Source: Polyangiales bacterium
GTDB lineage: Bacteria; Myxococcota_A; Polyangia; Polyangiales; Houyiibacteriaceae
Length of the DNA stretch: 64,000 bases
Assembly (NCBI GenBank): GCA_045106895.1
Contig: JBGCFM010000041.1
Span: forward strand, 10,585-74,584
Direction of reading: 5' to 3'
Shown: one piece after another, positions 1 through 64,000 of the stretch
How positions within the stretch are numbered: the first letter of the stretch is position 1
Layout of the letters: every line of letters starts with the position of its first letter
Position numbers and translations under genes: made by a program
Notes under the pieces: model-generated
Told to the model about the DNA's origin: nothing
Database searches by the model: none
Seen by the model: only the letters and a program-made list of their open reading frames with translations

Positions 1-1898
1 CGGCCCTTCGCGCGCTCCGTGACCTTGGTCTCGAAATGGTGGAGACGTACGCGCCGTGGGGCGTTCATGAGACGGCTCCGGGCGTCTTCGACTTCGGCGA
101 AACGGATGAGCGCAAAGACCTCGGCGCATTCATCGACATGGCGGATGAGGAAGGCCTCCTCTGCTTCGTCCGCCCAGGCCCCCACATCAACGCCGAGCTC
201 ACCTACTTTGGACTGCCAGAGTGGATCGTGGATGACCCCGCAATGCAGGCGCGCACGCCGCGGAACAATCCCGTCGTGCTCTTCTTTCCGCCGCGTATGT
301 TCGCGGTGCCGAGCCATGCGTCGAACGCCTACCACGACGCCGTCGCTCAGTGGTACGCCGCCGTCGGCGCCGTGGTCGCTCCACGCCTGTACCCAAAGGG
401 CCCAGTCGCGCTCCTCCAGGTCGACAACGAAGCCGGCTTCTTCTTCCGCAACGGACCCTTCTGCCAGGATTACCATCCGGACTCTTTGGCGCTCTGGGAA
501 GAGTTCGTCGCACAACGCTACGGCGGGAGCGAAGAAGCCGCTCTTGCCTTCGAGCAAGACACGATTGCGCCCCCGCACTCCTTTGGCAGCGGCCACTGGG
601 GCGAAGAGCCTAGCGCCGGCGAGTTCCGCCGGCAGCTCGCGTGGGCTGAGTTTCAGGAGCACACGCTAACCACGGCGATGAGCCGCATGAAGAAGTCCAT
701 GCAGCGCGCCGGAATGAAGGGCGTGCCGATTCTTCACAACGTCTCACTCGGCGAAGGCGGCCTACCCGTGAGCGTTCCGGCCCTGGACCGAAACCTCGAT
801 CTTGTCGGTCTCGATTACTACCATCCAGCCCGCGACCACGACGCTATCAAGCGCCGAACGCTCTACCTCGCCGGCACCTGCGACCTCCCCTACGCGCCCG
901 AGCTCGGCGTGGGAGCGCCTCCTTGGTTTACGCCGCTAGCGCACCGAGACTCGCTCTTCTGCGGAATGGCGGCGAGCGCCTACGGCTTGCGCGGCTTCAA
1001 CCTGTACATGACCGTCGACCGCGACCGGTGGTACGGCGCCATCATCGACACCGCAGGGCGCACACGTCAGGAGTCCGTCGACTGGGCGCGCTTTCTCGCG
1101 GCCCTTGAGCGAACCGGCTTTCACGAGCTCACGCGCCGGGCCTCCGTTGGGCTGGTCGTCCCGCGCGAGTACGGACGACTCTCCCGCGCCACCCATACGC
1201 TCGGCGCAGTGAGCCCAGCAACCCTCGAAGCCATGGGGGGCGGCCCCACCGATGGCTGCAGGCGAGACACCCTCGGTCTTGGCACGCCCGTTCAGGTGCG
1301 GTGGTGGGAGGCGCTGGAGCGCGTGTCCGAAGCGCTCACGAACGCGGGCGTCTCCTACAACTACATCGACTCCGAGGCCTCAGCGAAACACTGGCGTGGC
1401 TACGATGTCCTCTATTCGCCCACCTTCCGCTTCGCCAGCCCCAAGCGCTATGCTTCGCTCAGGCGCTCAAGCGAAAAGGCGCGCGTCATCATTGGGCCCG
1501 AACACCCATCTCAGAACCACGAGTTCAACGACGAGGACTTCGGCGAAAAGCTCGCGTGCCTCGACGTCTTCGACGAACGCGCTCTCCAAGCTGCCGTTGT
1601 CGACTGGGTCGCTCGCTACTCCGCGGCGCGCCCTTACGCCACCACGCCGCCCCTCGAGACCGAACTCCACGTCGACGGTGACCGCGATGCGGTGCTCTTC
1701 GTCATCAACCCGACCAGCGACGCCCGGGATGCGGAGATCAACTTGCCAGCACCCACGCTCGCCCGAGACCTGCTCAGCGCCGAAGAGTTTCAGGGTGACT
1801 CGGTTTTGAAACTGCGCGTGCCAGCTTTCACTGTGCGGCTCCTGGAACTTGAACCGCAACGACGCAACGACGCCCCAAGCGCACGGAGGAAGCGATGA
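1..1898 (+). CDS. Glycoside hydrolase family 35 (beta-galactosidase-like), 5' end outside window
   Basis: The frame is open from nt 3 (ALRALRDLGLEMVETYAPWGVHE), so the ATG at 36 is probably internal. ETYxPWxxHExxPGxFDF and VRPGPHINAELTYFGLPEW resemble GH35 N-terminal motifs. The stop overlaps the next ATG (ATGA at 1895-1898). Confidence 0.8.
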   Translation, partial: ALRALRDLGLEMVETYAPWGVHETAPGVFDFGETDERKDLGAFIDMADEEGLLCFVRPGPHINAELTYFGLPEWIVDDPAMQARTPRNNPVVLFFPPRMFAVPSHASNAYHDAVAQWYAAVGAVVAPRLYPKGPVALLQVDNEAGFFFRNGPFCQDYHPDSLALWEEFVAQRYGGSEEAALAFEQDTIAPPHSFGSGHWGEEPSAGEFRRQLAWAEFQEHTLTTAMSRMKKSMQRAGMKGVPILHNVSLGEGGLPVSVPALDRNLDLVGLDYYHPARDHDAIKRRTLYLAGTCDLPYAPELGVGAPPWFTPLAHRDSLFCGMAASAYGLRGFNLYMTVDRDRWYGAIIDTAGRTRQESVDWARFLAALERTGFHELTRRASVGLVVPREYGRLSRATHTLGAVSPATLEAMGGGPTDGCRRDTLGLGTPVQVRWWEALERVSEALTNAGVSYNYIDSEASAKHWRGYDVLYSPTFRFASPKRYASLRRSSEKARVIIGPEHPSQNHEFNDEDFGEKLACLDVFDERALQAAVVDWVARYSAARPYATTPPLETELHVDGDRDAVLFVINPTSDARDAEINLPAPTLARDLLSAEEFQGDSVLKLRVPAFTVRLLELEPQRRNDAPSARRKR

Positions 1899-2920
1899 TT
1901 TCCGCGGACCTTCGCGTGGAGGGTTTTGACACCCCTTCTTGGACTCAGCTTATCTCTCTGTTCATGCCGGGGCTCGATGAGCGTCTCGCTGACCACGTGG
2001 AAGGCGCTCGCGGCACGCTCACCCTCGTCGAGGACACCGAGCGGACTGTCCTCACCGCCATCGACAGCACCCGGGGACCGGTACATTCACTCTGCGGCTG
2101 CTTGGTGGACGACCTCGAGCAAATGGCGTTGAACCACTCCGTGCGGCGCGTCGTCGTCCTTCGCGCCGGCACAATGGAAGAGCTCTCCGAGCGTCTTGGG
2201 CTCTCGGCACGAGTGAGTGACGACTATGTCAGTCAGATGCTTGGGCTCCTTCGTGCTGTGCGCGGTGCGATGGACGCCGGCCACATTCGTCTCTGGCCTA
2301 ACCCTTTCGCCAACGTGCCGATTCCGCCACCTGGCGCCTTCGCTCGTGCGCTCGACATTCTGCTGCCACGTGACCGCGCGCTTCTCGTCATGCTCTTCAA
2401 GCCGGGCACCAGCCCCGCGCAACTCGCCACGGCGGCCGCTGTGCGCCGTAACCATGAAGGCGATATCGATCTCCTTGCGGGTCCTGACCTCTTGCGCGCT
2501 TGGGCCGGCCCCACGGGTGGCGACTGGCAGCGTGACTATCGCGTGTACGTCGACGCCGTCTCCCGCAACGTCGCCGAGGTTCACATGGGCATCTTCTGCG
2601 AGGTCCCGACACTCGAGGCGCTCCTGCGACGCGGCGGAGACCCCGGCGCCTGGGCCGCCGAGACCGCCACTCGAAACATGATCATCAGCCCGGTCCCCGC
2701 AGCCGTCGCCGTCGCCGTCGGCGCCGACGCCCTCCGCGGCGTTGGGCGCGCATCCGCCAAGGCCCTCGGCGGCTTCGACTTCGCCGGCCGTCTCTTGCCC
2801 CTCGCGTCCCAGATTCGCTCTCGGTGGCTCGCCGCGCGTACCGTCACCGACGAACTCGGCTTTGATCCACTTCGTGTCTTGGCGACGTTCCTGCGGCGCG
2901 ACGACGCCTCCGACGACTAG
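1895..2920 (+). CDS. Hypothetical protein (341 aa), translationally coupled to the GH35 gene
   Basis: Long ORF with G/C-rich third codon positions and an ATGA overlap with the upstream gene. I recognise no motif. Confidence 0.6.
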   Translation: MISADLRVEGFDTPSWTQLISLFMPGLDERLADHVEGARGTLTLVEDTERTVLTAIDSTRGPVHSLCGCLVDDLEQMALNHSVRRVVVLRAGTMEELSERLGLSARVSDDYVSQMLGLLRAVRGAMDAGHIRLWPNPFANVPIPPPGAFARALDILLPRDRALLVMLFKPGTSPAQLATAAAVRRNHEGDIDLLAGPDLLRAWAGPTGGDWQRDYRVYVDAVSRNVAEVHMGIFCEVPTLEALLRRGGDPGAWAAETATRNMIISPVPAAVAVAVGADALRGVGRASAKALGGFDFAGRLLPLASQIRSRWLAARTVTDELGFDPLRVLATFLRRDDASDD

Positions 2921-2927
2921 GACTTCT

Positions 2928-3620
2928 TCACCCGCCGTCGAAGGCAAACCCGAGGGTCGTGCGGATGCCGACGTCGACGAGCGAACGGCGCACTGCGGGG
3001 AGATACGAAGCGCCTCCCGTCGCGCCCAAGCTGATCTGAAGCGCGCCGTGCGCCGTCTCGTGGTTCATCATCAAACCGAGTTCCGCTTCGACGCCAAACC
3101 CGAAGCGCGTCGGCTCTGCTCCGCGCGCGACGACGAACCCCGGCGCGAAGCTCGCGTAGGGACGGAACATCTCATGACGACGAGCGATGAATCGCCACTC
3201 GAGGGCCGTGCGGTACTCGTCCTCCTCCGCAAAGTGCGTGAAGTCGAAACGAAAGCCGACGGAGCTCCAACCTAGTTCGGCAACGATTCTTGCGCCGGCG
3301 ACGACGCCCATGCCGCCAGCGGTCTGGAGCACGCGGCGCCGGATGCCCGTGATAAGGGAAAGCGCCGGCCGGCTCGAGCTCCGGTTTTGGCGCACGAGCC
3401 GCAATTGAACGGGCGGCGGCGGCGATATGTAGATTCGTCTCTCGACGGTGCGAACCGTGTTCAAGCGGACTGGATTTAGGCGAACCCGCGGGTCTCGCAC
3501 TTGCTCGCAGCAGGGGGAGCGATCCGGAACGAATAGATAGCGATCTGGCTGCGCGTCGGCTTTGGGCGATGCGGCGAGTAACGAAAAACCAAGAGCGAGA
3601 GCGAATAGGACACGGGACAT
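2928..3620 (-). CDS. Secreted hypothetical protein, possibly an outer-membrane beta-barrel-like protein
   Basis: The internal ATG at 3620 is preceded by GGAGGTGGAGG. The N-terminus MSRVLFALALGFSLLAASPKADA is a signal peptide. The C-terminal half has alternating Gly/aromatic/hydrophobic strands and ends LGFAFDGG. Confidence 0.6.
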   Translation of the reverse strand: MSRVLFALALGFSLLAASPKADAQPDRYLFVPDRSPCCEQVRDPRVRLNPVRLNTVRTVERRIYISPPPPVQLRLVRQNRSSSRPALSLITGIRRRVLQTAGGMGVVAGARIVAELGWSSVGFRFDFTHFAEEDEYRTALEWRFIARRHEMFRPYASFAPGFVVARGAEPTRFGFGVEAELGLMMNHETAHGALQISLGATGGASYLPAVRRSLVDVGIRTTLGFAFDGG

Positions 3621-3749
3621 TCTTTGGTACCTCCACCTCCCAAACGCCTCCGGCGCTGTGCACTTACACCCCTCTTCATAAAACGCAGGGCGTGATTTCT
3701 CCGCGAATTCAGGCATTTGCAGTACTACTGAAAACTTGTCCCTGAAAAT

Positions 3750-3778
3750 TTGACTCGTTGTTCAGCAGTCCCTATGGT
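3750..3778 (+). promoter_or_regulatory. Putative sigma-70-type promoter of lexA (TTGACT-17 nt-TATGGT)
   Basis: TTGACT at 3750-3755, an exact 17-nt spacer, and TATGGT at 3773-3778. It lies in an unusually AT-rich intergenic island about 85 nt upstream of the lexA ATG. Confidence 0.45.
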
Positions 3779-3806
3779 TCTCAAGCTGTTCATTGTAGCA
3801 GTGAAC
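3777..3806 (+). promoter_or_regulatory. Candidate LexA operator(s): GTTC-N7-GTTC direct repeat plus GTTCA-N9-TGAAC inverted repeat
   Basis: GTTC(3777-3780)-TCAAGCT-GTTC(3788-3791) overlaps the putative -10 element. GTTCA(3788-3792)-N9-TGAAC(3802-3806) follows directly. This position fits autoregulation. Confidence 0.4.
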
Positions 3807-3860
3807 ATAATTTCAGCACGGCAGCTCTTTCTGGGTCGCCACCAACTCCCGCGGAACCCC

Positions 3861-4526
3861 ATGCAGCAACTCACCGAACGTCAGCGCGCCGTCCTCGAGT
3901 ACATCGAATTCTCCATTCAGGACCGAGGTTACCCGCCCACGTTGCGCGAGATCGGCAACCACATGGAGCCGCCCATCAAGAGCACGAACGGGGTGAACGA
4001 CCACCTTCGCGCCCTTGAACGCAAAGGCTACCTCACGCGTGAGGACATGAAGTCCCGCACGCTTCGCCTGCTCCGCACACCCGATGGCGAGCCCGTGGGC
4101 GCGGCCTCGTCGAACAACGACGACGACGACATGATCGCGATTCCTATCTTGGGTCGCGTAGCCGCCGGCGCGCTCACGGAAGCCATCGAGCACCCGGAGG
4201 ACACGGTCAAAGTCGACCGCATGCTCATCGGGCGAGGCAAAGACGTCTTTGGTCTTCGCATCGTTGGTGAGTCGATGATCGAAGCGGGCATCCACAACGG
4301 CGACTACGTCTTCGTGCGCAAGCAGCTGACCGCGCGGAAGGGCGACATCGTCATCGCCCTCGTCGAAGGTGAAGCGACTTGTAAGTACTTCTACCCAGAG
4401 CCGGATCACATTCGTTTGCAGCCCGCGAACTCCACGATGGAGCCGATCCTTGTATCCAAGGAAGACTGGCGTACGACTCAAGTCCTCGGCATCGTCGTCG
4501 GCGTCTACCGGAAACTCGAATCTTGA
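3861..4526 (+). CDS. lexA: LexA repressor (S24 autopeptidase)
   Basis: MQQLTERQRAVLEYIEFSIQDRGYPPTLREIG is the winged-helix N-terminus. VAAG is the cleavage site, GESM carries the catalytic Ser, and ATCKYF carries the Lys. The start is moved to the ATG at 3861 because the upstream part of the listed ORF does not look protein-like. Confidence 0.92.
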   Translation: MQQLTERQRAVLEYIEFSIQDRGYPPTLREIGNHMEPPIKSTNGVNDHLRALERKGYLTREDMKSRTLRLLRTPDGEPVGAASSNNDDDDMIAIPILGRVAAGALTEAIEHPEDTVKVDRMLIGRGKDVFGLRIVGESMIEAGIHNGDYVFVRKQLTARKGDIVIALVEGEATCKYFYPEPDHIRLQPANSTMEPILVSKEDWRTTQVLGIVVGVYRKLES

Positions 4527-4801
4527 AGGCGGTCTGGAACGGAGCCACCCTCGCCGACTCCGACGACATCGTGACCGTCGAAGGAAACGCGTACTTCCCT
4601 CGCGCCTCGCTCGTGAGTGAGCACTTCGAAGCCAGCACGCACACCACTGTGTGCGGCTGGAAGGGGACGGCGAACTACCTCAGCGTCGTCGTCGGCGGTG
4701 AACGCAACGACAACGCCGCGTGGTTCTACGACGCGCCCAAAGAAGCCGCCTCGGAAATCGCCGGACGCGTGGCTTTCTGGAAGGGCGTCACCGTCTCATA
4801 G
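4523..4801 (+). CDS. DUF427 domain protein
   Basis: The whole 92-aa protein (VEGNAYFP, TVCGWKGTANY, AAWFYDAP, GRVAFW) matches my memory of DUF427. ATGA overlaps the lexA stop. Confidence 0.8.
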   Translation: MKAVWNGATLADSDDIVTVEGNAYFPRASLVSEHFEASTHTTVCGWKGTANYLSVVVGGERNDNAAWFYDAPKEAASEIAGRVAFWKGVTVS

Positions 4802-4809
4802 TTGGGGGT

Positions 4810-6408
4810 TCACCGGCGTCCTACTCGGCGCCGCCAGGCGAAGCCTAAGAGAAGAACAAGCCCCCACGGAGAAGGCGCGCTCTCGCCGCCAACCCCACAA
4901 CGCGAGCATCCCGATCCGGGAGGCAGCGTCGGCGGTGGCGGGTCAGGCTGTTCACCGGACGGCAGAGTGTCCGAAGACGCGCCAAGCTCCGGAAGCGGCC
5001 CGTCAAGCATGGCCCCAAGGCCGAGGCCTGACGACGGAGGCGCCGCAAACGCAAGGCCGGCGGCGGCGTACGCGCCCGCGTTCACGTCTTCGCTGCCCGG
5101 AGGTCCTCCCCAACGGCCCCGCTGTGGGTTGTGGCATTCAACACCACCTTCCCATTCGTGAAGAATCGCGTAGCGCGCCTGAAAGTTGTTGTTGCCGTAA
5201 GACTCGACTCCTGGGATCAGGTTTCCGTCTCCGTCCGGAGTCCCGCGCCCACCGGTAATGGGGGGAGCCGTACGAAAGACGAGGTCGTCGCCGACGGAGG
5301 TTGCGTCGTAACGCATATGCAGACGCGTGACGACGAAGTCGTTGGTAAAGCCCGTCGGGACCATGCCGCGACGGATGCTGCGCGCGTACGTCGGTGTCAC
5401 GTCGGCACCGAGGGTAACGATGATGTCTTCGTCGAGGACTGGACCGGGACACGGATCACAGCTCCCTGCACCCCATGCGTATTCGGTGAGCACTGCGCGA
5501 CTGGACCCCTCACTCGCCCGTTCGAAAAGCGCGTCGTAGAACGCACCGAAGTGCTCGCGAGCGATGGGCGACACTCGAATATTCGTGGGGATCGCGTAGT
5601 TGTCGTAGTTCGCTACTTCGAAACGGTTTCCGCGCGCCAACACGTGGACGATGACGTCTTGGGGTCCATCTGCGTTGAGTAAGCCAAGGCGAATGGGCAG
5701 AGAGAAGACCTCCGCGTCGTAGTAGAAGCGCAGCGGGCTAAGCACGGCGCGGCCCTCCTCGAAGGACACCCGCTCCGGGCGAACTTTCGCCACGAAGAAG
5801 CGCATTCCGCCTTGGACGTAAGGTCGCAGCGCGGATTCCGCGCCGGGCGGGATGCGGTAGTCGTGGGCGAGGAGCCAGCGCTCCAGGCCGTCGGAGTCTC
5901 GGGCGCCAAGGATCTCGATCTCGTATTCGCCAACGGCAAACTGCGCCTCGACGGTAACCCCATAGTCCTCCGGCTCTTCGTAGTAGGACTCATCGTCGGT
6001 CTCCGTCCGCTCCGCCACGCCGGCGAGGGCTATGTCCTCGTAGTCGTATGATGCCCTCTGCATGCAGGGGTCCTGCTCCCAGTATTCGACGAGGCGGGGC
6101 GCGGTCATCGTATCGAGACGTTCAAAGACATCCCGCGGCAACGTGCGCACCTGCTCTTCGGACAGAACCTCTGGAACCGGGATGATCAGCGCGAAGTCCT
6201 CCGGGGGGCCTTCGTAGTCGTTCTGCATGGAGACGATGGTGCGGGTTCCGTCACGCATCAGAACGACGAGACTTCCTCGGTTCTTCGGCGCCGTCGCGCC
6301 GCTCACGTAGAAACCGCAGAACGCCTGTGCTGTGGACTGCATACACAACGAGCCGGCGAGAAGGAGCGAAGAGGTCGCAGCGAGCGAAAGTTGGTGCTTC
6401 GTGAGCAT
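4810..6408 (-). CDS. Secreted DUF2330-like protein with MYXO-CTERM-like C-terminal sorting tail
   Basis: Signal peptide, then CGFYVSG. The body is acidic. The C-terminus GSGCSRCGVGGESAPSPWGLVLLLGFAWRRRVGRR has the layout Gly/Cys motif + hydrophobic helix + Arg cluster. Confidence 0.8.
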   Translation of the reverse strand: MLTKHQLSLAATSSLLLAGSLCMQSTAQAFCGFYVSGATAPKNRGSLVVLMRDGTRTIVSMQNDYEGPPEDFALIIPVPEVLSEEQVRTLPRDVFERLDTMTAPRLVEYWEQDPCMQRASYDYEDIALAGVAERTETDDESYYEEPEDYGVTVEAQFAVGEYEIEILGARDSDGLERWLLAHDYRIPPGAESALRPYVQGGMRFFVAKVRPERVSFEEGRAVLSPLRFYYDAEVFSLPIRLGLLNADGPQDVIVHVLARGNRFEVANYDNYAIPTNIRVSPIAREHFGAFYDALFERASEGSSRAVLTEYAWGAGSCDPCPGPVLDEDIIVTLGADVTPTYARSIRRGMVPTGFTNDFVVTRLHMRYDATSVGDDLVFRTAPPITGGRGTPDGDGNLIPGVESYGNNNFQARYAILHEWEGGVECHNPQRGRWGGPPGSEDVNAGAYAAAGLAFAAPPSSGLGLGAMLDGPLPELGASSDTLPSGEQPDPPPPTLPPGSGCSRCGVGGESAPSPWGLVLLLGFAWRRRVGRR

Positions 6409-6503
6409 AGGTCCTCAAGGAATACGGGGTCGAGTCAGAGCAGCGCCACTCCGACGCACCAGGTCTCAAATGGGTCTCGGGAAAATGCGCTGACCCATGC
6501 TTT

Positions 6504-7403
6504 GTGCCGATGGTAGGCTTCCGCGTGACGCGCGGGGACGTAAAAGCGGACGAAAACCCACGGTTTCCTCGAATCGCGGCGTCCTTGGCGCCGCTCTTTG
6601 CCGTCGGCGGCGTTCTCCTCTTCGCGCGGGAGCTGCGTCTCGGGCGGCTCTTTGGCGAGCCTGCCCAAGCCACGCTCACCATCACGACATTGGCCAGCGC
6701 GCTTGGCGCTGCCTCCCTCGTCGCCCTCCTCGTTCGCGGGCGGCGCGTGCACGGGCCTGTGCCTTACCCGCTCTTAGCGCTCGTTACTGTTGTCCCCACC
6801 GCCGTTGGCGCGTCGCTGCCGGGCGCCGATGCAGGACATTATGTCACCGCGCTCTGGTGTTCGGCGTGGCTGAACGGCGCCCTCGCATGGGTCGCCGTCA
6901 TCGAAGTGTTCTCGACGATGAGCAGGCGTGAGCAGAACCCCGCCCTTTGGATTTCCGCCGCCCTCGCACTGACGGCGACGGCGCTTTGTGCGTGGGTCTC
7001 CCTGGCTCTTGTTCCCTTTGCCGTGCTCGCCTGGGCGCTCCCGATGGGTCACCTCGCCCGGCCGGGTGACGCGAAAGCTGAAGGCGCGTTGCTCTCCGCT
7101 CCGGTTTTTGCCGCCGTCGCCCTATGGCTTGGCCACTGCGCGATGCTCCGCGCCGGTATCCTCACTCAACCCAGCGTGCTGACCCTCGTCGCCTGCGCCT
7201 GCCTCGCCCTCGACGTCCTTGTCGGCATTTGGGTCGTGCGGCCACGGGCGTTAGCCGGACTTCTGCCACTCGTACTCATCCTTGGCGGCTGGAGCGCCTC
7301 CGAAGGGGTGAGGTCAAAGGCGCCAGAGTCCGTGGAGGTGATTGCGCCAGCGCCCATCGACGATGGCGAAGGCCTTCGGGTCCCGTACACGCCACGAAGG
7401 TAG
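6504..7403 (+). CDS. Polytopic integral membrane protein, function unknown
   Basis: There are several long hydrophobic Ala/Leu/Val segments. The start is uncertain (GTG 6504 or ATG 6510). Confidence 0.55.
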   Translation: MPMVGFRVTRGDVKADENPRFPRIAASLAPLFAVGGVLLFARELRLGRLFGEPAQATLTITTLASALGAASLVALLVRGRRVHGPVPYPLLALVTVVPTAVGASLPGADAGHYVTALWCSAWLNGALAWVAVIEVFSTMSRREQNPALWISAALALTATALCAWVSLALVPFAVLAWALPMGHLARPGDAKAEGALLSAPVFAAVALWLGHCAMLRAGILTQPSVLTLVACACLALDVLVGIWVVRPRALAGLLPLVLILGGWSASEGVRSKAPESVEVIAPAPIDDGEGLRVPYTPRR

Positions 7404-7440
7404 CGCCTAGAAACTCATGCGAGATGTACTAGGACCCCCT

Positions 7441-7845
7441 ATGCGCTTCTTCATTCTCTTTGCACTTCTACTCTCCCTCGCGTGCTCCGGCGACCAGACC
7501 CCAACAGCTCACCCCGTGACGCCCCCGGCAAACGGTGGCGAGCCGATCGAAACCGAGGCCCCGGAAGAAGAGCCCGTCGACGCCCCCAACGAGACAGCGA
7601 ATATTGTTGTCGGGACCGACGAATGCGTCACAGACGCAGACTGCATTCCTGCAGCTTGCTGCCACGCGACTGCCTGCGTCGCCGCGGCCAACGCTCCAAG
7701 CTGCGCGGACGCGATGTGCACCCAGGAGTGCCGCTACAACACCTTGGACTGCGGCGGTGGTTGCCTCTGCCAAGGAGGCCTCTGCGCTGCGCGTCTGTCC
7801 GAGGTCCCGGCGGCGATTCGCGAATCCATGGAAAGCGCAGAGTAG
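7441..7845 (+). CDS. Small secreted Cys-rich protein (possible lipoprotein)
   Basis: MRFFILFALLLSLACSGD signal sequence. The C-terminal 60 aa contain about 12 Cys (CIPAACCHATAC, CTQEC, CGGGCLC). Confidence 0.6.
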   Translation: MRFFILFALLLSLACSGDQTPTAHPVTPPANGGEPIETEAPEEEPVDAPNETANIVVGTDECVTDADCIPAACCHATACVAAANAPSCADAMCTQECRYNTLDCGGGCLCQGGLCAARLSEVPAAIRESMESAE

Positions 7846-7858
7846 CTACGACTTCCGA

Positions 7859-8314
7859 CTAGCGTCGACCGCCGAACACCTGAGCGCCGAGGAGACCGTA
7901 GCCTCGTTCGATCTTCGCGCTCACAACCCAGGTCCCCGAAAGGTCTGGACAGAAACGTGTGTGCGGCAGATCCGCGGGCTGCGCCCTCGCTCGTACATTG
8001 GCGTACGCGTCGCGAACATCGAGTCGAATCGCTCGAACCGATGGCTCTCCTGCGGCGAGCACAATGTAGCAGTGGCCAGCTTCGACCTCGATGTTCATGT
8101 CGAGAGTGCTGGACCCACGACCACGATGTCGATCGACGTCGGAGACGGGCATCCAACCTTCGCCGTATCGACCGTGGCTTCGGCGCAACTGGCTCGCCAC
8201 GTAGTCTCTTACCTCGCCACCGACGCTAAACGCATCGGCGAGCGTCTCCGTGCTCCACGCACACAGAAGTATCGCTGCGAGAAAGAAGGGGATTTGGCGA
8301 AGGCGCAAACGCAT
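7859..8314 (-). CDS. Secreted hypothetical protein
   Basis: N-terminal signal-like MRLRLRQIPFFLAAILLCAWSTETLADA. It converges on the previous gene. Confidence 0.55.
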   Translation of the reverse strand: MRLRLRQIPFFLAAILLCAWSTETLADAFSVGGEVRDYVASQLRRSHGRYGEGWMPVSDVDRHRGRGSSTLDMNIEVEAGHCYIVLAAGEPSVRAIRLDVRDAYANVRARAQPADLPHTRFCPDLSGTWVVSAKIERGYGLLGAQVFGGRR

Positions 8315-8452
8315 GCGTCAAAGATACACGGAGATTCCCCCCGCGCTCGTTGAAAGAGTGAAGGCCCCAGCATCGCGCAACCTGCGATGGGCGTTTGGAA
8401 CCCTTGGGCTTAAGCCCTTGCAATTCGGACGTCCCCAGCCTTTCCTCGCCCC

Positions 8453-9949
8453 ATGCTCGACACCCTCCAGCGGCCCGGCGACTACGTTCAGGGTCAGTTT
8501 CTCAAGACATCTTCCCCCGACGACTCGCTGCGAATCCTAAGCCCGGGAGACCAGGCGGACGTTGTGAGCGAGCACGACGTGTCTCTCTCGCATGTCGATC
8601 GCGCGGTGACGGCGGCTCGTGACGCGGGCCCCGCCTGGCGAAAGCTCGGCATCGAAGAGCGGCGTGCTCTGCTCCGCAAATACCAAGAACGCTGCCGTGT
8701 CCACGAAGATGCCATCGCCGAGACCATCGCCCGGGAGTCTGGCAAGCCACTTTGGGATAGCCGCGGTGAAGCCAAGGCCTTGGCGGGCAAGGTCGACCTA
8801 ATGCTCGGCGAAGGTGCCACGTACACCGCCGACAAAGAGCTCGAGGACCTCCCCGGCGCGATTCGCCACCGAGCCCTCGGCGTCGTCGCAGTCATTGGCC
8901 CCTTCAATTTCCCTGCCCACCTCGCCAACGGTCAGATGGTCCCTGCCCTCCTTCACGGGAACACCATCGTCTTCAAGCCAAGCGAGAAGACACCAAGTGC
9001 TGCGTTCTACATGGCGCGCTGTTTCGACGAGGCGGGCTTCCCGCCCGGCGTTGTGAACATCGTCCAAGGCGCAGCAGCGAGCGCCAAAGCGCTCGTCGAC
9101 CACGAGGAGGTCGACGCGATCCTATTCACGGGCTCCGTCGCCGTCGGAAAGCTCATTCTCGCCGCCAACGCTCACCGGCCTGGCCGAATGATCGCCCTCG
9201 AGCTCGGTGGTAAGAACGCATCGATCGTACTCGACGATGCGGACCTCGACCGCGCCGTGAACCAAATCTCGTTTGCCGCCTTCGCAAGCGCCGGCCAACG
9301 ATGCACAGCAACAAGCCGCGTTTACGCCACCGCTGGTGTCATCGACGAGCTCGGCAAGCGCCTCGCCGCGCAGGCTGCGAAAGTCCGAGTGGGGCACCCG
9401 TTGGACGACGTATTCATGGGTCCGCTCATCGACGAACGTTCACGGACCGCCCTCGGCGACGCCGTGGCTCGCGCACGTGAGGCTGGCTACGTAGCTCTTG
9501 AGAGCGGCGGCGCCTTCGAGCTCGACGGGCGCAGCGGTTGGTACGTGAGACCAAGCGTGCATCGCGCGCCGTCGGGCGACGCTCGCGTCGACGGTTACTC
9601 CCACGACGAGCTCTTCGGTCCAGACGTGGCCATCTACCCCATCACGGATCTCGACGAAGGAATCGAACGAGCGAACGGCACCCGCTACGGGCTTGCGGCG
9701 GCGCTTTTCACCGCAGAGCGTGCTGCATTTGATGATGCTGCATCGCGCCTGCGAGCCGGCGTTTGCCACTGGAATCAGTCCACCGCCGGCGCATCTGGGC
9801 GGCTTCCCTTCGGCGGTATCGGCGACAGCGGAAATCACCGTTCCGCGGGCATCCTGGCGGGTCGTTTCTGCGCTTGGCCACAGGCGGTGCGTTTTGAGCC
9901 CGCCAAGGACTCCCCGCTTCCGACGTGGCCCGGCTTCGGTGGCGAATGA
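8453..9949 (+). CDS. NAD-dependent aldehyde dehydrogenase, AstD-like (succinylglutamate-semialdehyde dehydrogenase family)
   Basis: ELGGKNA and FASAGQRCTA carry the ALDH Glu and Cys motifs. The C-terminus HWNQSTAGASGRLPFGGIGDSGNHRSAG resembles AstD. Confidence 0.85.
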   Translation: MLDTLQRPGDYVQGQFLKTSSPDDSLRILSPGDQADVVSEHDVSLSHVDRAVTAARDAGPAWRKLGIEERRALLRKYQERCRVHEDAIAETIARESGKPLWDSRGEAKALAGKVDLMLGEGATYTADKELEDLPGAIRHRALGVVAVIGPFNFPAHLANGQMVPALLHGNTIVFKPSEKTPSAAFYMARCFDEAGFPPGVVNIVQGAAASAKALVDHEEVDAILFTGSVAVGKLILAANAHRPGRMIALELGGKNASIVLDDADLDRAVNQISFAAFASAGQRCTATSRVYATAGVIDELGKRLAAQAAKVRVGHPLDDVFMGPLIDERSRTALGDAVARAREAGYVALESGGAFELDGRSGWYVRPSVHRAPSGDARVDGYSHDELFGPDVAIYPITDLDEGIERANGTRYGLAAALFTAERAAFDDAASRLRAGVCHWNQSTAGASGRLPFGGIGDSGNHRSAGILAGRFCAWPQAVRFEPAKDSPLPTWPGFGGE

Positions 9950-11099
9950 GCTAACACGCATCGGCGACTATGAGCTCGAGGCCCCCCTCGGCCGCGGCGG
10001 GATGGCAGAGACCTACGTTGCAGTTCGCCGTGGCGAGGGCGGCTTCGAACAACGCGTTTGCCTGAAACGGATCCTCCCAGCCTATGCTGGGGACCTGGAG
10101 TTCCTCCGCTCGTTTCAGGAGGAAGCGCGCGTGAGCGCCAAGCTTCGTCACACCAACATCGCTCAGATCCTCGATTTCGGAACCGGCGAGGACGCCTACT
10201 TGGCCTTGGAGCTCATCGAAGGATGCAACCTTCACGAGCTCCTTCATCACCGACGTCAAGCGAACGAAGTCCTGCCCGCAGGGCTCATCGCTTATATCGC
10301 TCACGAGCTCGGCCAGGCGCTGGCATACGCGCACGAGAGTGAAGTCGTTCATCGTGACGTCTCGCCAAGCAACGTGCTCCTAAGCCGAAGCGGCGAGATC
10401 AAACTCACCGATTTTGGAATCGCTCGGGCGCGTGACCGCACCCGGATGACGGAAGCGGGCCTGATCAAAGGCAAGATCCCCTACATGGCGCCTGAGTACG
10501 CGCAGGGCGAAGAGGCCAACGCGCAGACAGACCTCTTTTCGTTGGGTGTCACCCTCTACGAGGCGGCGGCGTTGCGGCGCCCGTTCCGTGGAAAGAACAG
10601 CGTAGCCCTTCTCAAGTCCCTTCAAGCGGGCGAGCGTCCCCCGCTTCGTTCCCTCGTCGACCTGCCTGAGGATCTCGCCGGCGCCATCGAAGCCTGCCTC
10701 GCTCCCAAGGCCATCGACCGGCCGGCGAGCGCCCGCGCGTTTCTTGAGAGTCTCGAGAAGATCCCGGCGCCTCCAACCGCGCGGCGCCTCTTGGGACGAG
10801 CACTTCCAAAGAAGGCAGGAAAGCCCACGAAAGTGCTCACACCGGAGGCGATGGCACAAACGCAGTCAGCCCCCGACACCGAGTTTTCGCCAGCCACAGA
10901 GGTCCTCGACGAAGCGCCGGCGCCAAGACACGAAGTTGTGATGGCGGCATCTTCGGACGCTGAGACGCGCACCCGCGCCGCGCTCACGCTCGTGGAGCCT
11001 ACGGCTACGCCAGACGCACCAAAGCGCTCCCCGCTGCTCATCGCAGCTGGAGCGCTCCTTCTGGTTGTCTGTGCTCTGGGTTTCTGGCTCCTCGCGTAG
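9939..11099 (+). CDS. Ser/Thr protein kinase with C-terminal membrane anchor
   Basis: GRGGMAETY, VCLKRI, HRDVSPSNVLL, DFGIAR and YMAPEY. Terminal TM segment LLIAAGALLLVVCALGFWLLA. The GTG at 9939 is proposed as the start because the listed 9693 start lies inside the aldehyde dehydrogenase gene. Confidence 0.85.
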   Translation: MANELTRIGDYELEAPLGRGGMAETYVAVRRGEGGFEQRVCLKRILPAYAGDLEFLRSFQEEARVSAKLRHTNIAQILDFGTGEDAYLALELIEGCNLHELLHHRRQANEVLPAGLIAYIAHELGQALAYAHESEVVHRDVSPSNVLLSRSGEIKLTDFGIARARDRTRMTEAGLIKGKIPYMAPEYAQGEEANAQTDLFSLGVTLYEAAALRRPFRGKNSVALLKSLQAGERPPLRSLVDLPEDLAGAIEACLAPKAIDRPASARAFLESLEKIPAPPTARRLLGRALPKKAGKPTKVLTPEAMAQTQSAPDTEFSPATEVLDEAPAPRHEVVMAASSDAETRTRAALTLVEPTATPDAPKRSPLLIAAGALLLVVCALGFWLLA

Positions 11100-11134
11100 C
11101 TCTACGCGAGGGAATCAGAACGAATCGAGGGGGC

Positions 11135-13162
11135 TCACTCGGCGGCTTCGACGGTGTTGTTCTTCTGTTCTTCGAGGAGTCCGAGCCCAATCGCCATCGC
11201 CTTGCGGACGCGCTCGAGGAGCGCTTCGTCGGCGGCAATCTTGGATGATGCCGCGCTCAGCTTCTCGTCCAGGTCCGCCTTCGCCGCGCGAAGTGCAGCG
11301 AGGTCGCCCTCAAGCTCACCGATACGGCCTGTCGCTGTCTCGACCTCGGCGACCTTGGCCTCAAGTGCCGTGTCTACCTCGGACTTCGCCGTCTCTAGCT
11401 CGGCCAAGCTGGTCGCAGCCTCTTCGGCCTTGCTCTCGGTGTCCGCGAGTTTGCGGCCCAGAACCGCCAGCTCTTTGCTGTGGCTCGCCTCAGACTCTTC
11501 AAGGGCGGCGTCTCTCTCCGCCTCGAGTTCTAGCTCTCGCGCAGCAATGGCATCGGCCTGAACGGTCAATGCCGTGGCTGCAGCCGCTGCGAGCGCAGCC
11601 TCCAGTGCTGCGGCGTTCTCTGCCTTGAGCGTCGCGACCTGACTCGTCGCATTCTCTTCGGCGGCGGTGACCTTCGCAACAGCCGCTTCTTCGGCGGCGG
11701 TGACCTTCGCAGCCGCGGCCTCTTCGGCCTCGGTCGCTTTCTGGGCAGCTTCCGTCCGCGCGGTCTCGGCTGCAGCTTCAGCCGCGGCCGTCGCCTCCGC
11801 AGAAGCCTTCTCGGCGGCTTCCTTGGTCTCCAGCGCCTCTTGCTTCGCCGCCGCTACCTGAGCGGACGCTGTCGCCTTTGCTGTCTCAAGTTCCTCTTCG
11901 AGGCCCTTGGCTTTCTCTTCGCTCTTCTCGAAGCGACCCTTAAGGTCATCCGCCCGCTTGTTGGCCGACTCCTTGTCCGCTGTGATCGCAGCCAAGTTGT
12001 CTTCGAGGTCTGCGCAACGGCGCTCCGAAGCGAGGGCGCGGTCATCGATGTCCGCCTTCGCGCGTTCCACGGCGATGTTCTTGTCGCGAAGCTCAACGAG
12101 CTCCTTGTCGCGGGAACTCACGCGGTCTCGAAGGTCGAGGATCTCCTTGTCCTTCGTGTTGAGTTGCTCACGAAGGTCCAAGAACTCTCGGCTTGAGACT
12201 CCGGAAGAAGAGCCCTTTGTGCGGAGCCCTGCAACCTCTGACTCCAGCTTCGACACCTTCTGAGTCGCACTCTCCGCGCGGGCGACGAGCGAGGTCTTCT
12301 CGCTCTCGAGCTCGCTGAGCGCCGACTCCAGAGCGGCAACCTTCGCGTTCGCCTCATCAAGAGCGGCGGTGTCGACCGCAGGCGTCTCAAGGGCGGCCAA
12401 GGGCTGTGGAGCAACGCTCGCGGGCGCGGGCGGAAGGGATTCCGGCGGCACGGATGTCGGTGGTGGAATGGACGCCGGCGGGGACACGGACGGCGCCTTC
12501 GGCGGCGGAGGTGGTTCCGAAACCGCCACTGGCGCAGCCGGAGGGCTAGGAACGGGAGGCGCTTCCGGCGGAGGAGGCGGAGCCGACGCGCTTGCGATCT
12601 CGGCCTGCATCATCTCCGGAGAAACAACAGCTGTTGCCTCTTCCATCTCATCGATTTCGTCGACATCAAGTTCGATGTCATCGTCCATAAGCAACGAATC
12701 GAAGGCATCTTCCGCGAACGCATCGATCTCGTCATCGATGCTCGTCGTTTTTGCCACCTGCGTCGCGTCGTTGTTCGCCGCATCTCCAATGGGAACGAAA
12801 ACACGAACAGCCGTGAGTAGGTCGTCAAAGCTGACGGGCTTCCGAACGTAGTCCTCGGCGCGGGTTCGCAGCTTCTTGTGCTGTTCGAAGATCTCCGCCG
12901 CGTTGGCATCACTCGACAGAATGATGAGCGGAATCGACTTGAGCGCGGCGTTCTTCTTGATCTTCTTGCAGACCAAAAAGCCATTCATGCTCGGAAGCTC
13001 GATGGAGAGCAAAATCAGGTCTGGTGGCTCGGCCGCTGCGCGCTCAAGGCCCAGGGCTCCCTCAGAAACCACCTCGAGCGCAACATCGCGACCATCAAAA
13101 CCAGTGCGCAAGGTCTGCGCGAAGGCTGTGTCACTTTCGAAAACGAGGATGCGGTGCGCCAT
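11135..13162 (-). CDS. FrzS-like protein: pseudo-receiver domain + Pro-rich linker + long coiled coil
   Basis: Receiver fold at the N-terminus with DLILLS-IELP (Ser at the phospho-acceptor position) and YVRKP. A PPPPPEAPPVPSPP linker follows, then about 400 aa of Ala/Glu/Lys heptad-like sequence. AAGGAGA RBS. Confidence 0.8.
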   Translation of the reverse strand: MAHRILVFESDTAFAQTLRTGFDGRDVALEVVSEGALGLERAAAEPPDLILLSIELPSMNGFLVCKKIKKNAALKSIPLIILSSDANAAEIFEQHKKLRTRAEDYVRKPVSFDDLLTAVRVFVPIGDAANNDATQVAKTTSIDDEIDAFAEDAFDSLLMDDDIELDVDEIDEMEEATAVVSPEMMQAEIASASAPPPPPEAPPVPSPPAAPVAVSEPPPPPKAPSVSPPASIPPPTSVPPESLPPAPASVAPQPLAALETPAVDTAALDEANAKVAALESALSELESEKTSLVARAESATQKVSKLESEVAGLRTKGSSSGVSSREFLDLREQLNTKDKEILDLRDRVSSRDKELVELRDKNIAVERAKADIDDRALASERRCADLEDNLAAITADKESANKRADDLKGRFEKSEEKAKGLEEELETAKATASAQVAAAKQEALETKEAAEKASAEATAAAEAAAETARTEAAQKATEAEEAAAAKVTAAEEAAVAKVTAAEENATSQVATLKAENAAALEAALAAAAATALTVQADAIAARELELEAERDAALEESEASHSKELAVLGRKLADTESKAEEAATSLAELETAKSEVDTALEAKVAEVETATGRIGELEGDLAALRAAKADLDEKLSAASSKIAADEALLERVRKAMAIGLGLLEEQKNNTVEAAE

Positions 13163-13376
13163 GAGTCTCCTTGTAGCGACGATCTAGACCGTTCGCGTCG
13201 CGAGGATACGTTTGCCGGAGCGAGCCTGTCAACGATGAGACGCGCCGAAAAAGCTCACAAAATCACACGCCTAGCGCGCATCCAACCTTAGACGCGACGC
13301 ACGCTCACGAAAGGAACGTGGTGCCTCGCGAAGCGCTTCTCGAAGTGCTTATTGAAGCACTCACCGAAGAGCCGTT

Positions 13377-14198
13377 CTAGCGAACGCGGGCGCTCGCTGC
13401 GAGTCTTAGGAGCGTCTCTCGGTCGACATCTCCGGTGAACGCGTAGTTCAACCCAGCTTCGCGCCGCACCGGCACCTGTCGCCCCAAGGCTTCTCCATAG
13501 CGAATCTGCTGTGAGCCGACCTGGATGGCTTCGCCGTCGTCCTCCGCGACCTCGGCGTCGGTCACAACCACGGTGACTCGCTGGCCGCCAAGCTCGTAGT
13601 AGAGAGCCGCGGCGCGGCGTTCCCGCACATTGGACAGACGAGCGCCCACGAGACGCATATCGCGGCTCTCAAACTCAGCCGCTCGGACCGGAAACTCAAC
13701 TCGCCCTCGAAAGAACTCGTTGACCTGCTCGGCGCCCGTTTCCGGGTCGGTGGCATCGAAAGCGACGTCCGAAGGCAAAGATGCTGCATGCACCCGCACG
13801 ACGTCCTGCAGGGCAGCATCGTCCGCGCTCGCCTGGTGAGACCGCCACGCCGTGCCGCCGAAGATGACCAGCGCCGTCGCCGCCGCAGCCGGCACTAAAC
13901 GCCACGCGGTGGACCAGGCCGTCGGTGCGGCCAGCGGAACGACCTCAGCGAGGTCTTCGTCCGTTTCTGCCTCTTCGGCATCCAGCGCCGCGAGCACATT
14001 CGCGCGCAAGCTCGCCGGAGCTGTCGTGTCCTTTGTCATCGAGTCACGGAGCCAGTCACGCGAAGCGAGCTCGAACGCCAGAAGCTCTTGGCACACGTCG
14101 CAGGTGTCGAAGTGCTCATCGAACTCAATGCGAGTTCCAACCTCAAGCTCACCGTCGACGTAGGGGCCGACGTGCTTTTCGATCATCGCGCAGTTCAC
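13377..14198 (-). CDS. Membrane-spanning anti-sigma factor (zf-HC2 type)
   Basis: HFDTCDVCQ matches the Hx3Cx2C motif. One TM segment (VPAAAATALVIFGGTAW). The start overlaps the stop of the upstream ECF sigma gene. Confidence 0.7.
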   Translation of the reverse strand: MNCAMIEKHVGPYVDGELEVGTRIEFDEHFDTCDVCQELLAFELASRDWLRDSMTKDTTAPASLRANVLAALDAEEAETDEDLAEVVPLAAPTAWSTAWRLVPAAAATALVIFGGTAWRSHQASADDAALQDVVRVHAASLPSDVAFDATDPETGAEQVNEFFRGRVEFPVRAAEFESRDMRLVGARLSNVRERRAAALYYELGGQRVTVVVTDAEVAEDDGEAIQVGSQQIRYGEALGRQVPVRREAGLNYAFTGDVDRETLLRLAASARVR

Positions 14199-14842
14199 GC
14201 TTCTGCCGCCTTTCGCGAGCGGAAAGCCGCCATCGAGATGGCGGAGCCTTCACTTGAAGACTCCGCGCGAATCCCAAGCGCCACCGCTTGATCCACCAGG
14301 CGCGCCTGAAGCGCCTTTCGGGCTCGATGAAGGCGCGACATCACCGTGCCGATAGGACAGCCCGCGATGTCCGCGATCTCGCGGTAGGACAGCTCTTCGA
14401 CGTCTGCGAGTAAAACGATCATTCGGTGTTCGTCCGGCAGGTCGTCCAGCGCACGCTGAATCTCTTCGGCCAAGAGCCGTCGCTGGGCGCTCTCGACGGG
14501 ACGCGTCAGGCCTCGCATTGCGGCTCTGCTCATCACCCCATCGCCCACAGGCTGTGCGATGGCGCCCTCGAAAACGTTCCTCTCGCGGACGCTCCGCCGG
14601 TAACGGTTGATGAACGTGTTCCGAAGAATCTTGAGGAGCCACGCCTTCATGTTGGTTCCAGCCTCGAAACGCTCATAGAAGCGAAACGCCTTCACCAAAG
14701 AGTCTTGGACCAGGTCCTCGGCGTCCGAAGGACTCCGCGTGAGGCGCAGCGCCGCGCCGTAAAGCGTATCGAGGTGGACCATGGCTTCGCGTTCGAAGTC
14801 TGCCCTAAGGTGCGAAATCTTTGATTTTTTCGGCTGTTGCAT
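14195..14842 (-). CDS. ECF-type RNA polymerase sigma factor
   Basis: Region 2 (DLVQDSLVKAF, WLLKILRNTFINRYRR) and region 4 HTH (SYREIADIAGCPIGTVMSRLHRARKAL). Confidence 0.87.
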   Translation of the reverse strand: MQQPKKSKISHLRADFEREAMVHLDTLYGAALRLTRSPSDAEDLVQDSLVKAFRFYERFEAGTNMKAWLLKILRNTFINRYRRSVRERNVFEGAIAQPVGDGVMSRAAMRGLTRPVESAQRRLLAEEIQRALDDLPDEHRMIVLLADVEELSYREIADIAGCPIGTVMSRLHRARKALQARLVDQAVALGIRAESSSEGSAISMAAFRSRKAAEA

Positions 14843-14876
14843 GGCGGCTCTCTAGCAAAACGCCCTTGAAAGAGCG

Positions 14877-15404
14877 TTATTCCATCACCTTCGCGCTTTT
14901 TCCTCGTTCGGCGGCGGCGGGGTCCAAAAGCGACTGAAGCCGGGCCTCAAGCTCGACGATGCGAGTTCCGAGGCGCGATACCTCGGCGCGCATCGTTTCA
15001 GCCTCGCTGAGGGCGTCCACAATGATCGCTCGGACGCGCTCGTCCGCCTGCGCTCGGAGAGCCAGCGCCTCGTCGATGGGCGCCTCCTCTTTCCGAAACG
15101 GGAACTTCGGCAGACTCGTGATGAGCCGCTCACGTCCCTCTTGGATAAACGTCAAGAGGCTCCCGCGTCGTGCATCGGAGTCCCCGGCCTTCTCCTCTTC
15201 GTAGATGATCTGCGCCAGAGTGACGTTCGTAAGGTCTTCTTTGGTCCGATTATCGACGATCTGAACGTCTTGACGCCCGCGGACAAACTCCGCCACTTCA
15301 TGAAGCGTGACGTATCGACTCTCATGCGTGTCGTAGAGCTTCCGGTTCGCGTAGCGCTTGATAATTCGCGGCTCACCGCGTGCTGGCTCTTGGCTCTCTT
15401 TCAT
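14877..15404 (-). CDS. phaR: PhaR-like polyhydroxyalkanoate synthesis regulator
   Basis: IIKRYANRKLYDTHESRYVTLHEV resembles the PHB_acc_N DNA-binding motif. The start is set to the ATG at 15404 because the upstream part of the listed ORF is Arg-rich and not protein-like. Confidence 0.75.
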   Translation of the reverse strand: MKESQEPARGEPRIIKRYANRKLYDTHESRYVTLHEVAEFVRGRQDVQIVDNRTKEDLTNVTLAQIIYEEEKAGDSDARRGSLLTFIQEGRERLITSLPKFPFRKEEAPIDEALALRAQADERVRAIIVDALSEAETMRAEVSRLGTRIVELEARLQSLLDPAAAERGKSAKVME

Positions 15405-15490
15405 CCCCTGCCCTTCGCGATTCCTCCTCCAGGTGTAGGTGGGTGTGACCCCTAGGTCAAGCTCGGCTCCGGGCTCGTTTCGGGCTAGGG

Positions 15491-16252
15491 TTGGACGCAA
15501 TGCGGGCGGATCATCAGAGCGACCAAGGGAGCGCCGAGCGTATCTTTCGGCGCCTCTCCGCGCTCCACGAGCCGCCACTAAAACTGGGATACCTGCGTGA
15601 CGCGATCCGTCGCCTGAGCGCCAGGGAAGTGGTGGAGCTTCTCGGTCTCGCATTAGGCGAGCGAGGTCGCGCGCGTTCCAGCGATGAAGTTGCGCTCTTG
15701 GCCCTGCTGCTTCTCGCGGGTCCTGAGGGGAGCGATATTCGGCGCGAAGCCCTAGCCCGCCAAGCGTCAAGCGTGGGCCTTGTGGAAGTTGCCTACTTCG
15801 TCGCCCCGCGGCGCGACGAGGTCCCAGAAGCCAAGCGTGCGCAGCTGCCTTATGAAGGCCGCCCTCTCACCCTTGGGGAACGAAAAAGCCTGGCTCGCGG
15901 GCGCGATCGAGAACTCCTCACGCGCGTCATTCGTGACCCGCACGCGGACGTCATTGGAATCATTCTTCGGAACCCGGCGCTCACGGAGCTAGACGTGATT
16001 CGGCTCGCAGCGCGACCGACGTCCACCCCCGTGCTTCGTACAATTCTCGGCGCGCTACCCTGGTGTCTACACTACCAAGTAAGGCTCGCGTTGATTCAGA
16101 ACACCATGATGCCGCTCGGGCTCGCAGTTCCCTTGGTCGCGTCTCTACGCCACCCGGATGCCGTCTCACTTCGACGAGCTGGGTCCTTGAGAGCCGAGAT
16201 CCGCCGTGCTGCTGAAATGGTGGTGTTGAGAGCGGATCGTCGCTCTCACTAG
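15491..16252 (+). CDS. Hypothetical helical-repeat protein
   Basis: ORF with normal codon bias. It is divergent from phaR. No motif recognised. Confidence 0.5.
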   Translation: MDAMRADHQSDQGSAERIFRRLSALHEPPLKLGYLRDAIRRLSAREVVELLGLALGERGRARSSDEVALLALLLLAGPEGSDIRREALARQASSVGLVEVAYFVAPRRDEVPEAKRAQLPYEGRPLTLGERKSLARGRDRELLTRVIRDPHADVIGIILRNPALTELDVIRLAARPTSTPVLRTILGALPWCLHYQVRLALIQNTMMPLGLAVPLVASLRHPDAVSLRRAGSLRAEIRRAAEMVVLRADRRSH

Positions 16253-16265
16253 TTCATGCTGAAAC

Positions 16266-16333
16266 GCCGCAGGGTCAAGGCCGCAGGCGTCAACGCCGCA
16301 GGCGTCAACGCCGCAGGCGTCAACGCCGCAGGC
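16266..16333. repeat. 15-bp tandem repeat GCCGCAGGCGTCAAC, about 4.5 copies
   Basis: One degenerate copy at 16266-16279, three perfect copies at 16280-16324, and a partial copy at 16325-16333. It lies in the gap between two convergent genes. Confidence 0.9.
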
Positions 16334-16344
16334 TCGCGCCGGCG

Positions 16345-16602
16345 CTACTTCGTTTCGACGACTTCGGCGTCGGCGACCTCTTCCGAGGCGCTCGAAGCGG
16401 AGGAGCGGGAAGCAACCTGCTTGTCGGAAGGCGTAACCTCGATGTCTTCGTCGGTGTTGAGACCACGCTTGAGGCCCCGAATGGCTTTACCCAAACCCTC
16501 CCCGATCTGTGGAAGACGACTCGCTCCGAAAACAAGGAGCAAGCACAATAGAATGAGTACGAGCTCACCCGGCCCAAGGCCACCAATTGCATACGTAGGC
16601 AT
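16345..16602 (-). CDS. tatA: Twin-arginine translocase subunit TatA/E
   Basis: GGLGPGELVLILLCLLLVFGASRLPQIGEGLGKAIRGLKRG is a TM helix plus amphipathic helix, followed by an acidic tail. Confidence 0.87.
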   Translation of the reverse strand: MPTYAIGGLGPGELVLILLCLLLVFGASRLPQIGEGLGKAIRGLKRGLNTDEDIEVTPSDKQVASRSSASSASEEVADAEVVETK

Positions 16603-16719
16603 GAATACACGCGCAAAGTACGCCTCGGATCCTCTCGTGTCCAGGCAAAGCTCTCGTGTTGTGCGTCACAAGAGCCGGCGTCCCTCGACGGGGCCGACAA
16701 ACCGGATACACTCGCGGCG

Positions 16720-17904
16720 ATGGGCACCGTACGTCTTCAATCCGGGCGTGTGAAGCCGGTCTGGGCTGGCCACCCGTGGATCTACACACAAGCGATCGCT
16801 GAAATCGAGGGGGCCCCCGGTCCTGGTGATGTCGTGAGCGTGGTGGACCCCGGCGGGCGCTTCCTGGGCCGTGGCTTTTACTCGCCGAAGAGCGCTATCC
16901 CCGTGCGTATCATCACGCGAGACCCGGACGAAACGCTGGATGAGCTGGCCATCGCCAAGCGCGTTGAAAACGCCGTGGCTTTCCGCTCGCAGCTTGGCCT
17001 GCCGTCCGCGACCACGAGCGGCTACCGCCTCGTTCACGCCGAGGGTGACTCACTTCCCGGTCTCATCATCGATGTCTTCGGCGACGCCGTTGTCGTCCAG
17101 CTCCTCACGGCGGGCATGAAACGTCGTGACACGTCGATTCTTGCCCACATCGCGCGCATCACAGGGGCCAAGACTGTGATCGAAGCCGCAGCCTCGATGA
17201 AGCACAGCGAAGGCTTCGAGACTGAGTGGCGCATCGTTCGCGGCGCGGACATCGACGCCTTGCGCTTCTCCGAGCGCGAGTTCGAGTTCGATATTCCAAC
17301 ATCGCTCACTCAAAAGACCGGGTACTACTTCGACCAACGGGAAAACCGAGCACGCGTCGAGAGCCTCGCAAAGGGCCGACGCGTCCTCGACGCGTACGCA
17401 TACCTGGGCGGGATGGGGCTAGCCGCCGCGCGTGGAGGAGCGGCCTCCGTCGTGAGTGTCGATAGCAGCGCCAGTGCCATCGCCGCGGGCTCCGCCATCG
17501 CTCGGCATCACGGCCTCGACATCTCCTACCGCCGCGAAGACGTGAAACGCTTCTTGCCGGACCTCTTCAACAAAGGTGAGCGTTTTGACCTCGTCGTCAT
17601 CGATCCGCCGAAGCTTGTGCCCACGAAGCGACACCGCGACGCCGGACTCAAGGCGTATTCAAGGCTCAACCAAAACGCCATGAAGCTTGTGGAAGACGGC
17701 GGCCTCTTTGTGTCGTGCTCTTGCTCTGGAGCGTTGAGCTCCGATGATCTCCTTGGCGTCGTCGCGGAGAGCGCTCGACGAACAGGACGTCGCGCGGATG
17801 TGTTTCACGTCGGTGGCGCATCGCCAGACCACCCTTCCCCGGCAGCGTTTCGACAGGGACGCTACCTGAAGACTGTTTTCGCGCGTCTGACGAAGGAGGG
17901 CTGA
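16720..17904 (+). CDS. rlmI: RlmI-like class I SAM-dependent rRNA (cytosine-C5) methyltransferase
   Basis: PUA-like N-terminus (GHPWIYTQAI), FDxxQTGYYFDQREN, VIDPP. Size and architecture fit RlmI. Confidence 0.8.
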   Translation: MGTVRLQSGRVKPVWAGHPWIYTQAIAEIEGAPGPGDVVSVVDPGGRFLGRGFYSPKSAIPVRIITRDPDETLDELAIAKRVENAVAFRSQLGLPSATTSGYRLVHAEGDSLPGLIIDVFGDAVVVQLLTAGMKRRDTSILAHIARITGAKTVIEAAASMKHSEGFETEWRIVRGADIDALRFSEREFEFDIPTSLTQKTGYYFDQRENRARVESLAKGRRVLDAYAYLGGMGLAAARGGAASVVSVDSSASAIAAGSAIARHHGLDISYRREDVKRFLPDLFNKGERFDLVVIDPPKLVPTKRHRDAGLKAYSRLNQNAMKLVEDGGLFVSCSCSGALSSDDLLGVVAESARRTGRRADVFHVGGASPDHPSPAAFRQGRYLKTVFARLTKEG

Positions 17905-17907
17905 GTC

Positions 17908-18693
17908 TTGGACCGAGCGTTGAGGCCCCTGGCCGAGTTGCCCGTCCCCGCGGGTCTCGTGGGGCTCGCCTTCGATGTCGACGACACGATCACCGAAGGC
18001 GGAAAGCTCATGCCCTGCGCGCTTGAGTCCATGCAGGCACTTCGTCGTGCGCACGTGCGCCTCATCGCCGTGACGGGCAGACCTCTCGGCTGGGCCGAGG
18101 TGCTTGCGCGAGTTCTCCCGGTGGACATCGCCATCGGCGAGAACGGCGCCGGCTGGTTCTACTCGCGCGACGGACGCGCGGCCGAGGGGTACATTCTTCG
18201 CGCCGAGGAGCGGACCGCGCTCGAGGATGTTCACGCCCGAATTCGCCACCGGGTGTCCAAAGAACTGCCCTCGATCCGCGAAGCGAGCGATGCGCGCTTG
18301 CGCCGCTATGATTTGGCCTTCGATATCGCCGAAGAAGAACGTGTCGACGAGAGTACACGCCGCGCGCTCGCCGCTGTGATTCGACAAGAAGGCTGCGAGC
18401 CGGTGACGAGCTCCGTTCATTGTCACGCCGCTACCGGCCGCTGGGATAAAGCCGTCGGAATCGAGGCCGCGGCGCTGGACGTCTTCGGCGCCTTCGAATC
18501 GGACGCATGGGTGTTCGTCGGCGACAGCGGAAACGACGCTCCGGCGTTCGAGTTTTTTCGGCTCTCCGTCGGCGTTTCGAACGTCCGAGACCACAACCTG
18601 CGCAGCGAACCACGCTTCGTCACGCCCTCGCCCCGCGGAAAGGGCTTTTCCGAACTCTGCGCGCATATTATCGAGAGCCGGACGGTTGAGTAG
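17908..18693 (+). CDS. HAD-IIB family hydrolase (sugar-phosphatase-like)
   Basis: FDVDDTIT is the DxDxT motif and GDSGND is motif IV. TTG start 3 nt after the rlmI stop. Confidence 0.75.
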   Translation: MDRALRPLAELPVPAGLVGLAFDVDDTITEGGKLMPCALESMQALRRAHVRLIAVTGRPLGWAEVLARVLPVDIAIGENGAGWFYSRDGRAAEGYILRAEERTALEDVHARIRHRVSKELPSIREASDARLRRYDLAFDIAEEERVDESTRRALAAVIRQEGCEPVTSSVHCHAATGRWDKAVGIEAAALDVFGAFESDAWVFVGDSGNDAPAFEFFRLSVGVSNVRDHNLRSEPRFVTPSPRGKGFSELCAHIIESRTVE

Positions 18694-18696
18694 CTC

Positions 18697-19248
18697 ATGA
18701 GCGCGCCCAAGAAAGAAGACAAGCTTCCCACGCCTCTCGTGCTCGCTTTGGCGAGCGCCATGGTCTGCGTCGGCGTGGTGGCCGTCGTGATCTCGCGAAG
18801 CGGCCCTGCCGAAACCGCGGAGGAGCGCGCGAGTCGGGTCGCCGTCAACGACAGCACCGCAGAGGCCGCCGCCGAGTCATTCCTTGACGCTTGGCGTAAG
18901 CGCGAACACGACGTCGCTCGAAGGCTCTCGATGGAGAACGCGCGGCGCCGCGTCGAAGACCGCGAGCAGAGCGACCGGAACCTCAGTGACCAAGAACGAG
19001 ACCTCCAGCGGCAGGTCTGGGACGCGATGGCCGCAACGCGCCTTCGGCTCTTTCTCCGCGAGAGCCGAAACCTCCCCGAGGGGCGTCTCGCCCTCGCGGG
19101 CGTCGCCGAGGGAGAGTTCCTCGAGCAGGCATACCAGCGCGAAGTCGAGTTCGTGATGGTAGAGACGACCCAAGGATGGCGAGTCGCCGAGGTCGCCTTC
19201 GGCGAGATCCTGTCGGACATGCCGGCCGCTCTGCGTTTCGAGGACTAA
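18697..19248 (+). CDS. Membrane-anchored hypothetical protein
   Basis: A single N-terminal TM segment (LVLALASAMVCVGVVAVVI). Tightly packed between its neighbours. Confidence 0.55.
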   Translation: MSAPKKEDKLPTPLVLALASAMVCVGVVAVVISRSGPAETAEERASRVAVNDSTAEAAAESFLDAWRKREHDVARRLSMENARRRVEDREQSDRNLSDQERDLQRQVWDAMAATRLRLFLRESRNLPEGRLALAGVAEGEFLEQAYQREVEFVMVETTQGWRVAEVAFGEILSDMPAALRFED

Positions 19249-20051
19249 TGGACGATTCGATTCTATGGCGGGCCGGCACCGTCGCTCACTACGTCGACGC
19301 CGAATACTACGACCAGGCCTATCGACGCCGGAGCCACGACAAGGCTTATTACGCCGCGTGCGCGTCGGGACGCGTGCTGGAACTCGGCGCCGGGACAGGT
19401 CGCATCACCCTCGCCGTCGCCGACGCGCTGTCCCGCCAAGAGGACGACGCTCATATCGTCGGCGTCGAGTCGATGGGCACCATGCTGGAGCGAGCGGAGC
19501 GACGCCTCAAGAAGCAGCCGAAGCGGGTTCAGCGGCGAGTGACCTTCGCCGAGGGGGACTTTCGAACGCTGCAGCTCGGCGAGACCTTCGATCAAGTCAT
19601 CGCCCCCTTCAACGCGCTGATGCACCTCTACACAGCGGAAGACTTCGAAGCGACGCTGGACGTCGTTCGAAGGCACCTCCGGCCCGGCGGGCTCTTCCGC
19701 TTTGACGTTCTTTTGCCCGACCCCGCTGCGCTTGGGCGCGACCCCTCACGCATCTACAAGGGGAAGAAAGTGACGCTGCCATCGACAGGCCAGCGCTATC
19801 ACTACGGCGAGCGCTTCAGCTACGATGCCGCGACGCAGGTTCAGATGATCGAGATGATCTTCACCGGTGTTGAAAACTCGCACGACGTGCACGTCGTGCC
19901 CCTCGCGCACCGCCAGTTCTTTCCGGCGGAGCTACGAGCGCTTCTTCGTCACAGCGGCTTTGAGCTCATCGCCCACGAAGGCGACTTCGACGGAGAAGAC
20001 CTCGATGGCCACGCCGAGAGTCAGCTCATCGTGGCCCGCGTCCGCGACTAG
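19248..20051 (+). CDS. Class I SAM-dependent methyltransferase
   Basis: VLELGAGTGRITLAVA is motif I. The ATG at 19248 overlaps the upstream TAA (TAATG). Confidence 0.75.
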   Translation: MDDSILWRAGTVAHYVDAEYYDQAYRRRSHDKAYYAACASGRVLELGAGTGRITLAVADALSRQEDDAHIVGVESMGTMLERAERRLKKQPKRVQRRVTFAEGDFRTLQLGETFDQVIAPFNALMHLYTAEDFEATLDVVRRHLRPGGLFRFDVLLPDPAALGRDPSRIYKGKKVTLPSTGQRYHYGERFSYDAATQVQMIEMIFTGVENSHDVHVVPLAHRQFFPAELRALLRHSGFELIAHEGDFDGEDLDGHAESQLIVARVRD

Positions 20052-20057
20052 CGAATC

Positions 20058-21437
20058 TTATTCGCCGGCGCCCGCGAGGGCTTCGTCGATCATCTTCTGA
20101 TGCTCTTCCGGCCGTGCCCAGCGCTCCTTGCCTTCTTCGGGCAAGAGGTCGACGGGATCGAAGTAGAGGAAGTTCTGACCGGGCTTCACCGAAGGCGCCG
20201 TGTACACGCTGATGCCGGTGGTGCGGTTGTAATACTCGTGGCTGTGAACCTCGCGCTTGCCGCCACCGCCTGGTGCGTCCACCACGAAGGTTGGCGTGTT
20301 GAAGCCGGCGGTGCTCCCGCGGACATGCTTCTCGATGACCTTCGCCGTGTGCACCGTTGTTCGTAGCTCTTCCACCCCCTTCACGAGGTCGTGCTGGTAG
20401 ACGTAATAAGGGTGCGCGTTCACGTATGCGCAGCGCCGAACCAACGTCGTCATCGTCTCCACGTCGTCGTTTACTCCTCGCTGGAAGACGGACTGGTTTC
20501 GCACGTGCACGCCGTGTTCGAAAAGACGCCCCAGAGCACGCGCGGTGATGGCGGTGATCTCATTCGGGTGATTGAAGTGGGTGTGCAGCATCACGTCCTT
20601 GTGAAGCTTGCGGCCCTTCTCCACGACACCGACGAGGGCCTTGAACCAGTCATCGTCGCTCAAGAGCTTCTGCGGCATGACCGCCGGTCCCTTCGAGGCG
20701 AAGCGCATGCGCCGGACGTGCGGGATGTCCAGGAGTCGCTCGCCAAGCGTCGTGATCTGTGCCGCACGAAGGTTCCAGGCGTCGCCACCGCTGATGACGA
20801 TGTCCTCAAGCTCGGGCCGTGACGCGATGTAGTCGAAGATGACTTCCCATCGCTTCGGCGATGCCTTGAGGCTTACCTTCTCCACCATGTCCTGGTCGGG
20901 ACCGACGGCGTAGGAGCGCGTGCAAAAGCGGCAGTACACGGGGCACGTGTCGAGGGCGAGGAGCAACGCTTTGTCGGGGTAGCGATGCGTGAGACCGTCG
21001 ACGGGCGCGTCGCCCTGCTCGCCGAGGGAGTCGAAGGTGAGCTTCGGGTGGTCTGGCAGAAGCGTGGACTTCGTCGGCAAGAACTGAGTCCGAATCGGAT
21101 CGTGGTACGGGTTCTGCCAGTCGACGAGGCTCAGCATGTACGGCGAAACACGCACCGCCATGGGCGCCATGGCGAAGCCCTCCGCCGCGTCGTCGAGGAA
21201 CGCATCACTCGCCAGGCCGCGAACAGCATCGAGGAGCTTTTCCGGCTTCGTGATGGAGTTCTTCATCTGCCATCGGTGGTCGAGGAAGCTCTTTTCGTCG
21301 ACGTCGGCAAAAGCCGGTATTTTGCGCCAAAAATCGCCATCCAGCAGGTCGCGGTGTGCATAGGTGGACGGATCCGCAGGCGGTTTGACCGCTCGTGGTG
21401 CGCTTTCGCCTTCGAGGACTTTGAGTTCAACTCCCAT
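20058..21437 (-). CDS. KamA-family radical SAM aminomutase (lysine 2,3-aminomutase-like)
   Basis: CPVYCRFCTRSY is the CxxxCxxC cluster. The family-typical context (ISGGD, HTHFNHPNE) is present. 459 aa, the long form. Confidence 0.85.
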   Translation of the reverse strand: MGVELKVLEGESAPRAVKPPADPSTYAHRDLLDGDFWRKIPAFADVDEKSFLDHRWQMKNSITKPEKLLDAVRGLASDAFLDDAAEGFAMAPMAVRVSPYMLSLVDWQNPYHDPIRTQFLPTKSTLLPDHPKLTFDSLGEQGDAPVDGLTHRYPDKALLLALDTCPVYCRFCTRSYAVGPDQDMVEKVSLKASPKRWEVIFDYIASRPELEDIVISGGDAWNLRAAQITTLGERLLDIPHVRRMRFASKGPAVMPQKLLSDDDWFKALVGVVEKGRKLHKDVMLHTHFNHPNEITAITARALGRLFEHGVHVRNQSVFQRGVNDDVETMTTLVRRCAYVNAHPYYVYQHDLVKGVEELRTTVHTAKVIEKHVRGSTAGFNTPTFVVDAPGGGGKREVHSHEYYNRTTGISVYTAPSVKPGQNFLYFDPVDLLPEEGKERWARPEEHQKMIDEALAGAGE

Positions 21438-21501
21438 GGGACGTGTGTAGCCTCAGCAGCGCCTCTGGGCCAGTTCGATCCGCCTCAGGCTGAACACCTG
21501 T

Positions 21502-22554
21502 GTGCTTTCTTTGACCAGCGCGTCCTGGTGGGGCAAGCGTGAAGGCGTGCAAGATCAGCTCATCTTCGTCATCTCGCCGCCGCGCGCAGGTTCTACCCTC
21601 CTTCAGCGAATGCTGGGGGCCCATAGCGAAGTGTTTACGCATCCCGAGCCACACCTCATCACGCCGCTTGAGCACCTTGGGTACTTTGCCCGCGTCGACG
21701 GGGCGCCGTACGACCACGTCAACGCCTCCGAGGCGATGCGTACCTTCGTCGATGGCCTCCCCGGCGGCGAAGCCGACTACCTCGACGCGCTCCGAGCGTA
21801 CGCCGACACCCTCTACGGCCGGATGCTCTCCACAAGCGAAAAGAGCCGCTTCCTCGACAAAACGCCGGCGTATGCGCTCTCCCTCGACTTCCTCGTCAAG
21901 CTTTACCCTCAAGCCAAGTACGTCGTCCTAACTCGCCACCCCTTGGCGGTGTTCAGCTCCTACGCGAACAGCTTCTATGGCGGCAACTGGGAGGAAGCCC
22001 GAAGCTTCAATCCCGTCATCGAGCGATACGTGCCCGCGATGGCGAGCCTCCTTCGCGAGCGGCCGGTGCCGATCTGCCATGTGGCCTACGAGCAGCTTGT
22101 CGCTCAGCCGGCGGCTCAGCTCGAACGCATCTTCGCGTACCTTGGACTCGAGAACCAACCCGAAGCCGTCAACTACGGCAAGACCAAGATGAAGGCCGGA
22201 ATGGGCGACCCGATCAACGTCGCGAAGCACTCGCGGCCCATGACGGCGTCCATCGAGAAGTGGGCCGAAGAGCTGGCCGCCGATCCGAAAAAGCGCGCCC
22301 TCGCTGAAGAGATGATCGCACGGATTCCGCCGGAAGATCTCGCCGAGTGGGGCTACGACGGCGACTCACTCTGGGCGCCTCTCGCCGGCGCGGGAAGCAA
22401 CCCTCCCCCGAAGACGCCGCTCAACAGCTACACCTTCCAGCGCAACGTCATGCGTCTCGCGCGAAACCAAGTTCACGCTCGAAGCGGCGGCGTCGAGCTG
22501 GTGAAGAAGGTGCGCTACTACTGCGATGTATTGCTTCGAAACCGCTTAGGTTGA
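21502..22554 (+). CDS. Sulfotransferase family protein
   Basis: ISPPRAGSTLLQRML resembles the 5'-PSB loop for PAPS binding. The downstream RHPLAVFSS region also fits the family. GTG start. Confidence 0.72.
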   Translation: MLSLTSASWWGKREGVQDQLIFVISPPRAGSTLLQRMLGAHSEVFTHPEPHLITPLEHLGYFARVDGAPYDHVNASEAMRTFVDGLPGGEADYLDALRAYADTLYGRMLSTSEKSRFLDKTPAYALSLDFLVKLYPQAKYVVLTRHPLAVFSSYANSFYGGNWEEARSFNPVIERYVPAMASLLRERPVPICHVAYEQLVAQPAAQLERIFAYLGLENQPEAVNYGKTKMKAGMGDPINVAKHSRPMTASIEKWAEELAADPKKRALAEEMIARIPPEDLAEWGYDGDSLWAPLAGAGSNPPPKTPLNSYTFQRNVMRLARNQVHARSGGVELVKKVRYYCDVLLRNRLG

Positions 22555-22560
22555 ACGACC

Positions 22561-22586
22561 AACCCCAGTGTTCGAACACTGGGGTT
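22561..22586. terminator. Perfect 26-bp palindrome between convergent genes (possible bidirectional terminator hairpin)
   Basis: AACCCCAGTGTTCGAACACTGGGGTT equals its own reverse complement. It starts 7 nt after the sulfotransferase stop and overlaps the stop codon of the glutaredoxin fusion gene. There is no U-tract on either side. Confidence 0.4.
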
Positions 22587-23499
22587 AGTAGCGGGGCACG
22601 CTTGGGTCGACGTCCTGGCTCCAGGCGTCGATACCGCCGCGGAGATTGTAGACGTTCTGGAAGCCCTGGGAAATGGCGTGCTCGGCTGCGCGCTGGCTTC
22701 GTCCGCCGTGGTGACACTGGAAAACGATGGTGGCGGCGCGGTCGAGACCGTCCAAGAAGGCGCGGCACTCGTCATCGAGGAAGCGAGTTCCTTCGATGCT
22801 GGCGGTGGCGCGCTCTTCGGCGGTTCGCACGTCGATGAACTCGAAGGGCTTCCCGCCGTCGAGCCATTCCTTGGCCTGTTCGACTTCGAGCTGCTGCACT
22901 TTCGCGGGCTCGTTGGGGTTGTCGATCTTGAAGCCCGCACCTTCCGCACCTTCGACGAAGTCGATGGTCATTCCGTCGGCCTTGCGGGCCGTGGCGCGTT
23001 TCATCACGACGGTCCAATCGCCGCCCTTGATGACGATGTCGTTCGGGCGAGCCTCGTCGAAATCGAGGCCGTACTGCCAGCGTCCCGATATCTCCAGGCG
23101 GATAACGATGGGCTGACCCTCGGCGAACTCTTTGAGCTTGGCGAGCGCCCCTTCGGTGAGGAAGACCTCCGGTGTCTTCAGCTCGGCGCGCGTAACGCCG
23201 AGAACTCCGTCGAGTTCCCCGTTCTCGCTCATCTCCGTGACGATGTCGCAGCCGCCGACGAAGTCCCCCTTCACGTAGAGCTGCGGGATGGTGGGCCAGG
23301 AGGAGAACTCCTTGATGCCTTCGCGGATGTCCGGGGCGCTGAGAACATCCACGGTCTTGTATTCGGGAAGGTACTCATCGAGGGCAGCGACAACTTTTGC
23401 GCTGAATCCACACTGGGGGGCGTCTCGGTTGCCCTTCATGAAGAGAACCACGGGGCTCTCGGCGACGATCTGGGCGATTTGGGCCTGCACATTGCTCAT
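22585..23499 (-). CDS. Three-domain fusion: monothiol glutaredoxin (CGFS) + Cys-less HesB/IscA-like domain + rhodanese
   Basis: PQCGFSAKV and WPTIPQLYVKGDFVGG are Grx4-type. The middle domain has an A-type-carrier pattern (IRLEISG..YGLDFD, IDFVEG..GFKIDNPN) without the carrier cysteines. The C-terminal rhodanese has the active loop CHHGGRS. The start is set to the ATG at 23499. Confidence 0.85.
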   Translation of the reverse strand: MSNVQAQIAQIVAESPVVLFMKGNRDAPQCGFSAKVVAALDEYLPEYKTVDVLSAPDIREGIKEFSSWPTIPQLYVKGDFVGGCDIVTEMSENGELDGVLGVTRAELKTPEVFLTEGALAKLKEFAEGQPIVIRLEISGRWQYGLDFDEARPNDIVIKGGDWTVVMKRATARKADGMTIDFVEGAEGAGFKIDNPNEPAKVQQLEVEQAKEWLDGGKPFEFIDVRTAEERATASIEGTRFLDDECRAFLDGLDRAATIVFQCHHGGRSQRAAEHAISQGFQNVYNLRGGIDAWSQDVDPSVPRY

Positions 23500-23583
23500 G
23501 GGGCGAATCGTGGAGCGGAGAGCACATGGAGGCAAGGGGTGGCAGCACGGGACGCCAAGGGAGCAAGTGCTATGCTCCCGAAT

Positions 23584-24348
23584 ATGAGTCGTCTGGTTGC
23601 TTTCCTTGCGGTTTTCGCCCCTGCCCTGGCCCTGGCCCAAGGGGGCTCCGAGCTGGCGCCTCCGCCGACTTCGTCCGGCGTGGCCGTGGACGTGGAGGTC
23701 AATGCCGAGCTTGAGCCCGAGGGCCAAAGCGACCCAGGCGCTGGGGACACGCCGCCGCCGGTGGTCTATGCGCAGCCTCATGGCCAGGGCGCGGTCCAAG
23801 TCGCTCCGGTTCAGCCAGCTGTGCTCCCGCCCCAGCCCCGCGGCGCCCCCGTGGCGCCTTCTGGGTATGGTCCGCAACCAAACGCCTACGCCCCCGGCCA
23901 GCAGAACGTGTACGCGCCGGGCCAGCCCTACGTATATCCGCCGCGCCGATCGCGACATGTCCGCATTCGCTACCGAGAAGGCATGGAAGTCCCCGAGGGC
24001 GCCTCCATCGTCGAGCGTCGCCGCCGTGGGCTACTCATCGCCGGCATCGCCGCATTCGCGGCCTCGTACGGCATCTCAGCCGTGTTCGCGTCCCTCGACG
24101 CCGATCTCGCGATCATGGCGGTTCCCTTCGCGGGACCACTGATCTGGCAAGCGCGCGATGGCAGCTCCGACACCGCCGCGGGTATGGCTTTCCTTTCCAT
24201 CGCCCAGGTGGCAGGAGTGGTGCTCTTTGCCCTTGGTCTGCGAAAACGAACCTACATCGAATATTGGGCCGACAGGGATGGTCCAACCCTTATTGTGACT
24301 CCAGACATCACTCCCCAGTATGCCGGTGTCTCCCTCACGCTTTTCTGA
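23584..24348 (+). CDS. Secreted/membrane Pro-rich protein with C-terminal TM helices
   Basis: MSRLVAFLAVFAPALALAQG signal sequence, PQPxAYAPGQ repeats, and three hydrophobic segments near the C-terminus. The part of the listed 556-aa ORF upstream of 23584 is antisense to the glutaredoxin gene. Confidence 0.55.
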   Translation: MSRLVAFLAVFAPALALAQGGSELAPPPTSSGVAVDVEVNAELEPEGQSDPGAGDTPPPVVYAQPHGQGAVQVAPVQPAVLPPQPRGAPVAPSGYGPQPNAYAPGQQNVYAPGQPYVYPPRRSRHVRIRYREGMEVPEGASIVERRRRGLLIAGIAAFAASYGISAVFASLDADLAIMAVPFAGPLIWQARDGSSDTAAGMAFLSIAQVAGVVLFALGLRKRTYIEYWADRDGPTLIVTPDITPQYAGVSLTLF

Positions 24349-25546
24349 GCCACCACTTCCTTTTTTTGTGCGACCACCACTCCCCCTCACGGCCTTCGCT
24401 CTAACCAGCGGTCTCGGAAGTTCCGCGCATGATGCGCTCGCAGCCTTAAAGAAAGGGGAGCGAGGGCTACGTGCGCCTCCCGTCGACGTCCCCTTCGAGA
24501 CGGTCACCGGAACGGTGCCTTTTGAGCTCCCCGAGCTGCCTCTCGAATACGCGCACATGGAGTCGCGAAGTGCGCGCCTCGCCTTGCATGCATACGAGCA
24601 GATTCATGGCGCCGTCGACAACGCTTTGTCGCGTTGGGGCGCGTCACGCGTCGCGCTTATCCTCGGCACCAGCACCGGCGGCATCGATCGAACGGAATAC
24701 GCCCACGCTGCCTGGTGGACGGCTGGGCAAGGCGACTCTCCTCTCCCAGCCGACTATCGCTACGAGACCCAGCATCCGTTTCACGCCTTCAGTGATCTGC
24801 TCGCGCTGCGAAGCGGGATCCTTGGCCCGCGTTATGTGGTCTCGACGGCCTGCAGTTCAAGCGCCAAGGCCTTTGCTTCCGCGCGACGTCTCATCGAACT
24901 CGACATTGTCGACGCAGTGCTGGTCGGGGGCGTGGACGCCCTGTGTCACACCACAGTGCGCGGATTCCATGGCCTCGGCGTCATGGCCGACCGACCGTGC
25001 ATGCCCTTCGGGAAAGACCGCCCGGGGATGAACGTCGGCGAGGCCGCCGCTTTCCTTATGGTCGAGCGAGACGGCGAGGCACTGGCGCTTCTTCGCGGCG
25101 TCGGCGAGAGCTCAGACGCGTATCATATGTCTTCGCCCCAGCCCGAAGGCCTGGGCGCCGCTGCCGCCATGGAAGCGGCTCTCCGGGAGGGCGGCGTCAA
25201 GAGCACCGAAGTGGACTACATCAACGCTCACGGGACGGGAACCCGCCACAACGACGCCGCCGAATCGACGGCACTCAACCGCCTCTTCGGCTCGGACACG
25301 CCTGTCGTGAGCACCAAGGCGTACACGGGCCACACCTTGGGCGCGTGCGGCGGCGCGGAAGCGATCCTCTCGATTCTCTCACTTCAGCATGGCTTCGTTC
25401 CGGCGGCGCTCGGAAGCAGCCCCGTCGACGACGGCATCGACCTGCACCTGCCTCAAACTCTCGAAGAGCGTCCTCTCCGCTACGCGCTAAGCAACGCATT
25501 CGCCTTCGGCGGCAACAACTGCAGCGTGCTTTTGGAGAAAGCATGA
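24320..25546 (+). CDS. Beta-ketoacyl-ACP synthase (KS), type II PKS/FAS-like
   Basis: STACSSS (Cys), AHGTGT and GHTLGACG (two His). The start is uncertain: 24320 overlaps the upstream gene, and an in-frame GTG at 24368 is an alternative. Confidence 0.85.
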   Translation: MPVSPSRFSEPPLPFFVRPPLPLTAFALTSGLGSSAHDALAALKKGERGLRAPPVDVPFETVTGTVPFELPELPLEYAHMESRSARLALHAYEQIHGAVDNALSRWGASRVALILGTSTGGIDRTEYAHAAWWTAGQGDSPLPADYRYETQHPFHAFSDLLALRSGILGPRYVVSTACSSSAKAFASARRLIELDIVDAVLVGGVDALCHTTVRGFHGLGVMADRPCMPFGKDRPGMNVGEAAAFLMVERDGEALALLRGVGESSDAYHMSSPQPEGLGAAAAMEAALREGGVKSTEVDYINAHGTGTRHNDAAESTALNRLFGSDTPVVSTKAYTGHTLGACGGAEAILSILSLQHGFVPAALGSSPVDDGIDLHLPQTLEERPLRYALSNAFAFGGNNCSVLLEKA

Positions 25547-26292
25547 ACGTGCATGTCCGAGGGCACGCCTTCTGGGCACCCGGCTACGCGTCGATGGATG
25601 CGTTTGAGTCCGGGGACCGAGATGAGTCGCTCGAGCGACCGGCCATCGCATTCGTGGACTCGCGCATGAAGCGCGCGACGAGCTTGATGACGCGCATGTC
25701 GGTGCACTGCGTGGCAGGAGCCATCGAGTCGAGCGGCCTTCCATTGGATGGCTGCGCGACGGTCTTCGGCTCGGAGCATGGGGAGATTCAAATCGCCGTC
25801 GATCAGATGGTGATGATGCAGGACGGCGAAGGCCGCATTTCCCCCGCGCGTTTCAAGAACAGCGTGCACAACACCGCGGCAGGGCTGTTTTCCATCGCGG
25901 CAAAGAACAAAGGTTTCACGACGGCGCTGGCCGCGGGGGCCGACACCTTCCCGCTCTCACTCCTCGAGGGCATGGCCCTGTTGAAAGCCGGCGACGCAAA
26001 ACACGTCGTCATCGTCGTCGCGGACGAGCCGCTGCCCCAACCGATCGCACACGCGTCGACGCACACAGCGATGGCCATCGCCCTCGCGCTGAGCACGGAG
26101 AAGGGCCCCGGTCCCGAGATTTCTCTCCCCGTGCTTTCCTCCGCCAAGACGAAGGACACTCCCCCTTCGCAGGTGCCAGAGGCGTTTGCGGAGCACTGCG
26201 GCGCCGCCGCATACCGCTTGCTGGTGGCGATCCGAAACGGCGAGCGCGGCAAGGTGCGACTCAACCCCTCCTGGGAGGTTGAGGTCTCATGA
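25543..26292 (+). CDS. KS-N-terminal-like chain-length-factor type protein (no catalytic triad)
   Basis: FVDSRMKRATSLMTRM and FKNSVHNTAAGLFSIAAKNKG resemble the Ketoacyl-synt_2/CLF-like partners seen in aryl-polyene loci. ATGA overlaps on both sides. Confidence 0.7.
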   Translation: MNVHVRGHAFWAPGYASMDAFESGDRDESLERPAIAFVDSRMKRATSLMTRMSVHCVAGAIESSGLPLDGCATVFGSEHGEIQIAVDQMVMMQDGEGRISPARFKNSVHNTAAGLFSIAAKNKGFTTALAAGADTFPLSLLEGMALLKAGDAKHVVIVVADEPLPQPIAHASTHTAMAIALALSTEKGPGPEISLPVLSSAKTKDTPPSQVPEAFAEHCGAAAYRLLVAIRNGERGKVRLNPSWEVEVS

Positions 26293-27527
26293 CACTGTCT
26301 GGAACAAGGCGGGTCGTGGTCACCGGCGTCGGCCTTGAGACCCCCATCGGCGAGTCCTTCGAGAGCGTGTCGACGGCGCTCCAAGAGGACCAACATGGCG
26401 TCATCCACATGGATGAGTGGGCCGAAGTTGGCGAGATGATCACCCGCCTCGGCGCCCCCGCCCGCAAGCTCGAGCGCAAGCGATGGCCGCGCAAGAAGAT
26501 CCGCAGCATGGGTCGTGTCGCGCTCCTCGCGACGGCCGCGACGGAATCGGCCATCGAGGACTCTGGACTCCCCGTCGACGTGGTTCAACACCCACGGACG
26601 GGCCTCGCCTATGGCTCCACGCATGGCAGCAGCGACGCCTGGGAGGGGTTCGCACGGACGCTCGCGCAGCCCGACGCCCTCTTAGGTCTTGGCTCGAACA
26701 CCTACCTGAAGTTCATGAGCCACACGTGTGCGGTGAACTTGGCCATCTTCTTCGGCATTCATGGGCGCGTGCAGAGCACCTGCGCGGCCTGCGTGAGCGC
26801 GAGCCAAGCCATCGGCGCCGGTTTCGAAGCGATTCGTTTCGGCATGCAGGACGTAATGATCTGCGGCGGGGCCGAAGAGCTTCACTGGGTCTCCACGGGC
26901 GTCTTCGATGTGCTTCAGGCCACTTCGATCCGTTTCAACAAGACTCCTGATCGCTCGCCACGCCCCTTCGACCGCGACCGCGACGGACTCGTCGTCGGCG
27001 AAGGTGCCGCGACCCTTGTCCTCGAGGAGTGGGAGCACGCCAAATCGCGGGGAGCGAAGATCTACGGTGAGGTTATTGGCTTTGGAACGAGCTGCGACGG
27101 CACCCATATTACCTCGCCCTCCCCCACGGGCATGGAGGCCGCCATGCGGCTGGCCTTGGATGATGCTGGCGTAAGCCCTAGCGACATCGACTACATCAAC
27201 GCCCACGCGACGGCCACGGAGGTTGGTGACATCAGCGAGAGCGCCGCCACCTGGGAGGTCTTCGGCGACAAGACGCCGATCGGCAGCACCAAGGGCTTCA
27301 CGGGTCACACCCTCGGGGCGTGCGGCGCCATGGAGACGGCGTTCTGCCTCGCGATGATGCGAGACGGTTTCATCGCCCCGAGCCGAAACCTTGAGAACGC
27401 AGATCCCAAGTGCGCGCCGCTCGGATACGTGGTCGGCGACGCCCGTGACACTCGCCCGGACATCGTTCTCAACAACAACTTCGCCTTCGGCGGAATCAAC
27501 ACCTCACTCGTGGTCAAACGCGTATGA
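26289..27527 (+). CDS. FabF-like beta-ketoacyl-ACP synthase II
   Basis: VVVTGVGLETPIG, CAACVSASQAIG (Cys), NAHATATEVGD and GHTLGACG (two His), FAFGGINTSLV. Confidence 0.87.
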   Translation: MTLSGTRRVVVTGVGLETPIGESFESVSTALQEDQHGVIHMDEWAEVGEMITRLGAPARKLERKRWPRKKIRSMGRVALLATAATESAIEDSGLPVDVVQHPRTGLAYGSTHGSSDAWEGFARTLAQPDALLGLGSNTYLKFMSHTCAVNLAIFFGIHGRVQSTCAACVSASQAIGAGFEAIRFGMQDVMICGGAEELHWVSTGVFDVLQATSIRFNKTPDRSPRPFDRDRDGLVVGEGAATLVLEEWEHAKSRGAKIYGEVIGFGTSCDGTHITSPSPTGMEAAMRLALDDAGVSPSDIDYINAHATATEVGDISESAATWEVFGDKTPIGSTKGFTGHTLGACGAMETAFCLAMMRDGFIAPSRNLENADPKCAPLGYVVGDARDTRPDIVLNNNFAFGGINTSLVVKRV

Positions 27528-28738
27528 AACTTCACGATTGTATTGTCGTCGGCGGAGGCCCCGCAGGGTCCACGGTTGGCTCTCTCCTCGCAAAAGACGG
27601 GCACGACGTACTCGTCCTTGAAGCGGATGTCTTTCCACGCTTCCACATCGGCGAATCGCTGCTGCCGTCGGAGCTCCCCATTTTCGAAAAGCTAGGTTTC
27701 GAAATGAGCGGGATGTCATCGGTGTTCAAAGAGGGCGCTGACTTTCTCGACGAACGCAGCGGAAAGTGCGCGCGTTTCGCCTTCGCAGAAGGGCTCGAGG
27801 GCACACGTCCCCACTCCTATCAGGTCGAACGCGCCGTGTTCGACGAAGCACTCTTGAATCACTGCGCAGGACTCGGGGCGCAGGTTCAGCAGGATACAAA
27901 AGTCGTCGACATCGACATTCAAAAGGACTTCGTGTGCGTCCGCACCGCCGATGCCGATCACCGTGCCCGTTATGTTGTCGACGCGACGGGCCGCGATCGG
28001 GTCCTCTCGAAACAGCACAAGAGCTATGAGCGCCTCCAAGGCTTGGGACTCGCGGCGGTTTGGGCGCACTTCGACGGCATGCCGGCGAAACCTCGCGAAG
28101 AACTCGAGAAGACCGGCAACATCATCGTACTCATGCTCGAGAGTGGATGGGGCTGGGTCATTCCACTGAATGGCGGCCGCGTCAGTATCGGGTTCGTGAG
28201 CGCCGAAAAAGGCGTGGTCAGTCACGATTGGTTCGAGGAGGTCTTCGCCGCTAGCCCCTTCCTCCAACGCATCACCAAGGGAGCCCCCCGAAGCCCTCTT
28301 CAGATGGTCGGCGACTACAGCTACAAGAACACCTCGCCGCACGGCCCTCGATGGGCGTGTGTCGGTGACGCGAACGGCTTCCTCGACCCCGTGTTCTCTT
28401 CGGGGGTTGCCTTGGCCATGGCGGGGGCGGAAAAGCTAGCGGAGCTGCTCTCTCCGGCGCTCGCGGAGAAGCGCGAGGACGACGCGGCACTCATGGCTCC
28501 GATGCAGGCGCATATGGACCACGCGTATGGCGTCTTCAACGCGGTATTGCAGAGTTTTTACCACACCAACCTCGTGGACAATCTCTTCTTTTACGACGAC
28601 CCGGACATGAACTTGCGAGCTGGATTGATCAGCATTCTCGCCGGCGACGTATGGCGTGACGACAACGACTTTCAGAAGATGATCCTACGCCGAAACGAAA
28701 AGCGCCTTCGCCGTGCTCGCAAGCTAGTGCCTGCCTGA
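27524..28738 (+). CDS. FAD-dependent oxidoreductase with flavin-dependent halogenase motifs
   Basis: VVGGGPAG, FPRFHIGESLLP, FKEGADF (candidate Lys) and GWGWVIP (WxWxIP). Confidence 0.72.
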   Translation: MKLHDCIVVGGGPAGSTVGSLLAKDGHDVLVLEADVFPRFHIGESLLPSELPIFEKLGFEMSGMSSVFKEGADFLDERSGKCARFAFAEGLEGTRPHSYQVERAVFDEALLNHCAGLGAQVQQDTKVVDIDIQKDFVCVRTADADHRARYVVDATGRDRVLSKQHKSYERLQGLGLAAVWAHFDGMPAKPREELEKTGNIIVLMLESGWGWVIPLNGGRVSIGFVSAEKGVVSHDWFEEVFAASPFLQRITKGAPRSPLQMVGDYSYKNTSPHGPRWACVGDANGFLDPVFSSGVALAMAGAEKLAELLSPALAEKREDDAALMAPMQAHMDHAYGVFNAVLQSFYHTNLVDNLFFYDDPDMNLRAGLISILAGDVWRDDNDFQKMILRRNEKRLRRARKLVPA

Positions 28739-28741
28739 CGT

Positions 28742-29479
28742 CTAGAACCAGCGCCAGAGCCCCGTGTATCGGAGAATGCAGAGCTTCGCGTGCAGCACGC
28801 TGATGGCCACGTTGTCCCAGAAAGCGCGGTAGTGAGAAATGCCGCCTTCGTCGGCGGGGACGTATCGAACTTTCGTAGGAACGTTGACCACGGGAAGGCG
28901 CTTCCAGACGAGCCTGACGGCGATTTCAGGGTCGAAGTCCATCCGATCACCACTGGCGCCGGAAGACACCGCGGCTTCGAGGGGATAGACGCGGAACCCG
29001 CAAAGGGGGTCTTTGATCTTTCCCGGTTTGCCCAGTGTCTCAAGCCAGACCCAGAACACGCTGATCTGCCGGCCCCATCGGCGTGCTCTGGGCGCGCTCT
29101 CATCAAAGAGCGGACGACCTAGGATCAACGCCGCAGGACTCTTCGCGGAAGCCGCGAGGAGCTTGGGCACATCCGCGAGGTCATGCTGTCCGTCAGCGTC
29201 CACCTGGAGCGCGTGAGTGTAGCCTTCTTCCAGCGCCCAACGGAGTCCATCTTTGACGGCTGCGCCTTTTCCGCCGTTGGCTTCTCGTCGACGAACGTAC
29301 GCCCCGTCGATGGTGGCCACCTGCGCCAACGCTGCTTGTGCCGCCTCATCGCCGGCGTCGTCAACGACGAACACCGCCGTCACGTGATCGAGCAAGCCGC
29401 GGACGACGCGCTCGATGGTGACGGGGTTGTTGTACGTCGGCACGACCGCACACGGCCGCACCTCGTCCTCTTGAGCCAT
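28742..29479 (-). CDS. Family 2 glycosyltransferase
   Basis: VVPTYNNPVTIERVV, VVDDAGDE, QVDADGQH (DxD region). Confidence 0.8.
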   Translation of the reverse strand: MAQEDEVRPCAVVPTYNNPVTIERVVRGLLDHVTAVFVVDDAGDEAAQAALAQVATIDGAYVRRREANGGKGAAVKDGLRWALEEGYTHALQVDADGQHDLADVPKLLAASAKSPAALILGRPLFDESAPRARRWGRQISVFWVWLETLGKPGKIKDPLCGFRVYPLEAAVSSGASGDRMDFDPEIAVRLVWKRLPVVNVPTKVRYVPADEGGISHYRAFWDNVAISVLHAKLCILRYTGLWRWF

Positions 29480-29488
29480 GCTCAGTGA

Positions 29489-29746
29489 CTAACGGGTTTT
29501 GGCTACATGCGCCGCCAAGGACCGCACGGAACGAAACACATCGCGTGTGCTCTCGTCCTCGGCCTTGATCTTGACGCCGTACTTCTTGTCGATGGCGATA
29601 GCGAGCTCGAGCGCGTCGATGCTGTCGAGGCCGAGGCCTTCGACGAACAGCGCTGCATCCGATTCGATCTCATCGGCGGTGACATCGTCGAGCATGAGAG
29701 CTTCGACGATGAGGTCTTTGATTTCCTTTTCGAGTTCTGCGCTCAT
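29489..29746 (-). CDS. Discrete acyl carrier protein
   Basis: The 85-aa protein contains GLGLDSIDALEL, the phosphopantetheine Ser motif. GGAGGA RBS before the ATG at 29746. The listed longer ORF start is not supported. Confidence 0.85.
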   Translation of the reverse strand: MSAELEKEIKDLIVEALMLDDVTADEIESDAALFVEGLGLDSIDALELAIAIDKKYGVKIKAEDESTRDVFRSVRSLAAHVAKTR

Positions 29747-29768
29747 GGTTTCCTCCGCGACCGCTGAC

Positions 29769-32468
29769 TCACTTGGCCATCTGGCGAAGGACGTACTGGA
29801 GGATGCCACCATGGCGGAGGTACTCGACCTCTTGCGGAGTATCGAGACGCACGGTGACGGTGAAGCTCTTGCCACTGTCCGTCGTCACCGTGAGCTTCTT
29901 GCCCGGCGTGAGGCCCTCGGCGATGCCGCCGATATCGAAGGTCTCTTCGCCCGTAAGCCCAAGCTCCTCGCGGCCTTCGCCTGCAGCAAACTCGAGAGGA
30001 AGCACGCCCATGCCGATGAGGTTACTGCGGTGGATTCGCTCGTAGCCCTTCGTGATGACGGCCTTGACGCCGAGAAGGAAGGTGCCCTTCGCAGCCCAGT
30101 CGCGGCTCGAACCTGTGCCGTATTGATCGCCGGCGATGACGACCAAAGGCGTGCCTTCAGCCTGGTACTTCATCGACGCATCAAAGATGCTCATCTGCTC
30201 GCCGGAAGGGATGAAGCGCGTGATGCCGCCTTCGGTTCCCGGAGCGAGGAGGTTTCGAAGACGAATATTCGCGAAGGTGCCGCGCATCATCACTTCGTGG
30301 TTGCCGCGGCGGCTGCCGTAGCTGTTGAAATCTCGTGGGCTGACGCCGTTGTCCCGAAGGTACTGGGCGGCTGGGCTGTCCGAGGCGATTCCGCCCGCGG
30401 GAGAGATGTGGTCTGTGGTGACGTTGTCGCCGAGGAGCGCAAGAACCCGCGCGCCCTTCACATCGCTAAGCGCTGGAGGCTCCCCTGCTTCAACTCCGTC
30501 GAAGAAAGGAGGGTTCCGGATGTAGGTGGAGTCCGCTTCCCACTCGTAGGTCTTGCCTGCGGGAGCGTTGACGGCGCGCCACTCTTCCGTTCCCTCGAAC
30601 ACTGCGCCGTAGCGAGCGTTGAACTGCTCCGTGGAAATCGCGTCGCGAAGCGTCTTGGTGATTTCCTCGTTGGACGGCCAGATGTCTCGAAGGAAGACGT
30701 CGTTTCCATCGCTGCCCTTCCCGATGGGGTCCTTCTCGAAGTCGATGTCGATGGTTCCCGCGAGCGCGTATGCGACGACGAGAGGTGGTGACGCAAGGTA
30801 GTTCGCCTGGGTCAGCGGGCTGACGCGACCCTCGAAGTTACGGTTGCCGCTCAGAGCCGAGGTGACGACGAGCTGGTTTTCGACGATGGCCTTGGTGATG
30901 GCCGGGTCGAGGGGACCCGAGTGGCCGATGCATGTGGTGCAGCCATAGCCGACTAGGTGGAAGCGAAGCTTCTCCAAGTCCGTCATGAGGTCTGCCTTTT
31001 TCATGTACTCGGTCACAACCTGGGAACCCGGCGCGAAGCTGGTCTTGACCCAAGGCTTGACCATGAGCCCCTTAGCGATGGCCTTTCGCGCGACGAGACC
31101 TGCACCGAGCATGACGCTTGGATTGGAGGTGTTGGTGCAGCTTGTGATGGCGGCGATGACGATGGAGCCGTCCTTGAGGTCGAAGGTCTCCTTGTCCTGG
31201 CCTTCGCGGTCGAGGGTGACGCTGACGGAAGTCTTTGCGCCTTCCTTCTGGTTCGCCTTCACGCCTTCGTAGGTGCGCTGCCAGCTCGTCTTGCTGTCCG
31301 AGAGCGCGATGCGCGTGTGCGGGAGCTTCGGCCCAGCGATGGAGGGCACAACGTCGCCGAGGTCGAGCTCGAGAACGTCTGTGAACTCGGGGTCCGGGGA
31401 CTCCGCCGTGTGGAAGAGGCTGAGCTCCTTGAGAACTCGCTCCGTAAGCGCAACCTGCTCTTCTTTGCGGCCGGTGAAACGCATGTAGTTGAGCGTCTCT
31501 TTGTCCACGGGGAAGAAGCCCATCGTCGCTCCGTACTCCGGCGCCATGTTGGCGATGGTGGCGCGGTCCGTGAGCGCAAGACTCTCCATGCCGGCGCCGA
31601 AGAACTCGACGAACTTGCCGACGACGCCATGTGCTCGGAGTGCTTCGGTGATGGTGAGAACTGCGTCCGTCGCGGTGGCGCCTTCGCGCAGCTTGCCAGA
31701 GAGCTTGAAGCCTACGACCTGCGGGAGAAGCATCGCGATGGGCTGACCGAGCATGGCCGCTTCCGCCTCGATGCCGCCGACGCCCCATCCGAGGACACCG
31801 AGGCCGTTGATCATCGTGGTGTGGGAGTCGGTGCCGACGAGGGTGTCGGGGTAAGCAACGGTCTTGCCATCGATCTCACGGGTGAAGACGCTGCGCGCGA
31901 GGAACTCAAGGTTCACCTGGTGGACGATGCCGGTTCCGGGAGGAACGACCTGCATGCCCTCGAAGGCGTTCTGGCCCCACTTGAGGAACTGGTATCGCTG
32001 CTTGTTGCGCTGGAACTCGATCTCCACGTTCTGCTCGAAGCTGCGAAGGAGACCGTAGCTGTCGACCTGCACGGAGTGGTCGATGACCAAGTCCGCAGGC
32101 TGAAGCGGATTGATTCGCGCAGGGTCGCCGCCCATCTTCGCGAACTGCTGTCGCATCGCCGCAAGGTCCACCACGGCGGGGACGCCGGTGAAGTCCTGGA
32201 GAAGCACGCGCGAAGGCCGATAGGCGATCTCTGTGACAGGCTTCGCCTTCGGGTCCCACTTGGCGACGGCTTCGATGTCGGCCTTGGTGACGGTGTTTCC
32301 GTCTTCGTGGCGAAGGAGGTTCTCCAGGAGAACGCGAATCGAGTAAGGGAGCCGGCGAACATCGCCAAAACCAGCCTTATCCAGGGCGTCGAGGCGGAAA
32401 ACGTCGACCTTTTGGCCGTTGATGTCGAGTGTGGCGCGGGCGTTGAATCCGTCGAGTGAGGCAGTCAT
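29769..32468 (-). CDS. acnA: Aconitate hydratase A
   Basis: 899 aa. [46 protein letters not shown] and GNRNFEGR are aconitase signatures. Confidence 0.95.
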
Positions 32469-32588
32469 GAGCGCTACGTACCACGACTAACGCCGGCCAG
32501 CACGCTTGTTCCGCCTGCGCAAGCATTCGATTTCGCGCGGCATCTCATGTTGGCGCTTCGCTCGTGAAACGCTAAAGCACCAGCGCCG

Positions 32589-33014
32589 ATGGCCACCTTG
32601 AAGAAGAAGCGAAAATCACCCGCTAGTTCAGCAAAAGATCCCGGTGGGCGTGCGAGCCCAGAAGCCATCGAGAAAAGACGCGTCGCGCGGGAACTCAACT
32701 CGCTCATCGCCGGAGACGCGCCGAAGATCGACGGGCGCACCGAACGGCGGCGGAAGCGCCTCCTCAAGGAGCTTCGTAAACCCGAAGAAGGCCTAAAGCC
32801 CATTGAACGTGTGCAGAAGGCCAGTGAACTCTTGGAACTGGGCGAGACCTTCGCGAGCCTACGAAAGCAGGGAGCCGTCGTGGTCAAAGCCGAGGACACG
32901 AAGGAGCTGTGGGCGCTCGTGAAGCGCGCTCAGATCGCCTACGAGTTTGCCCCAGATGCGTGGCGTATTCTCGGGCTCAAAGTGACGGCGAAGGGCGACC
33001 CCCGCAAGGGCTAG
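32589..33014 (+). CDS. Hypothetical basic protein
   Basis: 141-aa ORF with normal codon bias. Lys/Arg-rich N-terminus. Confidence 0.5.
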   Translation: MATLKKKRKSPASSAKDPGGRASPEAIEKRRVARELNSLIAGDAPKIDGRTERRRKRLLKELRKPEEGLKPIERVQKASELLELGETFASLRKQGAVVVKAEDTKELWALVKRAQIAYEFAPDAWRILGLKVTAKGDPRKG

Positions 33015-33031
33015 CGAATCCCTCGGAGGGA

Positions 33032-33607
33032 ATGCTGCAGGCCTCGGATCCGTTCGAGATTCGGATGACGAAACGCGCAAGACCCTTCGAAGCCTACGCG
33101 CTCGTCCTCACCATCTTCACGATGATCTTTTGCGCCCTCGCGCAGCTGGTCCTCGCCTTGCCGCAGATCTTCGGTCCGAGCCGAGGCGAGCTCCCGTGGC
33201 CAGCCACGCTGGTGGCCATCCTGGTCAGCATCGTCGTCATCGCGTTCGCCGCACGTAAGGATGGCGCTCTCCTCGAGCTCAAGTGGTTCGTGTGGGCCCT
33301 CGCCGCCCTCTCCTGGTCCGCGCTCTTCGTCATGCTCACGTTCAGCGAGTCGCCGTGGCAGCTCCTTCACGTCTCGCAGTGGATGGGACGCGCCGAGCCG
33401 ACCAACTTCCTTCGTGCTGGGCTGTGGCGGCCGCTGCACGTTCTCCATGCGCTCGGTCCCGTGGCCCTCGTCCTCGCCGCAAGCGCGCGACGTCACCCCC
33501 CAGCGAAGCGGAAGCAGGTCCTCTTCGCTGGGGTGGTTCCGTGGGCTCTGGGCAGCGCGCTCTACGCGTATCTGCTGACGCTCGCGCCGCCCGTCTACAT
33601 GGGTTGA
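33032..33607 (+). CDS. Integral membrane protein, unknown function
   Basis: Five or six hydrophobic segments. The start is either ATG 33032 or ATG 33065, because the listed 32909 start overlaps the previous gene. Confidence 0.5.
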   Translation: MLQASDPFEIRMTKRARPFEAYALVLTIFTMIFCALAQLVLALPQIFGPSRGELPWPATLVAILVSIVVIAFAARKDGALLELKWFVWALAALSWSALFVMLTFSESPWQLLHVSQWMGRAEPTNFLRAGLWRPLHVLHALGPVALVLAASARRHPPAKRKQVLFAGVVPWALGSALYAYLLTLAPPVYMG

Positions 33608-33620
33608 ACCTACGTGCGAA

Positions 33621-35162
33621 CTACTCCCAGTACTTTCGTCTCCACGGAGCCCCGCGCGAGTAGGAAGGCGGGTCGCCTACCCAAGTTCCGATGGCATCGT
33701 GCAACGCGTCCGACGCGCCGTTGGAAACCGGGCCGAGCGCCGTATCGACGAGCGTGCGGAGCACCGATTCAGAATCAAGGCCGTCCTCTCGATGGAGAGC
33801 AGCCGCCGCAGCCACCACGACCGGAGCGTAGTGGTTAGCGACGATTTCTGTGTCCGAGAGCGACGCCAAGCTCAACTCGACGAACTCGAAGGAGGGTCGC
33901 GCCGCCTGAAGCGAGAGCAGCGCCTCCGCACGCACGACGGGTGATGCGTGGTTCTGAGCAACCCGCATGAGCTCCGCGGTAGCTTCCACGTCTCCCCGCG
34001 ACGCGGGCATGCGAAGTGCGCAAGTTCGCGTCAGCACCTCGGATTCCAGCGCCTTCTCGTAGAACGTCGGGTCCCCCGTCGCTCCCTCACGCGCAAAAAG
34101 CGCCTCCACGCCGATGCACTGAAACTCCGGCTTCGGGTGCAAACAAGCCCAGTGAATCCACTCCTTAGGCAATCGCTCATTGTGAAGAAACGTGCCCCAG
34201 AGCGTGCGGGCCGAAAGCTCCAGTGTTGGGTTCACACCCGCGATATTCAGCCGTAGTGCGCTGAGGTGATCGCGTTTAGACTCCGGAAGTTCTTCCGACT
34301 CCAGCACCCTGTCGATGTGTGCCGCGGCGTCATCCAAACGAGAGAGCAGATGAGCCGCGAGACGCCACTCGGCGTCTTCACGATAAAGAACCGAAGTGGC
34401 CAAATCCGCCAACGCCTCTTGAGGAACCAAACGCAGCAGCCAGCGGCTTGGAAGTGTCAGGGACGCGATAGCGTCCGGGACCAACATGGGGTTCGCTTCG
34501 ATCCATCGTTGGACTTCATCGTCGCTCGCCGACTTTAGCTTCTCCCAGCTCATCTCTTCGTCTCGAAACGCCAGCTCCTGAGACGGCTCAAACTCCAGCG
34601 TCTTCCACGCCAGCGCCGCGTCGAGGCCGCCTTTGTCGCGGAGCCTTTCGTAGATCTTCGTTCGGTGTCCACCGGCCACTTTGAACTCGCCGTGCACGCT
34701 CAGAAGCCGCCGAAGACTTCCCGCGTCCATCTGATCGAGAAGCCTATCGTTGGCCTCCTCGTGACCGGCGAGGCTTCCGAGCACTAAGAAGCCCGCGACG
34801 GGGAAGCGCCATTCGTGCCAGGGACCCAGCCCTCGAACGAACTCATCGACGAGGCGGCCAAACGTCGCAGCACTGATGGGTAGAGACCGTTTGACGAAGA
34901 CGCGAAATAGCGAGACGCGTATCCACGGGTCGTCGTGAGACTCAAGGAGAAGCCGTTCGAGTGCGTCCAGCCGCGCCGGGTGCGCCAGCCGCTCAAGAAG
35001 ACCCGCCGCGGCGCTCTTCCTTCTTCGAGATGTCTTCGAGGTTAGGATACCGACGAGCTCGTCGGTCCAGCGAATCCGAGTCTGAGACTCGGAGAATTGC
35101 ATGTCTTCCATGAGACGCCTTGTTGGGTCCGGGAGGCGATTCCGGAGCGGCGTTTGCCGCAT
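33621..35162 (-). CDS. Hypothetical helical-repeat protein (about 500 aa)
   Basis: Long ORF with coding-like composition. Alternative starts at 35111 and 35102. Confidence 0.55.
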   Translation of the reverse strand: MRQTPLRNRLPDPTRRLMEDMQFSESQTRIRWTDELVGILTSKTSRRRKSAAAGLLERLAHPARLDALERLLLESHDDPWIRVSLFRVFVKRSLPISAATFGRLVDEFVRGLGPWHEWRFPVAGFLVLGSLAGHEEANDRLLDQMDAGSLRRLLSVHGEFKVAGGHRTKIYERLRDKGGLDAALAWKTLEFEPSQELAFRDEEMSWEKLKSASDDEVQRWIEANPMLVPDAIASLTLPSRWLLRLVPQEALADLATSVLYREDAEWRLAAHLLSRLDDAAAHIDRVLESEELPESKRDHLSALRLNIAGVNPTLELSARTLWGTFLHNERLPKEWIHWACLHPKPEFQCIGVEALFAREGATGDPTFYEKALESEVLTRTCALRMPASRGDVEATAELMRVAQNHASPVVRAEALLSLQAARPSFEFVELSLASLSDTEIVANHYAPVVVAAAAALHREDGLDSESVLRTLVDTALGPVSNGASDALHDAIGTWVGDPPSYSRGAPWRRKYWE

Positions 35163-35273
35163 CGAGGTACGACGAAACTAACAGCCAGTTTTCCGGCTGT
35201 CGACGCATGAAGGCAAAACGCGCTTGACACCTACGTCACCGAATGGCAACTACGGGCCACAGCATTGCTGTGG

Positions 35274-35348
35274 GGCGCCGTGGCCAAGTGGTAAGGCAGA
35301 GGTTTGCAAAACCTCCATTCACCAGTTCAAATCTGGTCGGCGCCTCCA
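35274..35348 (+). tRNA. tRNA-Cys (GCA), CCA encoded
   Basis: Acceptor stem GGCGCCG/CGGCGCC. Anticodon stem GAGGT/ACCTC with loop TTGCAAA. T arm ACCAG-TTCAAAT-CTGGT. Discriminator T, then CCA. Confidence 0.92.
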
Positions 35349-35360
35349 AAAAACTCAATG

Positions 35361-35395
35361 GGCTCGAGAAAACACAGTGTTTCTCGGGCCTTTTT
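35361..35395 (+). terminator. Rho-independent terminator after tRNA-Cys
   Basis: GGCTCGAGAAA-acacagtg-TTTCTCGGGCC forms an 11-bp stem with one G-T pair, followed by TTTTT. Confidence 0.7.
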
Positions 35396-35522
35396 GATGT
35401 CTTCCACCAAAAAAGCGCTCACACACTGCCGCGAGAGTGAAGCCATGGTATGTCTTCTGCGTCTTATCGATGGCGCGTACCCGAATGCTTTGGGCCGCGA
35501 CCGGAGAGACTGAGAGGTACCC

Positions 35523-36440
35523 ATGACAGCCCCTACCCCGCGTAAGGCGGTAACGGTTCCACGTCTGCTGGCCAAGAAGGCAAGCGGCGAGAAGATCACA
35601 ATGGTCACAGCATACGACGCGACCTTCGCGCGGATGTTCGACGACGCTGGCGCGGACATGCTCCTCGTGGGTGACAGCCTTGGGATGGTTGTCCAGGGCC
35701 GTGACTCCACGCTCGGCGTGACCGTCGACGAGGTCATCTACCACTGCCGCGCCGTGGCGCGCGGGACCAAGTACGCGCACATCGTCGGCGACATGCCCTT
35801 CATGTCCCACCAGATCTCCATGGAAGAAGCGATGCGCAACGCAGGTCGTTTCCTCTCAGAAGGCGGCGCCCACTCCATCAAGCTTGAAGGCGGCGAGAGC
35901 GCAGCTCCTACGATTCGGCGCCTCGTCAGCGCAGGCATCCCCGTCATGGCCCACGTAGGCCTGATGCCGCAATCGGTCCACGCCATGGGCGGCTTCCGCG
36001 TCCAAGGCAAAACCCGCAGCGCTGCGGACTCCGTACTCGCCGACGCCATCGCCGTCGCCGAGGCCGGCGCGTACTCCGTGGTCCTCGAAGGTATCCCCAG
36101 CGACCTCGCCGCGGCCATCACGGAGCGCATCGACATCCCCACCATCGGCATCGGTGCCGGGCCCAGCTGCGACGGACAGGTCCTCGTCGGCTACGACCTC
36201 TTGGGACTCACCCCAGACCTCCGGCCACGCTTCGTGAAGCGCTACGCCGAGTTCTTCGACGAGGGCAAAGCTGCCGCGAGCCAGTACTTCGACGAGGTCC
36301 GAAAAGGCGTCTTCCCAGCAGAAGAGCACGGCTTTGGCGAAGTCCGCCAAGAGGAGCGCGCGCTCCACGCGGTCCGCAACGAAGACCCCGCTCCCGCGGC
36401 GGCACTCGCCGAGGGTCGCTCCTACGGCCCCGCCGCCTAG
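35523..36440 (+). CDS. panB: 3-methyl-2-oxobutanoate hydroxymethyltransferase
   Basis: ITMVTAYD, LLVGDSLGMVVQG, IKLEGG, HVGLMPQS. There is a C-terminal extension of about 40 aa. Confidence 0.92.
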   Translation: MTAPTPRKAVTVPRLLAKKASGEKITMVTAYDATFARMFDDAGADMLLVGDSLGMVVQGRDSTLGVTVDEVIYHCRAVARGTKYAHIVGDMPFMSHQISMEEAMRNAGRFLSEGGAHSIKLEGGESAAPTIRRLVSAGIPVMAHVGLMPQSVHAMGGFRVQGKTRSAADSVLADAIAVAEAGAYSVVLEGIPSDLAAAITERIDIPTIGIGAGPSCDGQVLVGYDLLGLTPDLRPRFVKRYAEFFDEGKAAASQYFDEVRKGVFPAEEHGFGEVRQEERALHAVRNEDPAPAAALAEGRSYGPAA

Positions 36441-36463
36441 CGCTGTCCAAGGGAGAGCCTGGC

Positions 36464-37324
36464 ATGAAGATCCTTCGCACCAAGGATGAACTACGCGCCG
36501 CCTGCAACGCCGCTCGCGCGAGCGGGAAGCGCGTGGGGTTCGTTCCGACGATGGGCGCGCTTCATGCGGGCCACACCTCGCTCATGGACGCAGCCGCCCG
36601 CGAAGGCGCGGACTTCGTGGTTACGAGCATCTTCGTGAACCCGCTGCAATTCGCCGAAGGGGAGGACCTCGACAAGTACCCACGAACCTTCGACGCAGAT
36701 GTCGCCGCGTGCCAAGCGCACGGTGTTCACGCTGTCTTCGCGCCCGAGAAAAGCGCGATGTACGGCTCTGGGTTCTCCACCGAGGTCCGAGTCTCCAATG
36801 TGACCGCGCCCTTCGAAGGGGAGCACCGTCCAGACCACTTCAGTGGGGTGACGACGGTCGTCGCGAAGCTCTTCAACTTGGTCGGGGAGTCCATGGCGAT
36901 CTTCGGCCGAAAGGACTTCCAGCAGTGGCGCACCCTTGCGCGGCTCGCTCAGGACCTGGACATGCCGATTCGTGTCATCGGGGAGCCCACCATTCGGGAG
37001 GAGGACGGCCTCGCCCTCTCGTCGCGAAACCGCTACCTCTCCGGCGCCGACCGGAAACGCGCCCTCGCACTGAGTGCCGGACTTCGCCGCGCAGAGGCTG
37101 CATGGAACGGCGGCGAACGAAGCGCTGACAAGCTCGTGACCTTGGCGCGAGGCCCCATCGAAGAAGCCTTTGACCGCGTGGACTACGTTGGCGCGGCGGA
37201 ACCGTCGGACCTAGGCACGCCAGAAGCCAACGCGACGCGTCTTGTGTTGCTCGCGGCAGCCCACCTTGGAGACACGCGCCTCATCGACAACATTGAACTC
37301 GGTCCGAAGGTGGACGCCGCTTAG
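36464..37324 (+). CDS. panC: Pantoate--beta-alanine ligase
   Basis: GFVPTMGALHAGHTSLM, SIFVNPLQF, FGRKDFQQ. Confidence 0.92.
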   Translation: MKILRTKDELRAACNAARASGKRVGFVPTMGALHAGHTSLMDAAAREGADFVVTSIFVNPLQFAEGEDLDKYPRTFDADVAACQAHGVHAVFAPEKSAMYGSGFSTEVRVSNVTAPFEGEHRPDHFSGVTTVVAKLFNLVGESMAIFGRKDFQQWRTLARLAQDLDMPIRVIGEPTIREEDGLALSSRNRYLSGADRKRALALSAGLRRAEAAWNGGERSADKLVTLARGPIEEAFDRVDYVGAAEPSDLGTPEANATRLVLLAAAHLGDTRLIDNIELGPKVDAA

Positions 37325-37338
37325 CGTTCGTGCGCTCC

Positions 37339-39432
37339 TCAATCGGTGACGGGAGGAAGCTCCAGGACGAGATTGCTGTTCTCGCCGTCCACGGTGAAGC
37401 GGCGCGTCACGGGCAAGTGGCCTCGCTTCGTCGCGCGCACATTCAATACCCGTCCCAGCGGAGCGTCGCGGAGAGTGACCGGCGCGCTCCCAAGGCGCTC
37501 GCCCCCCACGTCGATTTGAGCCCCGCTGGGCTCGCTGTCGATCACCACGTCCGTGCGCAACGGGATGAACACCGCAATGTGGCGTGTGTGTCCCGGCTCC
37601 ACCTCGAAAGAGCGACGCCAGCTCTGGTAGTTGGGCAACGTCGCCTCGATGGTGAGGCGCTGCCCATCGGTGATCTCTTGCTCCAAAAAGAGCGGTGTTC
37701 GTCCCTCGATGAGGTCACCGTCGACGCGTACGACGGCCCCTTCTGGAACCGACACGAGCTCAATCCGGGTCTCCTCGACCACGGGTGATCGGAGGTTTGC
37801 CCAGATCAAGACCACGACTCCCATCATGAGTACCAGTGTCATCGGCAGAAGCCAGGAGCGACGGGCACGCAGGGGTCGTGAGGGCGGCAGAGACAGAGGC
37901 GCCGGCGGCGCGGAGAACACGTCGGAGTCTTCCTTCCACCCACTCAGGTCTGGGACGCTGCCCATCTGTGGAAAGGAGTCGTTCGTCGACGCTGCGATGA
38001 ACGGCCACGGCGTCGGGTCGCGCGGCGGCGGCGGCACTGTGATGGGTTGCTCCGCGGATTGACGCGCTGACGCGAGACCTTGCGCGGCTTCCCGCGCGGC
38101 CTTCAACCTCGCCTGCGCGCCGGACTCGACGACGGTGGAGTCGTCCCACTCTTCGTTCGGCGGCGACGTCGTTCGAGCGATCTCCGCTTCCGCGCTGGAC
38201 GCGTCCTCCCACACGCCGGTTGCTTCATCATCGATTTGTGAATCCGGCCCGAGCGACGGAAGAGCGTCGCTGGTGGATTCGTCCTCGAAGAGAGCCCTGC
38301 GTTTCGCCGCTCCATTCTCGCCTTCTGACTCTTTGCCGAGGTTCTCGTCCTTGAAGATGATGCTCTTGGTTCGGTCCGGCTGAAACTCCCCGCTCGCCAT
38401 GGGTTCGGTGGGAATACGCACCTTGTCACCGCTCGCTGGCACGAGGACTCGCTCGTCGGAGCTCAGCTCTGCGCCACCGGTGGCGGCCTCCATCTCCTTA
38501 GGGAAGAGCTCCGCCATCAGTGCCGCCAGCCGAGCCGCCGTGAACGTCGGCATGTAGCGGTAGAGGAACTGGGTCAGCGCCTGAGCCATCGCCTGGCCGC
38601 TCTCCCATCGCTCCGAAGGGTGCTCGTGCAGCGCCTTCATGACGATTGCGTCAAGCTCGGGTGGAACGTCCTTTCGGAACTTCGACGGTGCCTGCACATC
38701 CGCCTTGCGAACTTTTTCCAGGAGCTTCGGAAGGTTGTCGGCCTCGTAGACCATCTCGCCGGTCAGCAGTTCGTGGAGCACGATGCCGGCGCTGAATATG
38801 TCGCTGCGTCCATCAAGTGGGTCCGCCCATGCCTGCTCCGGCGACATGTAGAAGTACTTTCCTTTGATCACACCCGCTTCCGTCTGACCCGTTCGTTGGG
38901 CAGCTTTGGCGATTCCGAAGTCCGCGACCTTCACCTCACCGGAAAACGAAACCAGCACGTTCTGCGGTGACACGTCTCGATGAACGATGTTGAGCGGCTC
39001 ACCCGAGGGCGCCTTTTTCCGGTGGGCGTAGTCGAGGCCATGGCAGAGCTCGGACACCATGTACGCGCAGAGATCGACGGGAATGCGGACGTTTTGATCG
39101 GTCACGCGACGCAGGACTTGAGACGCATCCGCGCCCTCGACGAACTCCATCACGATGAAGTAGTTGTCGTCGATGCACCCCAAATCGAAGGTCTGCGCGA
39201 CATTTACATGGGTGAGGAGCACGGAGAGCTTCGCCTCGTCGACGAGCATCTGGATGAAGGTCTGGTCCTCACTAAAGCGAGGGTGGATCACCTTGATGGC
39301 GACGAGCTTTTCGAACCCACCGATGCCTTCGGCTTTCGCGACATACACCTCGGCCATCCCGCCAACGGCGAGGCGTCGCAAGAGGGTGTACGGCCCAAAA
39401 GGACGCGGTAGATCCAAGACGTCGGGAAACAT
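37339..39432 (-). CDS. Ser/Thr protein kinase with TM segment and two C-terminal PEGA domains
   Basis: GGMAEVY, VAIKVI, HRDVSPQNVLV, DFGIAK and YMSPEQ. TM segment LLPMTLVLMMGVVVLIW. PEGA-like VSVPEGAVVRVDG and DSEPSGAQIDVGG. Confidence 0.88.
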   Translation of the reverse strand: MFPDVLDLPRPFGPYTLLRRLAVGGMAEVYVAKAEGIGGFEKLVAIKVIHPRFSEDQTFIQMLVDEAKLSVLLTHVNVAQTFDLGCIDDNYFIVMEFVEGADASQVLRRVTDQNVRIPVDLCAYMVSELCHGLDYAHRKKAPSGEPLNIVHRDVSPQNVLVSFSGEVKVADFGIAKAAQRTGQTEAGVIKGKYFYMSPEQAWADPLDGRSDIFSAGIVLHELLTGEMVYEADNLPKLLEKVRKADVQAPSKFRKDVPPELDAIVMKALHEHPSERWESGQAMAQALTQFLYRYMPTFTAARLAALMAELFPKEMEAATGGAELSSDERVLVPASGDKVRIPTEPMASGEFQPDRTKSIIFKDENLGKESEGENGAAKRRALFEDESTSDALPSLGPDSQIDDEATGVWEDASSAEAEIARTTSPPNEEWDDSTVVESGAQARLKAAREAAQGLASARQSAEQPITVPPPPRDPTPWPFIAASTNDSFPQMGSVPDLSGWKEDSDVFSAPPAPLSLPPSRPLRARRSWLLPMTLVLMMGVVVLIWANLRSPVVEETRIELVSVPEGAVVRVDGDLIEGRTPLFLEQEITDGQRLTIEATLPNYQSWRRSFEVEPGHTRHIAVFIPLRTDVVIDSEPSGAQIDVGGERLGSAPVTLRDAPLGRVLNVRATKRGHLPVTRRFTVDGENSNLVLELPPVTD

Positions 39433-39622
39433 CCGCTCTTAGCCAGCAATCCCGATGCGTGGCGGCTCTGGGTAGGTAAACGTCATAGGGCCAAACGGCG
39501 CGACAGCCCCTAGAGTACGGGGTTTCGGTGCCTGGCGACAAGATTGCCGAATCGCCGCTCCTTCGTATGCTACTACGTGCATGCGGACTCAGCGTGTGCC
39601 GAGAGCCGCTGGAGGGTGAGAG

Positions 39623-40129
39623 ATGACGACGAACGAAGCCCCTGGGATGAAAATCAGTCCCTCCATGCTGGCCGACATCGGACTTTTTGGTGGCCTAGAC
39701 GACGAAACCCTTGCAGTCCTCGCCGAGCAGCTCCCACAGGTGCGCGTCGAAGTAGGCGCCACCGTCGTGGCCGAAGGCGACACCGCCCAAGAGATGTTTG
39801 TCGTCCTTGGCGGCGAGCTTGAAGTCGTCAAACGGGGCCCACGTGGCGGAGAAGCCCGTGTTGCCCTCTTCGGGCCCGGCGACTGGTTCGGAGAAATGTC
39901 CATCCTCGACGTGGCCCCACGATCCGCCACGGTCCGTTCCGTGGCCCCGACCCTCTTGCTCCGAGTCACAAACGAAGACCTCGAGCGGCTCCTCTACCGT
40001 CGGGCGCCGAAAGCCTACAGCCTGCTCATCATGAACATCGCCCGTGAGCTCTCACGGCGCCTGCGAGTCGCGGACGGCATCATCGCCCAGTTCGTCTCCA
40101 CGGTGAACGACACCTACCCCGGCGCCTGA
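39623..40129 (+). CDS. Stand-alone cyclic-nucleotide-binding domain protein
   Basis: LFGGLDDETL, FGEMSILD and PRSATVRS form the CAP_ED phosphate-binding cassette. Confidence 0.8.
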   Translation: MTTNEAPGMKISPSMLADIGLFGGLDDETLAVLAEQLPQVRVEVGATVVAEGDTAQEMFVVLGGELEVVKRGPRGGEARVALFGPGDWFGEMSILDVAPRSATVRSVAPTLLLRVTNEDLERLLYRRAPKAYSLLIMNIARELSRRLRVADGIIAQFVSTVNDTYPGA

Positions 40130-40304
40130 CGACGGACAGAGCGCAGTTTAGAGCCGCCGAGAGGCGGCTGTCATCCCCGAATCCGAGAGCTTTCCCGACG
40201 ATTCTTCGTCCAGCGCTTCGCTGGCAAGGCGACCGGAGCGAAGGCGACTCTTGTCGCTGAGCGGAAGGGCAACGCAGCCAGCGGAGTGCTGGGCGGAGTG
40301 AACG

Positions 40305-41165
40305 CTAGATGACGGTGCGGGGGGACCAAGTCCCCCGACTCTCTTCGCGCTCTTTGTATGCCTCGAGAATAATCGTCGCCGTCTCTTCAATGGCCCGGTT
40401 CGTCACATTGACGGTCATCCAGCCAGGGTTCTTCTTGAAGATCGCGTGGGCGAAATCGAGCTCTGTTCGCACGTGGTTTCGCAGCCCGTAGTTTGCGTCG
40501 ACGGGCATTCCAAGCTGCGCCAAACGCTCTTTTCGGATCTCCAAGAGCAGGTCGAGCTCGATGGTCAGGGCGACGACCTTGTGGGGCGGAACCTCGTAAA
40601 GCTCTTCGGGTGGCTCCACGCCCATGACGAGGGGCACATTCGCGACCTTGAGGCCACGACCCGCCAAGTAGGTGGAGAGCGGAGTCTTCGACGTTCGGCT
40701 CACCCCTGTCAGGATAATGTCTGCTTTGCGAAGGTTTCGAGGCTCTTTGCCGTCATCACTCTTCACCGCAAACTCGATGGCCTCCACTCGGCGGAAGTAC
40801 TCCTCCGAAAGTGACATCTGCGCCGTCGGAATGTTGAGGGGCGTAGCCTCGAGGAACGTGCCGACCTTGTGGATGAGCGAGCCGATGACGTCGACGCACT
40901 CCACGCCACGCTCACGCGAACTCTGAAAGAGGTAGTCGCGGAGGGCGGGTCTGACGAGTGTAAAGACAACCATCGCTCCGGCATCGAAGGCCTTCGCGAC
41001 GACTTCCTGAACAGCTTGCTCGTCACGGACACGCGTAAAAAGGCGTACCCGAACACGCTCCTCCGGGAACTGAAGCAACGCCGCACGTACGACACGCTCA
41101 GCGGTTTCACCGGTAGAATCGCTGACGACAAAAATCAGGCGGCGCTGTGTCGCGTCTTCACTCAT
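40305..41165 (-). CDS. ppsR: Pyruvate,water/phosphate dikinase regulatory protein (kinase/pyrophosphorylase, DUF299)
   Basis: IFVVSDSTGETAE and the GVSRTSKTPLS P-loop. About 280 aa, the typical size. Confidence 0.85.
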   Translation of the reverse strand: MSEDATQRRLIFVVSDSTGETAERVVRAALLQFPEERVRVRLFTRVRDEQAVQEVVAKAFDAGAMVVFTLVRPALRDYLFQSSRERGVECVDVIGSLIHKVGTFLEATPLNIPTAQMSLSEEYFRRVEAIEFAVKSDDGKEPRNLRKADIILTGVSRTSKTPLSTYLAGRGLKVANVPLVMGVEPPEELYEVPPHKVVALTIELDLLLEIRKERLAQLGMPVDANYGLRNHVRTELDFAHAIFKKNPGWMTVNVTNRAIEETATIILEAYKEREESRGTWSPRTVI

Positions 41166-41226
41166 GCTGGCGCTCCATTTTAGCGAACATACAACGCGAC
41201 GCGCCTGTAAGGACAGGCGAGTTTTC

Positions 41227-41370
41227 TTAGCGCTTGTTGAGGCGCTTACCGAGCTTCTTGCCGGCCATGCGGTTGACGCGGCGGCGGTTCTTCGCGGCGC
41301 GCGCGGCCTTGCGGCGGCTGTTCTTGCTGCGGTTAGAGATGCGGGATTTGTTGTTGATGTTGAGGTACAT
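41227..41370 (-). CDS. Unannotated 47-codon highly basic small ORF
   Basis: Hand translation gives MYLNINNKSRISNRSKNSRRKAARAAKNRRRVNRMAGKKLGKRLNKR. Nearly every codon ends in G or C, whereas the overlapping + strand ORF 41164-41448 uses many T-ending codons. No clear SD sequence. It falls below the 60-aa cutoff of the ORF track. Confidence 0.4.
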   Translation of the reverse strand: MYLNINNKSRISNRSKNSRRKAARAAKNRRRVNRMAGKKLGKRLNKR

Positions 41371-41483
41371 AATCTACGTCCGAAGGAGCCGGGTCTAAGC
41401 GATCAGAGAGGTCGCCGCAAGGTCTTCTGCGCTTTCGACGCACTTTGACTCAAAAGAAGAACACCCGGCTTAAAGAAAAAGAC

Positions 41484-41515
41484 CCCCACCCGATGGGTGG
41501 AGGTCTCGTTTCTAC
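41484..41515 (-). terminator. Rho-independent terminator of the Cys-rich protein gene
   Basis: The minus strand reads GACCTCCACCC-atcg-GGGTGGGGGTC (11-bp stem, one G-T pair) followed by TTTTTCTTT. It begins 13 nt after the stop at 41528. Confidence 0.78.
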
Positions 41516-41527
41516 GTTAGGTAGGGT

Positions 41528-43210
41528 TCAGCCTGCAGGCGTGCAGGTACCGGACTCCATAGCCGTCGCACCTTCGCAGGTCTGACCGCTTGGGCACTGC
41601 TCGGTGGTCGCGCAGCCAGGGAAGCAGACGTTGACGCCTTCGAGGACGTCGTCACGACAAGCGATGTTCTCGCCTTCGCAGAGGTCGCCGTCCACGTTGC
41701 CCTCGGCGTCGTCGCAGCGCTCAAGGCAGAGGCCGAATGGATCCTCAGCGGAGCCGAAGTTGCCACAGACGTTCTCGCCGCCACACACGTTCGCCGTCGA
41801 CGCTGGGTCGAAGAACGGAGCGGTGCAGTCGTTGACGGTGCAGTAGCCGAACTCGTCGAGGTCGTCGAAGCGGATGCATCGAGCCTGGCCGAATGGACCG
41901 AAGCAGTCGTCGGAGGTGTCACAAGCAGCACCAACGTTTGGCTCCGCCACTTCGTTGAACGTGGATGGGAGGCAGACGCCGTTGTTGGCGACGCCGTGTC
42001 CGCCAACGCCGTTCCAGAAGCAGCCGTAGTTCTCGCGGCAGCCGCCGTTGCCCGTTGCTGGGTCAACCCAAGTAGCCGTGTCTTCTGGGTCAGCGCCGGC
42101 GCCGACGGTGCAGCCTTCAAGGCAAGCCGTCACACCGAGGCCGCGCTCCTGGCAGACGCCGTCGTTTGCACACTCGTTGCCAACAACGTCACAACCGAGC
42201 TTGATGCAAGCTCCGCCGGTCCAGGTGATGTCGCAGACGCCGTCGCCGTTACCGGTGATGGCATCGACGCACTGGGTGTCGTCAACACAGTCGACGTCGT
42301 CGTTCGTGGAGCAAGTTCCGCCCTCTTCAATGCAGCGTCCGCCTTCTTCGCAGTCAGCGTTGCTGTCACACTCGTCGCCGCCGGACGCGCCTGGCGTCGA
42401 AGGTGCGCCGGTGCACTCGAAGGTGTCGGGGTTGCAGACAGCTGCGGAATCGGTGTCGTAGACAAGAGCGTCGAAGTTGTTCGCGCTTCCGCCACACTGC
42501 TCAGGAGTTGCCATGCAGTCCTGTGGAGTCTGGATTCCGCCGATGCCGTTCGTGTCCTCGCGAGTCACGCGACACTCGGTGTCCGTGGTGCAACCGAGAG
42601 GGAGACAGACTGCCTCCGTAAGGGAGCAGCTGTAGTTGTCGCGGCATCCGCCGTTGTCGGTGGTGCTTGGCTCACAGTTGCGGAGACACATCGTCACGCC
42701 GCCGAGGTCGACACAGCTGCCGCAGTCGCCGCATGCTGTCTCTTCTTCGTCGTTGGCGTCACAAGCTTCCGGCGTACCGGTCGTCTGGATGCCGCGTGGG
42801 GTGCACATGCCATCAGTGAAGATCGCGCTTGGGTATGGGTCTTCGCCAGCAGGGGCGTCGGTGATGGGGTCTGTGCCGCCGCCGGTCGTGAAGGCGCGCT
42901 CGGCCTCACAAACGAAGCCAGCCTGGAGGCAGCCGCGATCGGGCGTGCACTCAACATCGTAGTCTGCGCAGGACGGTGGAGGACCCGTGTCGATGCCGAC
43001 GTCGGGCTGTGGGCCGGCATCTGGGACGTCTGGCTGCGGGCCAGCGTCGAACATCGTCGGGACGTCGAGTCCGCCGCCGTCGCTAGGCGGAAGTACGCAA
43101 GCCGTACCGTCCGCGTTAGGAACAAAACCATCGGGGCACACGCTCCCGTCGTCGTCTCCACAACCAAATGCCAACAATGTGACAATACTCAAGCCAATGA
43201 ATCTCTTCAT
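41528..43210 (-). CDS. Large secreted cysteine-rich repeat protein (possible lipoprotein)
   Basis: GGAGGA lies 4 nt before the ATG at 43210. MKRFIGLSIVTLLAFGCGDDDG signal sequence. I counted about 55 Cys by hand in about 560 aa. Duplicated DAGPQPDV, and two NGGCR(D/E)NYxC modules. Confidence 0.72.
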   Translation of the reverse strand: MKRFIGLSIVTLLAFGCGDDDGSVCPDGFVPNADGTACVLPPSDGGGLDVPTMFDAGPQPDVPDAGPQPDVGIDTGPPPSCADYDVECTPDRGCLQAGFVCEAERAFTTGGGTDPITDAPAGEDPYPSAIFTDGMCTPRGIQTTGTPEACDANDEEETACGDCGSCVDLGGVTMCLRNCEPSTTDNGGCRDNYSCSLTEAVCLPLGCTTDTECRVTREDTNGIGGIQTPQDCMATPEQCGGSANNFDALVYDTDSAAVCNPDTFECTGAPSTPGASGGDECDSNADCEEGGRCIEEGGTCSTNDDVDCVDDTQCVDAITGNGDGVCDITWTGGACIKLGCDVVGNECANDGVCQERGLGVTACLEGCTVGAGADPEDTATWVDPATGNGGCRENYGCFWNGVGGHGVANNGVCLPSTFNEVAEPNVGAACDTSDDCFGPFGQARCIRFDDLDEFGYCTVNDCTAPFFDPASTANVCGGENVCGNFGSAEDPFGLCLERCDDAEGNVDGDLCEGENIACRDDVLEGVNVCFPGCATTEQCPSGQTCEGATAMESGTCTPAG

Positions 43211-43380
43211 TCTATCCTCCAATTAATACTTTCCACCGACCGCTAAACGTGGGGCAAAGGCGGCGAAACCTAGCTGTCACCCCTTACAAGGTCAAGGCAT
43301 GCGACGTTCGGCGCAAGTCAGGGAGCAATTTTGTCCCTTCTTCGCCCTCCCAAACATCGGGGAATACGAGAAAAGCGCGT

Positions 43381-44031
43381 CTAGTCGCGCGTATGGCCCA
43401 AAACCCGGCGGAGAGCGGCGAGGTAGCCCTCGTGGGTCAAAACACCTGCGTCCACCAAAGCCAGGAGCAACGCGCGGTGTCGTTGCGCCATCGTCGCCTC
43501 GTCTTCGATTCGATGAAGAGGCTGTGTCGCCGAGGCTTCAAAGGCGATCCCTTCGACTCGCTGCGTCGTTTCCGATGAGATCGGCGCTGGAGATGCATCG
43601 ACGGGCGGTGGCCCATAGTGACGTGTGAGGCTCTCACGAAGCTCACCGAGAGGCGCCACCAGAGGTTCAATGCCTCGGCCGGTGACTTCTTTGATGGCAC
43701 GAAGCGCCGTACGGTCGAGTGGGTCGGCGAAGGCGACGGAGAGGCTGGCTCCCGCCGGCGCGATGGGAATCAGCAGGTGGCGCCAGGCGAGCTCGGCGCC
43801 GATGAGCGGCAGCACGGTGACGTCCAATTCCCCGCGGCCGAGCTCAACGACGACGGTGCCCACGGCCTCAGCGAGGCGTTCCGCCAACGCATCTGGCTCC
43901 GCAAGCCCCCGCTCGACCAACACCTGAACGAGGGCAACGGCTTCCTGCTGAGCGATGCCGCGGGCCGCTTCGCATTGGGCAGCATCTCCACCGAGGGCGA
44001 TGGCAAGCGTCGCGGCGTCTTCGTTGGCCAT
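43381..44031 (-). CDS. GspE/MshE N-terminal-domain (T2SSE_N) protein
   Basis: LIGAELAWRHLLIPIA...LSVAFADPLDRTALRAIKEVTGRGIEPLVAP matches the T2SS-E N-terminal domain pattern. The start is set to the ATG at 44031 (MANED). Confidence 0.62.
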   Translation of the reverse strand: MANEDAATLAIALGGDAAQCEAARGIAQQEAVALVQVLVERGLAEPDALAERLAEAVGTVVVELGRGELDVTVLPLIGAELAWRHLLIPIAPAGASLSVAFADPLDRTALRAIKEVTGRGIEPLVAPLGELRESLTRHYGPPPVDASPAPISSETTQRVEGIAFEASATQPLHRIEDEATMAQRHRALLLALVDAGVLTHEGYLAALRRVLGHTRD

Positions 44032-44177
44032 GGGCGCACTATAGTATGGGGTGTCCCCAAGATGGAGCTTTTGCGGTGGGCGCCGGCGTCCCGCGGCGGA
44101 GGAGCCCTCTCGAGTGACGTGATCTGCGAGACAAACCCGCAAATCGGGACGGAACAAGGCGTGCGACAGCCTAGAAT

Positions 44178-46436
44178 GTGCTGCTTTTCCTCGCCCTCTC
44201 CTTTTTCGCGGGTCTCGCCCTCCGGCAAGGCTTCGATGTCGGAGCACCTGCGGCGGCACTTGGCGTCGTCCTCTGCCTTCTGTGTCTCTACTTGGCCCAC
44301 CTCGTCAGAGCCCGATCGTGGGTCTTATTGGCGGGGCTCGCTGGGCTCTTGGCGGGCGCTTCTTTGCCCGTCGCCAGTGGTCACGCAGCAGCACCAGGCC
44401 TTTTGCGAAGCGAGTGCCGCGTGCTTCGGCACGCGGGCAGCGGCGCGCTCGTCGAGGTGCAGCGAGCGGAATACGTCGGAGACCCACGCCCTGCCCCCAG
44501 CGCTCGCACTCGACTGTGGGTGCGCAGCCTGGACGCTCCCGTAGGGACAACGCTGCGTCTCCTTCTTCAGGTGCGCGCTCCTTCCCGCTTCCGAAGTCCC
44601 TCGCCGCACGATCCTTGGCCTGCCTTGCGTGTCGACGGGTTTGCACGCCTACGCGCGCCGGCGGAGGTGCTCCATGCGCCGTCCGGGAGCGCGCTTCTCC
44701 ATCGGGCCCGAGGCGCTCTTGGTGCACGCCTCGACGCGACGCTGGCCCCGAGCGCCGCGTCCCTCGCTCGCGCGCTCCTGCTCGGCCAAGGAAGCGCTCT
44801 CGCCACAGAGCAACGAGATGCGTTTCGAGGCGCTGGGCTGAGCCACCTCTTAGCCGTGAGTGGGCTCCACGTTGGCCTCGTCGTCGGCGCGCTCTTCGCC
44901 CTGCTCCGCTGGCTCTTCCGCCGCCGTCGCGATCCCGAACGCGCCGCGGCACTCCACGTCATTCCCATGACACTCGGTTTTGCGCTCATGGCGGGTGGCG
45001 CGCCGAGCGTTTGGCGAGCCGCGCTGATGGCCACGGCCGTGCTCGTGTGCCGCGCGCTACGGCGCCGCCCTCGAGCCATCCCCACACTGGCGTTCGCGGC
45101 GCTCGTCTTCGCCATTCTCAACCCCGAGTCCGTGTTGCGCCCGGCGTTCCTCCTCTCTCTCGTGGCGACGCTGAGCATCGTGACCGCGGATCTACGTGGC
45201 GGCGCACTGCGAAGCGCTGTTCGCGTCAGCGTGCGCAGCACCCTCGCGACCTTGCCCCTGGTGCTCTGGTGCTTCGAGGGCGTGCCGCTTCTCGGTGTGC
45301 TGGCAAATCTCGTCGTCGTCCCCATCGCTGTGTTTGCCCTCGTGCCCCTCGCTTTTGTGCATGCCCTCGCGGCGTCCCTGGGAGTCGCCCACCTCAGCGC
45401 GCCACCCTTCGAGCTTGCTTGCTCCGCGTGCACGGCGCTGAGCGCGCTCTTCGAATCCACGTGGGTGGTGCCCCCACCCTCGAACCTCCAGGGCGTCATC
45501 CTGGCGCTGCTTTCCGTCGGCCTTCTCTGGGCAAAGTCTTGGCGGCGCACCGCGCTGATTGTTTTGGTCGGGACCTTCGCGCTCGTCGGCGCCGAGGCCT
45601 GGCTGCGTTACAGCGAGGCTAAGCCCGGCCGACTACGAGTCACATTCGTGGATGTGGGTCAGGGAGACGGCGCCCTCGTTGACCTACCCAATGGTCAGCT
45701 GCTGCTCGTCGATGCCGCGGGAGGAACCCCCGACGCCGGACGTGAGGCGATGCTGCCCCTCCTCCGCGCGAGACGACGCAGCCGCGTGGACCTCGCCATC
45801 ATCACGCACCCGCACCCAGACCACTACGGCGGACTCGCCGCCATCGCCGACGCGATGCCCATCGACGAGGCGTGGGCGAGCGGCCAGGGTTGGGACGAAG
45901 CCCCACATGGTCCGGCCGCAGCGCTTCTCCGGCGACTGCGACGGGAGGGCACCCACGTCCGCTTTCCGCCGGACTTCTGCGGGGAAGAACGAAGACTTGG
46001 CGAAGTACTTATCGAAGTGCGTTGGCCTTGCCCGCGCTTCGACGCAGGGTTCGATGCAAACGACAATTCCATCGTCGTGAGGCTGCGCTACGGCGAGCGG
46101 AGTATTCTCTTCACCGGGGACATCGAACGCGAAGCGGAGGCGCGGCTTGCAGACCAAGACCTTCGCGCGGAGATCCTCAAAGTCCCTCATCACGGCTCTC
46201 GCACATCATCCACGAGCGACTTTCTCGACGCCGTCGCGCCCGAGTTTGCCGTGGCGAGTTGCGGCCGATTCAACTCGTTTGGGCACCCGCACGCCGAGGT
46301 GGTTTCACGCTACCGTCGGAGGACTGTTCCGCTGTGGCGCACCGCCGAAGACGGCGGCGTCATCGTTCAGACCGAGGGCGAGAGCTGGGAGGCGTTTAGC
46401 GCCGCACGCCAAGTCTCTTGGCTGCCCACTCGCTAG
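44178..46436 (+). CDS. comEC: ComEC/Rec2 DNA internalisation protein with C-terminal metallo-beta-lactamase domain
   Basis: FRGAGLSHLLAVSGLHVG is the competence domain. FVDVGQGDGALV and ITHPHPDHYGG (HxHxDH) are present, with many TM segments. Confidence 0.87.
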   Translation: MLLFLALSFFAGLALRQGFDVGAPAAALGVVLCLLCLYLAHLVRARSWVLLAGLAGLLAGASLPVASGHAAAPGLLRSECRVLRHAGSGALVEVQRAEYVGDPRPAPSARTRLWVRSLDAPVGTTLRLLLQVRAPSRFRSPSPHDPWPALRVDGFARLRAPAEVLHAPSGSALLHRARGALGARLDATLAPSAASLARALLLGQGSALATEQRDAFRGAGLSHLLAVSGLHVGLVVGALFALLRWLFRRRRDPERAAALHVIPMTLGFALMAGGAPSVWRAALMATAVLVCRALRRRPRAIPTLAFAALVFAILNPESVLRPAFLLSLVATLSIVTADLRGGALRSAVRVSVRSTLATLPLVLWCFEGVPLLGVLANLVVVPIAVFALVPLAFVHALAASLGVAHLSAPPFELACSACTALSALFESTWVVPPPSNLQGVILALLSVGLLWAKSWRRTALIVLVGTFALVGAEAWLRYSEAKPGRLRVTFVDVGQGDGALVDLPNGQLLLVDAAGGTPDAGREAMLPLLRARRRSRVDLAIITHPHPDHYGGLAAIADAMPIDEAWASGQGWDEAPHGPAAALLRRLRREGTHVRFPPDFCGEERRLGEVLIEVRWPCPRFDAGFDANDNSIVVRLRYGERSILFTGDIEREAEARLADQDLRAEILKVPHHGSRTSSTSDFLDAVAPEFAVASCGRFNSFGHPHAEVVSRYRRRTVPLWRTAEDGGVIVQTEGESWEAFSAARQVSWLPTR

Positions 46437-46900
46437 AACGAGTCGCAACCGGCGAAGTGGAGTTCGCCGGAGACTCCCGCCGTGCCGTCCGGGCCAAACA
46501 GACCTGAACAGTCGACCTCCGCTGCGAAAACACCATCGCATTCATCGCTGTAAAGCACGTCTATTTCGCACTCCCCATTCATGTACACAGCGCCATCCAC
46601 GGATACCTGGACGCCCGTCGCCTCCGGGGTGACAAACAGGAAAAAGTCCGTGAGACCTTCCTGTCCACTTCCCGGGCGAGTGATTCCAGCATTGAGGCTT
46701 TCCCCATCAAAGTTGCAATACCCCGCAAACACATCGCCGCCGCCGGAGGTAGCTAGATTGGTGGTCTCGGGAAACGAGAAGACGTGGTCGGCGCCGTTCG
46801 CATTCGCCGTTACGTCGCCTCGGACAGACAGCTCGTCACCACCACAGGCCACCTGAAGAAGAATGGCGAACAAGAACGAGAGGCGGATCGGGGTTTTCAT
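46433..46900 (-). CDS. Small secreted protein (possible lipoprotein)
   Basis: MKTPIRLSFLFAILLQVACGGDE signal sequence. Its stop codon overlaps the comEC stop on the opposite strand (CTAG). Confidence 0.6.
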   Translation of the reverse strand: MKTPIRLSFLFAILLQVACGGDELSVRGDVTANANGADHVFSFPETTNLATSGGGDVFAGYCNFDGESLNAGITRPGSGQEGLTDFFLFVTPEATGVQVSVDGAVYMNGECEIDVLYSDECDGVFAAEVDCSGLFGPDGTAGVSGELHFAGCDSF

Positions 46901-47005
46901 GACGAACAGCTTATCCAAGAGTCATGCCAAACGAAAGTACCGATAAACAGGGCAATGACTCACGAAAGTGACGCCGTTCGTTCACACTTTGTCCGACCTT
47001 TGGTC

Positions 47006-47422
47006 TCAGCCGCCCATCCAGACGGAGCCGAGAAACGCCATGACGATGTTCACAAGAGCGCAAGCGAGGACGCCGAAGGAGAGGTTGCGGAGGGTGCCGC
47101 TGGACACCTCGGCGCCGGCAGCGGCTTTGCGCAGCTTTCCGCTTAGAACACCCGTGAGTGCCGCCGCGATGAGCGCCAGAGTGATCTTGATGTGCACCCA
47201 GCCTGCGGACTTGTAGGTGTCGAGGCTCGCGAAGAACATCGCGAAGCCGCCGACAAATGCCAGGACCATTCCCGGCGTCGCGACGCGAAGAGAAGCGTGG
47301 CGGGCAGCCGCCAGAACGCGGCGCTCACCCGAAGCGAAAGCGCCGACGAGGCCGACGGAGAGGACGCCGCCGATCCAAAGGGTCACACCGATGATGTGGA
47401 GAACTCGAAGCCAGGGGAGCAT
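47006..47422 (-). CDS. Four-TM integral membrane protein (HemJ/CopD-like topology, function unassigned)
   Basis: WLRVLHIIGVTLWIGG followed by three more hydrophobic helices. The similarity to HemJ is only at the level of pattern. Confidence 0.6.
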   Translation of the reverse strand: MLPWLRVLHIIGVTLWIGGVLSVGLVGAFASGERRVLAAARHASLRVATPGMVLAFVGGFAMFFASLDTYKSAGWVHIKITLALIAAALTGVLSGKLRKAAAGAEVSSGTLRNLSFGVLACALVNIVMAFLGSVWMGG

Positions 47423-47602
47423 GGTGGTTTCTTTCTAGAGCGCATCTCGTGACTACGCATGGGTGTGTTTTGGTCAGAGTGTTTCGATTTTGCTGTCCGC
47501 GAAGCGACGAAACGTGGTGCATTTTTGAGCTGAGGGGACGAGTGAAGGCGGGGGCTCCGGCCGCAACGCGGCCGTGCGTAGTTATGAGATGCGCTCGGCG
47601 CC

Positions 47603-48733
47603 CTAGAGCGACTCTTCGTAGATTCGGTACGTCTTGTAGACTTTGCCCCGCATCGCCTTGATGCCGAGGTTGATGGCGCGGTTGTCTTCGAGGGTCCAGC
47701 TGAGCTCAGCCCACTCGTAGCCGTGCCGCATTCCGCGGTAGGCGAGTTCGGCGTACATGGCCGTTGAGAGAGCTCCGTAGCGCTTCATTCCGCGGAACTT
47801 CCGCTTGATGCCGAGCATCATGAGGCGGGCGCTCTTTGGCTTCTCGACCTTGAGGCGCCAGAGCATCTTGGCCCAGCCGAAGGGGAAGAGTCGTCCGTCG
47901 AGGTCATGGACCAAAGACGGTAGGTTTGGCAGGCAGATGACCATCGCCGCGACCTCCCCGTTGACCTCTGCGAAGAACGCGAGTCGCGGGTCGATGATGA
48001 GCTTCATGTCCTTGGCGACCTGCTCGACCTCGGCTTCCGTCGTTGGAACGAAGCCCCAGTTGTCCGCCCACGCGTCGTTGAAGATCTCGAGAACAAGGTC
48101 GAGTTCTTCGCGCATTCGCTTCGGTTCGACGCTGCGGAAGGTCACTTCCGGCAGCTCGTTGATCATGTCCCAAGCGCGCTTTACGCGTTTTGGCGGCTCG
48201 GCGGCAATGTACTTCCAAGCGAGGAGGTCTTTGGCCTTTTCAAGACCGGCGTTCTCGATGAGACGATGCTGATACTCGCGGTGGTGCGGCATCGAGAGCG
48301 CCGGCGGCGTGTCAAAGCCGTCGATGAGCACACCGGACTCTTCGTTGATGCACAGCGAGAGAGGCCCGCGCATCGTGGTCATGCCCTTGGCGCGAAGCCA
48401 CGCGCGACACGCGTCGAGGAGCGCGTCGGCGACCTCCTGATCGTTGACGGTGTCGAAGAAGCCGAAGAAGCCTGCGCCGTCGTCGTGCACCTTGAGGTGC
48501 TCTCGGTCGATGGTCGCCGAGGCTCGGCCCACGGCCCGGCCGCGTCGTTTTGCGATAAAGAGGCGGCCCTCGCCGTGTAGCCAAAACGGGTTCTTGCCCG
48601 GCGTCAGGCGATCCTTGAGCTCCATTCGGAGGGGTGCAATGTAGGCGGGGTCCGTCGCATAGATCGGCGACGCGACGTCCATGAACTCTTTGACGCGCTC
48701 GCCCGGCGCAAAGTCCTCGACGACGATGCTCAT
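47603..48733 (-). CDS. GNAT-like N-acyltransferase family protein (376 aa)
   Basis: [24 protein letters not shown] and the C-terminal acyl-CoA-binding-like region resemble the long GNAT family. ATGA overlaps the fumC stop. Confidence 0.62.
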
Positions 48734-50136
48734 TTGCTGCCCGTTTTCAGAGGACCGACCATCTCGCCTGGTTTCACGGCGGCGTCGAACTCAGCGCCGG
48801 TCATATGACCCAGTTCTTCCACGGCTTGCCGAAGCGTGCTGCCCTTCTTGTAGGCATGTTTCGCGACCTTCGCGGCGTTGTCGTAGCCAATGTGCGGGTT
48901 GAGCGCCGTGACGAGCATGAGGGACTCATGAAGCTTCGCCTCGATGGTCTCCCGGTTTGGCTCGAGGCCTGCGGCGCAACGTTCGTCAAAGCTCGCGCAG
49001 CTATCGGCGAGGAGGCGTACGGACTGCAGAAGCGCGTTGGCCATCACAGGCTTGTAGACGTTGAGTTCGAAGTTGCCTTGGCTGCCGGCGAATCCCACCG
49101 TCGCGTCGTTTCCGAAGACCTGACAGCAGACCATGGTGAGGGCTTCGCATTGAGTTGGGTTGACCTTGCCGGGCATGATGGAGCTGCCGGGTTCGTTCTC
49201 GGGGATTCGAATCTCACCGATGCCGCAGCGGGGACCGCTCGCGAGCCAGCGAACATCGTTGGCGATCTTCATGCAGGCGGCGGCGAGCTGCTTGAGGGCG
49301 CCGGAGGCTCCCACGTAGGCGTCGTGGGCGGCGAGGTAGGCAAACTTGTTCTTGGCGGTGATGAACTCTTTGCCCGTCAGCTCGGCGATGGTGGCGGCGA
49401 CTTTGACGTCGTAGCCTTCGACGGTGTTCAGGCCGGTGCCGACCGCGGTGCCGCCGAGGGCGAGCTCGCGGAGCTGAGGGAGCGTCGCTTCGATGGCCGC
49501 GAGGGCGTGGTCGAGCTGAGCGACCCAGCCGCTGATCTCTTGGCCCAAAGTGATGGGCGTCGCGTCTTGAAGATGCGTTCGGCCAATCTTCACGATGTCG
49601 TGAAAAGACTTCGCCTTGCCGTCGAGAGTGTCGCGCAGTTTGCGCACCTTGGGCAGCAAGCTGTCCTCGACGGCGATGACGGCGGCGATGTGCATCGCCG
49701 TGGGGAACGTGTCGTTGCTGGACTGTGACTTGTTCACGTGATCGTTGGGGTGAACGGGCGTCTTGCTGCCGAGCTGTCCGCCCGCGAGCTCGATGGCGCG
49801 GTTGGCCAGGACCTCGTTGACGTTCATGTTGGACTGCGTGCCGCTGCCGGTCTGCCAGACCACGAGAGGAAAGTGGGAGTCGAGCTTGCCCGCGATGAGC
49901 TCATCGGCGGCCTTCACGATGAGGTCTCGGACGCTCTCTTCGAGGTTACCAAGGGAGTGATTGGTGATCGCCGCGGCTTTCTTGAGGTAGCCAAAGGCGT
50001 GGATGATCTCCGTGGGCATGCGGTCTTCACCGATGGGGAAGTTCATCCGCGAACGCATCGTCTGGGCGCCGTAATAACGGTCAGTGGGCACCTGCACATC
50101 GCCCATAGAATCGCTCTCAGTCCGAAATTCACTCAT
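48730..50136 (-). CDS. fumC: Class II fumarate hydratase
   Basis: [16 protein letters not shown] signature, [17 protein letters not shown]. Confidence 0.95.
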
Positions 50137-50150
50137 CTCTTCGTCCTTTC

Positions 50151-53006
50151 ATGCCGGCGCCGTTGCCGATGCAGGGCGGAATACCGCGGGCGGGGTCTGG
50201 GGTCGAGGCTGTTTTCGGGGAAGCGGCGCGACTCGTTGACGAAGCGAAGCGTGACGAAACGGGGTTGCGAGACAACGGCCGCGGAGGTCATACCAAGGTC
50301 GTGTTCGCCCCCTCGCCCCGCCTCCTGGTGTTTTCCCTCTGCGCCCTGGCCGCGTTCGCCGCCGCGGCGCCTTCTACGGCGGCTGCCCAGCCTTCTGTCC
50401 GCGATCGACTGGAGGCCATGGAGAACGCGCGCCCGGCCACCGTGCCCGAGGGGGCCGTACTCTCCGTCCGGCACATGCTCGACACGGCGGACCGTATCGA
50501 AGCGAACCACGCCGAGCGAGCCCCCGAGTGGCGGCGGCGCGCGACTCGTTACCTCGAGCGCATGGAGGCAGGTCAAGACCCGTTCCCGCTGGCGAAAGGG
50601 GAAATCGTCAACCGCGGGTACCGTTCGCCCATCAGCAACGTGCTTCAGGGATACGCCATTTACCTGCCGCCGGACTACGACCCGACGCGCGCATACCCCG
50701 TGTATATCGCGCTCCACGGCGGCTCGTCGAACGGCAACCTCTTCTTGGGCGTGGTCCTGGGGAACAACATGGACTGGCTCACCTACGACGAGCACGTCTA
50801 CGACGAGTACACGCCGCGCTGGACCCCCGACTGGATCGTCGTCGCGCCGACTGGCTTTGGCCAGATCATGTGGCGCTGGATGGGCGAGCAAGACGTCCTT
50901 GATGTGCTCGATGATGTCGAGCGTCACTACAACGTCGACGAAAACCAAGTGGTCCTCGGCGGTCTTTCCAACGGCGGCGTCGGCGCCTACGCCATTGGCT
51001 CGCGTCATTCGTGGCGTTTCGCAACGGTCCAAGCCATGGCCGGCGCGCCGAGCTGGCTGCAATACACGGGCGGCGGGCTTCGGGAGGTCACCACGAACGA
51101 AGTGCGCCGTTACAGCGGGCTTCATCTCGCGGAGAACGTCGTCAACACGACGTTTCGCTACTACCACGGCACCGAGGATGGCGGTCCGATGCGTCCAGCC
51201 TACGTCCGCGCCTACACCCAGGCGCTTTCGCGGCTAGAAGGCGTAACAGCGCACGAGACCTGGTTCGACGCGGGGCACGACATTCTGTACCGAGTCCATC
51301 GGCACGGGCGCGTGTACTCAAGCCTCGCGGACACGCGTCGCGACCCACGCCCGCGCGAGGTTCGCGTGGTGAGCGGCGACTACCGCGCAGCGCGACAGCA
51401 CTGGGTGAGCATCGAACGACTGGAGACGTTCCCCGAGCTCGGCCGAGTGCGCGCCGTCGTCGGTGATGACGGAAACGTAACCATCGAGTCCAGCGGCGTG
51501 ACCTCGCTCTCGCTGCACATCGCCACGATGCCCGCGGGCGAAAACACGCGCATCACCGTCGACGGTGATGTGGTGTACGAGGGACCCCGCGAGGCCCTCG
51601 GGACCCGCTTCCATGTCACGAAAAACGGAAGCGACTGGCGCGCAGGCTTCGCCCCGACGGACGGCCTGCGCAAGGTCGCCGGGTTGAGCGGGCCGATCTC
51701 CGACGCGTACTACGGGCGAATGATCCACGTGTACGGGACACAGAACGAAGACGACACGGACAAGCTTCGCCGTGCGGCAGAACGGGGCGCCCGCGGCTGG
51801 CCGCTGTGGGCCTGGGACCTTCGCCAGACCGTTGTTGCGGATACGGAGCTCACCGACGAGATGATGCACGACGCGCACGTCGTTCTCTACGCAACGCCCG
51901 GCTCCAACTCCGTGCTGGCCCGGGTTGCCGGCGCCTTGCCTATCAAGCTCGAAGAAGACGCCATCATGGTCGGCACGGAACGCTTCGGTGGCCGCGACGT
52001 TGGCGTGCGCTTCGTCTACCCGAACCCTCTCGCGCCGCACCGCTACATGATCGTACAGGGCGCGATGACGGCGGACGACGTGAGCCGAGGCAACAAGCTG
52101 CCAGAGTTCTTGCCGGACTACGCTGTCTACGACGGACGCGAGCTTCGCAGTCAGCAAAGGCGCGTCGCCGGACGAAGTCGCCTCCGCACCGCGGGCAACT
52201 TTGACGACCGCTGGCGACTGCCTGGGGAACCCCAGCCTACGGCGGAAGGCTCAGGCCCAGATGACGAGGAGGAGACGGTGCCTGGACTTCCCGTTCCGCC
52301 GGCTCCGGCGGTGCCCGCGGCGCCAACGACGTTCCTGGCGCCGGACAGTGACCAAGCTGGTCACGCGGCGCGCCGCATTGCCGCGCTTGTGCCCGGCTTT
52401 GTGAACTACCGCGCGACCATCGGCGGCGCAGAGTGGCGAAACGTCGAGGAGGCGCGTTGGTCCGTGCGTCCCGCGGAGGAGTGCTACGAAGCTCTTCGCA
52501 GCGCGGACATCGCCGCACGGCCAAGCCGAGAGCTCACGAGCCTGGTCCCAGCTCCCGTCGAAATCACCGGGCCCATCAACGGCATCTGGTTTCGGCAAAC
52601 CCATGAGGAGCGCCCCTTCGTCATCGCCTGCGAGCTCGCCCTGAGGCTCCCTGCGCTGACACAGATACTCGCCGGCCACAACATCCGCGGCGTCGAGATT
52701 CTCTCCACGTTCCGCACGTACCCTTCGACGAGCTTCCACCGAATGGGCCTCGCCCTCGACCTCTCACGCTTCTGGACCGACGGCGGCTGGCTCGACGTCG
52801 CCGCGGACTACGAGGCTACGCCGATGCGCAGGACCTGCGCCGGTGACGCGCCAAGCGGGGGCGCCGGCGTGCTTCGCGACATCGCCTGCGAGTTCGCAGA
52901 GTCGAACCTCTTCTCGTCAGTACTGACGCCAAACTACAACGAAGGGCACCGAGATCACTTTCATCTGGACACGCGGCCGAACGACCCGCGACTCTTCTTG
53001 CGCTGA
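50151..53006 (+). CDS. Secreted fusion: alpha/beta-hydrolase (esterase/peptidase-like) + extensin-like/LAS-type metallopeptidase C-terminal domain
   Basis: VYIALHGGSSNG and GGLSNGG (nucleophile elbow) lie in the N-terminal half. The C-terminus has SFHRMGLALD (SxHxxGxAxD) and GHRDHFHLD (HxH). The likely true start is the GTG at 50301, which follows GGAGG and gives the signal peptide FAPSPRLLVFSLCALAAFAAAAPSTAAA. Confidence 0.75.
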   Translation: MPAPLPMQGGIPRAGSGVEAVFGEAARLVDEAKRDETGLRDNGRGGHTKVVFAPSPRLLVFSLCALAAFAAAAPSTAAAQPSVRDRLEAMENARPATVPEGAVLSVRHMLDTADRIEANHAERAPEWRRRATRYLERMEAGQDPFPLAKGEIVNRGYRSPISNVLQGYAIYLPPDYDPTRAYPVYIALHGGSSNGNLFLGVVLGNNMDWLTYDEHVYDEYTPRWTPDWIVVAPTGFGQIMWRWMGEQDVLDVLDDVERHYNVDENQVVLGGLSNGGVGAYAIGSRHSWRFATVQAMAGAPSWLQYTGGGLREVTTNEVRRYSGLHLAENVVNTTFRYYHGTEDGGPMRPAYVRAYTQALSRLEGVTAHETWFDAGHDILYRVHRHGRVYSSLADTRRDPRPREVRVVSGDYRAARQHWVSIERLETFPELGRVRAVVGDDGNVTIESSGVTSLSLHIATMPAGENTRITVDGDVVYEGPREALGTRFHVTKNGSDWRAGFAPTDGLRKVAGLSGPISDAYYGRMIHVYGTQNEDDTDKLRRAAERGARGWPLWAWDLRQTVVADTELTDEMMHDAHVVLYATPGSNSVLARVAGALPIKLEEDAIMVGTERFGGRDVGVRFVYPNPLAPHRYMIVQGAMTADDVSRGNKLPEFLPDYAVYDGRELRSQQRRVAGRSRLRTAGNFDDRWRLPGEPQPTAEGSGPDDEEETVPGLPVPPAPAVPAAPTTFLAPDSDQAGHAARRIAALVPGFVNYRATIGGAEWRNVEEARWSVRPAEECYEALRSADIAARPSRELTSLVPAPVEITGPINGIWFRQTHEERPFVIACELALRLPALTQILAGHNIRGVEILSTFRTYPSTSFHRMGLALDLSRFWTDGGWLDVAADYEATPMRRTCAGDAPSGGAGVLRDIACEFAESNLFSSVLTPNYNEGHRDHFHLDTRPNDPRLFLR

Positions 53007-53034
53007 GTTCCTCTCGCTGGACGTAGACCTGGAC

Positions 53035-53436
53035 TCACTCCTGCCTGACGTCGAAGTTGCAGGTATATTTGATGCGAGTGGCGACGGGGCCTTCGGGAGT
53101 TTGTCCTGGAGACCAGGCACGTCCTCTGAGGCACTGTTGGCAGACGGTGGCGTACCCTTCGCCGTCACCGGCCTCCGATTCGACCTGCAAGTCGAAGGGA
53201 AGACCGTCGGAGCCGAGACCCAATCGGATGGTTGCGACACCGCAGCCCCTCCAGACGCCATGGGACTCCTCTAAGCACCGGGCGAGCTGAGAGAACGGCG
53301 GCGGAACGGGGCGACGGGAAAGCTCGTTCACCGGAACCACCACAACACTCTCGCGAGGAGCGAGCACATTGGGTTGAGCGGCAGCGCAAGCCGTGCAGAG
53401 GATGAGACAGCGTCCGCATCCCAGGCGGTAGCACAG
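53035..53436 (-). CDS. Possible small secreted protein, start codon unresolved
   Basis: The C-terminal 110 aa look coding (ATIRLGLGSDGLPFDLQVESEAGDGEGYATVCQQC...IKYTCNFDV). A signal-like CLILCTACAAA-QPN is present. No in-frame ATG/GTG exists downstream of the L,D-transpeptidase gene; only CTG codons at 53436 and 53424. Confidence 0.35.
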   Translation of the reverse strand: MCYRLGCGRCLILCTACAAAQPNVLAPRESVVVVPVNELSRRPVPPPFSQLARCLEESHGVWRGCGVATIRLGLGSDGLPFDLQVESEAGDGEGYATVCQQCLRGRAWSPGQTPEGPVATRIKYTCNFDVRQE

Positions 53437-53516
53437 AGCACGGCGGCATGGGCGGCGCCGAGCACATCTATGGATGGCGAGGCGCCGAGTGACGCAGAGC
53501 ACGGCGGCATGGGCGG
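53434..53516. repeat. 22-bp perfect direct repeat CAGAGCACGGCGGCATGGGCGG (2 copies, 61-bp period)
   Basis: Copies at 53434-53455 and 53495-53516. GGCGCCGAG is also duplicated (53453-53461 and 53482-53490). Confidence 0.8.
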
Positions 53517-53525
53517 GAAAGCGTT

Positions 53526-55070
53526 CTAGGAAGAGGTGATATAAACCCAGGTCCCCACCCGCTCCCGGTCCGCAAAAACAGCGTGCCAGGAGGCAGGCAG
53601 ATGAGGCCCGGCCCAGTGGAACACCCAGCGCGCGTCGGCGGGGGAGAGGTTCACGCAACCGTGACTGCGAACGCGGCCGAACTGGTCGTGCCAGAAGGCC
53701 GTGTGAAGCGCGTAGTTGCCTTCAAAGTACATCGTCCAGGGCACGTCTTCGATCTGGTAGGCGCCCTCTTCACTTGTAAGGTCGTCCATCGTCGTCGAGA
53801 CATGTTTCGACTGAATTCGGTAGAGCCCCGTGGGCGTCTCAAAGCCTTCACGGCCCGTAGCGACGGTCGTCGCGTAGACAGGGGTGTCGCCTTCGTACGC
53901 GACGAGGGTTTGCTCGGCCAATGAGATATGCAGCCAGCGGTTGGTCTCGCGGACACGCGGCGGGCGGGCGACGGCGGCGGCGATGCGAACGGCACTTCGG
54001 CGAATCGTGTAGCCCTCGCGATCCACAAGGTAGCTGCTGCCGTTTCGGTCGATCATCTCGGCCACATCGATGGCGGAGTGACGTTCCAGCGTTCCCGCGC
54101 TCTGGTATCTGCGGGTGGTCCCGACGCGGCGAAGTCGATGCGTTCCATCTCGCAGCGTGAAGGCGAGTGGAAGCCGGGAGCCGCCACCGAGGACAACGCC
54201 GTGATGGCGTGACGGAGTGGGTTCGTCGAGGAACGCGCTTCGCACATAGCCGCCGCGAACCGTGCGCAGAAAATCGCTCTGGTCGTCAGGGCTGCGCTCG
54301 TCGATGCTCACGTAGAAGCCCGCGCGCATTCGCTGTCGCACGAAGTCCGGGAGCGTGACGTTCTCGGGCAGAATACGTGGCTCTTCTTGGTCTTCGCTGC
54401 CGGGTGCGGGAGGTGCGTCTACGGAGACATCCTCATCCGAAGCACCAGGGCGGGCGATGTTGTTGAACATGTCCGTAATACGCTCTTCTTCGGCTTCGCT
54501 CGGGAGCCGCCAGAACTGCGGAATGTTCCGCCGGCGCGCGAAGGCGTACTCGTAGGGCAGCGGGTCCTCGAGGGCGGGCTGCACTGGAATGGGCGCGAAC
54601 TCCGGCGGCTGGTCATCGATGAGGGTGCCCTCACTGCGGCACACGTAACCGCCGCCGGGGACCTCGAACCAGCCTCGCCGGCAACCGACACCGGGAACGC
54701 GCTCGGTGGCCCGAAAGCGCGAGCCCCGACGCATATAGCCTGCGACGGGTGCAGACGCGTTCGGCTCGGAACGGACCCGCTGAAGAAAGTGCGTGGTGAT
54801 TCCGTGGTTTGGGTACCGCTCGTCAAAGGCGCGCTCGCTGGCCCGTTCGCTCTCTCGGAGGCGCTCCAGGACGTCGTCGCCGTCATCTGGGCTTACGGGA
54901 ATCGCCACGGCCACCGGAGCGCTGGGCTCGACCAAGGGCTCGGCAACAGCCTGCGCAGACGGCGATTCCGCGTCGCCCTTGCCCGCGTCCACGGGCTCGC
55001 TTGGCGTAGGCCCGCACGCAGTGCTCAGAATGAGCAACAGGAGGAAGCGGAATGAGGCCGAAGGGACCAT
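53526..55070 (-). CDS. L,D-transpeptidase (YkuD domain) with long N-terminal region
   Basis: The C-terminus has the HGCVNLSPADARWVF catalytic His/Cys motif. The start is set to the ATG at 55070, giving MVPSASFRFLLLLILSTACG. The listed longer start adds Arg-rich sequence that does not look like a signal peptide. Confidence 0.85.
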   Translation of the reverse strand: MVPSASFRFLLLLILSTACGPTPSEPVDAGKGDAESPSAQAVAEPLVEPSAPVAVAIPVSPDDGDDVLERLRESERASERAFDERYPNHGITTHFLQRVRSEPNASAPVAGYMRRGSRFRATERVPGVGCRRGWFEVPGGGYVCRSEGTLIDDQPPEFAPIPVQPALEDPLPYEYAFARRRNIPQFWRLPSEAEEERITDMFNNIARPGASDEDVSVDAPPAPGSEDQEEPRILPENVTLPDFVRQRMRAGFYVSIDERSPDDQSDFLRTVRGGYVRSAFLDEPTPSRHHGVVLGGGSRLPLAFTLRDGTHRLRRVGTTRRYQSAGTLERHSAIDVAEMIDRNGSSYLVDREGYTIRRSAVRIAAAVARPPRVRETNRWLHISLAEQTLVAYEGDTPVYATTVATGREGFETPTGLYRIQSKHVSTTMDDLTSEEGAYQIEDVPWTMYFEGNYALHTAFWHDQFGRVRSHGCVNLSPADARWVFHWAGPHLPASWHAVFADRERVGTWVYITSS

Positions 55071-55209
55071 GACTAAGGGGCTCGCACATACCGCACTTAG
55101 GGGTCCAGAAAACGGCAGCTTTTCGGATATTTCGCCCCAAAAGCACTGCACAGACCCTTCAGCGGCGGTGGGCGGTTGACGCCTGAGGTGGCCGCTCGTA
55201 CCACCTGGC

Positions 55210-57393
55210 GTGCACCCCGCCCGTCCGCGCGCTGAGACCTCCCCCTGCCCATCTTGTGGCAAGGACGTAGACGCCCTTCGGGCTGCCCGCGTGGTGCTTT
55301 TGGACAGCGGTGCACGCTATCTCTGCAGTGCCTCCTGCGCCTCGGATTTCCGGCAAGGCAGCCGGCATCATGAATCGTCCCCGGCGCCGGCCAGGACCAC
55401 CTCAGTGCCCGAACAAGTCCGCGAGGCGACCATGCCCCGCATCGCGCTCCAGGCGCGTGAAAACGAAACCGCCGCTCGGCGCGCCCTCGTGGCGCCTGAG
55501 GCTGTGCCAATTCCGTGGAGCGGCATCCTTCTGGCGGCCGCCGGATTTGGCCTGGGCCTCGCCGCCCAGTCGTGGCTTGTGGCCCTCGCTTCTCTCGCAT
55601 GCACGACGCTCGCGTCCGTCGTCGCGTTGATCCGCGGCGCCGGCGCCAGGGCGGATGTCGGCACCGTCGCCTGGGTGGCGGGCCCCCTCGGCGCGACCCT
55701 GGCGGCCATCGCAGGGATGCTCGCGTTCGTGGAGCTCCAACAAAATGCAGGGCTCGCCGGCGCAGCCATCGCAGCCCTCGCGATGGTTGCACGCTCATGG
55801 CTCGACCGACGGGCCAGGCAGCCCGTCGCCGAGGTCGTGCACGACTTGGCCGCCAGCTTTCCAACCCGCGCACGCATTCCCACCAAAGAGGAACACGCAC
55901 GCTACGAAGAGATCCCAGCCTCCTCGCTCCGCGTCGGTTCGGAAATCCTCGTCATCGAAGGGGAAACCGTCGCCGTCGATGGTGTCGTCGTCAGCGGCGA
56001 GGCCAGTGTTCTTATCCACCCAACGGCGGGCACGCCAACGCGAATCAAAGCGGGTATGCGTGTATTGGCCGGCGCCAAAGTCACCGATGGCGCCCTTCGC
56101 GTGATGGCGAGCCGCGTCGGCGACGAACGGGCGTTGAAGCGACCCGTGCGCTACGGCGACGTGCACGGACCCCACGCCGCTCGCATCGCACGACTCGCCG
56201 ACCGCGTGACGCGATACGGCGGCCTCATCGCCCTCGCCGCCGCCCCCCTCGGTTTGGCCCTCACCGGCGACCCCGGTCTTTGGGGAAGCCTGTCCGCCGC
56301 CGCCGCGGTCCTCCTCGCGGCGCCCCTTCTCGCTGCGAGGCGCGGCGCCGAGTCCCCTTTCGTCGCCGCCGCCGCCAGCGCCGGCTCGAGGGGCATCGTG
56401 TATCAGGACGCTCGCTCGATGGAATCCGCTGGGCGCGTCACCACCGCAGCGCTGTCCGCGTCGGGGGTCATCACCGAAGGGAACCCTGAAGTCGTCGGTG
56501 TGTTTCCCGTCGGCGAAGCAGACGTCAGCGAGCTCATCGGGATGATCGCCGGCGCCGAGGCGAAGACGGAGTCCCATCCCCTCGCGCGGGCGCTCATTCG
56601 TTACGCCCAAGCACGCTCTATCTCGCCTGTCCTGGTCCGACGTGCGTCGCGAATCGCTGGGCGTGGCATCACCGCCATCACGCAGGACGGCGTCCCCCTC
56701 GTCGTCGGCACACGTCAGCTTCTCCTCGACGAGGGCATCAGCATCGCGATGGCGGATGCCCTGGCCAAGCGCGCCGAAGAGCGAGGTCAGACGGCGCTCT
56801 TCGTGGGCCTCGGCGGACGCGTCCGCGCGGTTATCAGCTTACAGGACCCTGTCCGACTTGGATCACGTGCGGCGGTGCAACGAATCTTTGATCTCGGCAT
56901 CGATGTCGTGCTCTTGAGCGGTGACCACCGCGCGACGGTCGCCTCCCTCGCCAAACCCCTCGACGTGAACAACGTCAAGGCGGAGCTCCTGCCGAGTGAA
57001 CAGAAAGAAGCCGTGCGGCGCCTTCGCGACGCCGGCGGACTCGTGGCTGCCGCCGGCCGGCTGCCACTCAACGCGCTCCCTCTCGAAGCCGCGGATGTCC
57101 CCATCCTTCTCGACTACGCAGGCTTGCCCGAAGGCGAACGAGGCATCGCCATCGCTGGCGTCGATGTCCGCGACGCGGCGGCGGCTCTGTGGATCGCCCG
57201 TGCCGCGCGCAAAGAGGCCACGCGCGGCGTCGCCCTCGCCGTGGGCGCCGGCGGAATGCTCGTCGCCGGCGCTGCCCTTGGATGGGTGGTCCCCGCCGCC
57301 GCAGCCGTCATCGCCGTTGGCGTCGACGCATTTGCTCTGCCAGCGGGCGCTCGCTTGCTGCGCCGAATCGAACTTCGCTTGCCTTCACGATAA
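55210..57393 (+). CDS. P1B-type (heavy-metal) ATPase homologue with N-terminal TRASH/YHS-like zinc ribbon; catalytic motifs degenerate
   Basis: CPSCGKDV...YLCSASCASDF at the N-terminus. It aligns with CopA-type ATPases along its full length and retains SHPLA (HP motif) and LSGDH. However, DKTGT is SASGV, TGES is TAGT, CPC is APL, and GDGIND is GRLPLN. GTG start. Confidence 0.8.
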   Translation: MHPARPRAETSPCPSCGKDVDALRAARVVLLDSGARYLCSASCASDFRQGSRHHESSPAPARTTSVPEQVREATMPRIALQARENETAARRALVAPEAVPIPWSGILLAAAGFGLGLAAQSWLVALASLACTTLASVVALIRGAGARADVGTVAWVAGPLGATLAAIAGMLAFVELQQNAGLAGAAIAALAMVARSWLDRRARQPVAEVVHDLAASFPTRARIPTKEEHARYEEIPASSLRVGSEILVIEGETVAVDGVVVSGEASVLIHPTAGTPTRIKAGMRVLAGAKVTDGALRVMASRVGDERALKRPVRYGDVHGPHAARIARLADRVTRYGGLIALAAAPLGLALTGDPGLWGSLSAAAAVLLAAPLLAARRGAESPFVAAAASAGSRGIVYQDARSMESAGRVTTAALSASGVITEGNPEVVGVFPVGEADVSELIGMIAGAEAKTESHPLARALIRYAQARSISPVLVRRASRIAGRGITAITQDGVPLVVGTRQLLLDEGISIAMADALAKRAEERGQTALFVGLGGRVRAVISLQDPVRLGSRAAVQRIFDLGIDVVLLSGDHRATVASLAKPLDVNNVKAELLPSEQKEAVRRLRDAGGLVAAAGRLPLNALPLEAADVPILLDYAGLPEGERGIAIAGVDVRDAAAALWIARAARKEATRGVALAVGAGGMLVAGAALGWVVPAAAAVIAVGVDAFALPAGARLLRRIELRLPSR

Positions 57394-57405
57394 GGAAAAA
57401 ATGAG

Positions 57406-58833
57406 ATGAGTAAAAAAGCCTGGGGTGGACGTTTTAGCGAAGAACTCAATTCGCTCGCGCTTCGTTATAGCGCCAGCGTAGACGTGGACTCGCGCCTCGC
57501 GTTCGAAGACATCGAGGGCTCCATCGCCCACGCGACGATGCTCGCGGCCCAAGGAGTCATCAGCGACGACGAGCGCGACGCCATCGTCAAAGGGCTCGGC
57601 GAGATTCGCGCGGAGATCGAAGCGGGGGAGTTTCCTTGGGATGCCGGCCGCGAAGACGTGCACATGAACATCGAGGCCGTGCTCACAGAGCGCATCGGCG
57701 AAGCCGGCGGCAAGCTTCACACGGGGCGCTCCCGCAACGACCAGGTCGCCACGGACATGCGCCTATGGGTGCGCAAGTCCATCTACGAGACGATGGCGCG
57801 CATCGACCGCATGGAGTCCGTCCTCGCGGCGCGCGCGGCGGCGACCATCGACGTACTGATGCCCGGCTACACGCACCTTCAACGCGCACAGCCGATCCGT
57901 TTGGCACACCACCTCTTGGCTTGGGCAGAGATGCTCGACCGTGACCGCGGGCGACTCGAGGACGCCGCACGCAGGCTCAACGAGTGCCCCCTTGGGAGCG
58001 CAGCGCTCGCCGGGACGACGTTTCCACTCGACCGTGACGCCGTCTCCAAGGCCCTCGGCTTCCGAGCGCCAATGCGCAACAGCCTCGATGCGACGGGCGA
58101 CCGTGACTTCCTCATCGAAACCGTGAGCGCCCTCGCCTGCTGCGCCGTTCACCTCAGCCGAATCGCCGAAGAGCTCGTCGTTTGGTCTAGCCAGGAATTT
58201 GGCTTCGTTGTGATGAGCGACGCCTTTACGACAGGCTCGTCGATCATGCCGCAGAAGAAGAACCCCGACATGGCAGAGCTCGCCCGTGGAAAAACCGGGC
58301 GCGTCATCGGACACCTGGTGAACCTCCTCGTCACCCTCAAGGGCCTCCCCCTCGCGTACAACCGCGACCTGCAGGAAGACAAGACGCCCGTGTTCGACGC
58401 CTTTGACACGGTAAACGACACCCTCGAAGTGCTCGCCGGTGCCCTCGCTGGCGCGCGCTTCGATGCGGGGAACATGCGAAGCGCGCTTCGTGAGGGTTTC
58501 CTCGACGCCACGGAGGTTGCCGACTGGCTCGCCGCACGCGGTGTGCCGTTCCGCGAAGCGCACCACGTCGCTGGCAGCCTCGTCGCCCAAGCCGCAGAAG
58601 AGTCCAAGGTGTTGGCGGAGCTGACGTTGGCGCAGTTCAAAAAAGCCCACGCGTCCTTCGACGAGAGCATCTTTGACGCCCTCGACATGGAAACCGCCGT
58701 GGAACGCCGAAACATCTTCGGTGGCCCGGCGAAGATGCAGGTTAGCGCGGCGACGGAGGAGCTTTTCGCGCGCATTGTCGCGCGCGGAGCGGACCCCGCC
58801 GCTCTCTCCGCGGACGCTCGGAACGAACCATGA
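57406..58833 (+). CDS. argH: Argininosuccinate lyase
   Basis: WGGRF N-terminus, TGRSRNDQV, and the GSSIMPQKKNPD signature. Confidence 0.95.
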   Translation: MSKKAWGGRFSEELNSLALRYSASVDVDSRLAFEDIEGSIAHATMLAAQGVISDDERDAIVKGLGEIRAEIEAGEFPWDAGREDVHMNIEAVLTERIGEAGGKLHTGRSRNDQVATDMRLWVRKSIYETMARIDRMESVLAARAAATIDVLMPGYTHLQRAQPIRLAHHLLAWAEMLDRDRGRLEDAARRLNECPLGSAALAGTTFPLDRDAVSKALGFRAPMRNSLDATGDRDFLIETVSALACCAVHLSRIAEELVVWSSQEFGFVVMSDAFTTGSSIMPQKKNPDMAELARGKTGRVIGHLVNLLVTLKGLPLAYNRDLQEDKTPVFDAFDTVNDTLEVLAGALAGARFDAGNMRSALREGFLDATEVADWLAARGVPFREAHHVAGSLVAQAAEESKVLAELTLAQFKKAHASFDESIFDALDMETAVERRNIFGGPAKMQVSAATEELFARIVARGADPAALSADARNEP

Positions 58834-60164
58834 GTCCCGCAACGGCGCCATCTTTTGCGCGGCATGATGTACCGGAGAGCGCGTACTTCCAGTGGCGCGG
58901 AGGCGTCCTTCACTGCGACGGAGTGAGCCTTGAGAGCATCGCGCGCGGCGTCGACACACCGACGTTTGTGTACTCGGGTCGGGCCGTCGACGATGCCTAC
59001 ATGGCGGTCTCTTCGTCCGCGGACAAGGTCGGAGCACGAGCGACGCTCGTCGCCTACGCCATCAAGGCGAACGGCAACCTAGCGCTCCTGCGGCGCCTCG
59101 CGCTCCTTGGTTGCGGCGCCGACATCGTGTCGGAAGGAGAGCTTGCGCGAGCGTTGCGCGCGGGGATCCCCGCCGAACGAATCGTCTTTAGCGGCGTTGG
59201 CAAGCGAGACCGAGAACTTGTCGCAGCCTTGGACGCGGGCATTCGGGCCATCCATGTGGAAAGCGCCGCCGAAATTCACGCCATCGAGGCCATCGCCAAA
59301 GAACGGCGACAGGTCGCCACGTTGGCCCTCCGGGTGAACCCCAACGTCGACGCCGCGACCCACCCGTACATCGCGACGGGTCTCCACGACACCAAGTTCG
59401 GCCTTGAGATTCCGGTGGCGCGCGAACTCCTCACGACGATTGTGCAGAGCGATTACCTTCGCCTAGAAGGGGTCGCCTGTCACATCGGCTCGCAGCTCGA
59501 AACCGTCGCCCCACTCCGCGAAGCGGTGGAGATTCTAGCGTCCTTCGCCGACGAGTGCCGTCACGCCGGAGCTCCATTGGTCTCCGTGGACGTGGGCGGC
59601 GGATGGCCGATGGAGTACGGGTCCGAAGAGAGTCCGTTCCCGTCCCACGATGCGTTCGGCGAGGCCATCGCCGCTGGCTTCCGAGACGCCAGAGTTGACG
59701 TCGGAGACTACGACCTCATCACGGAACCTGGGCGCGCACTCGTCGGCAGCGCCGGCGCGCTCCTTACCCGTGTCGTCTTCGTCAAGGAACAGGGGGGTCA
59801 CCGCTTTGTCATCGTCGATGGCGCGATGACGGAGCTGATTCGCCCTGCACTCTACGAGGCGTATCACGCCGTCGCGCCGGTGCGGCCGCGCGACGGTGAA
59901 CCCGTCGCCATGGATGTCGTCGGGCCGGTCTGCGAGTCCGGAGACTTCTTCGCGCTCGGACGCCGGATCACACCCGTCGAGCGTGGCGATCTCATCGCCA
60001 TCATGGGCGCCGGGGCCTACGGCCGGGAGATGAGCATGACCTACAACGCACGCCCCGCCGCGGCGGAGGTGCTCTGTGAAGATGGCGCGATGACATCGAT
60101 CCGTACGCGCGCGCCCATGGAGAGCCTGTGGGCCGGCGAGCCTGAGGCTGAGCCGGTCCCCTAG
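58830..60164 (+). CDS. lysA: Diaminopimelate decarboxylase
   Basis: AYAIKANGN (PLP Lys), HIGSQ, EPGRALVG, CESGD. ATGA overlaps the argH stop. Confidence 0.92.
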   Translation: MSPATAPSFARHDVPESAYFQWRGGVLHCDGVSLESIARGVDTPTFVYSGRAVDDAYMAVSSSADKVGARATLVAYAIKANGNLALLRRLALLGCGADIVSEGELARALRAGIPAERIVFSGVGKRDRELVAALDAGIRAIHVESAAEIHAIEAIAKERRQVATLALRVNPNVDAATHPYIATGLHDTKFGLEIPVARELLTTIVQSDYLRLEGVACHIGSQLETVAPLREAVEILASFADECRHAGAPLVSVDVGGGWPMEYGSEESPFPSHDAFGEAIAAGFRDARVDVGDYDLITEPGRALVGSAGALLTRVVFVKEQGGHRFVIVDGAMTELIRPALYEAYHAVAPVRPRDGEPVAMDVVGPVCESGDFFALGRRITPVERGDLIAIMGAGAYGREMSMTYNARPAAAEVLCEDGAMTSIRTRAPMESLWAGEPEAEPVP

Positions 60165-60173
60165 CGCTTTGAA

Positions 60174-62057
60174 CTAGAGGATCGACTTCGCGTTACGCGC
60201 CTTTGGGTCGCCGGCGCGAAGTCCCGAGTCGAGACGAGCGGCAGCGTTGATAAGCCCCAAGTGGGAGAACGCCTGGGGGAAGTTCCCGAGGAGTTCACCC
60301 GTGGACGGGTCGATCTCTTCGGCGAGGAGTCCCAGGTGGTTGCTCGCCTCGGCATGCGCCACGAAGACCTCCTGGGCTTCGTCGAGCTGCCCGCCCATCG
60401 CCAAGACTTCCGCCATCCAGAAGCCGCAGAGGACAAACGCGCCTTCGTCACCCGGCACGCCGTCTTCGCTTCGGTAGCGGTAGAGGTATGGCCCGGCGCC
60501 GAGTTCGCGCCGAATCCGGTCTCGTGTCGCGACGAAGCGTGGGTCCTTGGGGTCGACGAGACCGCGAAGCCCAAGAAGCAGCAACGCCGAGTCGACGTGG
60601 TCGTGATCGTAGGCGGCGACGAAGTGGTCGCGCTCGGCGCTGAGCCCCTTCGCACATACATCCGCGTGGACCCGCGCCGCCTCCGCTCGCCAGCTGTCTG
60701 CGATGTTGTCGCCGAAGAGGTCCGCGACATCTGCCCCGCGCTCGAGGGCGAGCCAACTCATCAGCTTGGAGTGGACGTTGTGGCGCACGCCCCCACGAGG
60801 CTCCCAGATGCCGTGGTCCGGCTCGACCCATCGTTCTGAGACGCTCTCCACAACGCTGCGAAGGGAGCGCCAGCCCCGGAGTGTCAGGGAACCACCGGAG
60901 TGTTCGTAGACATACGCGGCGTCGAGGAGCTCGCCGGGAACATCGTGCTGAATCTGGTCCCGCGCTCCGTTGCCCACCCGAACCGGCCCGCTGCCTCGAT
61001 ACCCGGAGAGATGTTCCAGGACGACCTCGTCTGGAACCTCGCCGCCGTCGAGGGTGTACATAATCTGCAGGTCGCTTCGACGACCGAGGGCGTCGCGAAC
61101 GAAGTGAAAGAAGTCACGTGCTTCGCTGACGGCGCCGATGAGAGTGGCCGAACGAATGGCCATCGCGCTATCGCGAATCCACGAGTATCGGTAGTCCCAG
61201 TTCCGAGAGCCGCCGATCCACTCCGGCAGCGAGGTTGTGGGTGCGGCAACCATGGCGCCGGTGGGCGCGTACTGGAGGAGCTTCAACACCAACGCACTAC
61301 GCACCACGTGGTGACGCCAAGGGCCTTCATAGGTGAGGCGTGCAACCCAGTGGCGCCAGTGAATACGCGTCTGGCGGAGCTGCTCGTAGGGGCGATGAGC
61401 CGCGACCGGCGCGACCTGCGGTGCATCCCAAGAGAGGATCATCCAGCGGCGTTCCCCGGTCTTCATCGTGATGCGGGCTCGCATTCCCTCCGAAGCGTCA
61501 GCGGCGGGGACCCACTTGGCGCCGGTGGCCAGCGCGACCATACGCCCGCCGCAGGACCCGGTCGCCAGGACTCCGTCCGGGCTCACCTCGAACTTCACCT
61601 CTGAACGCCCGAAATCGAAGCGCGGATCGAAGGTGAGGTCGAGTTCAACTTCGCCTTCCACGCATTGAATTCGGCGATGCACTTCGCTCACGGCGAGACG
61701 CGGATCTCCGGTCCACGGCATGTAATCCGTGAGACGTACGACGCCTTGACCCGGCACCTCAAAGAGCGTCTCTAGAACGTTCGTGTCGGGGTCGTATCGT
61801 TGCCGCGACACAAAGGGCCGGGCGACCGGGGTGATGCCTGTTTCGCCCGCGCCCTTGCCCTGGTCCAGGATCGCGCCGAAGACGCTCGGTGAATCAAAGC
61901 GGGGAAAGCAGAGCCAGTCGATGACGCCGTCCGCACGGACAAGGGCCGCGCTGCGACCGTCGCCGATGACACCGCGAGCGCCGATGGGGAGCGTTTTCGG
62001 CTCGTCTTCAAAAGTAAAAGGCTCGTTGAGGCGCTTGGCAGCGCTGTACAGGTCCAC
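60174..62057 (-). CDS. Glycoside hydrolase family 15 (glucoamylase/trehalase-like)
   Basis: N-terminal beta-sandwich plus (alpha/alpha)6 region with NWDYRYSWIRDSAMA, IWEPRGG and LLAEEIDPSTGELLGNFPQAFSHLGLINAA. Confidence 0.88.
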   Translation of the reverse strand: MDLYSAAKRLNEPFTFEDEPKTLPIGARGVIGDGRSAALVRADGVIDWLCFPRFDSPSVFGAILDQGKGAGETGITPVARPFVSRQRYDPDTNVLETLFEVPGQGVVRLTDYMPWTGDPRLAVSEVHRRIQCVEGEVELDLTFDPRFDFGRSEVKFEVSPDGVLATGSCGGRMVALATGAKWVPAADASEGMRARITMKTGERRWMILSWDAPQVAPVAAHRPYEQLRQTRIHWRHWVARLTYEGPWRHHVVRSALVLKLLQYAPTGAMVAAPTTSLPEWIGGSRNWDYRYSWIRDSAMAIRSATLIGAVSEARDFFHFVRDALGRRSDLQIMYTLDGGEVPDEVVLEHLSGYRGSGPVRVGNGARDQIQHDVPGELLDAAYVYEHSGGSLTLRGWRSLRSVVESVSERWVEPDHGIWEPRGGVRHNVHSKLMSWLALERGADVADLFGDNIADSWRAEAARVHADVCAKGLSAERDHFVAAYDHDHVDSALLLLGLRGLVDPKDPRFVATRDRIRRELGAGPYLYRYRSEDGVPGDEGAFVLCGFWMAEVLAMGGQLDEAQEVFVAHAEASNHLGLLAEEIDPSTGELLGNFPQAFSHLGLINAAARLDSGLRAGDPKARNAKSIL

Positions 62058-62105
62058 GGACCGAACCTACCAGCTGTGGCCTTCTTTTTTGCCGCGATTC
62101 GACGT

Positions 62106-62999
62106 CTATCGCGAACGGCTGGAACGACGACGTGTTCGGCGGCGGCCAGCGAGCCAGACGCAGACGCCAACAAGCCAAGCCATGCCGCCATCGGCGCCGC
62201 CGGGAGCGCTCACCGAGCACCCCTCAAAGAAGCTCCCCATAATCGGCTCAAAGCACTGCGAGGGCCGGTCCACGCTCATTCGTCCGACACCGTCGATGGC
62301 GTGAACTTCTACGCAGAGCGGTTGCGCGGCCTCTTCATCGGTGATGACGAAAGCCATCGTGATGAGGCCCGTGGTGAAGTTACGGGCTCGGGCACGAAGT
62401 TGTGGCGCGTCCAGTTCTTCGTTTCCGCGAGTCAGGTAGAGCAGGTACTCGATGCTCGCGGCGGCGCCATCGTCGACGGCGGGGTCGAAAGACACGTCGA
62501 CGCGGTAGCCCCCTTCGGGCAAGTCGGCGGACTCCTCAGGGATCCGAGAGGACGTCACCGTGAGCTGCGGCTCGGGAAACTCGGGAGGCGAGGTGTCGAC
62601 GTTGAAACCCGTGGTGAAGGAGAACGCGAAATCGCCCTCGAAATCCCGAGCGATGACTTCGTAGCGCCGCGCGTTGTCGAGGAGGCCTTGCGGCACGAAG
62701 AACACCGTTTGGTCGTCCCCCTGTTGCAGCGTGCCCTCTACAGGAGCGCCGTCGAGGGTGACCTCCAAGCTCGTCAGCGGGTCCTGCCCGGTGAGAGAAA
62801 AATAGCAGCGCGGGTAGACGACCCGGATGAACGCATTGGTCGGAACATCCGTCGCCCCAGATGCCGGCGCCGATTCGACCACGGCGAAGTCGTCTTCGTC
62901 GCATTGGGCGAAGCTCGGCGCTGCGCTCGCGGAGAGCAGGAACGTCACCACGCTAAGCCTGAACAAGAGTGCGCTCACGTGGAGGAGTGTAGAGCACAT
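62106..62999 (-). CDS. Secreted Ig-like (SbsA-type) domain protein with MYXO-CTERM-like tail
   Basis: Signal peptide LLFRLSVVTFLLSASAAPSFAQC. ESAPASGATDVPTNAFIRVVY is Ig-like. The C-terminus is GCSVSAPGGADGGMAWLVGVCVWLAGRRRTRRR. Confidence 0.65.
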   Translation of the reverse strand: MCSTLLHVSALLFRLSVVTFLLSASAAPSFAQCDEDDFAVVESAPASGATDVPTNAFIRVVYPRCYFSLTGQDPLTSLEVTLDGAPVEGTLQQGDDQTVFFVPQGLLDNARRYEVIARDFEGDFAFSFTTGFNVDTSPPEFPEPQLTVTSSRIPEESADLPEGGYRVDVSFDPAVDDGAAASIEYLLYLTRGNEELDAPQLRARARNFTTGLITMAFVITDEEAAQPLCVEVHAIDGVGRMSVDRPSQCFEPIMGSFFEGCSVSAPGGADGGMAWLVGVCVWLAGRRRTRRRSSRSR

Positions 63000-63057
63000 C
63001 GCGTCGCAACGCACCTCTGCCGGACCGCGCCAAGGCGCTGTGCTACAAGCATTCTCC

Positions 63058-63498
63058 ATGGCGTGGAGCGACAGAATGAACGACGGCTTCGCCTTCGCGG
63101 CCCTTCTCGCACGCCGTGTCGACGCGTCGGGCGAAGGGCCTGAGGTCTACGTCGCACATGGCGCGCGCCCGGCGATCAAATCACGGCTCGACGCACTTCG
63201 TTCGGGAGCCCTGAAAGCCGAAGCGCTTGTCCCCGCTCTTCGGCCGGGTCCAAACGAATCCGTGCTCCAGGATGCCGCGCCGCGCGTTCGTGCCGTTGTC
63301 GGGTCACTCCTCGCAATAAGCGAACGTCGCCGACTTGCGCATCGCGGGCCCTTGCCGACCCCGAGGCGCGGCTATGAGGCGCATCCCGACCTCGCGCGGG
63401 CCCTGGCACGTTGGCGTACCGACTCCGACACGCTTCGTTGCGTCGCCCAAGAGCGCCGAGAGCTCAAAGAGGAGGAGGATGTATGGGCCGAGTCCTAA
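63058..63498 (+). CDS. Hypothetical protein preceding the SctL/FliH-like gene
   Basis: 146-aa ORF starting at the ATG at 63058. It overlaps the next gene by 16 nt. No motif recognised. Confidence 0.45.
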   Translation: MAWSDRMNDGFAFAALLARRVDASGEGPEVYVAHGARPAIKSRLDALRSGALKAEALVPALRPGPNESVLQDAAPRVRAVVGSLLAISERRRLAHRGPLPTPRRGYEAHPDLARALARWRTDSDTLRCVAQERRELKEEEDVWAES

Positions 63499-64000
63499 AA
63501 GGCCGGGTCGTTTCCGGCGTCGTTCTCGACGCTGCCACGGAGGCGGAACGCGTCGTTTCCCAAGCCCGACAAGAAGCGACAGAGAACCTTCGCGTCGCGG
63601 CGGCGGAGAGCGAAGCGATCCGCGAAGAGGCACGCCAGCGCGGTGATATGCAAGGCCGGGCGGAGTGCGCGGCCCTCTTGGTCGAGGCCGCGGCCGCGCG
63701 TGACTCGTTGCTCCAGGACGCCGAGAGCTCCCTCATCGACCTCGCTCTGGCAGCGACAACGCGACTCGTCGGCGACGTGCTGAAAGATCATCCAGATGTC
63801 GTTCGGGCGCGCGTGCAAGAAGTTCTCGCGAAGACACGCCGAGCTCAGCGTGTCACGGTATACGTTCACGAAACGGACGTGGCCCGCGTTCAGGGGTTCG
63901 CCGGGGTCGTGGTCCAAGCGTCCAAGGAGCTCTCGCCGGGAGACTGCATCGTCGACACCGACGTGGGGCAGTTCGACGCACGCGTGAGCACTCAAATCGA
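63483..64000 (+). CDS. FliH/SctL-family type III secretion stator protein, 3' end outside window
   Basis: Hand translation from the ATG at 63483 gives MGRVLKGRVVSG...AEAIREEARQRG...LALAATTRLVGDVL...GDCIVDTDVGQFDARVSTQI. This is the charged coiled-coil N-terminus plus the GxxIVxTDxGxxDARxxTQ C-terminal motif typical of FliH/SctL. It is absent from the ORF track because no stop codon lies within the window. Confidence 0.7.
   Translation, partial: MGRVLKGRVVSGVVLDAATEAERVVSQARQEATENLRVAAAESEAIREEARQRGDMQGRAECAALLVEAAAARDSLLQDAESSLIDLALAATTRLVGDVLKDHPDVVRARVQEVLAKTRRAQRVTVYVHETDVARVQGFAGVVVQASKELSPGDCIVDTDVGQFDARVSTQI

Follow-up and report, generated by a model that had tools for sequence, protein, structure and literature searches.

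The window, a stretch of 64,000 nucleotides, comes from a Polyangiales MAG, that is, from an uncultured myxobacterium. The following features are predicted at the locus and beside it, from open reading frames (ORFs) and the family matches of their translations:

22585-23499, minus strand: Grx4-IscA-rhodanese fusion (Pfam and NCBIfam matches)
23584-24348, plus strand: membrane-protein gene (Memb) heading the plus-strand operon (translation)
24320/24368-25546, plus strand: ketosynthase KS1 (ORF, PF00109/PF02801)
25543-26292, plus strand: chain-length factor, CLF (ORF, PF13723)
26289-27527, plus strand: ketosynthase KS2 (ORF, PF00109/PF02801)
27524-28738, plus strand: flavin-dependent halogenase, Hal (ORF, PF04820)
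28742-29479, minus strand: family-2 glycosyltransferase, GT2 (ORF, PF00535)
29489-29746, minus strand: acyl carrier protein, ACP (ORF, PF00550)
29747-29768, minus strand: acnA-ACP spacer of 22 nt (GGAGGA ribosome-binding site)
29769-32468, minus strand: aconitate hydratase AcnA (NF006757, 1401 bits)

The six genes from KS1 to the ACP, which a preliminary description had named from the letters alone, are all present and their families are backed by Pfam and NCBIfam searches. The motifs quoted at that stage were located in the translations of KS1, CLF, KS2, Hal and ACP, and the ATGA start/stop overlaps were found at 25543, 26289 and 27524. The stop codons of Hal and GT2 converge with 3 nt between them, and 9 nt separate the ACP from GT2. 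The genes are predicted to form two operons: a translationally coupled plus-strand operon (membrane protein, ApeO-type ketosynthase, ApeC-type chain-length factor, ApeR-type ketosynthase and halogenase), and a minus-strand operon directly behind acnA, in which the gene for an ApeE-type ACP is followed by one for the glycosyltransferase portion of ApeJ.

Family assignment used Pfam and NCBIfam profile searches, PDB searches and blastp against the ape cluster of E. coli CFT073 (L071). For KS1 the start is most likely GTG 24368, which gives a protein of 392 aa like the orthologues; the alternative ATG 24320 would overlap the upstream Memb gene. KS1 has an intact Cys-His-His triad (STACSSS, AHGTGT, GHTLGACG), invariant across 14 window-type loci, and scores 425 bits against PRK09185 (cut-off 407). 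Its best PDB match is ApeO (6qsp_A, 5e-79), with the best FAS-type, FabF-like ketosynthase at about 1e-50, and it is 43% identical to E. coli ApeO; it is predicted to be an ApeO-type ketosynthase and the catalytic partner of CLF. The latter carries NSVHNTAAGLFSIAAKNKG and is a half-size ketosynthase-like protein without an active-site cysteine. It matches PF13723 at 120 bits, finds only ApeC structures in the PDB (6qsp_B and 7f28_A) and shares 36% identity with E. coli ApeC across 95 aa, which identifies it as an ApeC-type chain-length factor.

In the characterised aryl-polyene (APE) system, the ApeR-type ketosynthase is the initiating one. KS2 is predicted to be such an ApeR-type, homodimeric enzyme, with an intact triad (CAACVSASQ, AHATATE, GHTLGACG), 524.5 bits against PRK09116 (cut-off 470), PDB matches to 4ewg_A and 7f27_A (AbApeR, 1e-113; FabF/FabB about 1e-82) and 49% identity to E. 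coli ApeR. It retains the equivalents of AbApeR Tyr135 (NTYLKF) and Phe202 (GVFDV), an aromatic pair against which the aryl group has been proposed to stack (PMC8358021, PMC8253772, bioRxiv 10.1101/2020.12.19.423268). A housekeeping FabB/FabF identity was considered for both ketosynthases and rejected, since the Ape families score far better (425 versus 222 bits for KS1; 524 versus 354 and 342 bits for KS2). With ApeO, ApeC and ApeR as best PDB matches, and PRK09185, PRK09116 and PRK09184 above their cut-offs, the initial reading of an aryl-polyene/xanthomonadin-type type II polyketide synthase (PKS) core holds.

The flavoprotein had been called a halogenase rather than a reductase, and PF04820 (93.9 bits), the PDB matches and every flavin-halogenase signature, including the catalytic lysine, agree with this. 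Hal contains GGGPAG, FPRFHIGESLLP, KEGADF and GWGWVIP, and the lysine of VFKEGADF aligns with the catalytic Lys76 of CndH. The 19 best of its 20 PDB matches (E<=1e-5) are halogenases, except for the unannotated flavoprotein 3nix, led by 8zop_A (3e-46) and CndH (3e1t, 2e-39). In common with the "variant B" halogenases CndH, CmlS and PltA (E-values about 1e-34 to 3e-46 in the PDB), Hal has GxGxxG, the catalytic Lys, WxWxIP and Fx.Px.Sx.G, and GxGxxG, WxWxIP and FxDPxFSSG are kept in all Hal orthologues. Unlike CndH and CmlS, it is short (404 aa) and has no extended C-terminal domain, and it falls below every NCBIfam equivalog cut-off (151 of 900 bits for the CmlS model). Hal is therefore predicted to be a flavin-dependent halogenase of the CndH/CmlS/PltA-like type that acts on phenol or pyrrole substrates held on a carrier protein. 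Orthologues are also found in Myxococcota APE clusters of fuller gene content, with ApeH and ApeQ among their genes.

On the minus strand, the ACP (serine motif LGLDSID) scores 101 bits against PRK09184 (cut-off 70) and is 52% identical to E. coli ApeE versus 35% to ApeF, pointing to a discrete ApeE-type protein that would carry the aryl-polyene chain. GT2 (DAD motif VDADGQHD) aligns with 229 aa of the 558-aa E. coli ApeJ at 45% identity and is orthologous to its N-terminal half. No counterpart of the LpxL-like acyltransferase half of ApeJ turned up at this locus in the profile scan of window ORFs; related clusters encode that half as a gene of its own. The 22-nt gap noted between the acnA stop and the ACP start is confirmed; it contains the GGAGGA Shine-Dalgarno sequence and no terminator-like hairpin. 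An acnA-ACP-GT2 adjacency is found in five loci, with GT2 alone in a sixth, and is kept in L014, L003, L017 and L022 with gaps of 41, -4, 319 and 120 nt, respectively. Because the adjacency recurs in related genomes, read-through from acnA into the ACP gene is plausible, and acnA is probably the first gene of an acnA-ACP-GT2 transcription unit.

The Memb gene, conserved and directly 5' of KS1, had escaped the preliminary description. Its product of 254 aa combines a signal peptide with a Pro/Gln/Tyr-rich spacer and about three hydrophobic helices, and matched no Pfam or NCBIfam family. In 14 of 15 distinct window-type loci an orthologue (33-85% identity) stands at this position; none was detected in L017, and the gene is truncated in L020/L072. 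Its dN/dS against L010 is 0.059. The Grx4-IscA-rhodanese fusion gene is divergently transcribed from the KS operon and adjoins it both in window-type loci and in related loci containing a ketoreductase (KR); this conserved neighbour is at most a candidate, unproven member of the pathway.

A scan of 56 window ORFs brought up no KR, dehydratase (DH), adenylating enzyme, thioesterase, acyltransferase, LolA or MMPL, in line with the local absence reported at the outset (ORFs 4523-4801, 43437-43700, 62106-63059 and 63495-63998, and a possible gene at 7400-8450, lie outside the scan). Among 61 related Myxococcota loci, this KR/DH-less layout characterises a clade of about 15 species-level genomes. 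In a neighbour-joining tree of KS1, without support values, the window-type loci fall together as one clade within a wider set of clusters in which ApeP/ApeQ separate CLF from KS2, and the fuller clusters around it also carry export genes. Related loci include L072, which shares the Grx-rhodanese neighbour, has a truncated Memb and holds ApeP, ApeQ, DUF3261, MMPL, LolA and thioesterase genes, and L073, which shares HAD, methyltransferase, sulfotransferase and Grx-rhodanese neighbours with the window and retains ApeQ only. The window-type locus thus appears to be derived from fuller clusters. The locus is under strong purifying selection: dN/dS against L010 is 0.03-0.10, equal to the range of flanking non-PKS genes and with synonymous sites near saturation, and the catalytic motifs are all invariant in 14 species-level window-type loci. 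In six of the 12 assessable window-type loci the ACP and GT2 genes do not adjoin the KS operon, and the system therefore already works from separate loci.

Two genomes of the window-type clade, one of them the closest relative of the window (L010), have a second, accessory sub-locus on a contig other than that of the core, which when complete reads ApeQ-ApeG-acyltransferase-ApeK-ApeL. In GCA_017644045.1 the core (L019) lies on JAEPMI010000010.1 and the sub-locus (L079) on JAEPMI010000001.1, with identities to E. coli of 54% (ApeQ), 38% (ApeG), 30% (C-terminal half of ApeJ), 29% (ApeK) and 30% (ApeL). The L010 core (CLF MFT5354341.1) and an acyltransferase-ApeK-ApeL set (L081, MFT5356290.1) share a JGI metagenome and an NCBI accession series; both same-genome links rest on MAG binning. 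Sub-loci of this kind also stand alone without any KS (L074-L077). Of these, the related Polyangiaceae MAG locus L075, with no KS/CLF partner recovered, is the only accessory sub-locus with ApeM and an MMPL transporter, the latter not found in L079. No ApeI/ApeP dehydratase or ApeH loading enzyme was found in the core or accessory sub-loci recovered. The claim of a PKS core without its usual accessory genes thus applies to the locus but probably not to the genome as a whole, because relatives hold such genes on other contigs; by extension from these relatives, the window's own genome may also have the sub-locus.

The APE clusters apeA-apeR of E. coli CFT073, Xenorhabdus doucetiae and Acinetobacter baumannii share with the window ApeO, ApeC, ApeR, ApeE and ApeJ glycosyltransferase-half orthologues with the same catalytic residues, and a translationally coupled KS-CLF gene pair, here predicted to encode a heterodimer. 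The aromatic residues proposed for aryl binding in the ApeR-type KS are likewise kept (PMC8358021, PMC8253772, bioRxiv 10.1101/2020.12.19.423268). Unlike the contiguous 18-gene APE cluster, related genomes have ApeQ, ApeG, the ApeJ acyltransferase half, ApeK and ApeL at a second locus, with ApeJ as two genes in window-type genomes, and ApeI/P, ApeH, ApeD, ApeB, ApeF and ApeN were not found in the window-type core or accessory sub-loci; the window in turn has a halogenase, a new membrane protein, and its ACP and GT2 behind acnA. The clusters for xanthomonadin, a brominated aryl polyene of Xanthomonas, and for the Lysobacter yellow pigment make membrane-bound halogenated aryl-polyene pigments and likewise combine an APE-type type II PKS with a flavin-dependent halogenase and a glycosyltransferase. 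Xanthomonadin clusters are contiguous and include the chorismatase XanB2 for the 3-/4-hydroxybenzoate starter, an aryl-ACP ligase, KR, DH and MMPL/LolA export, all of which the window locus lacks. Fuller Myxococcota APE clusters (L031, L034, L043, L044, L050, L052, L064; also L072) share the KS1-CLF-...-KS2-Hal order and orthologous Hal, ACP and GT2 (identities of 44-63% for KS1, KS2 and Hal, 33-48% for CLF and 65-70% for ACP), but have ApeQ, either alone or together with ApeP, between CLF and KS2, and either a contiguous ACP-ApeG-ApeH-GT2-AT-ApeK-ApeL series or a convergent DUF3261-MMPL-LolA-TE set.

The preliminary description had left open a minimal or split variant borrowing FAS enzymes and a different product. 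Splitting is favoured by the L019/L079 and L010/L081 pairs, and borrowing from FAS is possible only for the dehydratase step. Since two genomes of the same clade carry the unlinked sub-locus, the locus is read as one piece of a split pathway, quite probably the core of a halogenated APE lipid pathway whose clustered genes have become dispersed over separate loci in one Polyangiales clade. A truly minimal pathway is rather unlikely. It would have lost its dedicated reductase, dehydratase, loading, release and export genes, and housekeeping FAS enzymes (FabG, FabZ) would build the polyene-type acyl chain carried by the ApeE-like ACP with the help of general lipid machinery. This reading would fit the 56 window ORFs free of accessory families, the dedicated dehydratase seen in no window-type genome, and a gene order that clean deletions could have produced from L027-like or L072-like clusters, such as a deletion placing the GT2 and Hal stops 3 nt apart. 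The complete 9.07-Mb chromosome of L014, which has a window-type core as its one CLF locus, gave no acyltransferase match among the best 120 homologues (at least 50% identity), weak negative evidence that some clade members may truly lack this enzyme. Against a minimal pathway stand the unlinked ApeQ, ApeG, acyltransferase, ApeK and ApeL orthologues of the two genomes, which have no other KS/CLF partner in the recovered loci.

The resemblance to a "minimal PKS" with tailoring enzymes also brings to mind an un- or partly reduced poly-beta-keto chain, cyclised to a phenolic or pyrone and then halogenated and glycosylated to a halogenated phenolic glycolipid. Electron-rich aromatics are substrates of this halogenase type, and the clade-specific membrane protein and lost ApeH neighbour would suit a changed pathway. 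Such a product is nevertheless improbable, as KS1, CLF and KS2 are orthologous to highly reducing APE synthases and nested inside KR-containing clusters, KS2 keeps the aryl-stacking residues, an ApeQ orthologue is retained elsewhere in two clade genomes, and cyclase and aromatase are absent. The loss of many cluster genes relative to related loci, amid housekeeping genes such as acnA and panBC (with fumC and argH 19-30 kb further downstream), might instead indicate a decaying, functionless APE remnant or housekeeping FabB/FabF-type fatty-acid synthases; the purifying selection, invariant catalytic residues, retained translational coupling and Ape-family scores described above make this very improbable.

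For the split APE pathway, the product, starter and halogenase substrate are inferred only, and the mechanism follows that of the homologous systems characterised in Xenorhabdus, E. coli and Acinetobacter. Chain growth would begin from an aryl (hydroxybenzoyl) starter bound to the ACP, which the ApeR-type KS, and after it the ApeO/ApeC heterodimer, would condense with malonyl units. In every round an ApeQ-type ketoreductase, whose gene would lie elsewhere in the genome, would reduce the chain, and an unlinked ApeI/P or FabZ of the FAS would then dehydrate it. The halogenase would chlorinate or brominate the carrier-bound phenolic head group. GT2, together with an unlinked LpxL-type acyltransferase, thioesterase, and ApeG-like and LolA-like proteins, may then transfer the chain to a glycolipid anchor and on to the outer membrane.

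The locus comprises a forward-strand operon, running from a membrane-protein gene through the condensing enzymes to a predicted halogenase, and a reverse-strand carrier protein-glycosyltransferase pair that follows an aconitase gene. The genes discussed here are arranged as follows.

Genes of the locus and its immediate flank (+, forward strand; -, reverse strand)
20058-21437, -, KamA-family radical SAM aminomutase-like gene (KamA-like, TIGR00238 at 238 bits)
21502-22554, +, adjoining sulfotransferase gene
22585-23499, -, fusion of a Grx4-type monothiol glutaredoxin, an IscA/HesB-like domain and a rhodanese, divergent from the Memb-KS operon, with 84 nt between them
23584-24348, +, Memb, membrane protein of 254 aa, directly upstream of KS1
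24320/24368-25546, +, KS1, ketosynthase, alternative starts ATG 24320 and GTG 24368
25543-26292, +, CLF, chain-length factor, ATGA overlap with KS1
26289-27527, +, KS2, ketosynthase, ATGA overlap with CLF
27524-28738, +, Hal, predicted flavin halogenase, ATGA overlap with KS2
28742-29479, -, GT2, glycosyltransferase, 9 nt behind ACP
29489-29746, -, ACP, carrier protein of 85 aa, 22 nt behind acnA
29769-32468, -, acnA, aconitase, upstream of ACP-GT2

The six genes from KS1 to ACP placed here by the preliminary description agree with the ORF coordinates, the three ATGA overlaps that it saw chaining the forward-strand genes are present at 25543, 26289 and 27524, and all the motifs that it quoted were found in the window translations, with family assignments that Pfam and NCBIfam share. 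The ATGA coupling is kept in relatives, and the stop codons of Hal and GT2 converge with 3 nt between them. Two details of that description are revised. GTG 24368 is a likelier start for KS1 than ATG 24320, because orthologues are 392-400 aa long and ATG 24320 overlaps the upstream gene, and that upstream gene, Memb, had been overlooked. Memb encodes a protein with a signal peptide, a Pro-rich spacer and about three hydrophobic helices, which matched no known family in a Pfam/NCBIfam scan; its position upstream of KS1 is kept in relatives.

The condensing enzymes are most similar to those of aryl polyene (APE) biosynthesis, for which the ape cluster of E. coli CFT073 (locus L071) supplied the E. 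coli reference proteins. The best PDB match of KS1 is ApeO (6qsp_A, 5e-79; also 7f28_B), with the best fatty acid synthase-type ketosynthase, FabF-like, at approximately 1e-50; KS1 shares 43% identity with E. coli ApeO and scores 425 bits on PRK09185 (cut-off 407). CLF, accession MFK7999432.1, belongs to the ApeC-type family PF13723, matches only ApeC in the PDB (6qsp_B, 7f28_A) and over 95 aa shares 36% identity with E. coli ApeC. KS2 matches 4ewg_A and Acinetobacter baumannii ApeR (7f27_A, 1e-113), with FabF/FabB at approximately 1e-82; its identity to E. coli ApeR is 49% and its score on PRK09116 is about 524 bits (cut-off 470). The alternative that the ketosynthases are housekeeping FabB/FabF enzymes finds no support, since KS1 reaches only 222 bits on the FabF model TIGR03150 (cut-off 494) and KS2 only 354 bits against the FabF cut-off of 494 and 342 against the FabB cut-off of 630, whereas both exceed the cut-offs of their Ape families. 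In addition, KS2 retains the equivalents of Tyr135 and Phe202 of A. baumannii ApeR (in NTYLKF and GVFDV), which were proposed by Lee et al. to sandwich the aryl group, the first position being Met in FabB (PMC8358021).

The carrier protein is 52% identical to ApeE and 35% to ApeF, and scores 101 bits on PRK09184 (cut-off 70). GT2 shares 45% identity with residues 1-229 of E. coli ApeJ (558 aa), the C-terminal half of which is an LpxL-type acyltransferase. Among the acyltransferase-search matches is a 569-aa Myxococcota protein, P0318, in which GT2 and LpxL-like acyltransferase are fused as in E. coli ApeJ, and both fused and split forms of ApeJ therefore occur in Myxococcota. The APE core set of Grammbitter et al. 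2020 consists of the ketosynthases apeO/R, the carrier proteins apeE/F, the chain-length factor apeC, the dehydratases apeI/P, the ketoreductase apeQ and the transporter apeM; within it, the window holds the ApeO-type and ApeR-type ketosynthases (KS1 and KS2), the ApeC-type chain-length factor and, as dedicated carrier protein, a single ApeE-type ACP, with no ApeF-type second ACP in the window.

The flavoprotein has the sequence characters of a flavin-dependent halogenase, and halogenating activity is predicted for it. Its PDB matches (E<=1e-5) are all halogenases, including 8zop, CndH, ChlB4, Bmp2, RadH, PltA and CmlS, except for 3nix (an unannotated flavoprotein) and the last-ranked match, a rifampin monooxygenase; for the best match, 8ZOP, a literature search gave no relevant paper. 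The halogenase motifs GxGxxG (GGGPAG), WxWxIP (GWGWVIP) and Fx.Px.Sx.G (GFLDPVFSSG, FxDPxFSSG) are all present, and the catalytic Lys76 of CndH is matched in the alignment by the VFKEGADF lysine; motifs and lysine alike are kept in 34 orthologues. A non-halogenating reductase, considered as an alternative in the preliminary description, is unsupported, as the PDB matches are halogenases and the NCBIfam model for CmlS (151 bits) outscores those for QhpG (120 bits) and the geranylgeranyl-reductase family (100 bits), all three scores lying below their cut-offs. No partner flavin reductase gene was identified near the locus.

The window covers 64 kb of a 77,453-bp contig from a MAG of Polyangiales (Myxococcota), and 56 predicted ORFs, all but five of those in the window, were scanned against Pfam and/or NCBIfam. 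Upstream genes encode an ECF sigma/anti-sigma pair, a PhaR-like protein, an RlmI-like methyltransferase, a HAD hydrolase, a methyltransferase, the KamA-family radical SAM protein, the sulfotransferase and the Grx4-IscA-rhodanese fusion; downstream lie acnA, panB, panC, a Ser/Thr kinase gene, comEC, fumC, argH, lysA and others. No ketoreductase (ApeQ), dehydratase (ApeI/ApeP), adenylating enzyme, thioesterase, acyltransferase, LolA or MMPL gene was found among the 56 scanned ORFs, so that an absence first noted within 5 kb on either side extends to all scanned ORFs. Neither ApeM (MMPL/RND), LolA-like and DUF3261 genes nor ApeH, the aryl-ACP ligase for 4-hydroxybenzoate loading, were detected in the window.

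The KamA-like gene shows 76-95% amino acid identity across loci of the window's type and 70% in L036, and exceeds acnA in conservation wherever both are present; its adjacency to the sulfotransferase gene, and that of the pair to the KS operon, survive rearrangement (L022, L036). The KamA-like, sulfotransferase, methyltransferase and HAD genes were considered as pathway members and set aside, being syntenic in the clade but with nothing found to tie them functionally to the polyketide synthase. The Grx4-IscA-rhodanese gene lies beside the KS operon in relatives with and without a ketoreductase alike. Elsewhere in the window, ORFs at 32909-33607 (+), 33621-35162 (-) and 41528-43222 (-), of 232, 513 and 564 aa, have coding-like codon bias and no Pfam match, nor do the first two match NCBIfam.

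A scan with a CLF alignment, taking one genome per species, yielded 61 loci, all of them in Myxococcota (Polyangiales, Sandaracinaceae, Nannocystaceae, including the cultured Paraliomyxa miuraensis, and Kofleriaceae). Their gene content, assessed by a tblastn matrix built from the window proteins plus the full set of 18 E. coli Ape proteins and by Pfam-annotated contexts for selected loci, falls into three grades. The window type, with 15 distinct loci including the window and one closed 9.07-Mb chromosome (L014, OZ245758.1), has the order [KamA-like, sulfotransferase, Grx-rhodanese], then Memb-KS1-CLF-KS2-Hal, without ketoreductase or dehydratase. Intermediate loci share the flanking synteny: L072 carries ApeP and ApeQ between CLF and KS2, with convergent DUF3261, MMPL, LolA and thioesterase genes, L073 carries ApeQ only, and L025 carries ApeP, ApeQ, ApeM and GT2. 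Fuller clusters, in which ApeH is present, have the order KS1-CLF-ApeQ-KS2-Hal-ACP-ApeG-ApeH-GT2-AT-ApeK-ApeL, AT being the LpxL-type acyltransferase. Paraliomyxa miuraensis SMH-27-4 (L033) is a cultured species with a fuller cluster. In a neighbour-joining tree of KS1 (without support values) the window type forms one clade nested among clusters containing ketoreductase and dehydratase genes, indicating that the arrangement lacking them is derived. The halogenase is part of the ancestral Myxococcota APE cluster.

Other reduced or altered arrangements were seen in the same survey. In a large Sandaracinaceae/Polyangiales clade (L039-L042, L045, L049, L051, L053, L060-L063, L065, L066) an ApeO/ApeC-like KS-CLF pair stands alone: the flanking sequence at hand, at most 10 kb and less for several contigs, contains no KS2, halogenase, ACP, GT2 or other Ape homologue, the sole exceptions being weak matches (23-31% identity) of SDR-like or flavoprotein-like type at a distance of several kb in four loci. 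The cluster may be split here too, or the pair may serve another purpose. A Polyangiales cluster (L009/L026) encodes at 10001-11062 a 353-aa fusion of an ApeC-like CLF with an ApeP-like dehydratase (PF13723 and a weak PF22817 match), with a 521-aa halogenase-like gene upstream. In a Sandaracinaceae cluster (L008/L027), KS1-CLF-Hal faces ApeD-ACP-ApeG-GT2-AT-LolA-MMPL-DUF3261 and no ApeR-type ketosynthase, ketoreductase or dehydratase is present, a reduction pattern unlike that of the window.

A homology search with the in-cluster ketoreductase of L072 returned 8000 candidates, the best 120 all approximately 70% identical; the ApeQ family is too abundant for this search to permit any same-genome conclusion. 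One match, P0144, lies in a stand-alone sub-locus of Polyangiaceae and TARA MAGs (L074-L077) that encodes ApeQ, ApeG, the acyltransferase half of ApeJ, ApeK, ApeL and ApeM, and no KS, CLF, halogenase or GT2; most of the genes missing from the window-type core are found in it, and the two have no gene in common. In L075 the order at 10001-16135 is ApeQ-ApeG-AT-ApeK-ApeL with a convergent MMPL gene, the only one among the accessory sub-loci, and the ketoreductase of this sub-locus recurs unchanged on over 100 marine metagenome contigs.

When the sub-locus acyltransferase was used as query, no known window-type core contig appeared among the best 120 matches, and same-genome links rest on assembly and accession identities. 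Two of the matches gave such links. The first, P0274, is on JAEPMI010000001.1 (L079), a contig of assembly GCA_017644045.1, which also contains the window-type core L019 (JAEPMI010000010.1); identities of L079 to E. coli are 54% for ApeQ, 38% for ApeG, 30% for the C-terminal half of ApeJ, 29% for ApeK and 30% for ApeL. The second, P0293, is encoded on Ga0535670_0012011, a scaffold from JGI metagenome 3300054698 (L081, AT-ApeK-ApeL, ended by the contig end), and its accession, MFT5356290.1, is 1,949 numbers from that of the L010 CLF, MFT5354341.1 (scaffold Ga0535670_0004293; same metagenome and organism label). L010 is the closest relative of the window, with core proteins 79-95% identical to the window's. 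At least two window-type genomes therefore hold a split APE cluster, both links depending on MAG binning. L079 and L081 each have an unlinked LolA-like gene. The best 120 matches include no acyltransferase from the closed chromosome L014, and some window-type members may really lack one. An ApeP-like gene occurs in the related loci L072 and L025, but neither an ApeI/P dehydratase nor an ApeH ligase was found in any window-type core or accessory sub-locus (L075, L079 and L081 included), nor did any hotdog dehydratase or ligase emerge when small, unannotated ORFs of these sub-loci were scanned against Pfam.

The 22-nt spacer between acnA and ACP, GTCAGCGGTCGCGGAGGAAACC, contains a GGAGGA ribosome-binding site and, as first described, no terminator-like hairpin. 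A promoter/terminator scan was uninformative, with counts at or under shuffled expectation. The acnA-ACP-GT2 adjacency occurs in the window, L014, L003, L017 and L022, GT2 being at the contig end in L010, and was not seen within the available flank of L012, L015, L018, L019, L021 and L028. The acnA-ACP gaps are short in three genomes (22, 41 and -4 nt) but widen to 120 and 319 nt in two more. Aconitase is an Fe-S enzyme sensitive to oxidation, and it is tempting to speculate that this position would tie ACP and GT2 expression to a TCA-cycle gene. APE pigments are reported to be protective against oxidants and to be induced by oxidative stress in E. coli (PMC13532178).

The window core is not a relic. 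All 14 assessable window-type loci keep the catalytic motifs of KS1, KS2 and Hal unchanged, and the five loci that carry ACP and GT2 likewise keep theirs. Relative to L010, dN/dS is 0.035 for KS1, 0.073 for CLF, 0.035 for KS2, 0.102 for Hal, 0.059 for Memb and 0.011 for a GT2 fragment, and 0.03-0.05 for the flanking KamA-like, sulfotransferase and Grx-rhodanese genes, all approximate because dS, at about 0.8-1.8, is near saturation.

By sequence, the locus is orthologous to the APE core and is predicted to work like it. Xanthomonadins are brominated, a parallel for the head-group halogenation proposed here. By homology with characterised systems (PMC8253772, PMC8358021, bioRxiv 10.1101/2020.12.19.423268), an aryl starter on the ApeE-type ACP would be taken up by the ApeR-type ketosynthase for initiation and then elongated by the ApeO/ApeC heterodimer, each extension round passing to the unlinked ApeQ ketoreductase and then to a dehydratase for which no gene was located. 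The halogenase would act on the phenolic head group while this is bound to the carrier, a glycolipid conjugate would be formed by GT2 together with the unlinked acyltransferase, and ApeK, ApeG and ApeL may have roles in release and transport.

Under a strict definition, with all core genes in one cluster, the locus falls short on ketoreductase, dehydratase and transporter. The more striking interpretation, a minimal polyketide synthase without helpers, is true of the locus itself, but the absences are probably largely explained by genes elsewhere in the genome, as the unlinked accessory sub-loci of the two related genomes suggest. A further reading is that the pathway has been remodelled rather than only scattered: with ACP and GT2 on the acnA transcript and the KS operon beside the Grx4-IscA-rhodanese gene, output of a halogenated antioxidant lipid would be coupled to an oxidation-sensitive Fe-S enzyme of the TCA cycle, and, with a new membrane protein in place of dedicated dehydratase, aryl-loading and MMPL export functions, the product would be unlike known APE lipids. 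This reading is improbable.

APE clusters are well studied and are regarded as among the most widespread biosynthetic gene cluster families of Gram-negative bacteria, and their products guard against oxidative stress. A literature search for split APE clusters in Myxococcota gave only antiSMASH-level mentions of APE clusters in Polyangiales. The novelty is one of organisation, namely a clade-wide split into three parts (condensing/halogenating core, ACP-GT2 pair linked to acnA, accessory sub-locus), together with a clade-specific membrane protein and ApeJ as two genes; no new enzyme class or biosynthetic logic is revealed. Cluster-based genome mining that expects co-located core genes can misread such a lineage-wide split as "minimal" or "incomplete", here in a clade of about 15 species of uncultured Polyangiales. 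It is unusual for primary and specialised metabolism to be paired as they are here, with the APE carrier protein and glycosyltransferase repeatedly found directly behind aconitase, and the natural pathway modules, comprising the condensing/halogenating core, carrier with glycosyltransferase, and reductase with anchoring and release, could guide heterologous reconstitution.

Follow-up and report, generated by a model that had tools for sequence, protein, structure and literature searches.

A P1B-type ATPase homologue without catalytic residues is maintained in arginine-biosynthesis operons of Myxococcota

Results

The gene lies directly upstream of argH and lysA

The window analyzed here is a stretch of 64,000 nucleotides from a Polyangiales bacterium, and the gene of interest, which we call X, is the first of three genes that follow each other closely on the same strand (Table 1). 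Between the TAA stop codon of X (57391-57393) and the ATG of argH at 57406 lie 12 nt, and an AAGGA Shine-Dalgarno sequence for argH overlaps the X stop. No Shine-Dalgarno sequence precedes the GTG start of X. On the other side lies a divergent gene for a YkuD-type L,D-transpeptidase, whose longest ORF extends to 55262. Its start at 55070, for a protein of 514 aa, agrees with the gene call in a related locus, L048.

Immediately upstream of the X start, we found a noncoding block that is nearly identical in the window and two related loci despite a coding dS of about 0.9-1.0. It holds a probable promoter, as suggested by its conservation and its TTGACG and TACCAC hexamers. Since a generic sigma-70 scan did not call the block at 55165..55209, a promoter function is what we infer. 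A generic scan for promoters and terminators returned nothing above chance. We also considered an ARG-box-like or otherwise shared operator upstream of X and rejected it: only the three closest relatives align there, and no AT-rich palindrome is shared more widely.

Table 1. Positions of gene X, its domains and its neighbors in the window
Feature	Coordinates	Strand	Evidence
Gene X (pseudo-P1B-ATPase, 727 aa, GTG start, TAA stop)	55210..57393	+	ORF, Pfam, NCBIfam, CopA alignment, AlphaFold, Foldseek, dN/dS
Four-Cys zinc ribbon, TRASH/YHS-type, aa 10-50	55237..55359	+	Cys conservation, hhalign, AlphaFold
Flexible linker tethering ribbon to membrane domain, aa 51-100	55360..55509	+	pLDDT 44-62; least conserved segment, identity 0.15-0.18
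Membrane helices MA, MB (kinked), M1 and M2, aa 101-215	55510..55854	+	AlphaFold helices; hydropathy as in canonical pumps; A-vs-B identity 0.19
A domain, TGE loop replaced (aa 271-276, PTAGTP)	55855..56169	+	Pfam PF00122; Glu frequency table
M3-M4, CPC site replaced by AAPLLAARR (aa 370-378)	56170..56388	+	Both Cys 0% in family; helix break at 371-372 in model
P and N domains, aa 394-652, containing SASGV, SGDH, Q598 and GRLPLN	56389..57165	+	Residue frequencies, consensus comparison
M5-M6, aa 653-727, 'YN' and 'MxxSS' metal ligands lost	57166..57390	+	Consensus comparison, residue frequencies
Conserved noncoding block, probable promoter (TTGACG - 17 nt - TACCAC)	55165..55209	+	Near-identity in window, L048 and L001
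YkuD-type L,D-transpeptidase with SH3 domain, divergent neighbor	53526..55070	-	Pfam; 514-aa start matches L048 gene call
argH (argininosuccinate lyase)	57406..58833	+	Pfam Lyase_1 and ASL_C2; 12 nt 3' of X
lysA (diaminopimelate decarboxylase)	58830..60164	+	Pfam Orn_Arg_deC_N and Orn_DAP_Arg_deC; 4-nt overlap with argH; synteny

X has the fold and domain order of copper pumps

A preliminary description of this locus had proposed that X is a full-length P1B-type ATPase homologue with about eight transmembrane segments and A, P, and N domains, and both proposals were borne out. Pfam finds E1-E2_ATPase (PF00122) at aa 230-371 (E 3.7e-15) and a HAD hydrolase domain at aa 419-613 (E 4e-12), and a phmmer alignment with CopA from Archaeoglobus fulgidus (7r0g; E 1.4e-40) runs end to end over aa 162-700. 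With 210.6 bits, X scores below the 346.25 cutoff of the NCBIfam model for heavy-metal P-type ATPases (TIGR01525), and it is far under every cutoff of the narrower equivalog models. The AlphaFold model (pLDDT 91.4, pTM 0.84) has eight membrane helices and the three cytosolic domains in type I topology. Its best structural match in Foldseek is 7r0g, AfCopA in E1 (E 6e-35, TM 0.69/0.76), an E1-like shape that is no reliable guide to the state that X prefers. The membrane helices, all still hydrophobic, equal those of canonical pumps in hydropathy. X therefore shares its fold and its domain order (ribbon, MA-MB-M1-M2, A, M3-M4, P/N, M5-M6) with canonical P1B-1 Cu(I)-ATPases such as AfCopA (7R0G/3J09) and Legionella pneumophila CopA (3RFU), along with a homologous ribbon and HP, GxG, S/T-G-D, and DxxK-type motifs.

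The N-terminal ribbon, C13-x2-C16-x22-C39-x3-C43, keeps this spacing in 243 of 253 family members. C39 and C43 are found in 100% of both subfamilies (see below), and C13 and C16 are missing only from sequences truncated at the N terminus. The TRASH domain has the Cys signature C-x2-C-x19-22-C-x3-C, which the ribbon of X matches. Although single-sequence Pfam searches give a weak match at best (PF24273, E 0.16), the family ribbon profile aligns with the YHS domains of canonical pumps, which are positive for PF04945/PF19335 (hhalign, probability 97.7%, E 2e-12). It differs from them in having four Cys, with CPxC in place of the canonical DPVC, and in the absence of the Met. The ribbon is modeled as four short strands and a helix with a pLDDT of about 91. 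The metal-binding-type ribbon of the preliminary description is thus present, with its four Cys and its YHS/TRASH homology, and it would probably bind zinc.

Relatives of X form a large, single-origin clade within Myxococcota

The clade to which X belongs holds 150 or more clusters at 50% identity, and at that level each of the best 150 representatives scores above 375 bits. The clade is large, old, and of single origin (92 of 100 bootstraps), and it is clearly separated from real pumps by score, at least 209 bits versus at most 165 bits in one search and at least 504 versus at most 318 bits in a second. It comprises two major subfamilies, A and B, the latter with 410 clusters at 90% identity. 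All named members come from metagenome-assembled genomes of Myxococcota, assigned to Polyangiales, Polyangiaceae, or Sandaracinaceae or left unclassified within the phylum, and database entries label them "cation-translocating P-type ATPase," "Cu+-exporting ATPase," or "HAD family hydrolase." In every search, the nearest sequences outside the clade were canonical copper-type pumps with an N-terminal YHS/TRASH domain. These comparisons show that X descends from such pumps and that the catalytic apparatus was lost once, in an ancestor within Myxococcota.

The residues needed for the pump cycle are gone

X departs from CopA-type pumps in lacking the Asp and Lys of DKTGT, the Glu of TGE, CPC, the Lys of LPxxK, the first Asp of the hinge, and the M5 and M6 ligands. 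Motifs were placed using the phmmer alignment to CopA together with hmmalign and MAFFT alignments, and residue frequencies in 201 aligned family members were compared with those in a control set of 54 canonical pumps. The catalytic residues are present in 0% of the former and 93-98% of the latter. In these alignments, DKTGT corresponds to S416-A-S-G-V in X (nt 56455-56469), exactly as first described. Its Asp is found in 98% of the controls, the sole exception, P0078, being itself a third, divergent member of the dead family. The Glu of TGE, which is needed for dephosphorylation and occurs in 96% of canonical pumps, is likewise absent from all 201 members, and the reported change of TGES to TAGT was recovered in the loop of X. 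The GDGxNDxP hinge and the LPxxK lysine provide Mg2+ and phosphate ligands. The hinge reads G616-R-L-P-L-N in X (aa 616-621), again as reported; its first Asp is replaced by Arg, His, or Gln in 80-93% of the family, while the last, Asn in X, is kept in 94-99% of its relatives. The LPxxK lysine is Q598 in X and Arg in 87-99% of relatives.

In the membrane, both Cys of CPC, present in 93-96% of canonical pumps, occur in 0% of the family. The preliminary description had CPC replaced by APL, which is right as to the loss of both Cys but one residue out of register: M4 reads A371-P372-L373-L374, and the alignments set CPC over P-L-L. The helix breaker P372 (100%) and R378 (92%) are conserved in subfamily A only, and the model shows a helix break at 371-372. 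The M5 Asn of 'YN' is replaced, as is 'MxxSS' in M6, where D706 takes the place of the second Ser (Asp in 92%, subfamily A only). These M4 and M6 motifs are missing from subfamily B, whose membrane ligand positions are unconserved. The changes to the LPxxK lysine, the M5 Asn, and 'MxxSS' add to the losses listed earlier. No alignment places DKTGT, TGE, or CPx anywhere else in X. From the sequence, ATP-driven metal transport through an aspartyl-phosphate intermediate is predicted to be impossible.

Constraint has moved to the cytosolic head

The HP and GxG motifs that mark the N-domain nucleotide site of P1B-ATPases are present in X, which keeps E450, H456-P457, G484-R-G486, and G500. Across the family, the Glu is conserved at 92-97%, GxG and the Gly at 100%, and the His of HP at 63-79%. 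The HP motif (S-H456-P) and the SGDH version of TGDN (aa 570-573) had been described as survivors, and both are there. The N-domain glycines may have been kept for structural reasons and not to bind a ligand. Conserved Arg or His residues are new at positions 418, 574, 598, and 617.

The P and N domains are the most conserved between the subfamilies (identity 0.38-0.50, with 0.46-0.50 for the P domain), whereas M3-M4 shows an identity of 0.18 between A and B, as opposed to 0.56 among canonical pumps. In 20 pairs from subfamily B, the P domain also has the lowest dN/dS, with a median of about 0.03 for P2, and MA-M2 has a higher dN/dS than the P domain. This shows a shift of constraint, away from the ion path in the membrane and onto the P domain and cytosolic head, in contrast to the CopA type.

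X is under strong purifying selection

dN/dS values for X (0.046 and 0.069) compare with 0.049 and 0.030 for argH, and every domain of X is below 0.17. Median per-domain values in the 20 subfamily-B pairs range from 0.03 to 0.14. No frameshift or stop was found in 130 related loci, and the frame is open in all of them, including eight that were read in the HSP frame because the longest frame is misleading in high-GC DNA. The preliminary description had taken the uninterrupted ORF to argue for a repurposed protein rather than a decaying pseudogene, and had asked whether orthologues are under selection: selection is strongly purifying and the frames are intact, which rules out the pseudogene reading. 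X thus combines homology to an enzyme, absence of the catalytic residues, and selection, which is what defines a pseudoenzyme.

X is embedded in arginine-biosynthesis operons

The location of X just before argH-lysA on the same strand was confirmed, and this X-argH adjacency is kept in 34 of 42 informative loci, with tblastn-derived gaps of 15-340 nt (median 62). The arrangement supports the suggestion in the preliminary description that X may be co-transcribed with these genes. In subfamily B (Polyangiaceae), the order is argD-(argF)-X-fur: argD/argF lie directly upstream of X in 52 of 54 loci, and the start of X overlaps the argF stop in L052 and L053. A fur gene lies downstream within 500 nt in 47 of 62 loci and within 2.5 kb in 56 of 62; its product falls below every equivalog cutoff for Fur, Zur, and PerR. 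No fur was found near subfamily-A genes. X stands apart from arg genes in L049, where it lies between Ser/Thr kinase and NUDIX genes, and in L051 argH-lysA is 8 kb away. Overall, gene order places X inside operons for arginine biosynthesis in subfamily A as well as in subfamily B.

The YkuD gene adjoins X in 23 subfamily-A loci, in three orientations. As a universal partner of X it was ruled out, being absent in subfamily B and in L137. No partner protein is shared by the entire clade, and neither the window nor the conserved neighborhood contains an active P1B pump gene. The neighbors differ between subfamilies, and operon linkage may reflect inherited gene order and not functional coupling.

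Discussion

X is a repurposed pseudo-pump and not a broken gene, because it is strongly conserved clade-wide and placed in arginine-biosynthesis operons. On balance, we lean toward X being a functional pseudoenzyme, anchored in the membrane and unable to run the pump cycle, with a role as a sensor, regulator, or scaffold. X would no longer transport anything. Its N/P head would still bind ATP or another anionic ligand without hydrolyzing it, the conserved Arg/His (418, 574, 598, and 617) perhaps standing in for the pocket's Mg2+ and Lys ligands. A structural or sensory zinc would sit in the ribbon, and the membrane domain may serve mainly as an anchor. Such a protein, with an anchor, a ligand-binding head, and a zinc ribbon but no transport, would by analogy with transporter-derived receptors act as a sensor, regulator, or scaffold, its output possibly linked to the synthesis of arginine and lysine or, in Polyangiaceae, to the neighboring Fur-family regulator. 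That absence of transport, an ATP/anion-binding head, a zinc ribbon, a membrane anchor, and a sensor, regulator, or scaffold role all hold together is a tentative proposal. Of the roles suggested in the preliminary description, the channel-like one is the least supported; a sensor or scaffold is the one we infer.

Other explanations for a protein of this kind fare less well. A copA-like gene in decay, its frame open by chance, might be expected from the loss of all catalytic motifs and the score under the NCBIfam cutoff, but it is practically excluded by dN/dS of 0.05-0.07, similar to argH and low in 20 further pairs, by 130 intact loci, by a confidently predicted fold, and by the hundreds of diverged clusters that share the architecture together with new family-specific conserved motifs. 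It is also very improbable that X is an active pump that moves some other substrate by noncanonical chemistry, for example with Cys or Ser acting as the nucleophile where the Asp used to be. The fold is complete, the S/T-G-D motif and the last hinge Asp are retained, and 76% of subfamily-A and 93% of subfamily-B members have Cys or Ser in place of the Asp. However, the same position is also Ala, Gly, Phe, Asn, Met, Leu, or Arg under the same selection, and X and its 94%-identical relative differ there, with Ser and Cys, respectively. Because the position varies in this way among members, Cys/Ser is not a conserved nucleophile, and this alternative was ruled out. Moreover, the TGE Glu is missing along with both Lys and the Asp that serves as an Mg2+ ligand, and in subfamily B the positions of the membrane ligands are unconserved.

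A passive channel or facilitator, either ungated or ligand-gated with the head as its gate, that would conduct a hard cation or else a basic amino acid produced by the adjacent genes is improbable, although a membrane function in subfamily A is possible because M4 AAPLLAxRR (P372 in 100%, RR at the cytosolic end) and the M6 Asp (Asp706, 92%), at a former metal-ligand position, are kept. All eight helices are retained and hydrophobic, and the operon makes Arg and Lys. Against this, the membrane core is only 0.18-0.19 identical between A and B versus 0.56-0.59 among real pumps, the M4 and M6 motifs do not extend to subfamily B, there is a single acidic residue in the membrane, and MA-M2 evolves under a higher dN/dS than the P domain. 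Dead paralogues often regulate live relatives, and X could be a regulatory partner or decoy that heteromerizes with an active P1B pump or docks a metallochaperone or Fur-family regulator via its ribbon, thereby adjusting metal homeostasis, and that might protect the copper-sensitive L,D-transpeptidase encoded next to it. Descent from metal pumps in which the YHS/TRASH domain has a regulatory role, the invariant four-Cys ribbon, the nearby Fur-family gene in most subfamily-B loci, and the adjoining YkuD enzyme in subfamily A all speak for this. We nevertheless regard it as unlikely, as an active pump gene is missing from the window and conserved neighborhood, fur is absent near subfamily A and YkuD from subfamily B and L137, and the Fur-type protein is not typed to a metal.

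How does the pseudoenzyme that we favor compare with known systems? The eukaryotic protein TMEM94/ERMA has P-type-like A, P, and N cytosolic domains, a Pro-broken M4, and no TGES; one structural study of it detected neither a phosphorylation cycle nor Mg2+ binding, although AMPPCP was still bound (PMC12134183). Its status is disputed, since it is defined elsewhere as an ER Mg2+ ATPase (PMC13322241). TMEM94 is a 10-helix type II protein, unrelated at the clade level, that keeps its candidate Asp (D417), whereas X, a bacterial protein of type I (P1B), has lost the Asp altogether. A bacterial precedent for a motif-less P-type-related sequence is FUPA family 24 (TC 3.A.3.24), with the mycobacterial CtpH/CtpI, double-length proteins with functional motifs only in the C-terminal part (PMC3573892). 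However, that sequence is fused to a working ATPase half, while X is wholly dead, stands alone, and belongs to a large independent clade under selection. Our literature searches turned up no description of a bacterial family of dead or inactive P-type or P1B ATPases; FUPA families 27 and 32 of TCDB, which include Myxococcus xanthus members (PMC3924187), could overlap with the clade. The proposed mode of action resembles that of UhpC, yeast Snf3/Rgt2 and Ssy1, and SUR, in that a transporter fold is turned into a sensor. These are transporter-derived sensors or regulators, SUR being an ABC protein that serves as the nucleotide-sensing subunit of a channel. They belong to the MFS, APC, and ABC superfamilies, unlike X, and the likeness is a functional analogy only. 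For bacterial P-type ATPases, the literature searches returned no described case of such a sensor.

Few membrane machines are as well understood as P-type ATPases, for which the aspartate of DKTGT is treated as the defining feature. That the whole machine has stayed under selection after the loss of this aspartate, the dephosphorylation loop, and the ion site points to a second, non-pumping use of the fold. It also offers a natural, "frozen" P-type scaffold in which domain coupling could be studied without catalysis. A practical corollary is a problem of annotation, because hundreds of entries labeled as pumps or hydrolases almost certainly neither pump nor hydrolyze, judging from their sequences. 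The finding further points to an unexpected connection of a relative of metal pumps with operons for arginine/lysine biosynthesis. At its most speculative, and this we hold to be doubtful, X would be the first receptor derived from a P-type ATPase: its head would bind ATP or another anionic metabolite without hydrolysis, in a pocket remodeled by Arg/His substituting for Mg2+ and Lys, its ribbon would relay this to a partner, and the whole would couple energy or metal status to Arg/Lys biosynthesis or to a Fur-family regulon in Polyangia, an arrangement stable since before the split of Polyangiaceae and Sandaracinaceae. Myxobacteria are rich in signaling and natural products, and in these bacteria the X clade may represent a new class of membrane sensor or regulator.

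Fold and ancestry of the protein encoded by gene X

Gene X, a homologue of P1B-type ATPases in a window of ~65% G+C, is an uninterrupted ORF, as stated in the preliminary description, and has a GTG start. Its 727-aa protein carries two P-type ATPase signature domains in Pfam (E1-E2_ATPase and HAD hydrolase) and matches the heavy-metal P-type model TIGR01525 (NCBIfam) over nearly its full length with 210.6 bits, well beneath the cutoff of 346 bits. Residues 162-700 align with Archaeoglobus fulgidus CopA (7r0g; phmmer, E 1.4e-40). An AlphaFold2 model based on an 86-sequence alignment (pLDDT 91.4, pTM 0.84) displays a small N-terminal β-ribbon (aa 10-48), a ~50-residue linker of low confidence, eight membrane helices with a kinked MB and a Pro-broken M4, and all three A, P, and N domains. 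The top PDB matches found by Foldseek are P1B pumps: AfCopA E1 (7r0g, TM 0.69/0.76), ATP7B, and LpCopA. Mean hydropathy of the eight helices equals that of real pumps. These sources agree that X is a P1B-type homologue of full length, as first proposed, and its predicted fold is that of a complete pump.

Coordinates of gene X, sites within it, and other features of the window
Feature	Position	Strand
Ser/Thr kinase with C-terminal PEGA domain	37339-39432	-
Small cNMP-binding protein	39623-40129	+
ComEC (Competence and metallo-beta-lactamase domains)	44178-46436	+
Class II fumarase	48730-50136	-
951-aa protein: esterase domain (aa 169-300) and C-terminal Extensin-like_C	50151-53006	+
YkuD L,D-transpeptidase with SH3 domain	53526-55070	-
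Non-coding block nearer the YkuD gene	55100-55135	
Non-coding block nearer X	55165-55209	
Gene X	55210-57393	+
S416-A-S-G-V of X, replacing DKTGT	56455-56469	
Former phospho-Asp position (X residue 416) and neighbours	56455-56463	
GH15 glucoamylase/trehalase-like enzyme	60174-62057	-

Catalytic motifs

Motifs were called from three alignments (phmmer against 7r0g, MAFFT with relatives and controls, and an HMM-anchored one). Residue frequencies were obtained for subfamily A, X's own branch (X-argH-lysA; n=83), its sister subfamily B from Polyangiaceae (argD-(argF)-X-fur; n=118), and canonical pumps, the control set (n=54). All three alignments place S416-A-S-G-V over DKTGT. The reported TGE loop lacking its Glu, the changes of GDGIND to GRLPLN and TGDN to SGDH, and the retained HP motif were likewise confirmed, and no intact DKTGT, TGES, or CPx motif was placed elsewhere in X. 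The CPC helix reads AAPLLAARR, in which both Cys are indeed gone, but CPC falls over P372-L-L, one residue off the register originally given. Losses beyond those listed before affect the LPxxK lysine (Q598), the M5 Asn, and the M6 MxxSS ligands.

The DKTGT Asp and the TGE Glu, found in 98% and 96% of canonical pumps, respectively, occur in neither subfamily, and both subfamilies have also lost the DKTGT Lys, both CPC Cys, and the M5 Asn. The LPxxK Lys has become Arg in 87% of subfamily A and 99% of subfamily B, while the first Asp of GDGxND is Arg, His, or Gln in the family. Other positions are kept (percentages for A, B, and canonical pumps): the N-domain Glu (92, 97, 87), GxG (100 in each), the Gly after it (100, 100, 98), D572 of S/T-G-D (89, 98, 98), and the last hinge Asp (94, 99, 100), which is Asn in X itself; the HP His stands at 63, 79, and 98. 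Conserved basic residues have been gained around the old phosphorylation pocket (H/R418, R574, R598, R/H617), and M4 AAPLLAxRR and M6 Asp706 are conserved only in subfamily A.

Since acceptor Asp, Mg2+ ligands, catalytic Lys, and dephosphorylation Glu are all missing, a Post-Albers cycle is impossible. The soft-metal site is gone too. Four features of P1B ATPases that are defined by sequence are missing from X, which also scores under the cutoff of the curated family model and is therefore not to be filed as a P1B ATPase; it is clearly descended from these enzymes and has a fold in common with them.

The former Asp position is mostly Cys (48% of subfamily A, 70% of B) or Ser, but also Ala, Gly, Phe, Asn, Met, Leu, or Arg. 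In subfamily A, the Cys often has x-His after it (LCTHGT), and His occupies position 573 and at times 617. Together, these residues might make up a Cys/His/Asp cluster in the former Mg-phosphate pocket; such a cluster cannot be essential, since X has Ser/Ala/Ser instead.

A dead clade with a conserved ribbon

The first homologue search showed a step in score between P0001-P0065 (1408 to 209 bits; full length, 94% to ~35% identity to X) and ordinary P1B pumps (≤165 bits). Across 1.84 billion representatives (50% clusters), an exhaustive profile search returned at least 150 family matches, all above 375 bits among those listed; the DKTGT Asp, TGE Glu, and CPC are absent in 147/147 new sequences among the listed matches. 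Subfamily B (motif FCARGTLLLG) amounts to 410 clusters at 90% identity, and further dead lineages carry LRVEGT.., LCVRGT.., or VLSGRG.. motifs. Where sources name an organism, members always come from Myxococcota MAGs (Polyangiales, Polyangiaceae, Sandaracinaceae, Sorangiineae, or "Myxococcales"/"Deltaproteobacteria bacterium"). The closest to X are in L048, a Logan contig (94% identity), and L001, a Polyangiales MAG (89%). Public labels include "cation-translocating P-type ATPase," "Cu+-exporting ATPase," "HAD family hydrolase," and "Lead, cadmium, zinc and mercury transporting ATPase." In a bootstrapped neighbour-joining tree (514 core columns), the dead proteins split from canonical pumps in 92/100 replicates, which points to one ancient loss, and the live proteins nearest to them are pumps that carry YHS/TRASH at the N-terminus. 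Some members (P0157, P0162, P0163, P0174, P0177, P0199, P0225, and P0387, the last from locus L135) reach 800-916 aa through an extra N-terminal extension or expanded linker, and the profile search matched them in two stretches.

As for the ribbon, its four Cys are essentially invariant, spaced exactly C-x2-C-x22-C-x3-C in 243/253 members. Profile-profile comparison matches it to the N-terminal YHS/TRASH domains of canonical pumps (97.7% probability, E 2e-12), which supports by homology the TRASH/YHS-type zinc ribbon initially predicted. Canonical pumps follow the pattern DPVCGMxVD...FHFCSxxCRxKF; DPVC is CPxC in the dead family, with a fourth Cys gained and the Met lost.

Genomic context

argH starts 12 nt past the X stop codon on the same strand, as previously described; an AAGGA overlaps this stop codon, and argH and lysA overlap by 4 nt. 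In subfamily A, 34/42 informative loci have argH 3' of X, on its strand and no more than 500 nt away (tblastn-derived gaps 15-340 nt, median 62), usually with lysA next. Divergent lineages keep this order too, with esterase-YkuD-X-argH (L135) and fumC(-)|X-argH-lysA (L137). Exceptions to the family's linkage with arg genes are L051, with argH-lysA 8 kb off on the other strand, and L049. In L049/L050 (P0062), a CHASE protein and a Ser/Thr kinase precede X on its strand with a 50-nt gap, and the X stop codon runs into the start of a NUDIX hydrolase gene, after which come CinA, LigT, and RecA, a context that is signalling/nucleotide-related rather than arginine-related.

Among the 83 subfamily-B loci, argD or argF is directly upstream of X on the same strand in 52/54, and the X start overlaps the argF stop in L052 and L053; argF is present in only ~40%, argD directly abutting X elsewhere. 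A Fur-family gene, for which a typing attempt yielded no subtype, lies downstream within 500 nt in 47/62 and within 2.5 kb in 56/62. The HAD(Cof-like)-argD-(argF)-X-fur block is conserved (L052-L134), with 5-formyltetrahydrofolate cyclo-ligase (opposite strand) and GT2 glycosyltransferase genes beyond fur, and in ~nine loci X and fur are separated by an insertion of at least ~1.5 kb. Given these tiny or overlapping junctions, the linkage of X to arginine biosynthesis is very probably transcriptional. The simplest history would be an ancestral argD-argF-X-argH-lysA, broken later on different sides of X, which would make the linkage old.

The YkuD gene adjoins X in 23 loci in three orientations (upstream same strand, upstream divergent, downstream convergent; window, L026, L033, L040, L044, L136), even where argH is not adjacent. 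An M15-like (Extensin-like_C) protein with a fused esterase is often encoded further upstream. Both genes are absent in L137 and subfamily B, and are thus lineage-specific neighbours. The 951-aa protein ends in ...EGHRDHFHLD, which we take to be an M15/VanY-type zinc-peptidase motif; at least 11 loci have its gene in synteny with the YkuD gene and X, so that a small peptidoglycan-remodelling pair adjoins the pseudo-pump. L,D-transpeptidases are inhibited by copper in E. coli, a possible link between the YkuD enzyme and what was once a copper pump. The distant relatives L135 and L137 again have fumC and ComEC upstream of X.

The divergent X/YkuD intergenic region spans 139 nt and includes two non-coding blocks nearly invariant between the window, L048, and L001 despite dS ~1. 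One contains TTGACG-17 nt-TACCAC, ending 5 nt before the GTG; the other reads GGGGTCCAGAAAACGGCA..TTTTC.GA.ATTT. There is no Shine-Dalgarno sequence 5' of this GTG, so the mRNA leader may be very short or absent.

Selection and possible roles

Between the window and L048, X has a dN/dS of 0.046, argH 0.049, and the YkuD gene 0.058 (0.069, 0.030, and 0.046 against L001), with every X domain at ≤0.17; since dS is ~0.9-1.0, near saturation for the NG86 method, the ratios for X are approximate, yet still far below 1. In subfamily B, medians over 20 independent pairs (from per-pair figures) are 0.03 for P2, 0.05 for P1+N, 0.08 for A, 0.09 for both M3-M4 and M5-M6, 0.12 for the ribbon, and 0.14 for MA-M2. 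The conservation pattern is inverted relative to real pumps: identity between canonical pumps versus between subfamilies A and B is 0.56 vs 0.18 in M3-M4, 0.59 vs 0.31 in M5-M6, 0.57 vs 0.46-0.50 in the P domain, 0.38 vs 0.38 in the N domain, and 0.34 vs 0.42 in the ribbon. X is maintained nonetheless, and its dead P domain is the most tightly constrained part.

That X is a pseudogene is close to inconceivable: it is a single open frame in 130/130 related loci and selection is not relaxed, which excludes this reading. As no intact motifs lie elsewhere in X either, the original view of a repurposed protein is upheld. An unorthodox active pump is most improbable, since the former Asp position is variable and thus not a conserved new nucleophile. 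We also doubt that X is a channel or facilitator operating via the subfamily-A membrane motifs, and it is unlikely to serve genuine metal systems or Fur as a partner or decoy.

We are confident that X is a conserved non-pumping pseudo-ATPase. Tentatively, it may act as a nucleotide- and metal-binding sensor, regulator, or scaffold. The N/P head would still bind, but not turn over, a nucleotide or some other anion, with Arg side chains taking the place of Mg2+ and Lys in the pocket, as in many other pseudoenzymes. The ribbon would bind zinc and mediate an interaction, and the membrane domain would chiefly be an anchor.

We found no literature description of a bacterial P-type ATPase clade that is catalytically dead; the main caveat to novelty is that it may overlap TCDB FUPA families such as 27 and 32, which have M. 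xanthus members (PMC3924187). Near precedents are TMEM94, a eukaryotic P-type-like protein that lacks TGES and is a disputed ATPase (PMC12134183 vs PMC13322241), and mycobacterial FUPA24 proteins, one half of which is motif-less (PMC3573892). The dead clade is a large and old pseudoenzyme branch of the P1B ATPases, confined to Myxococcota as far as names show.
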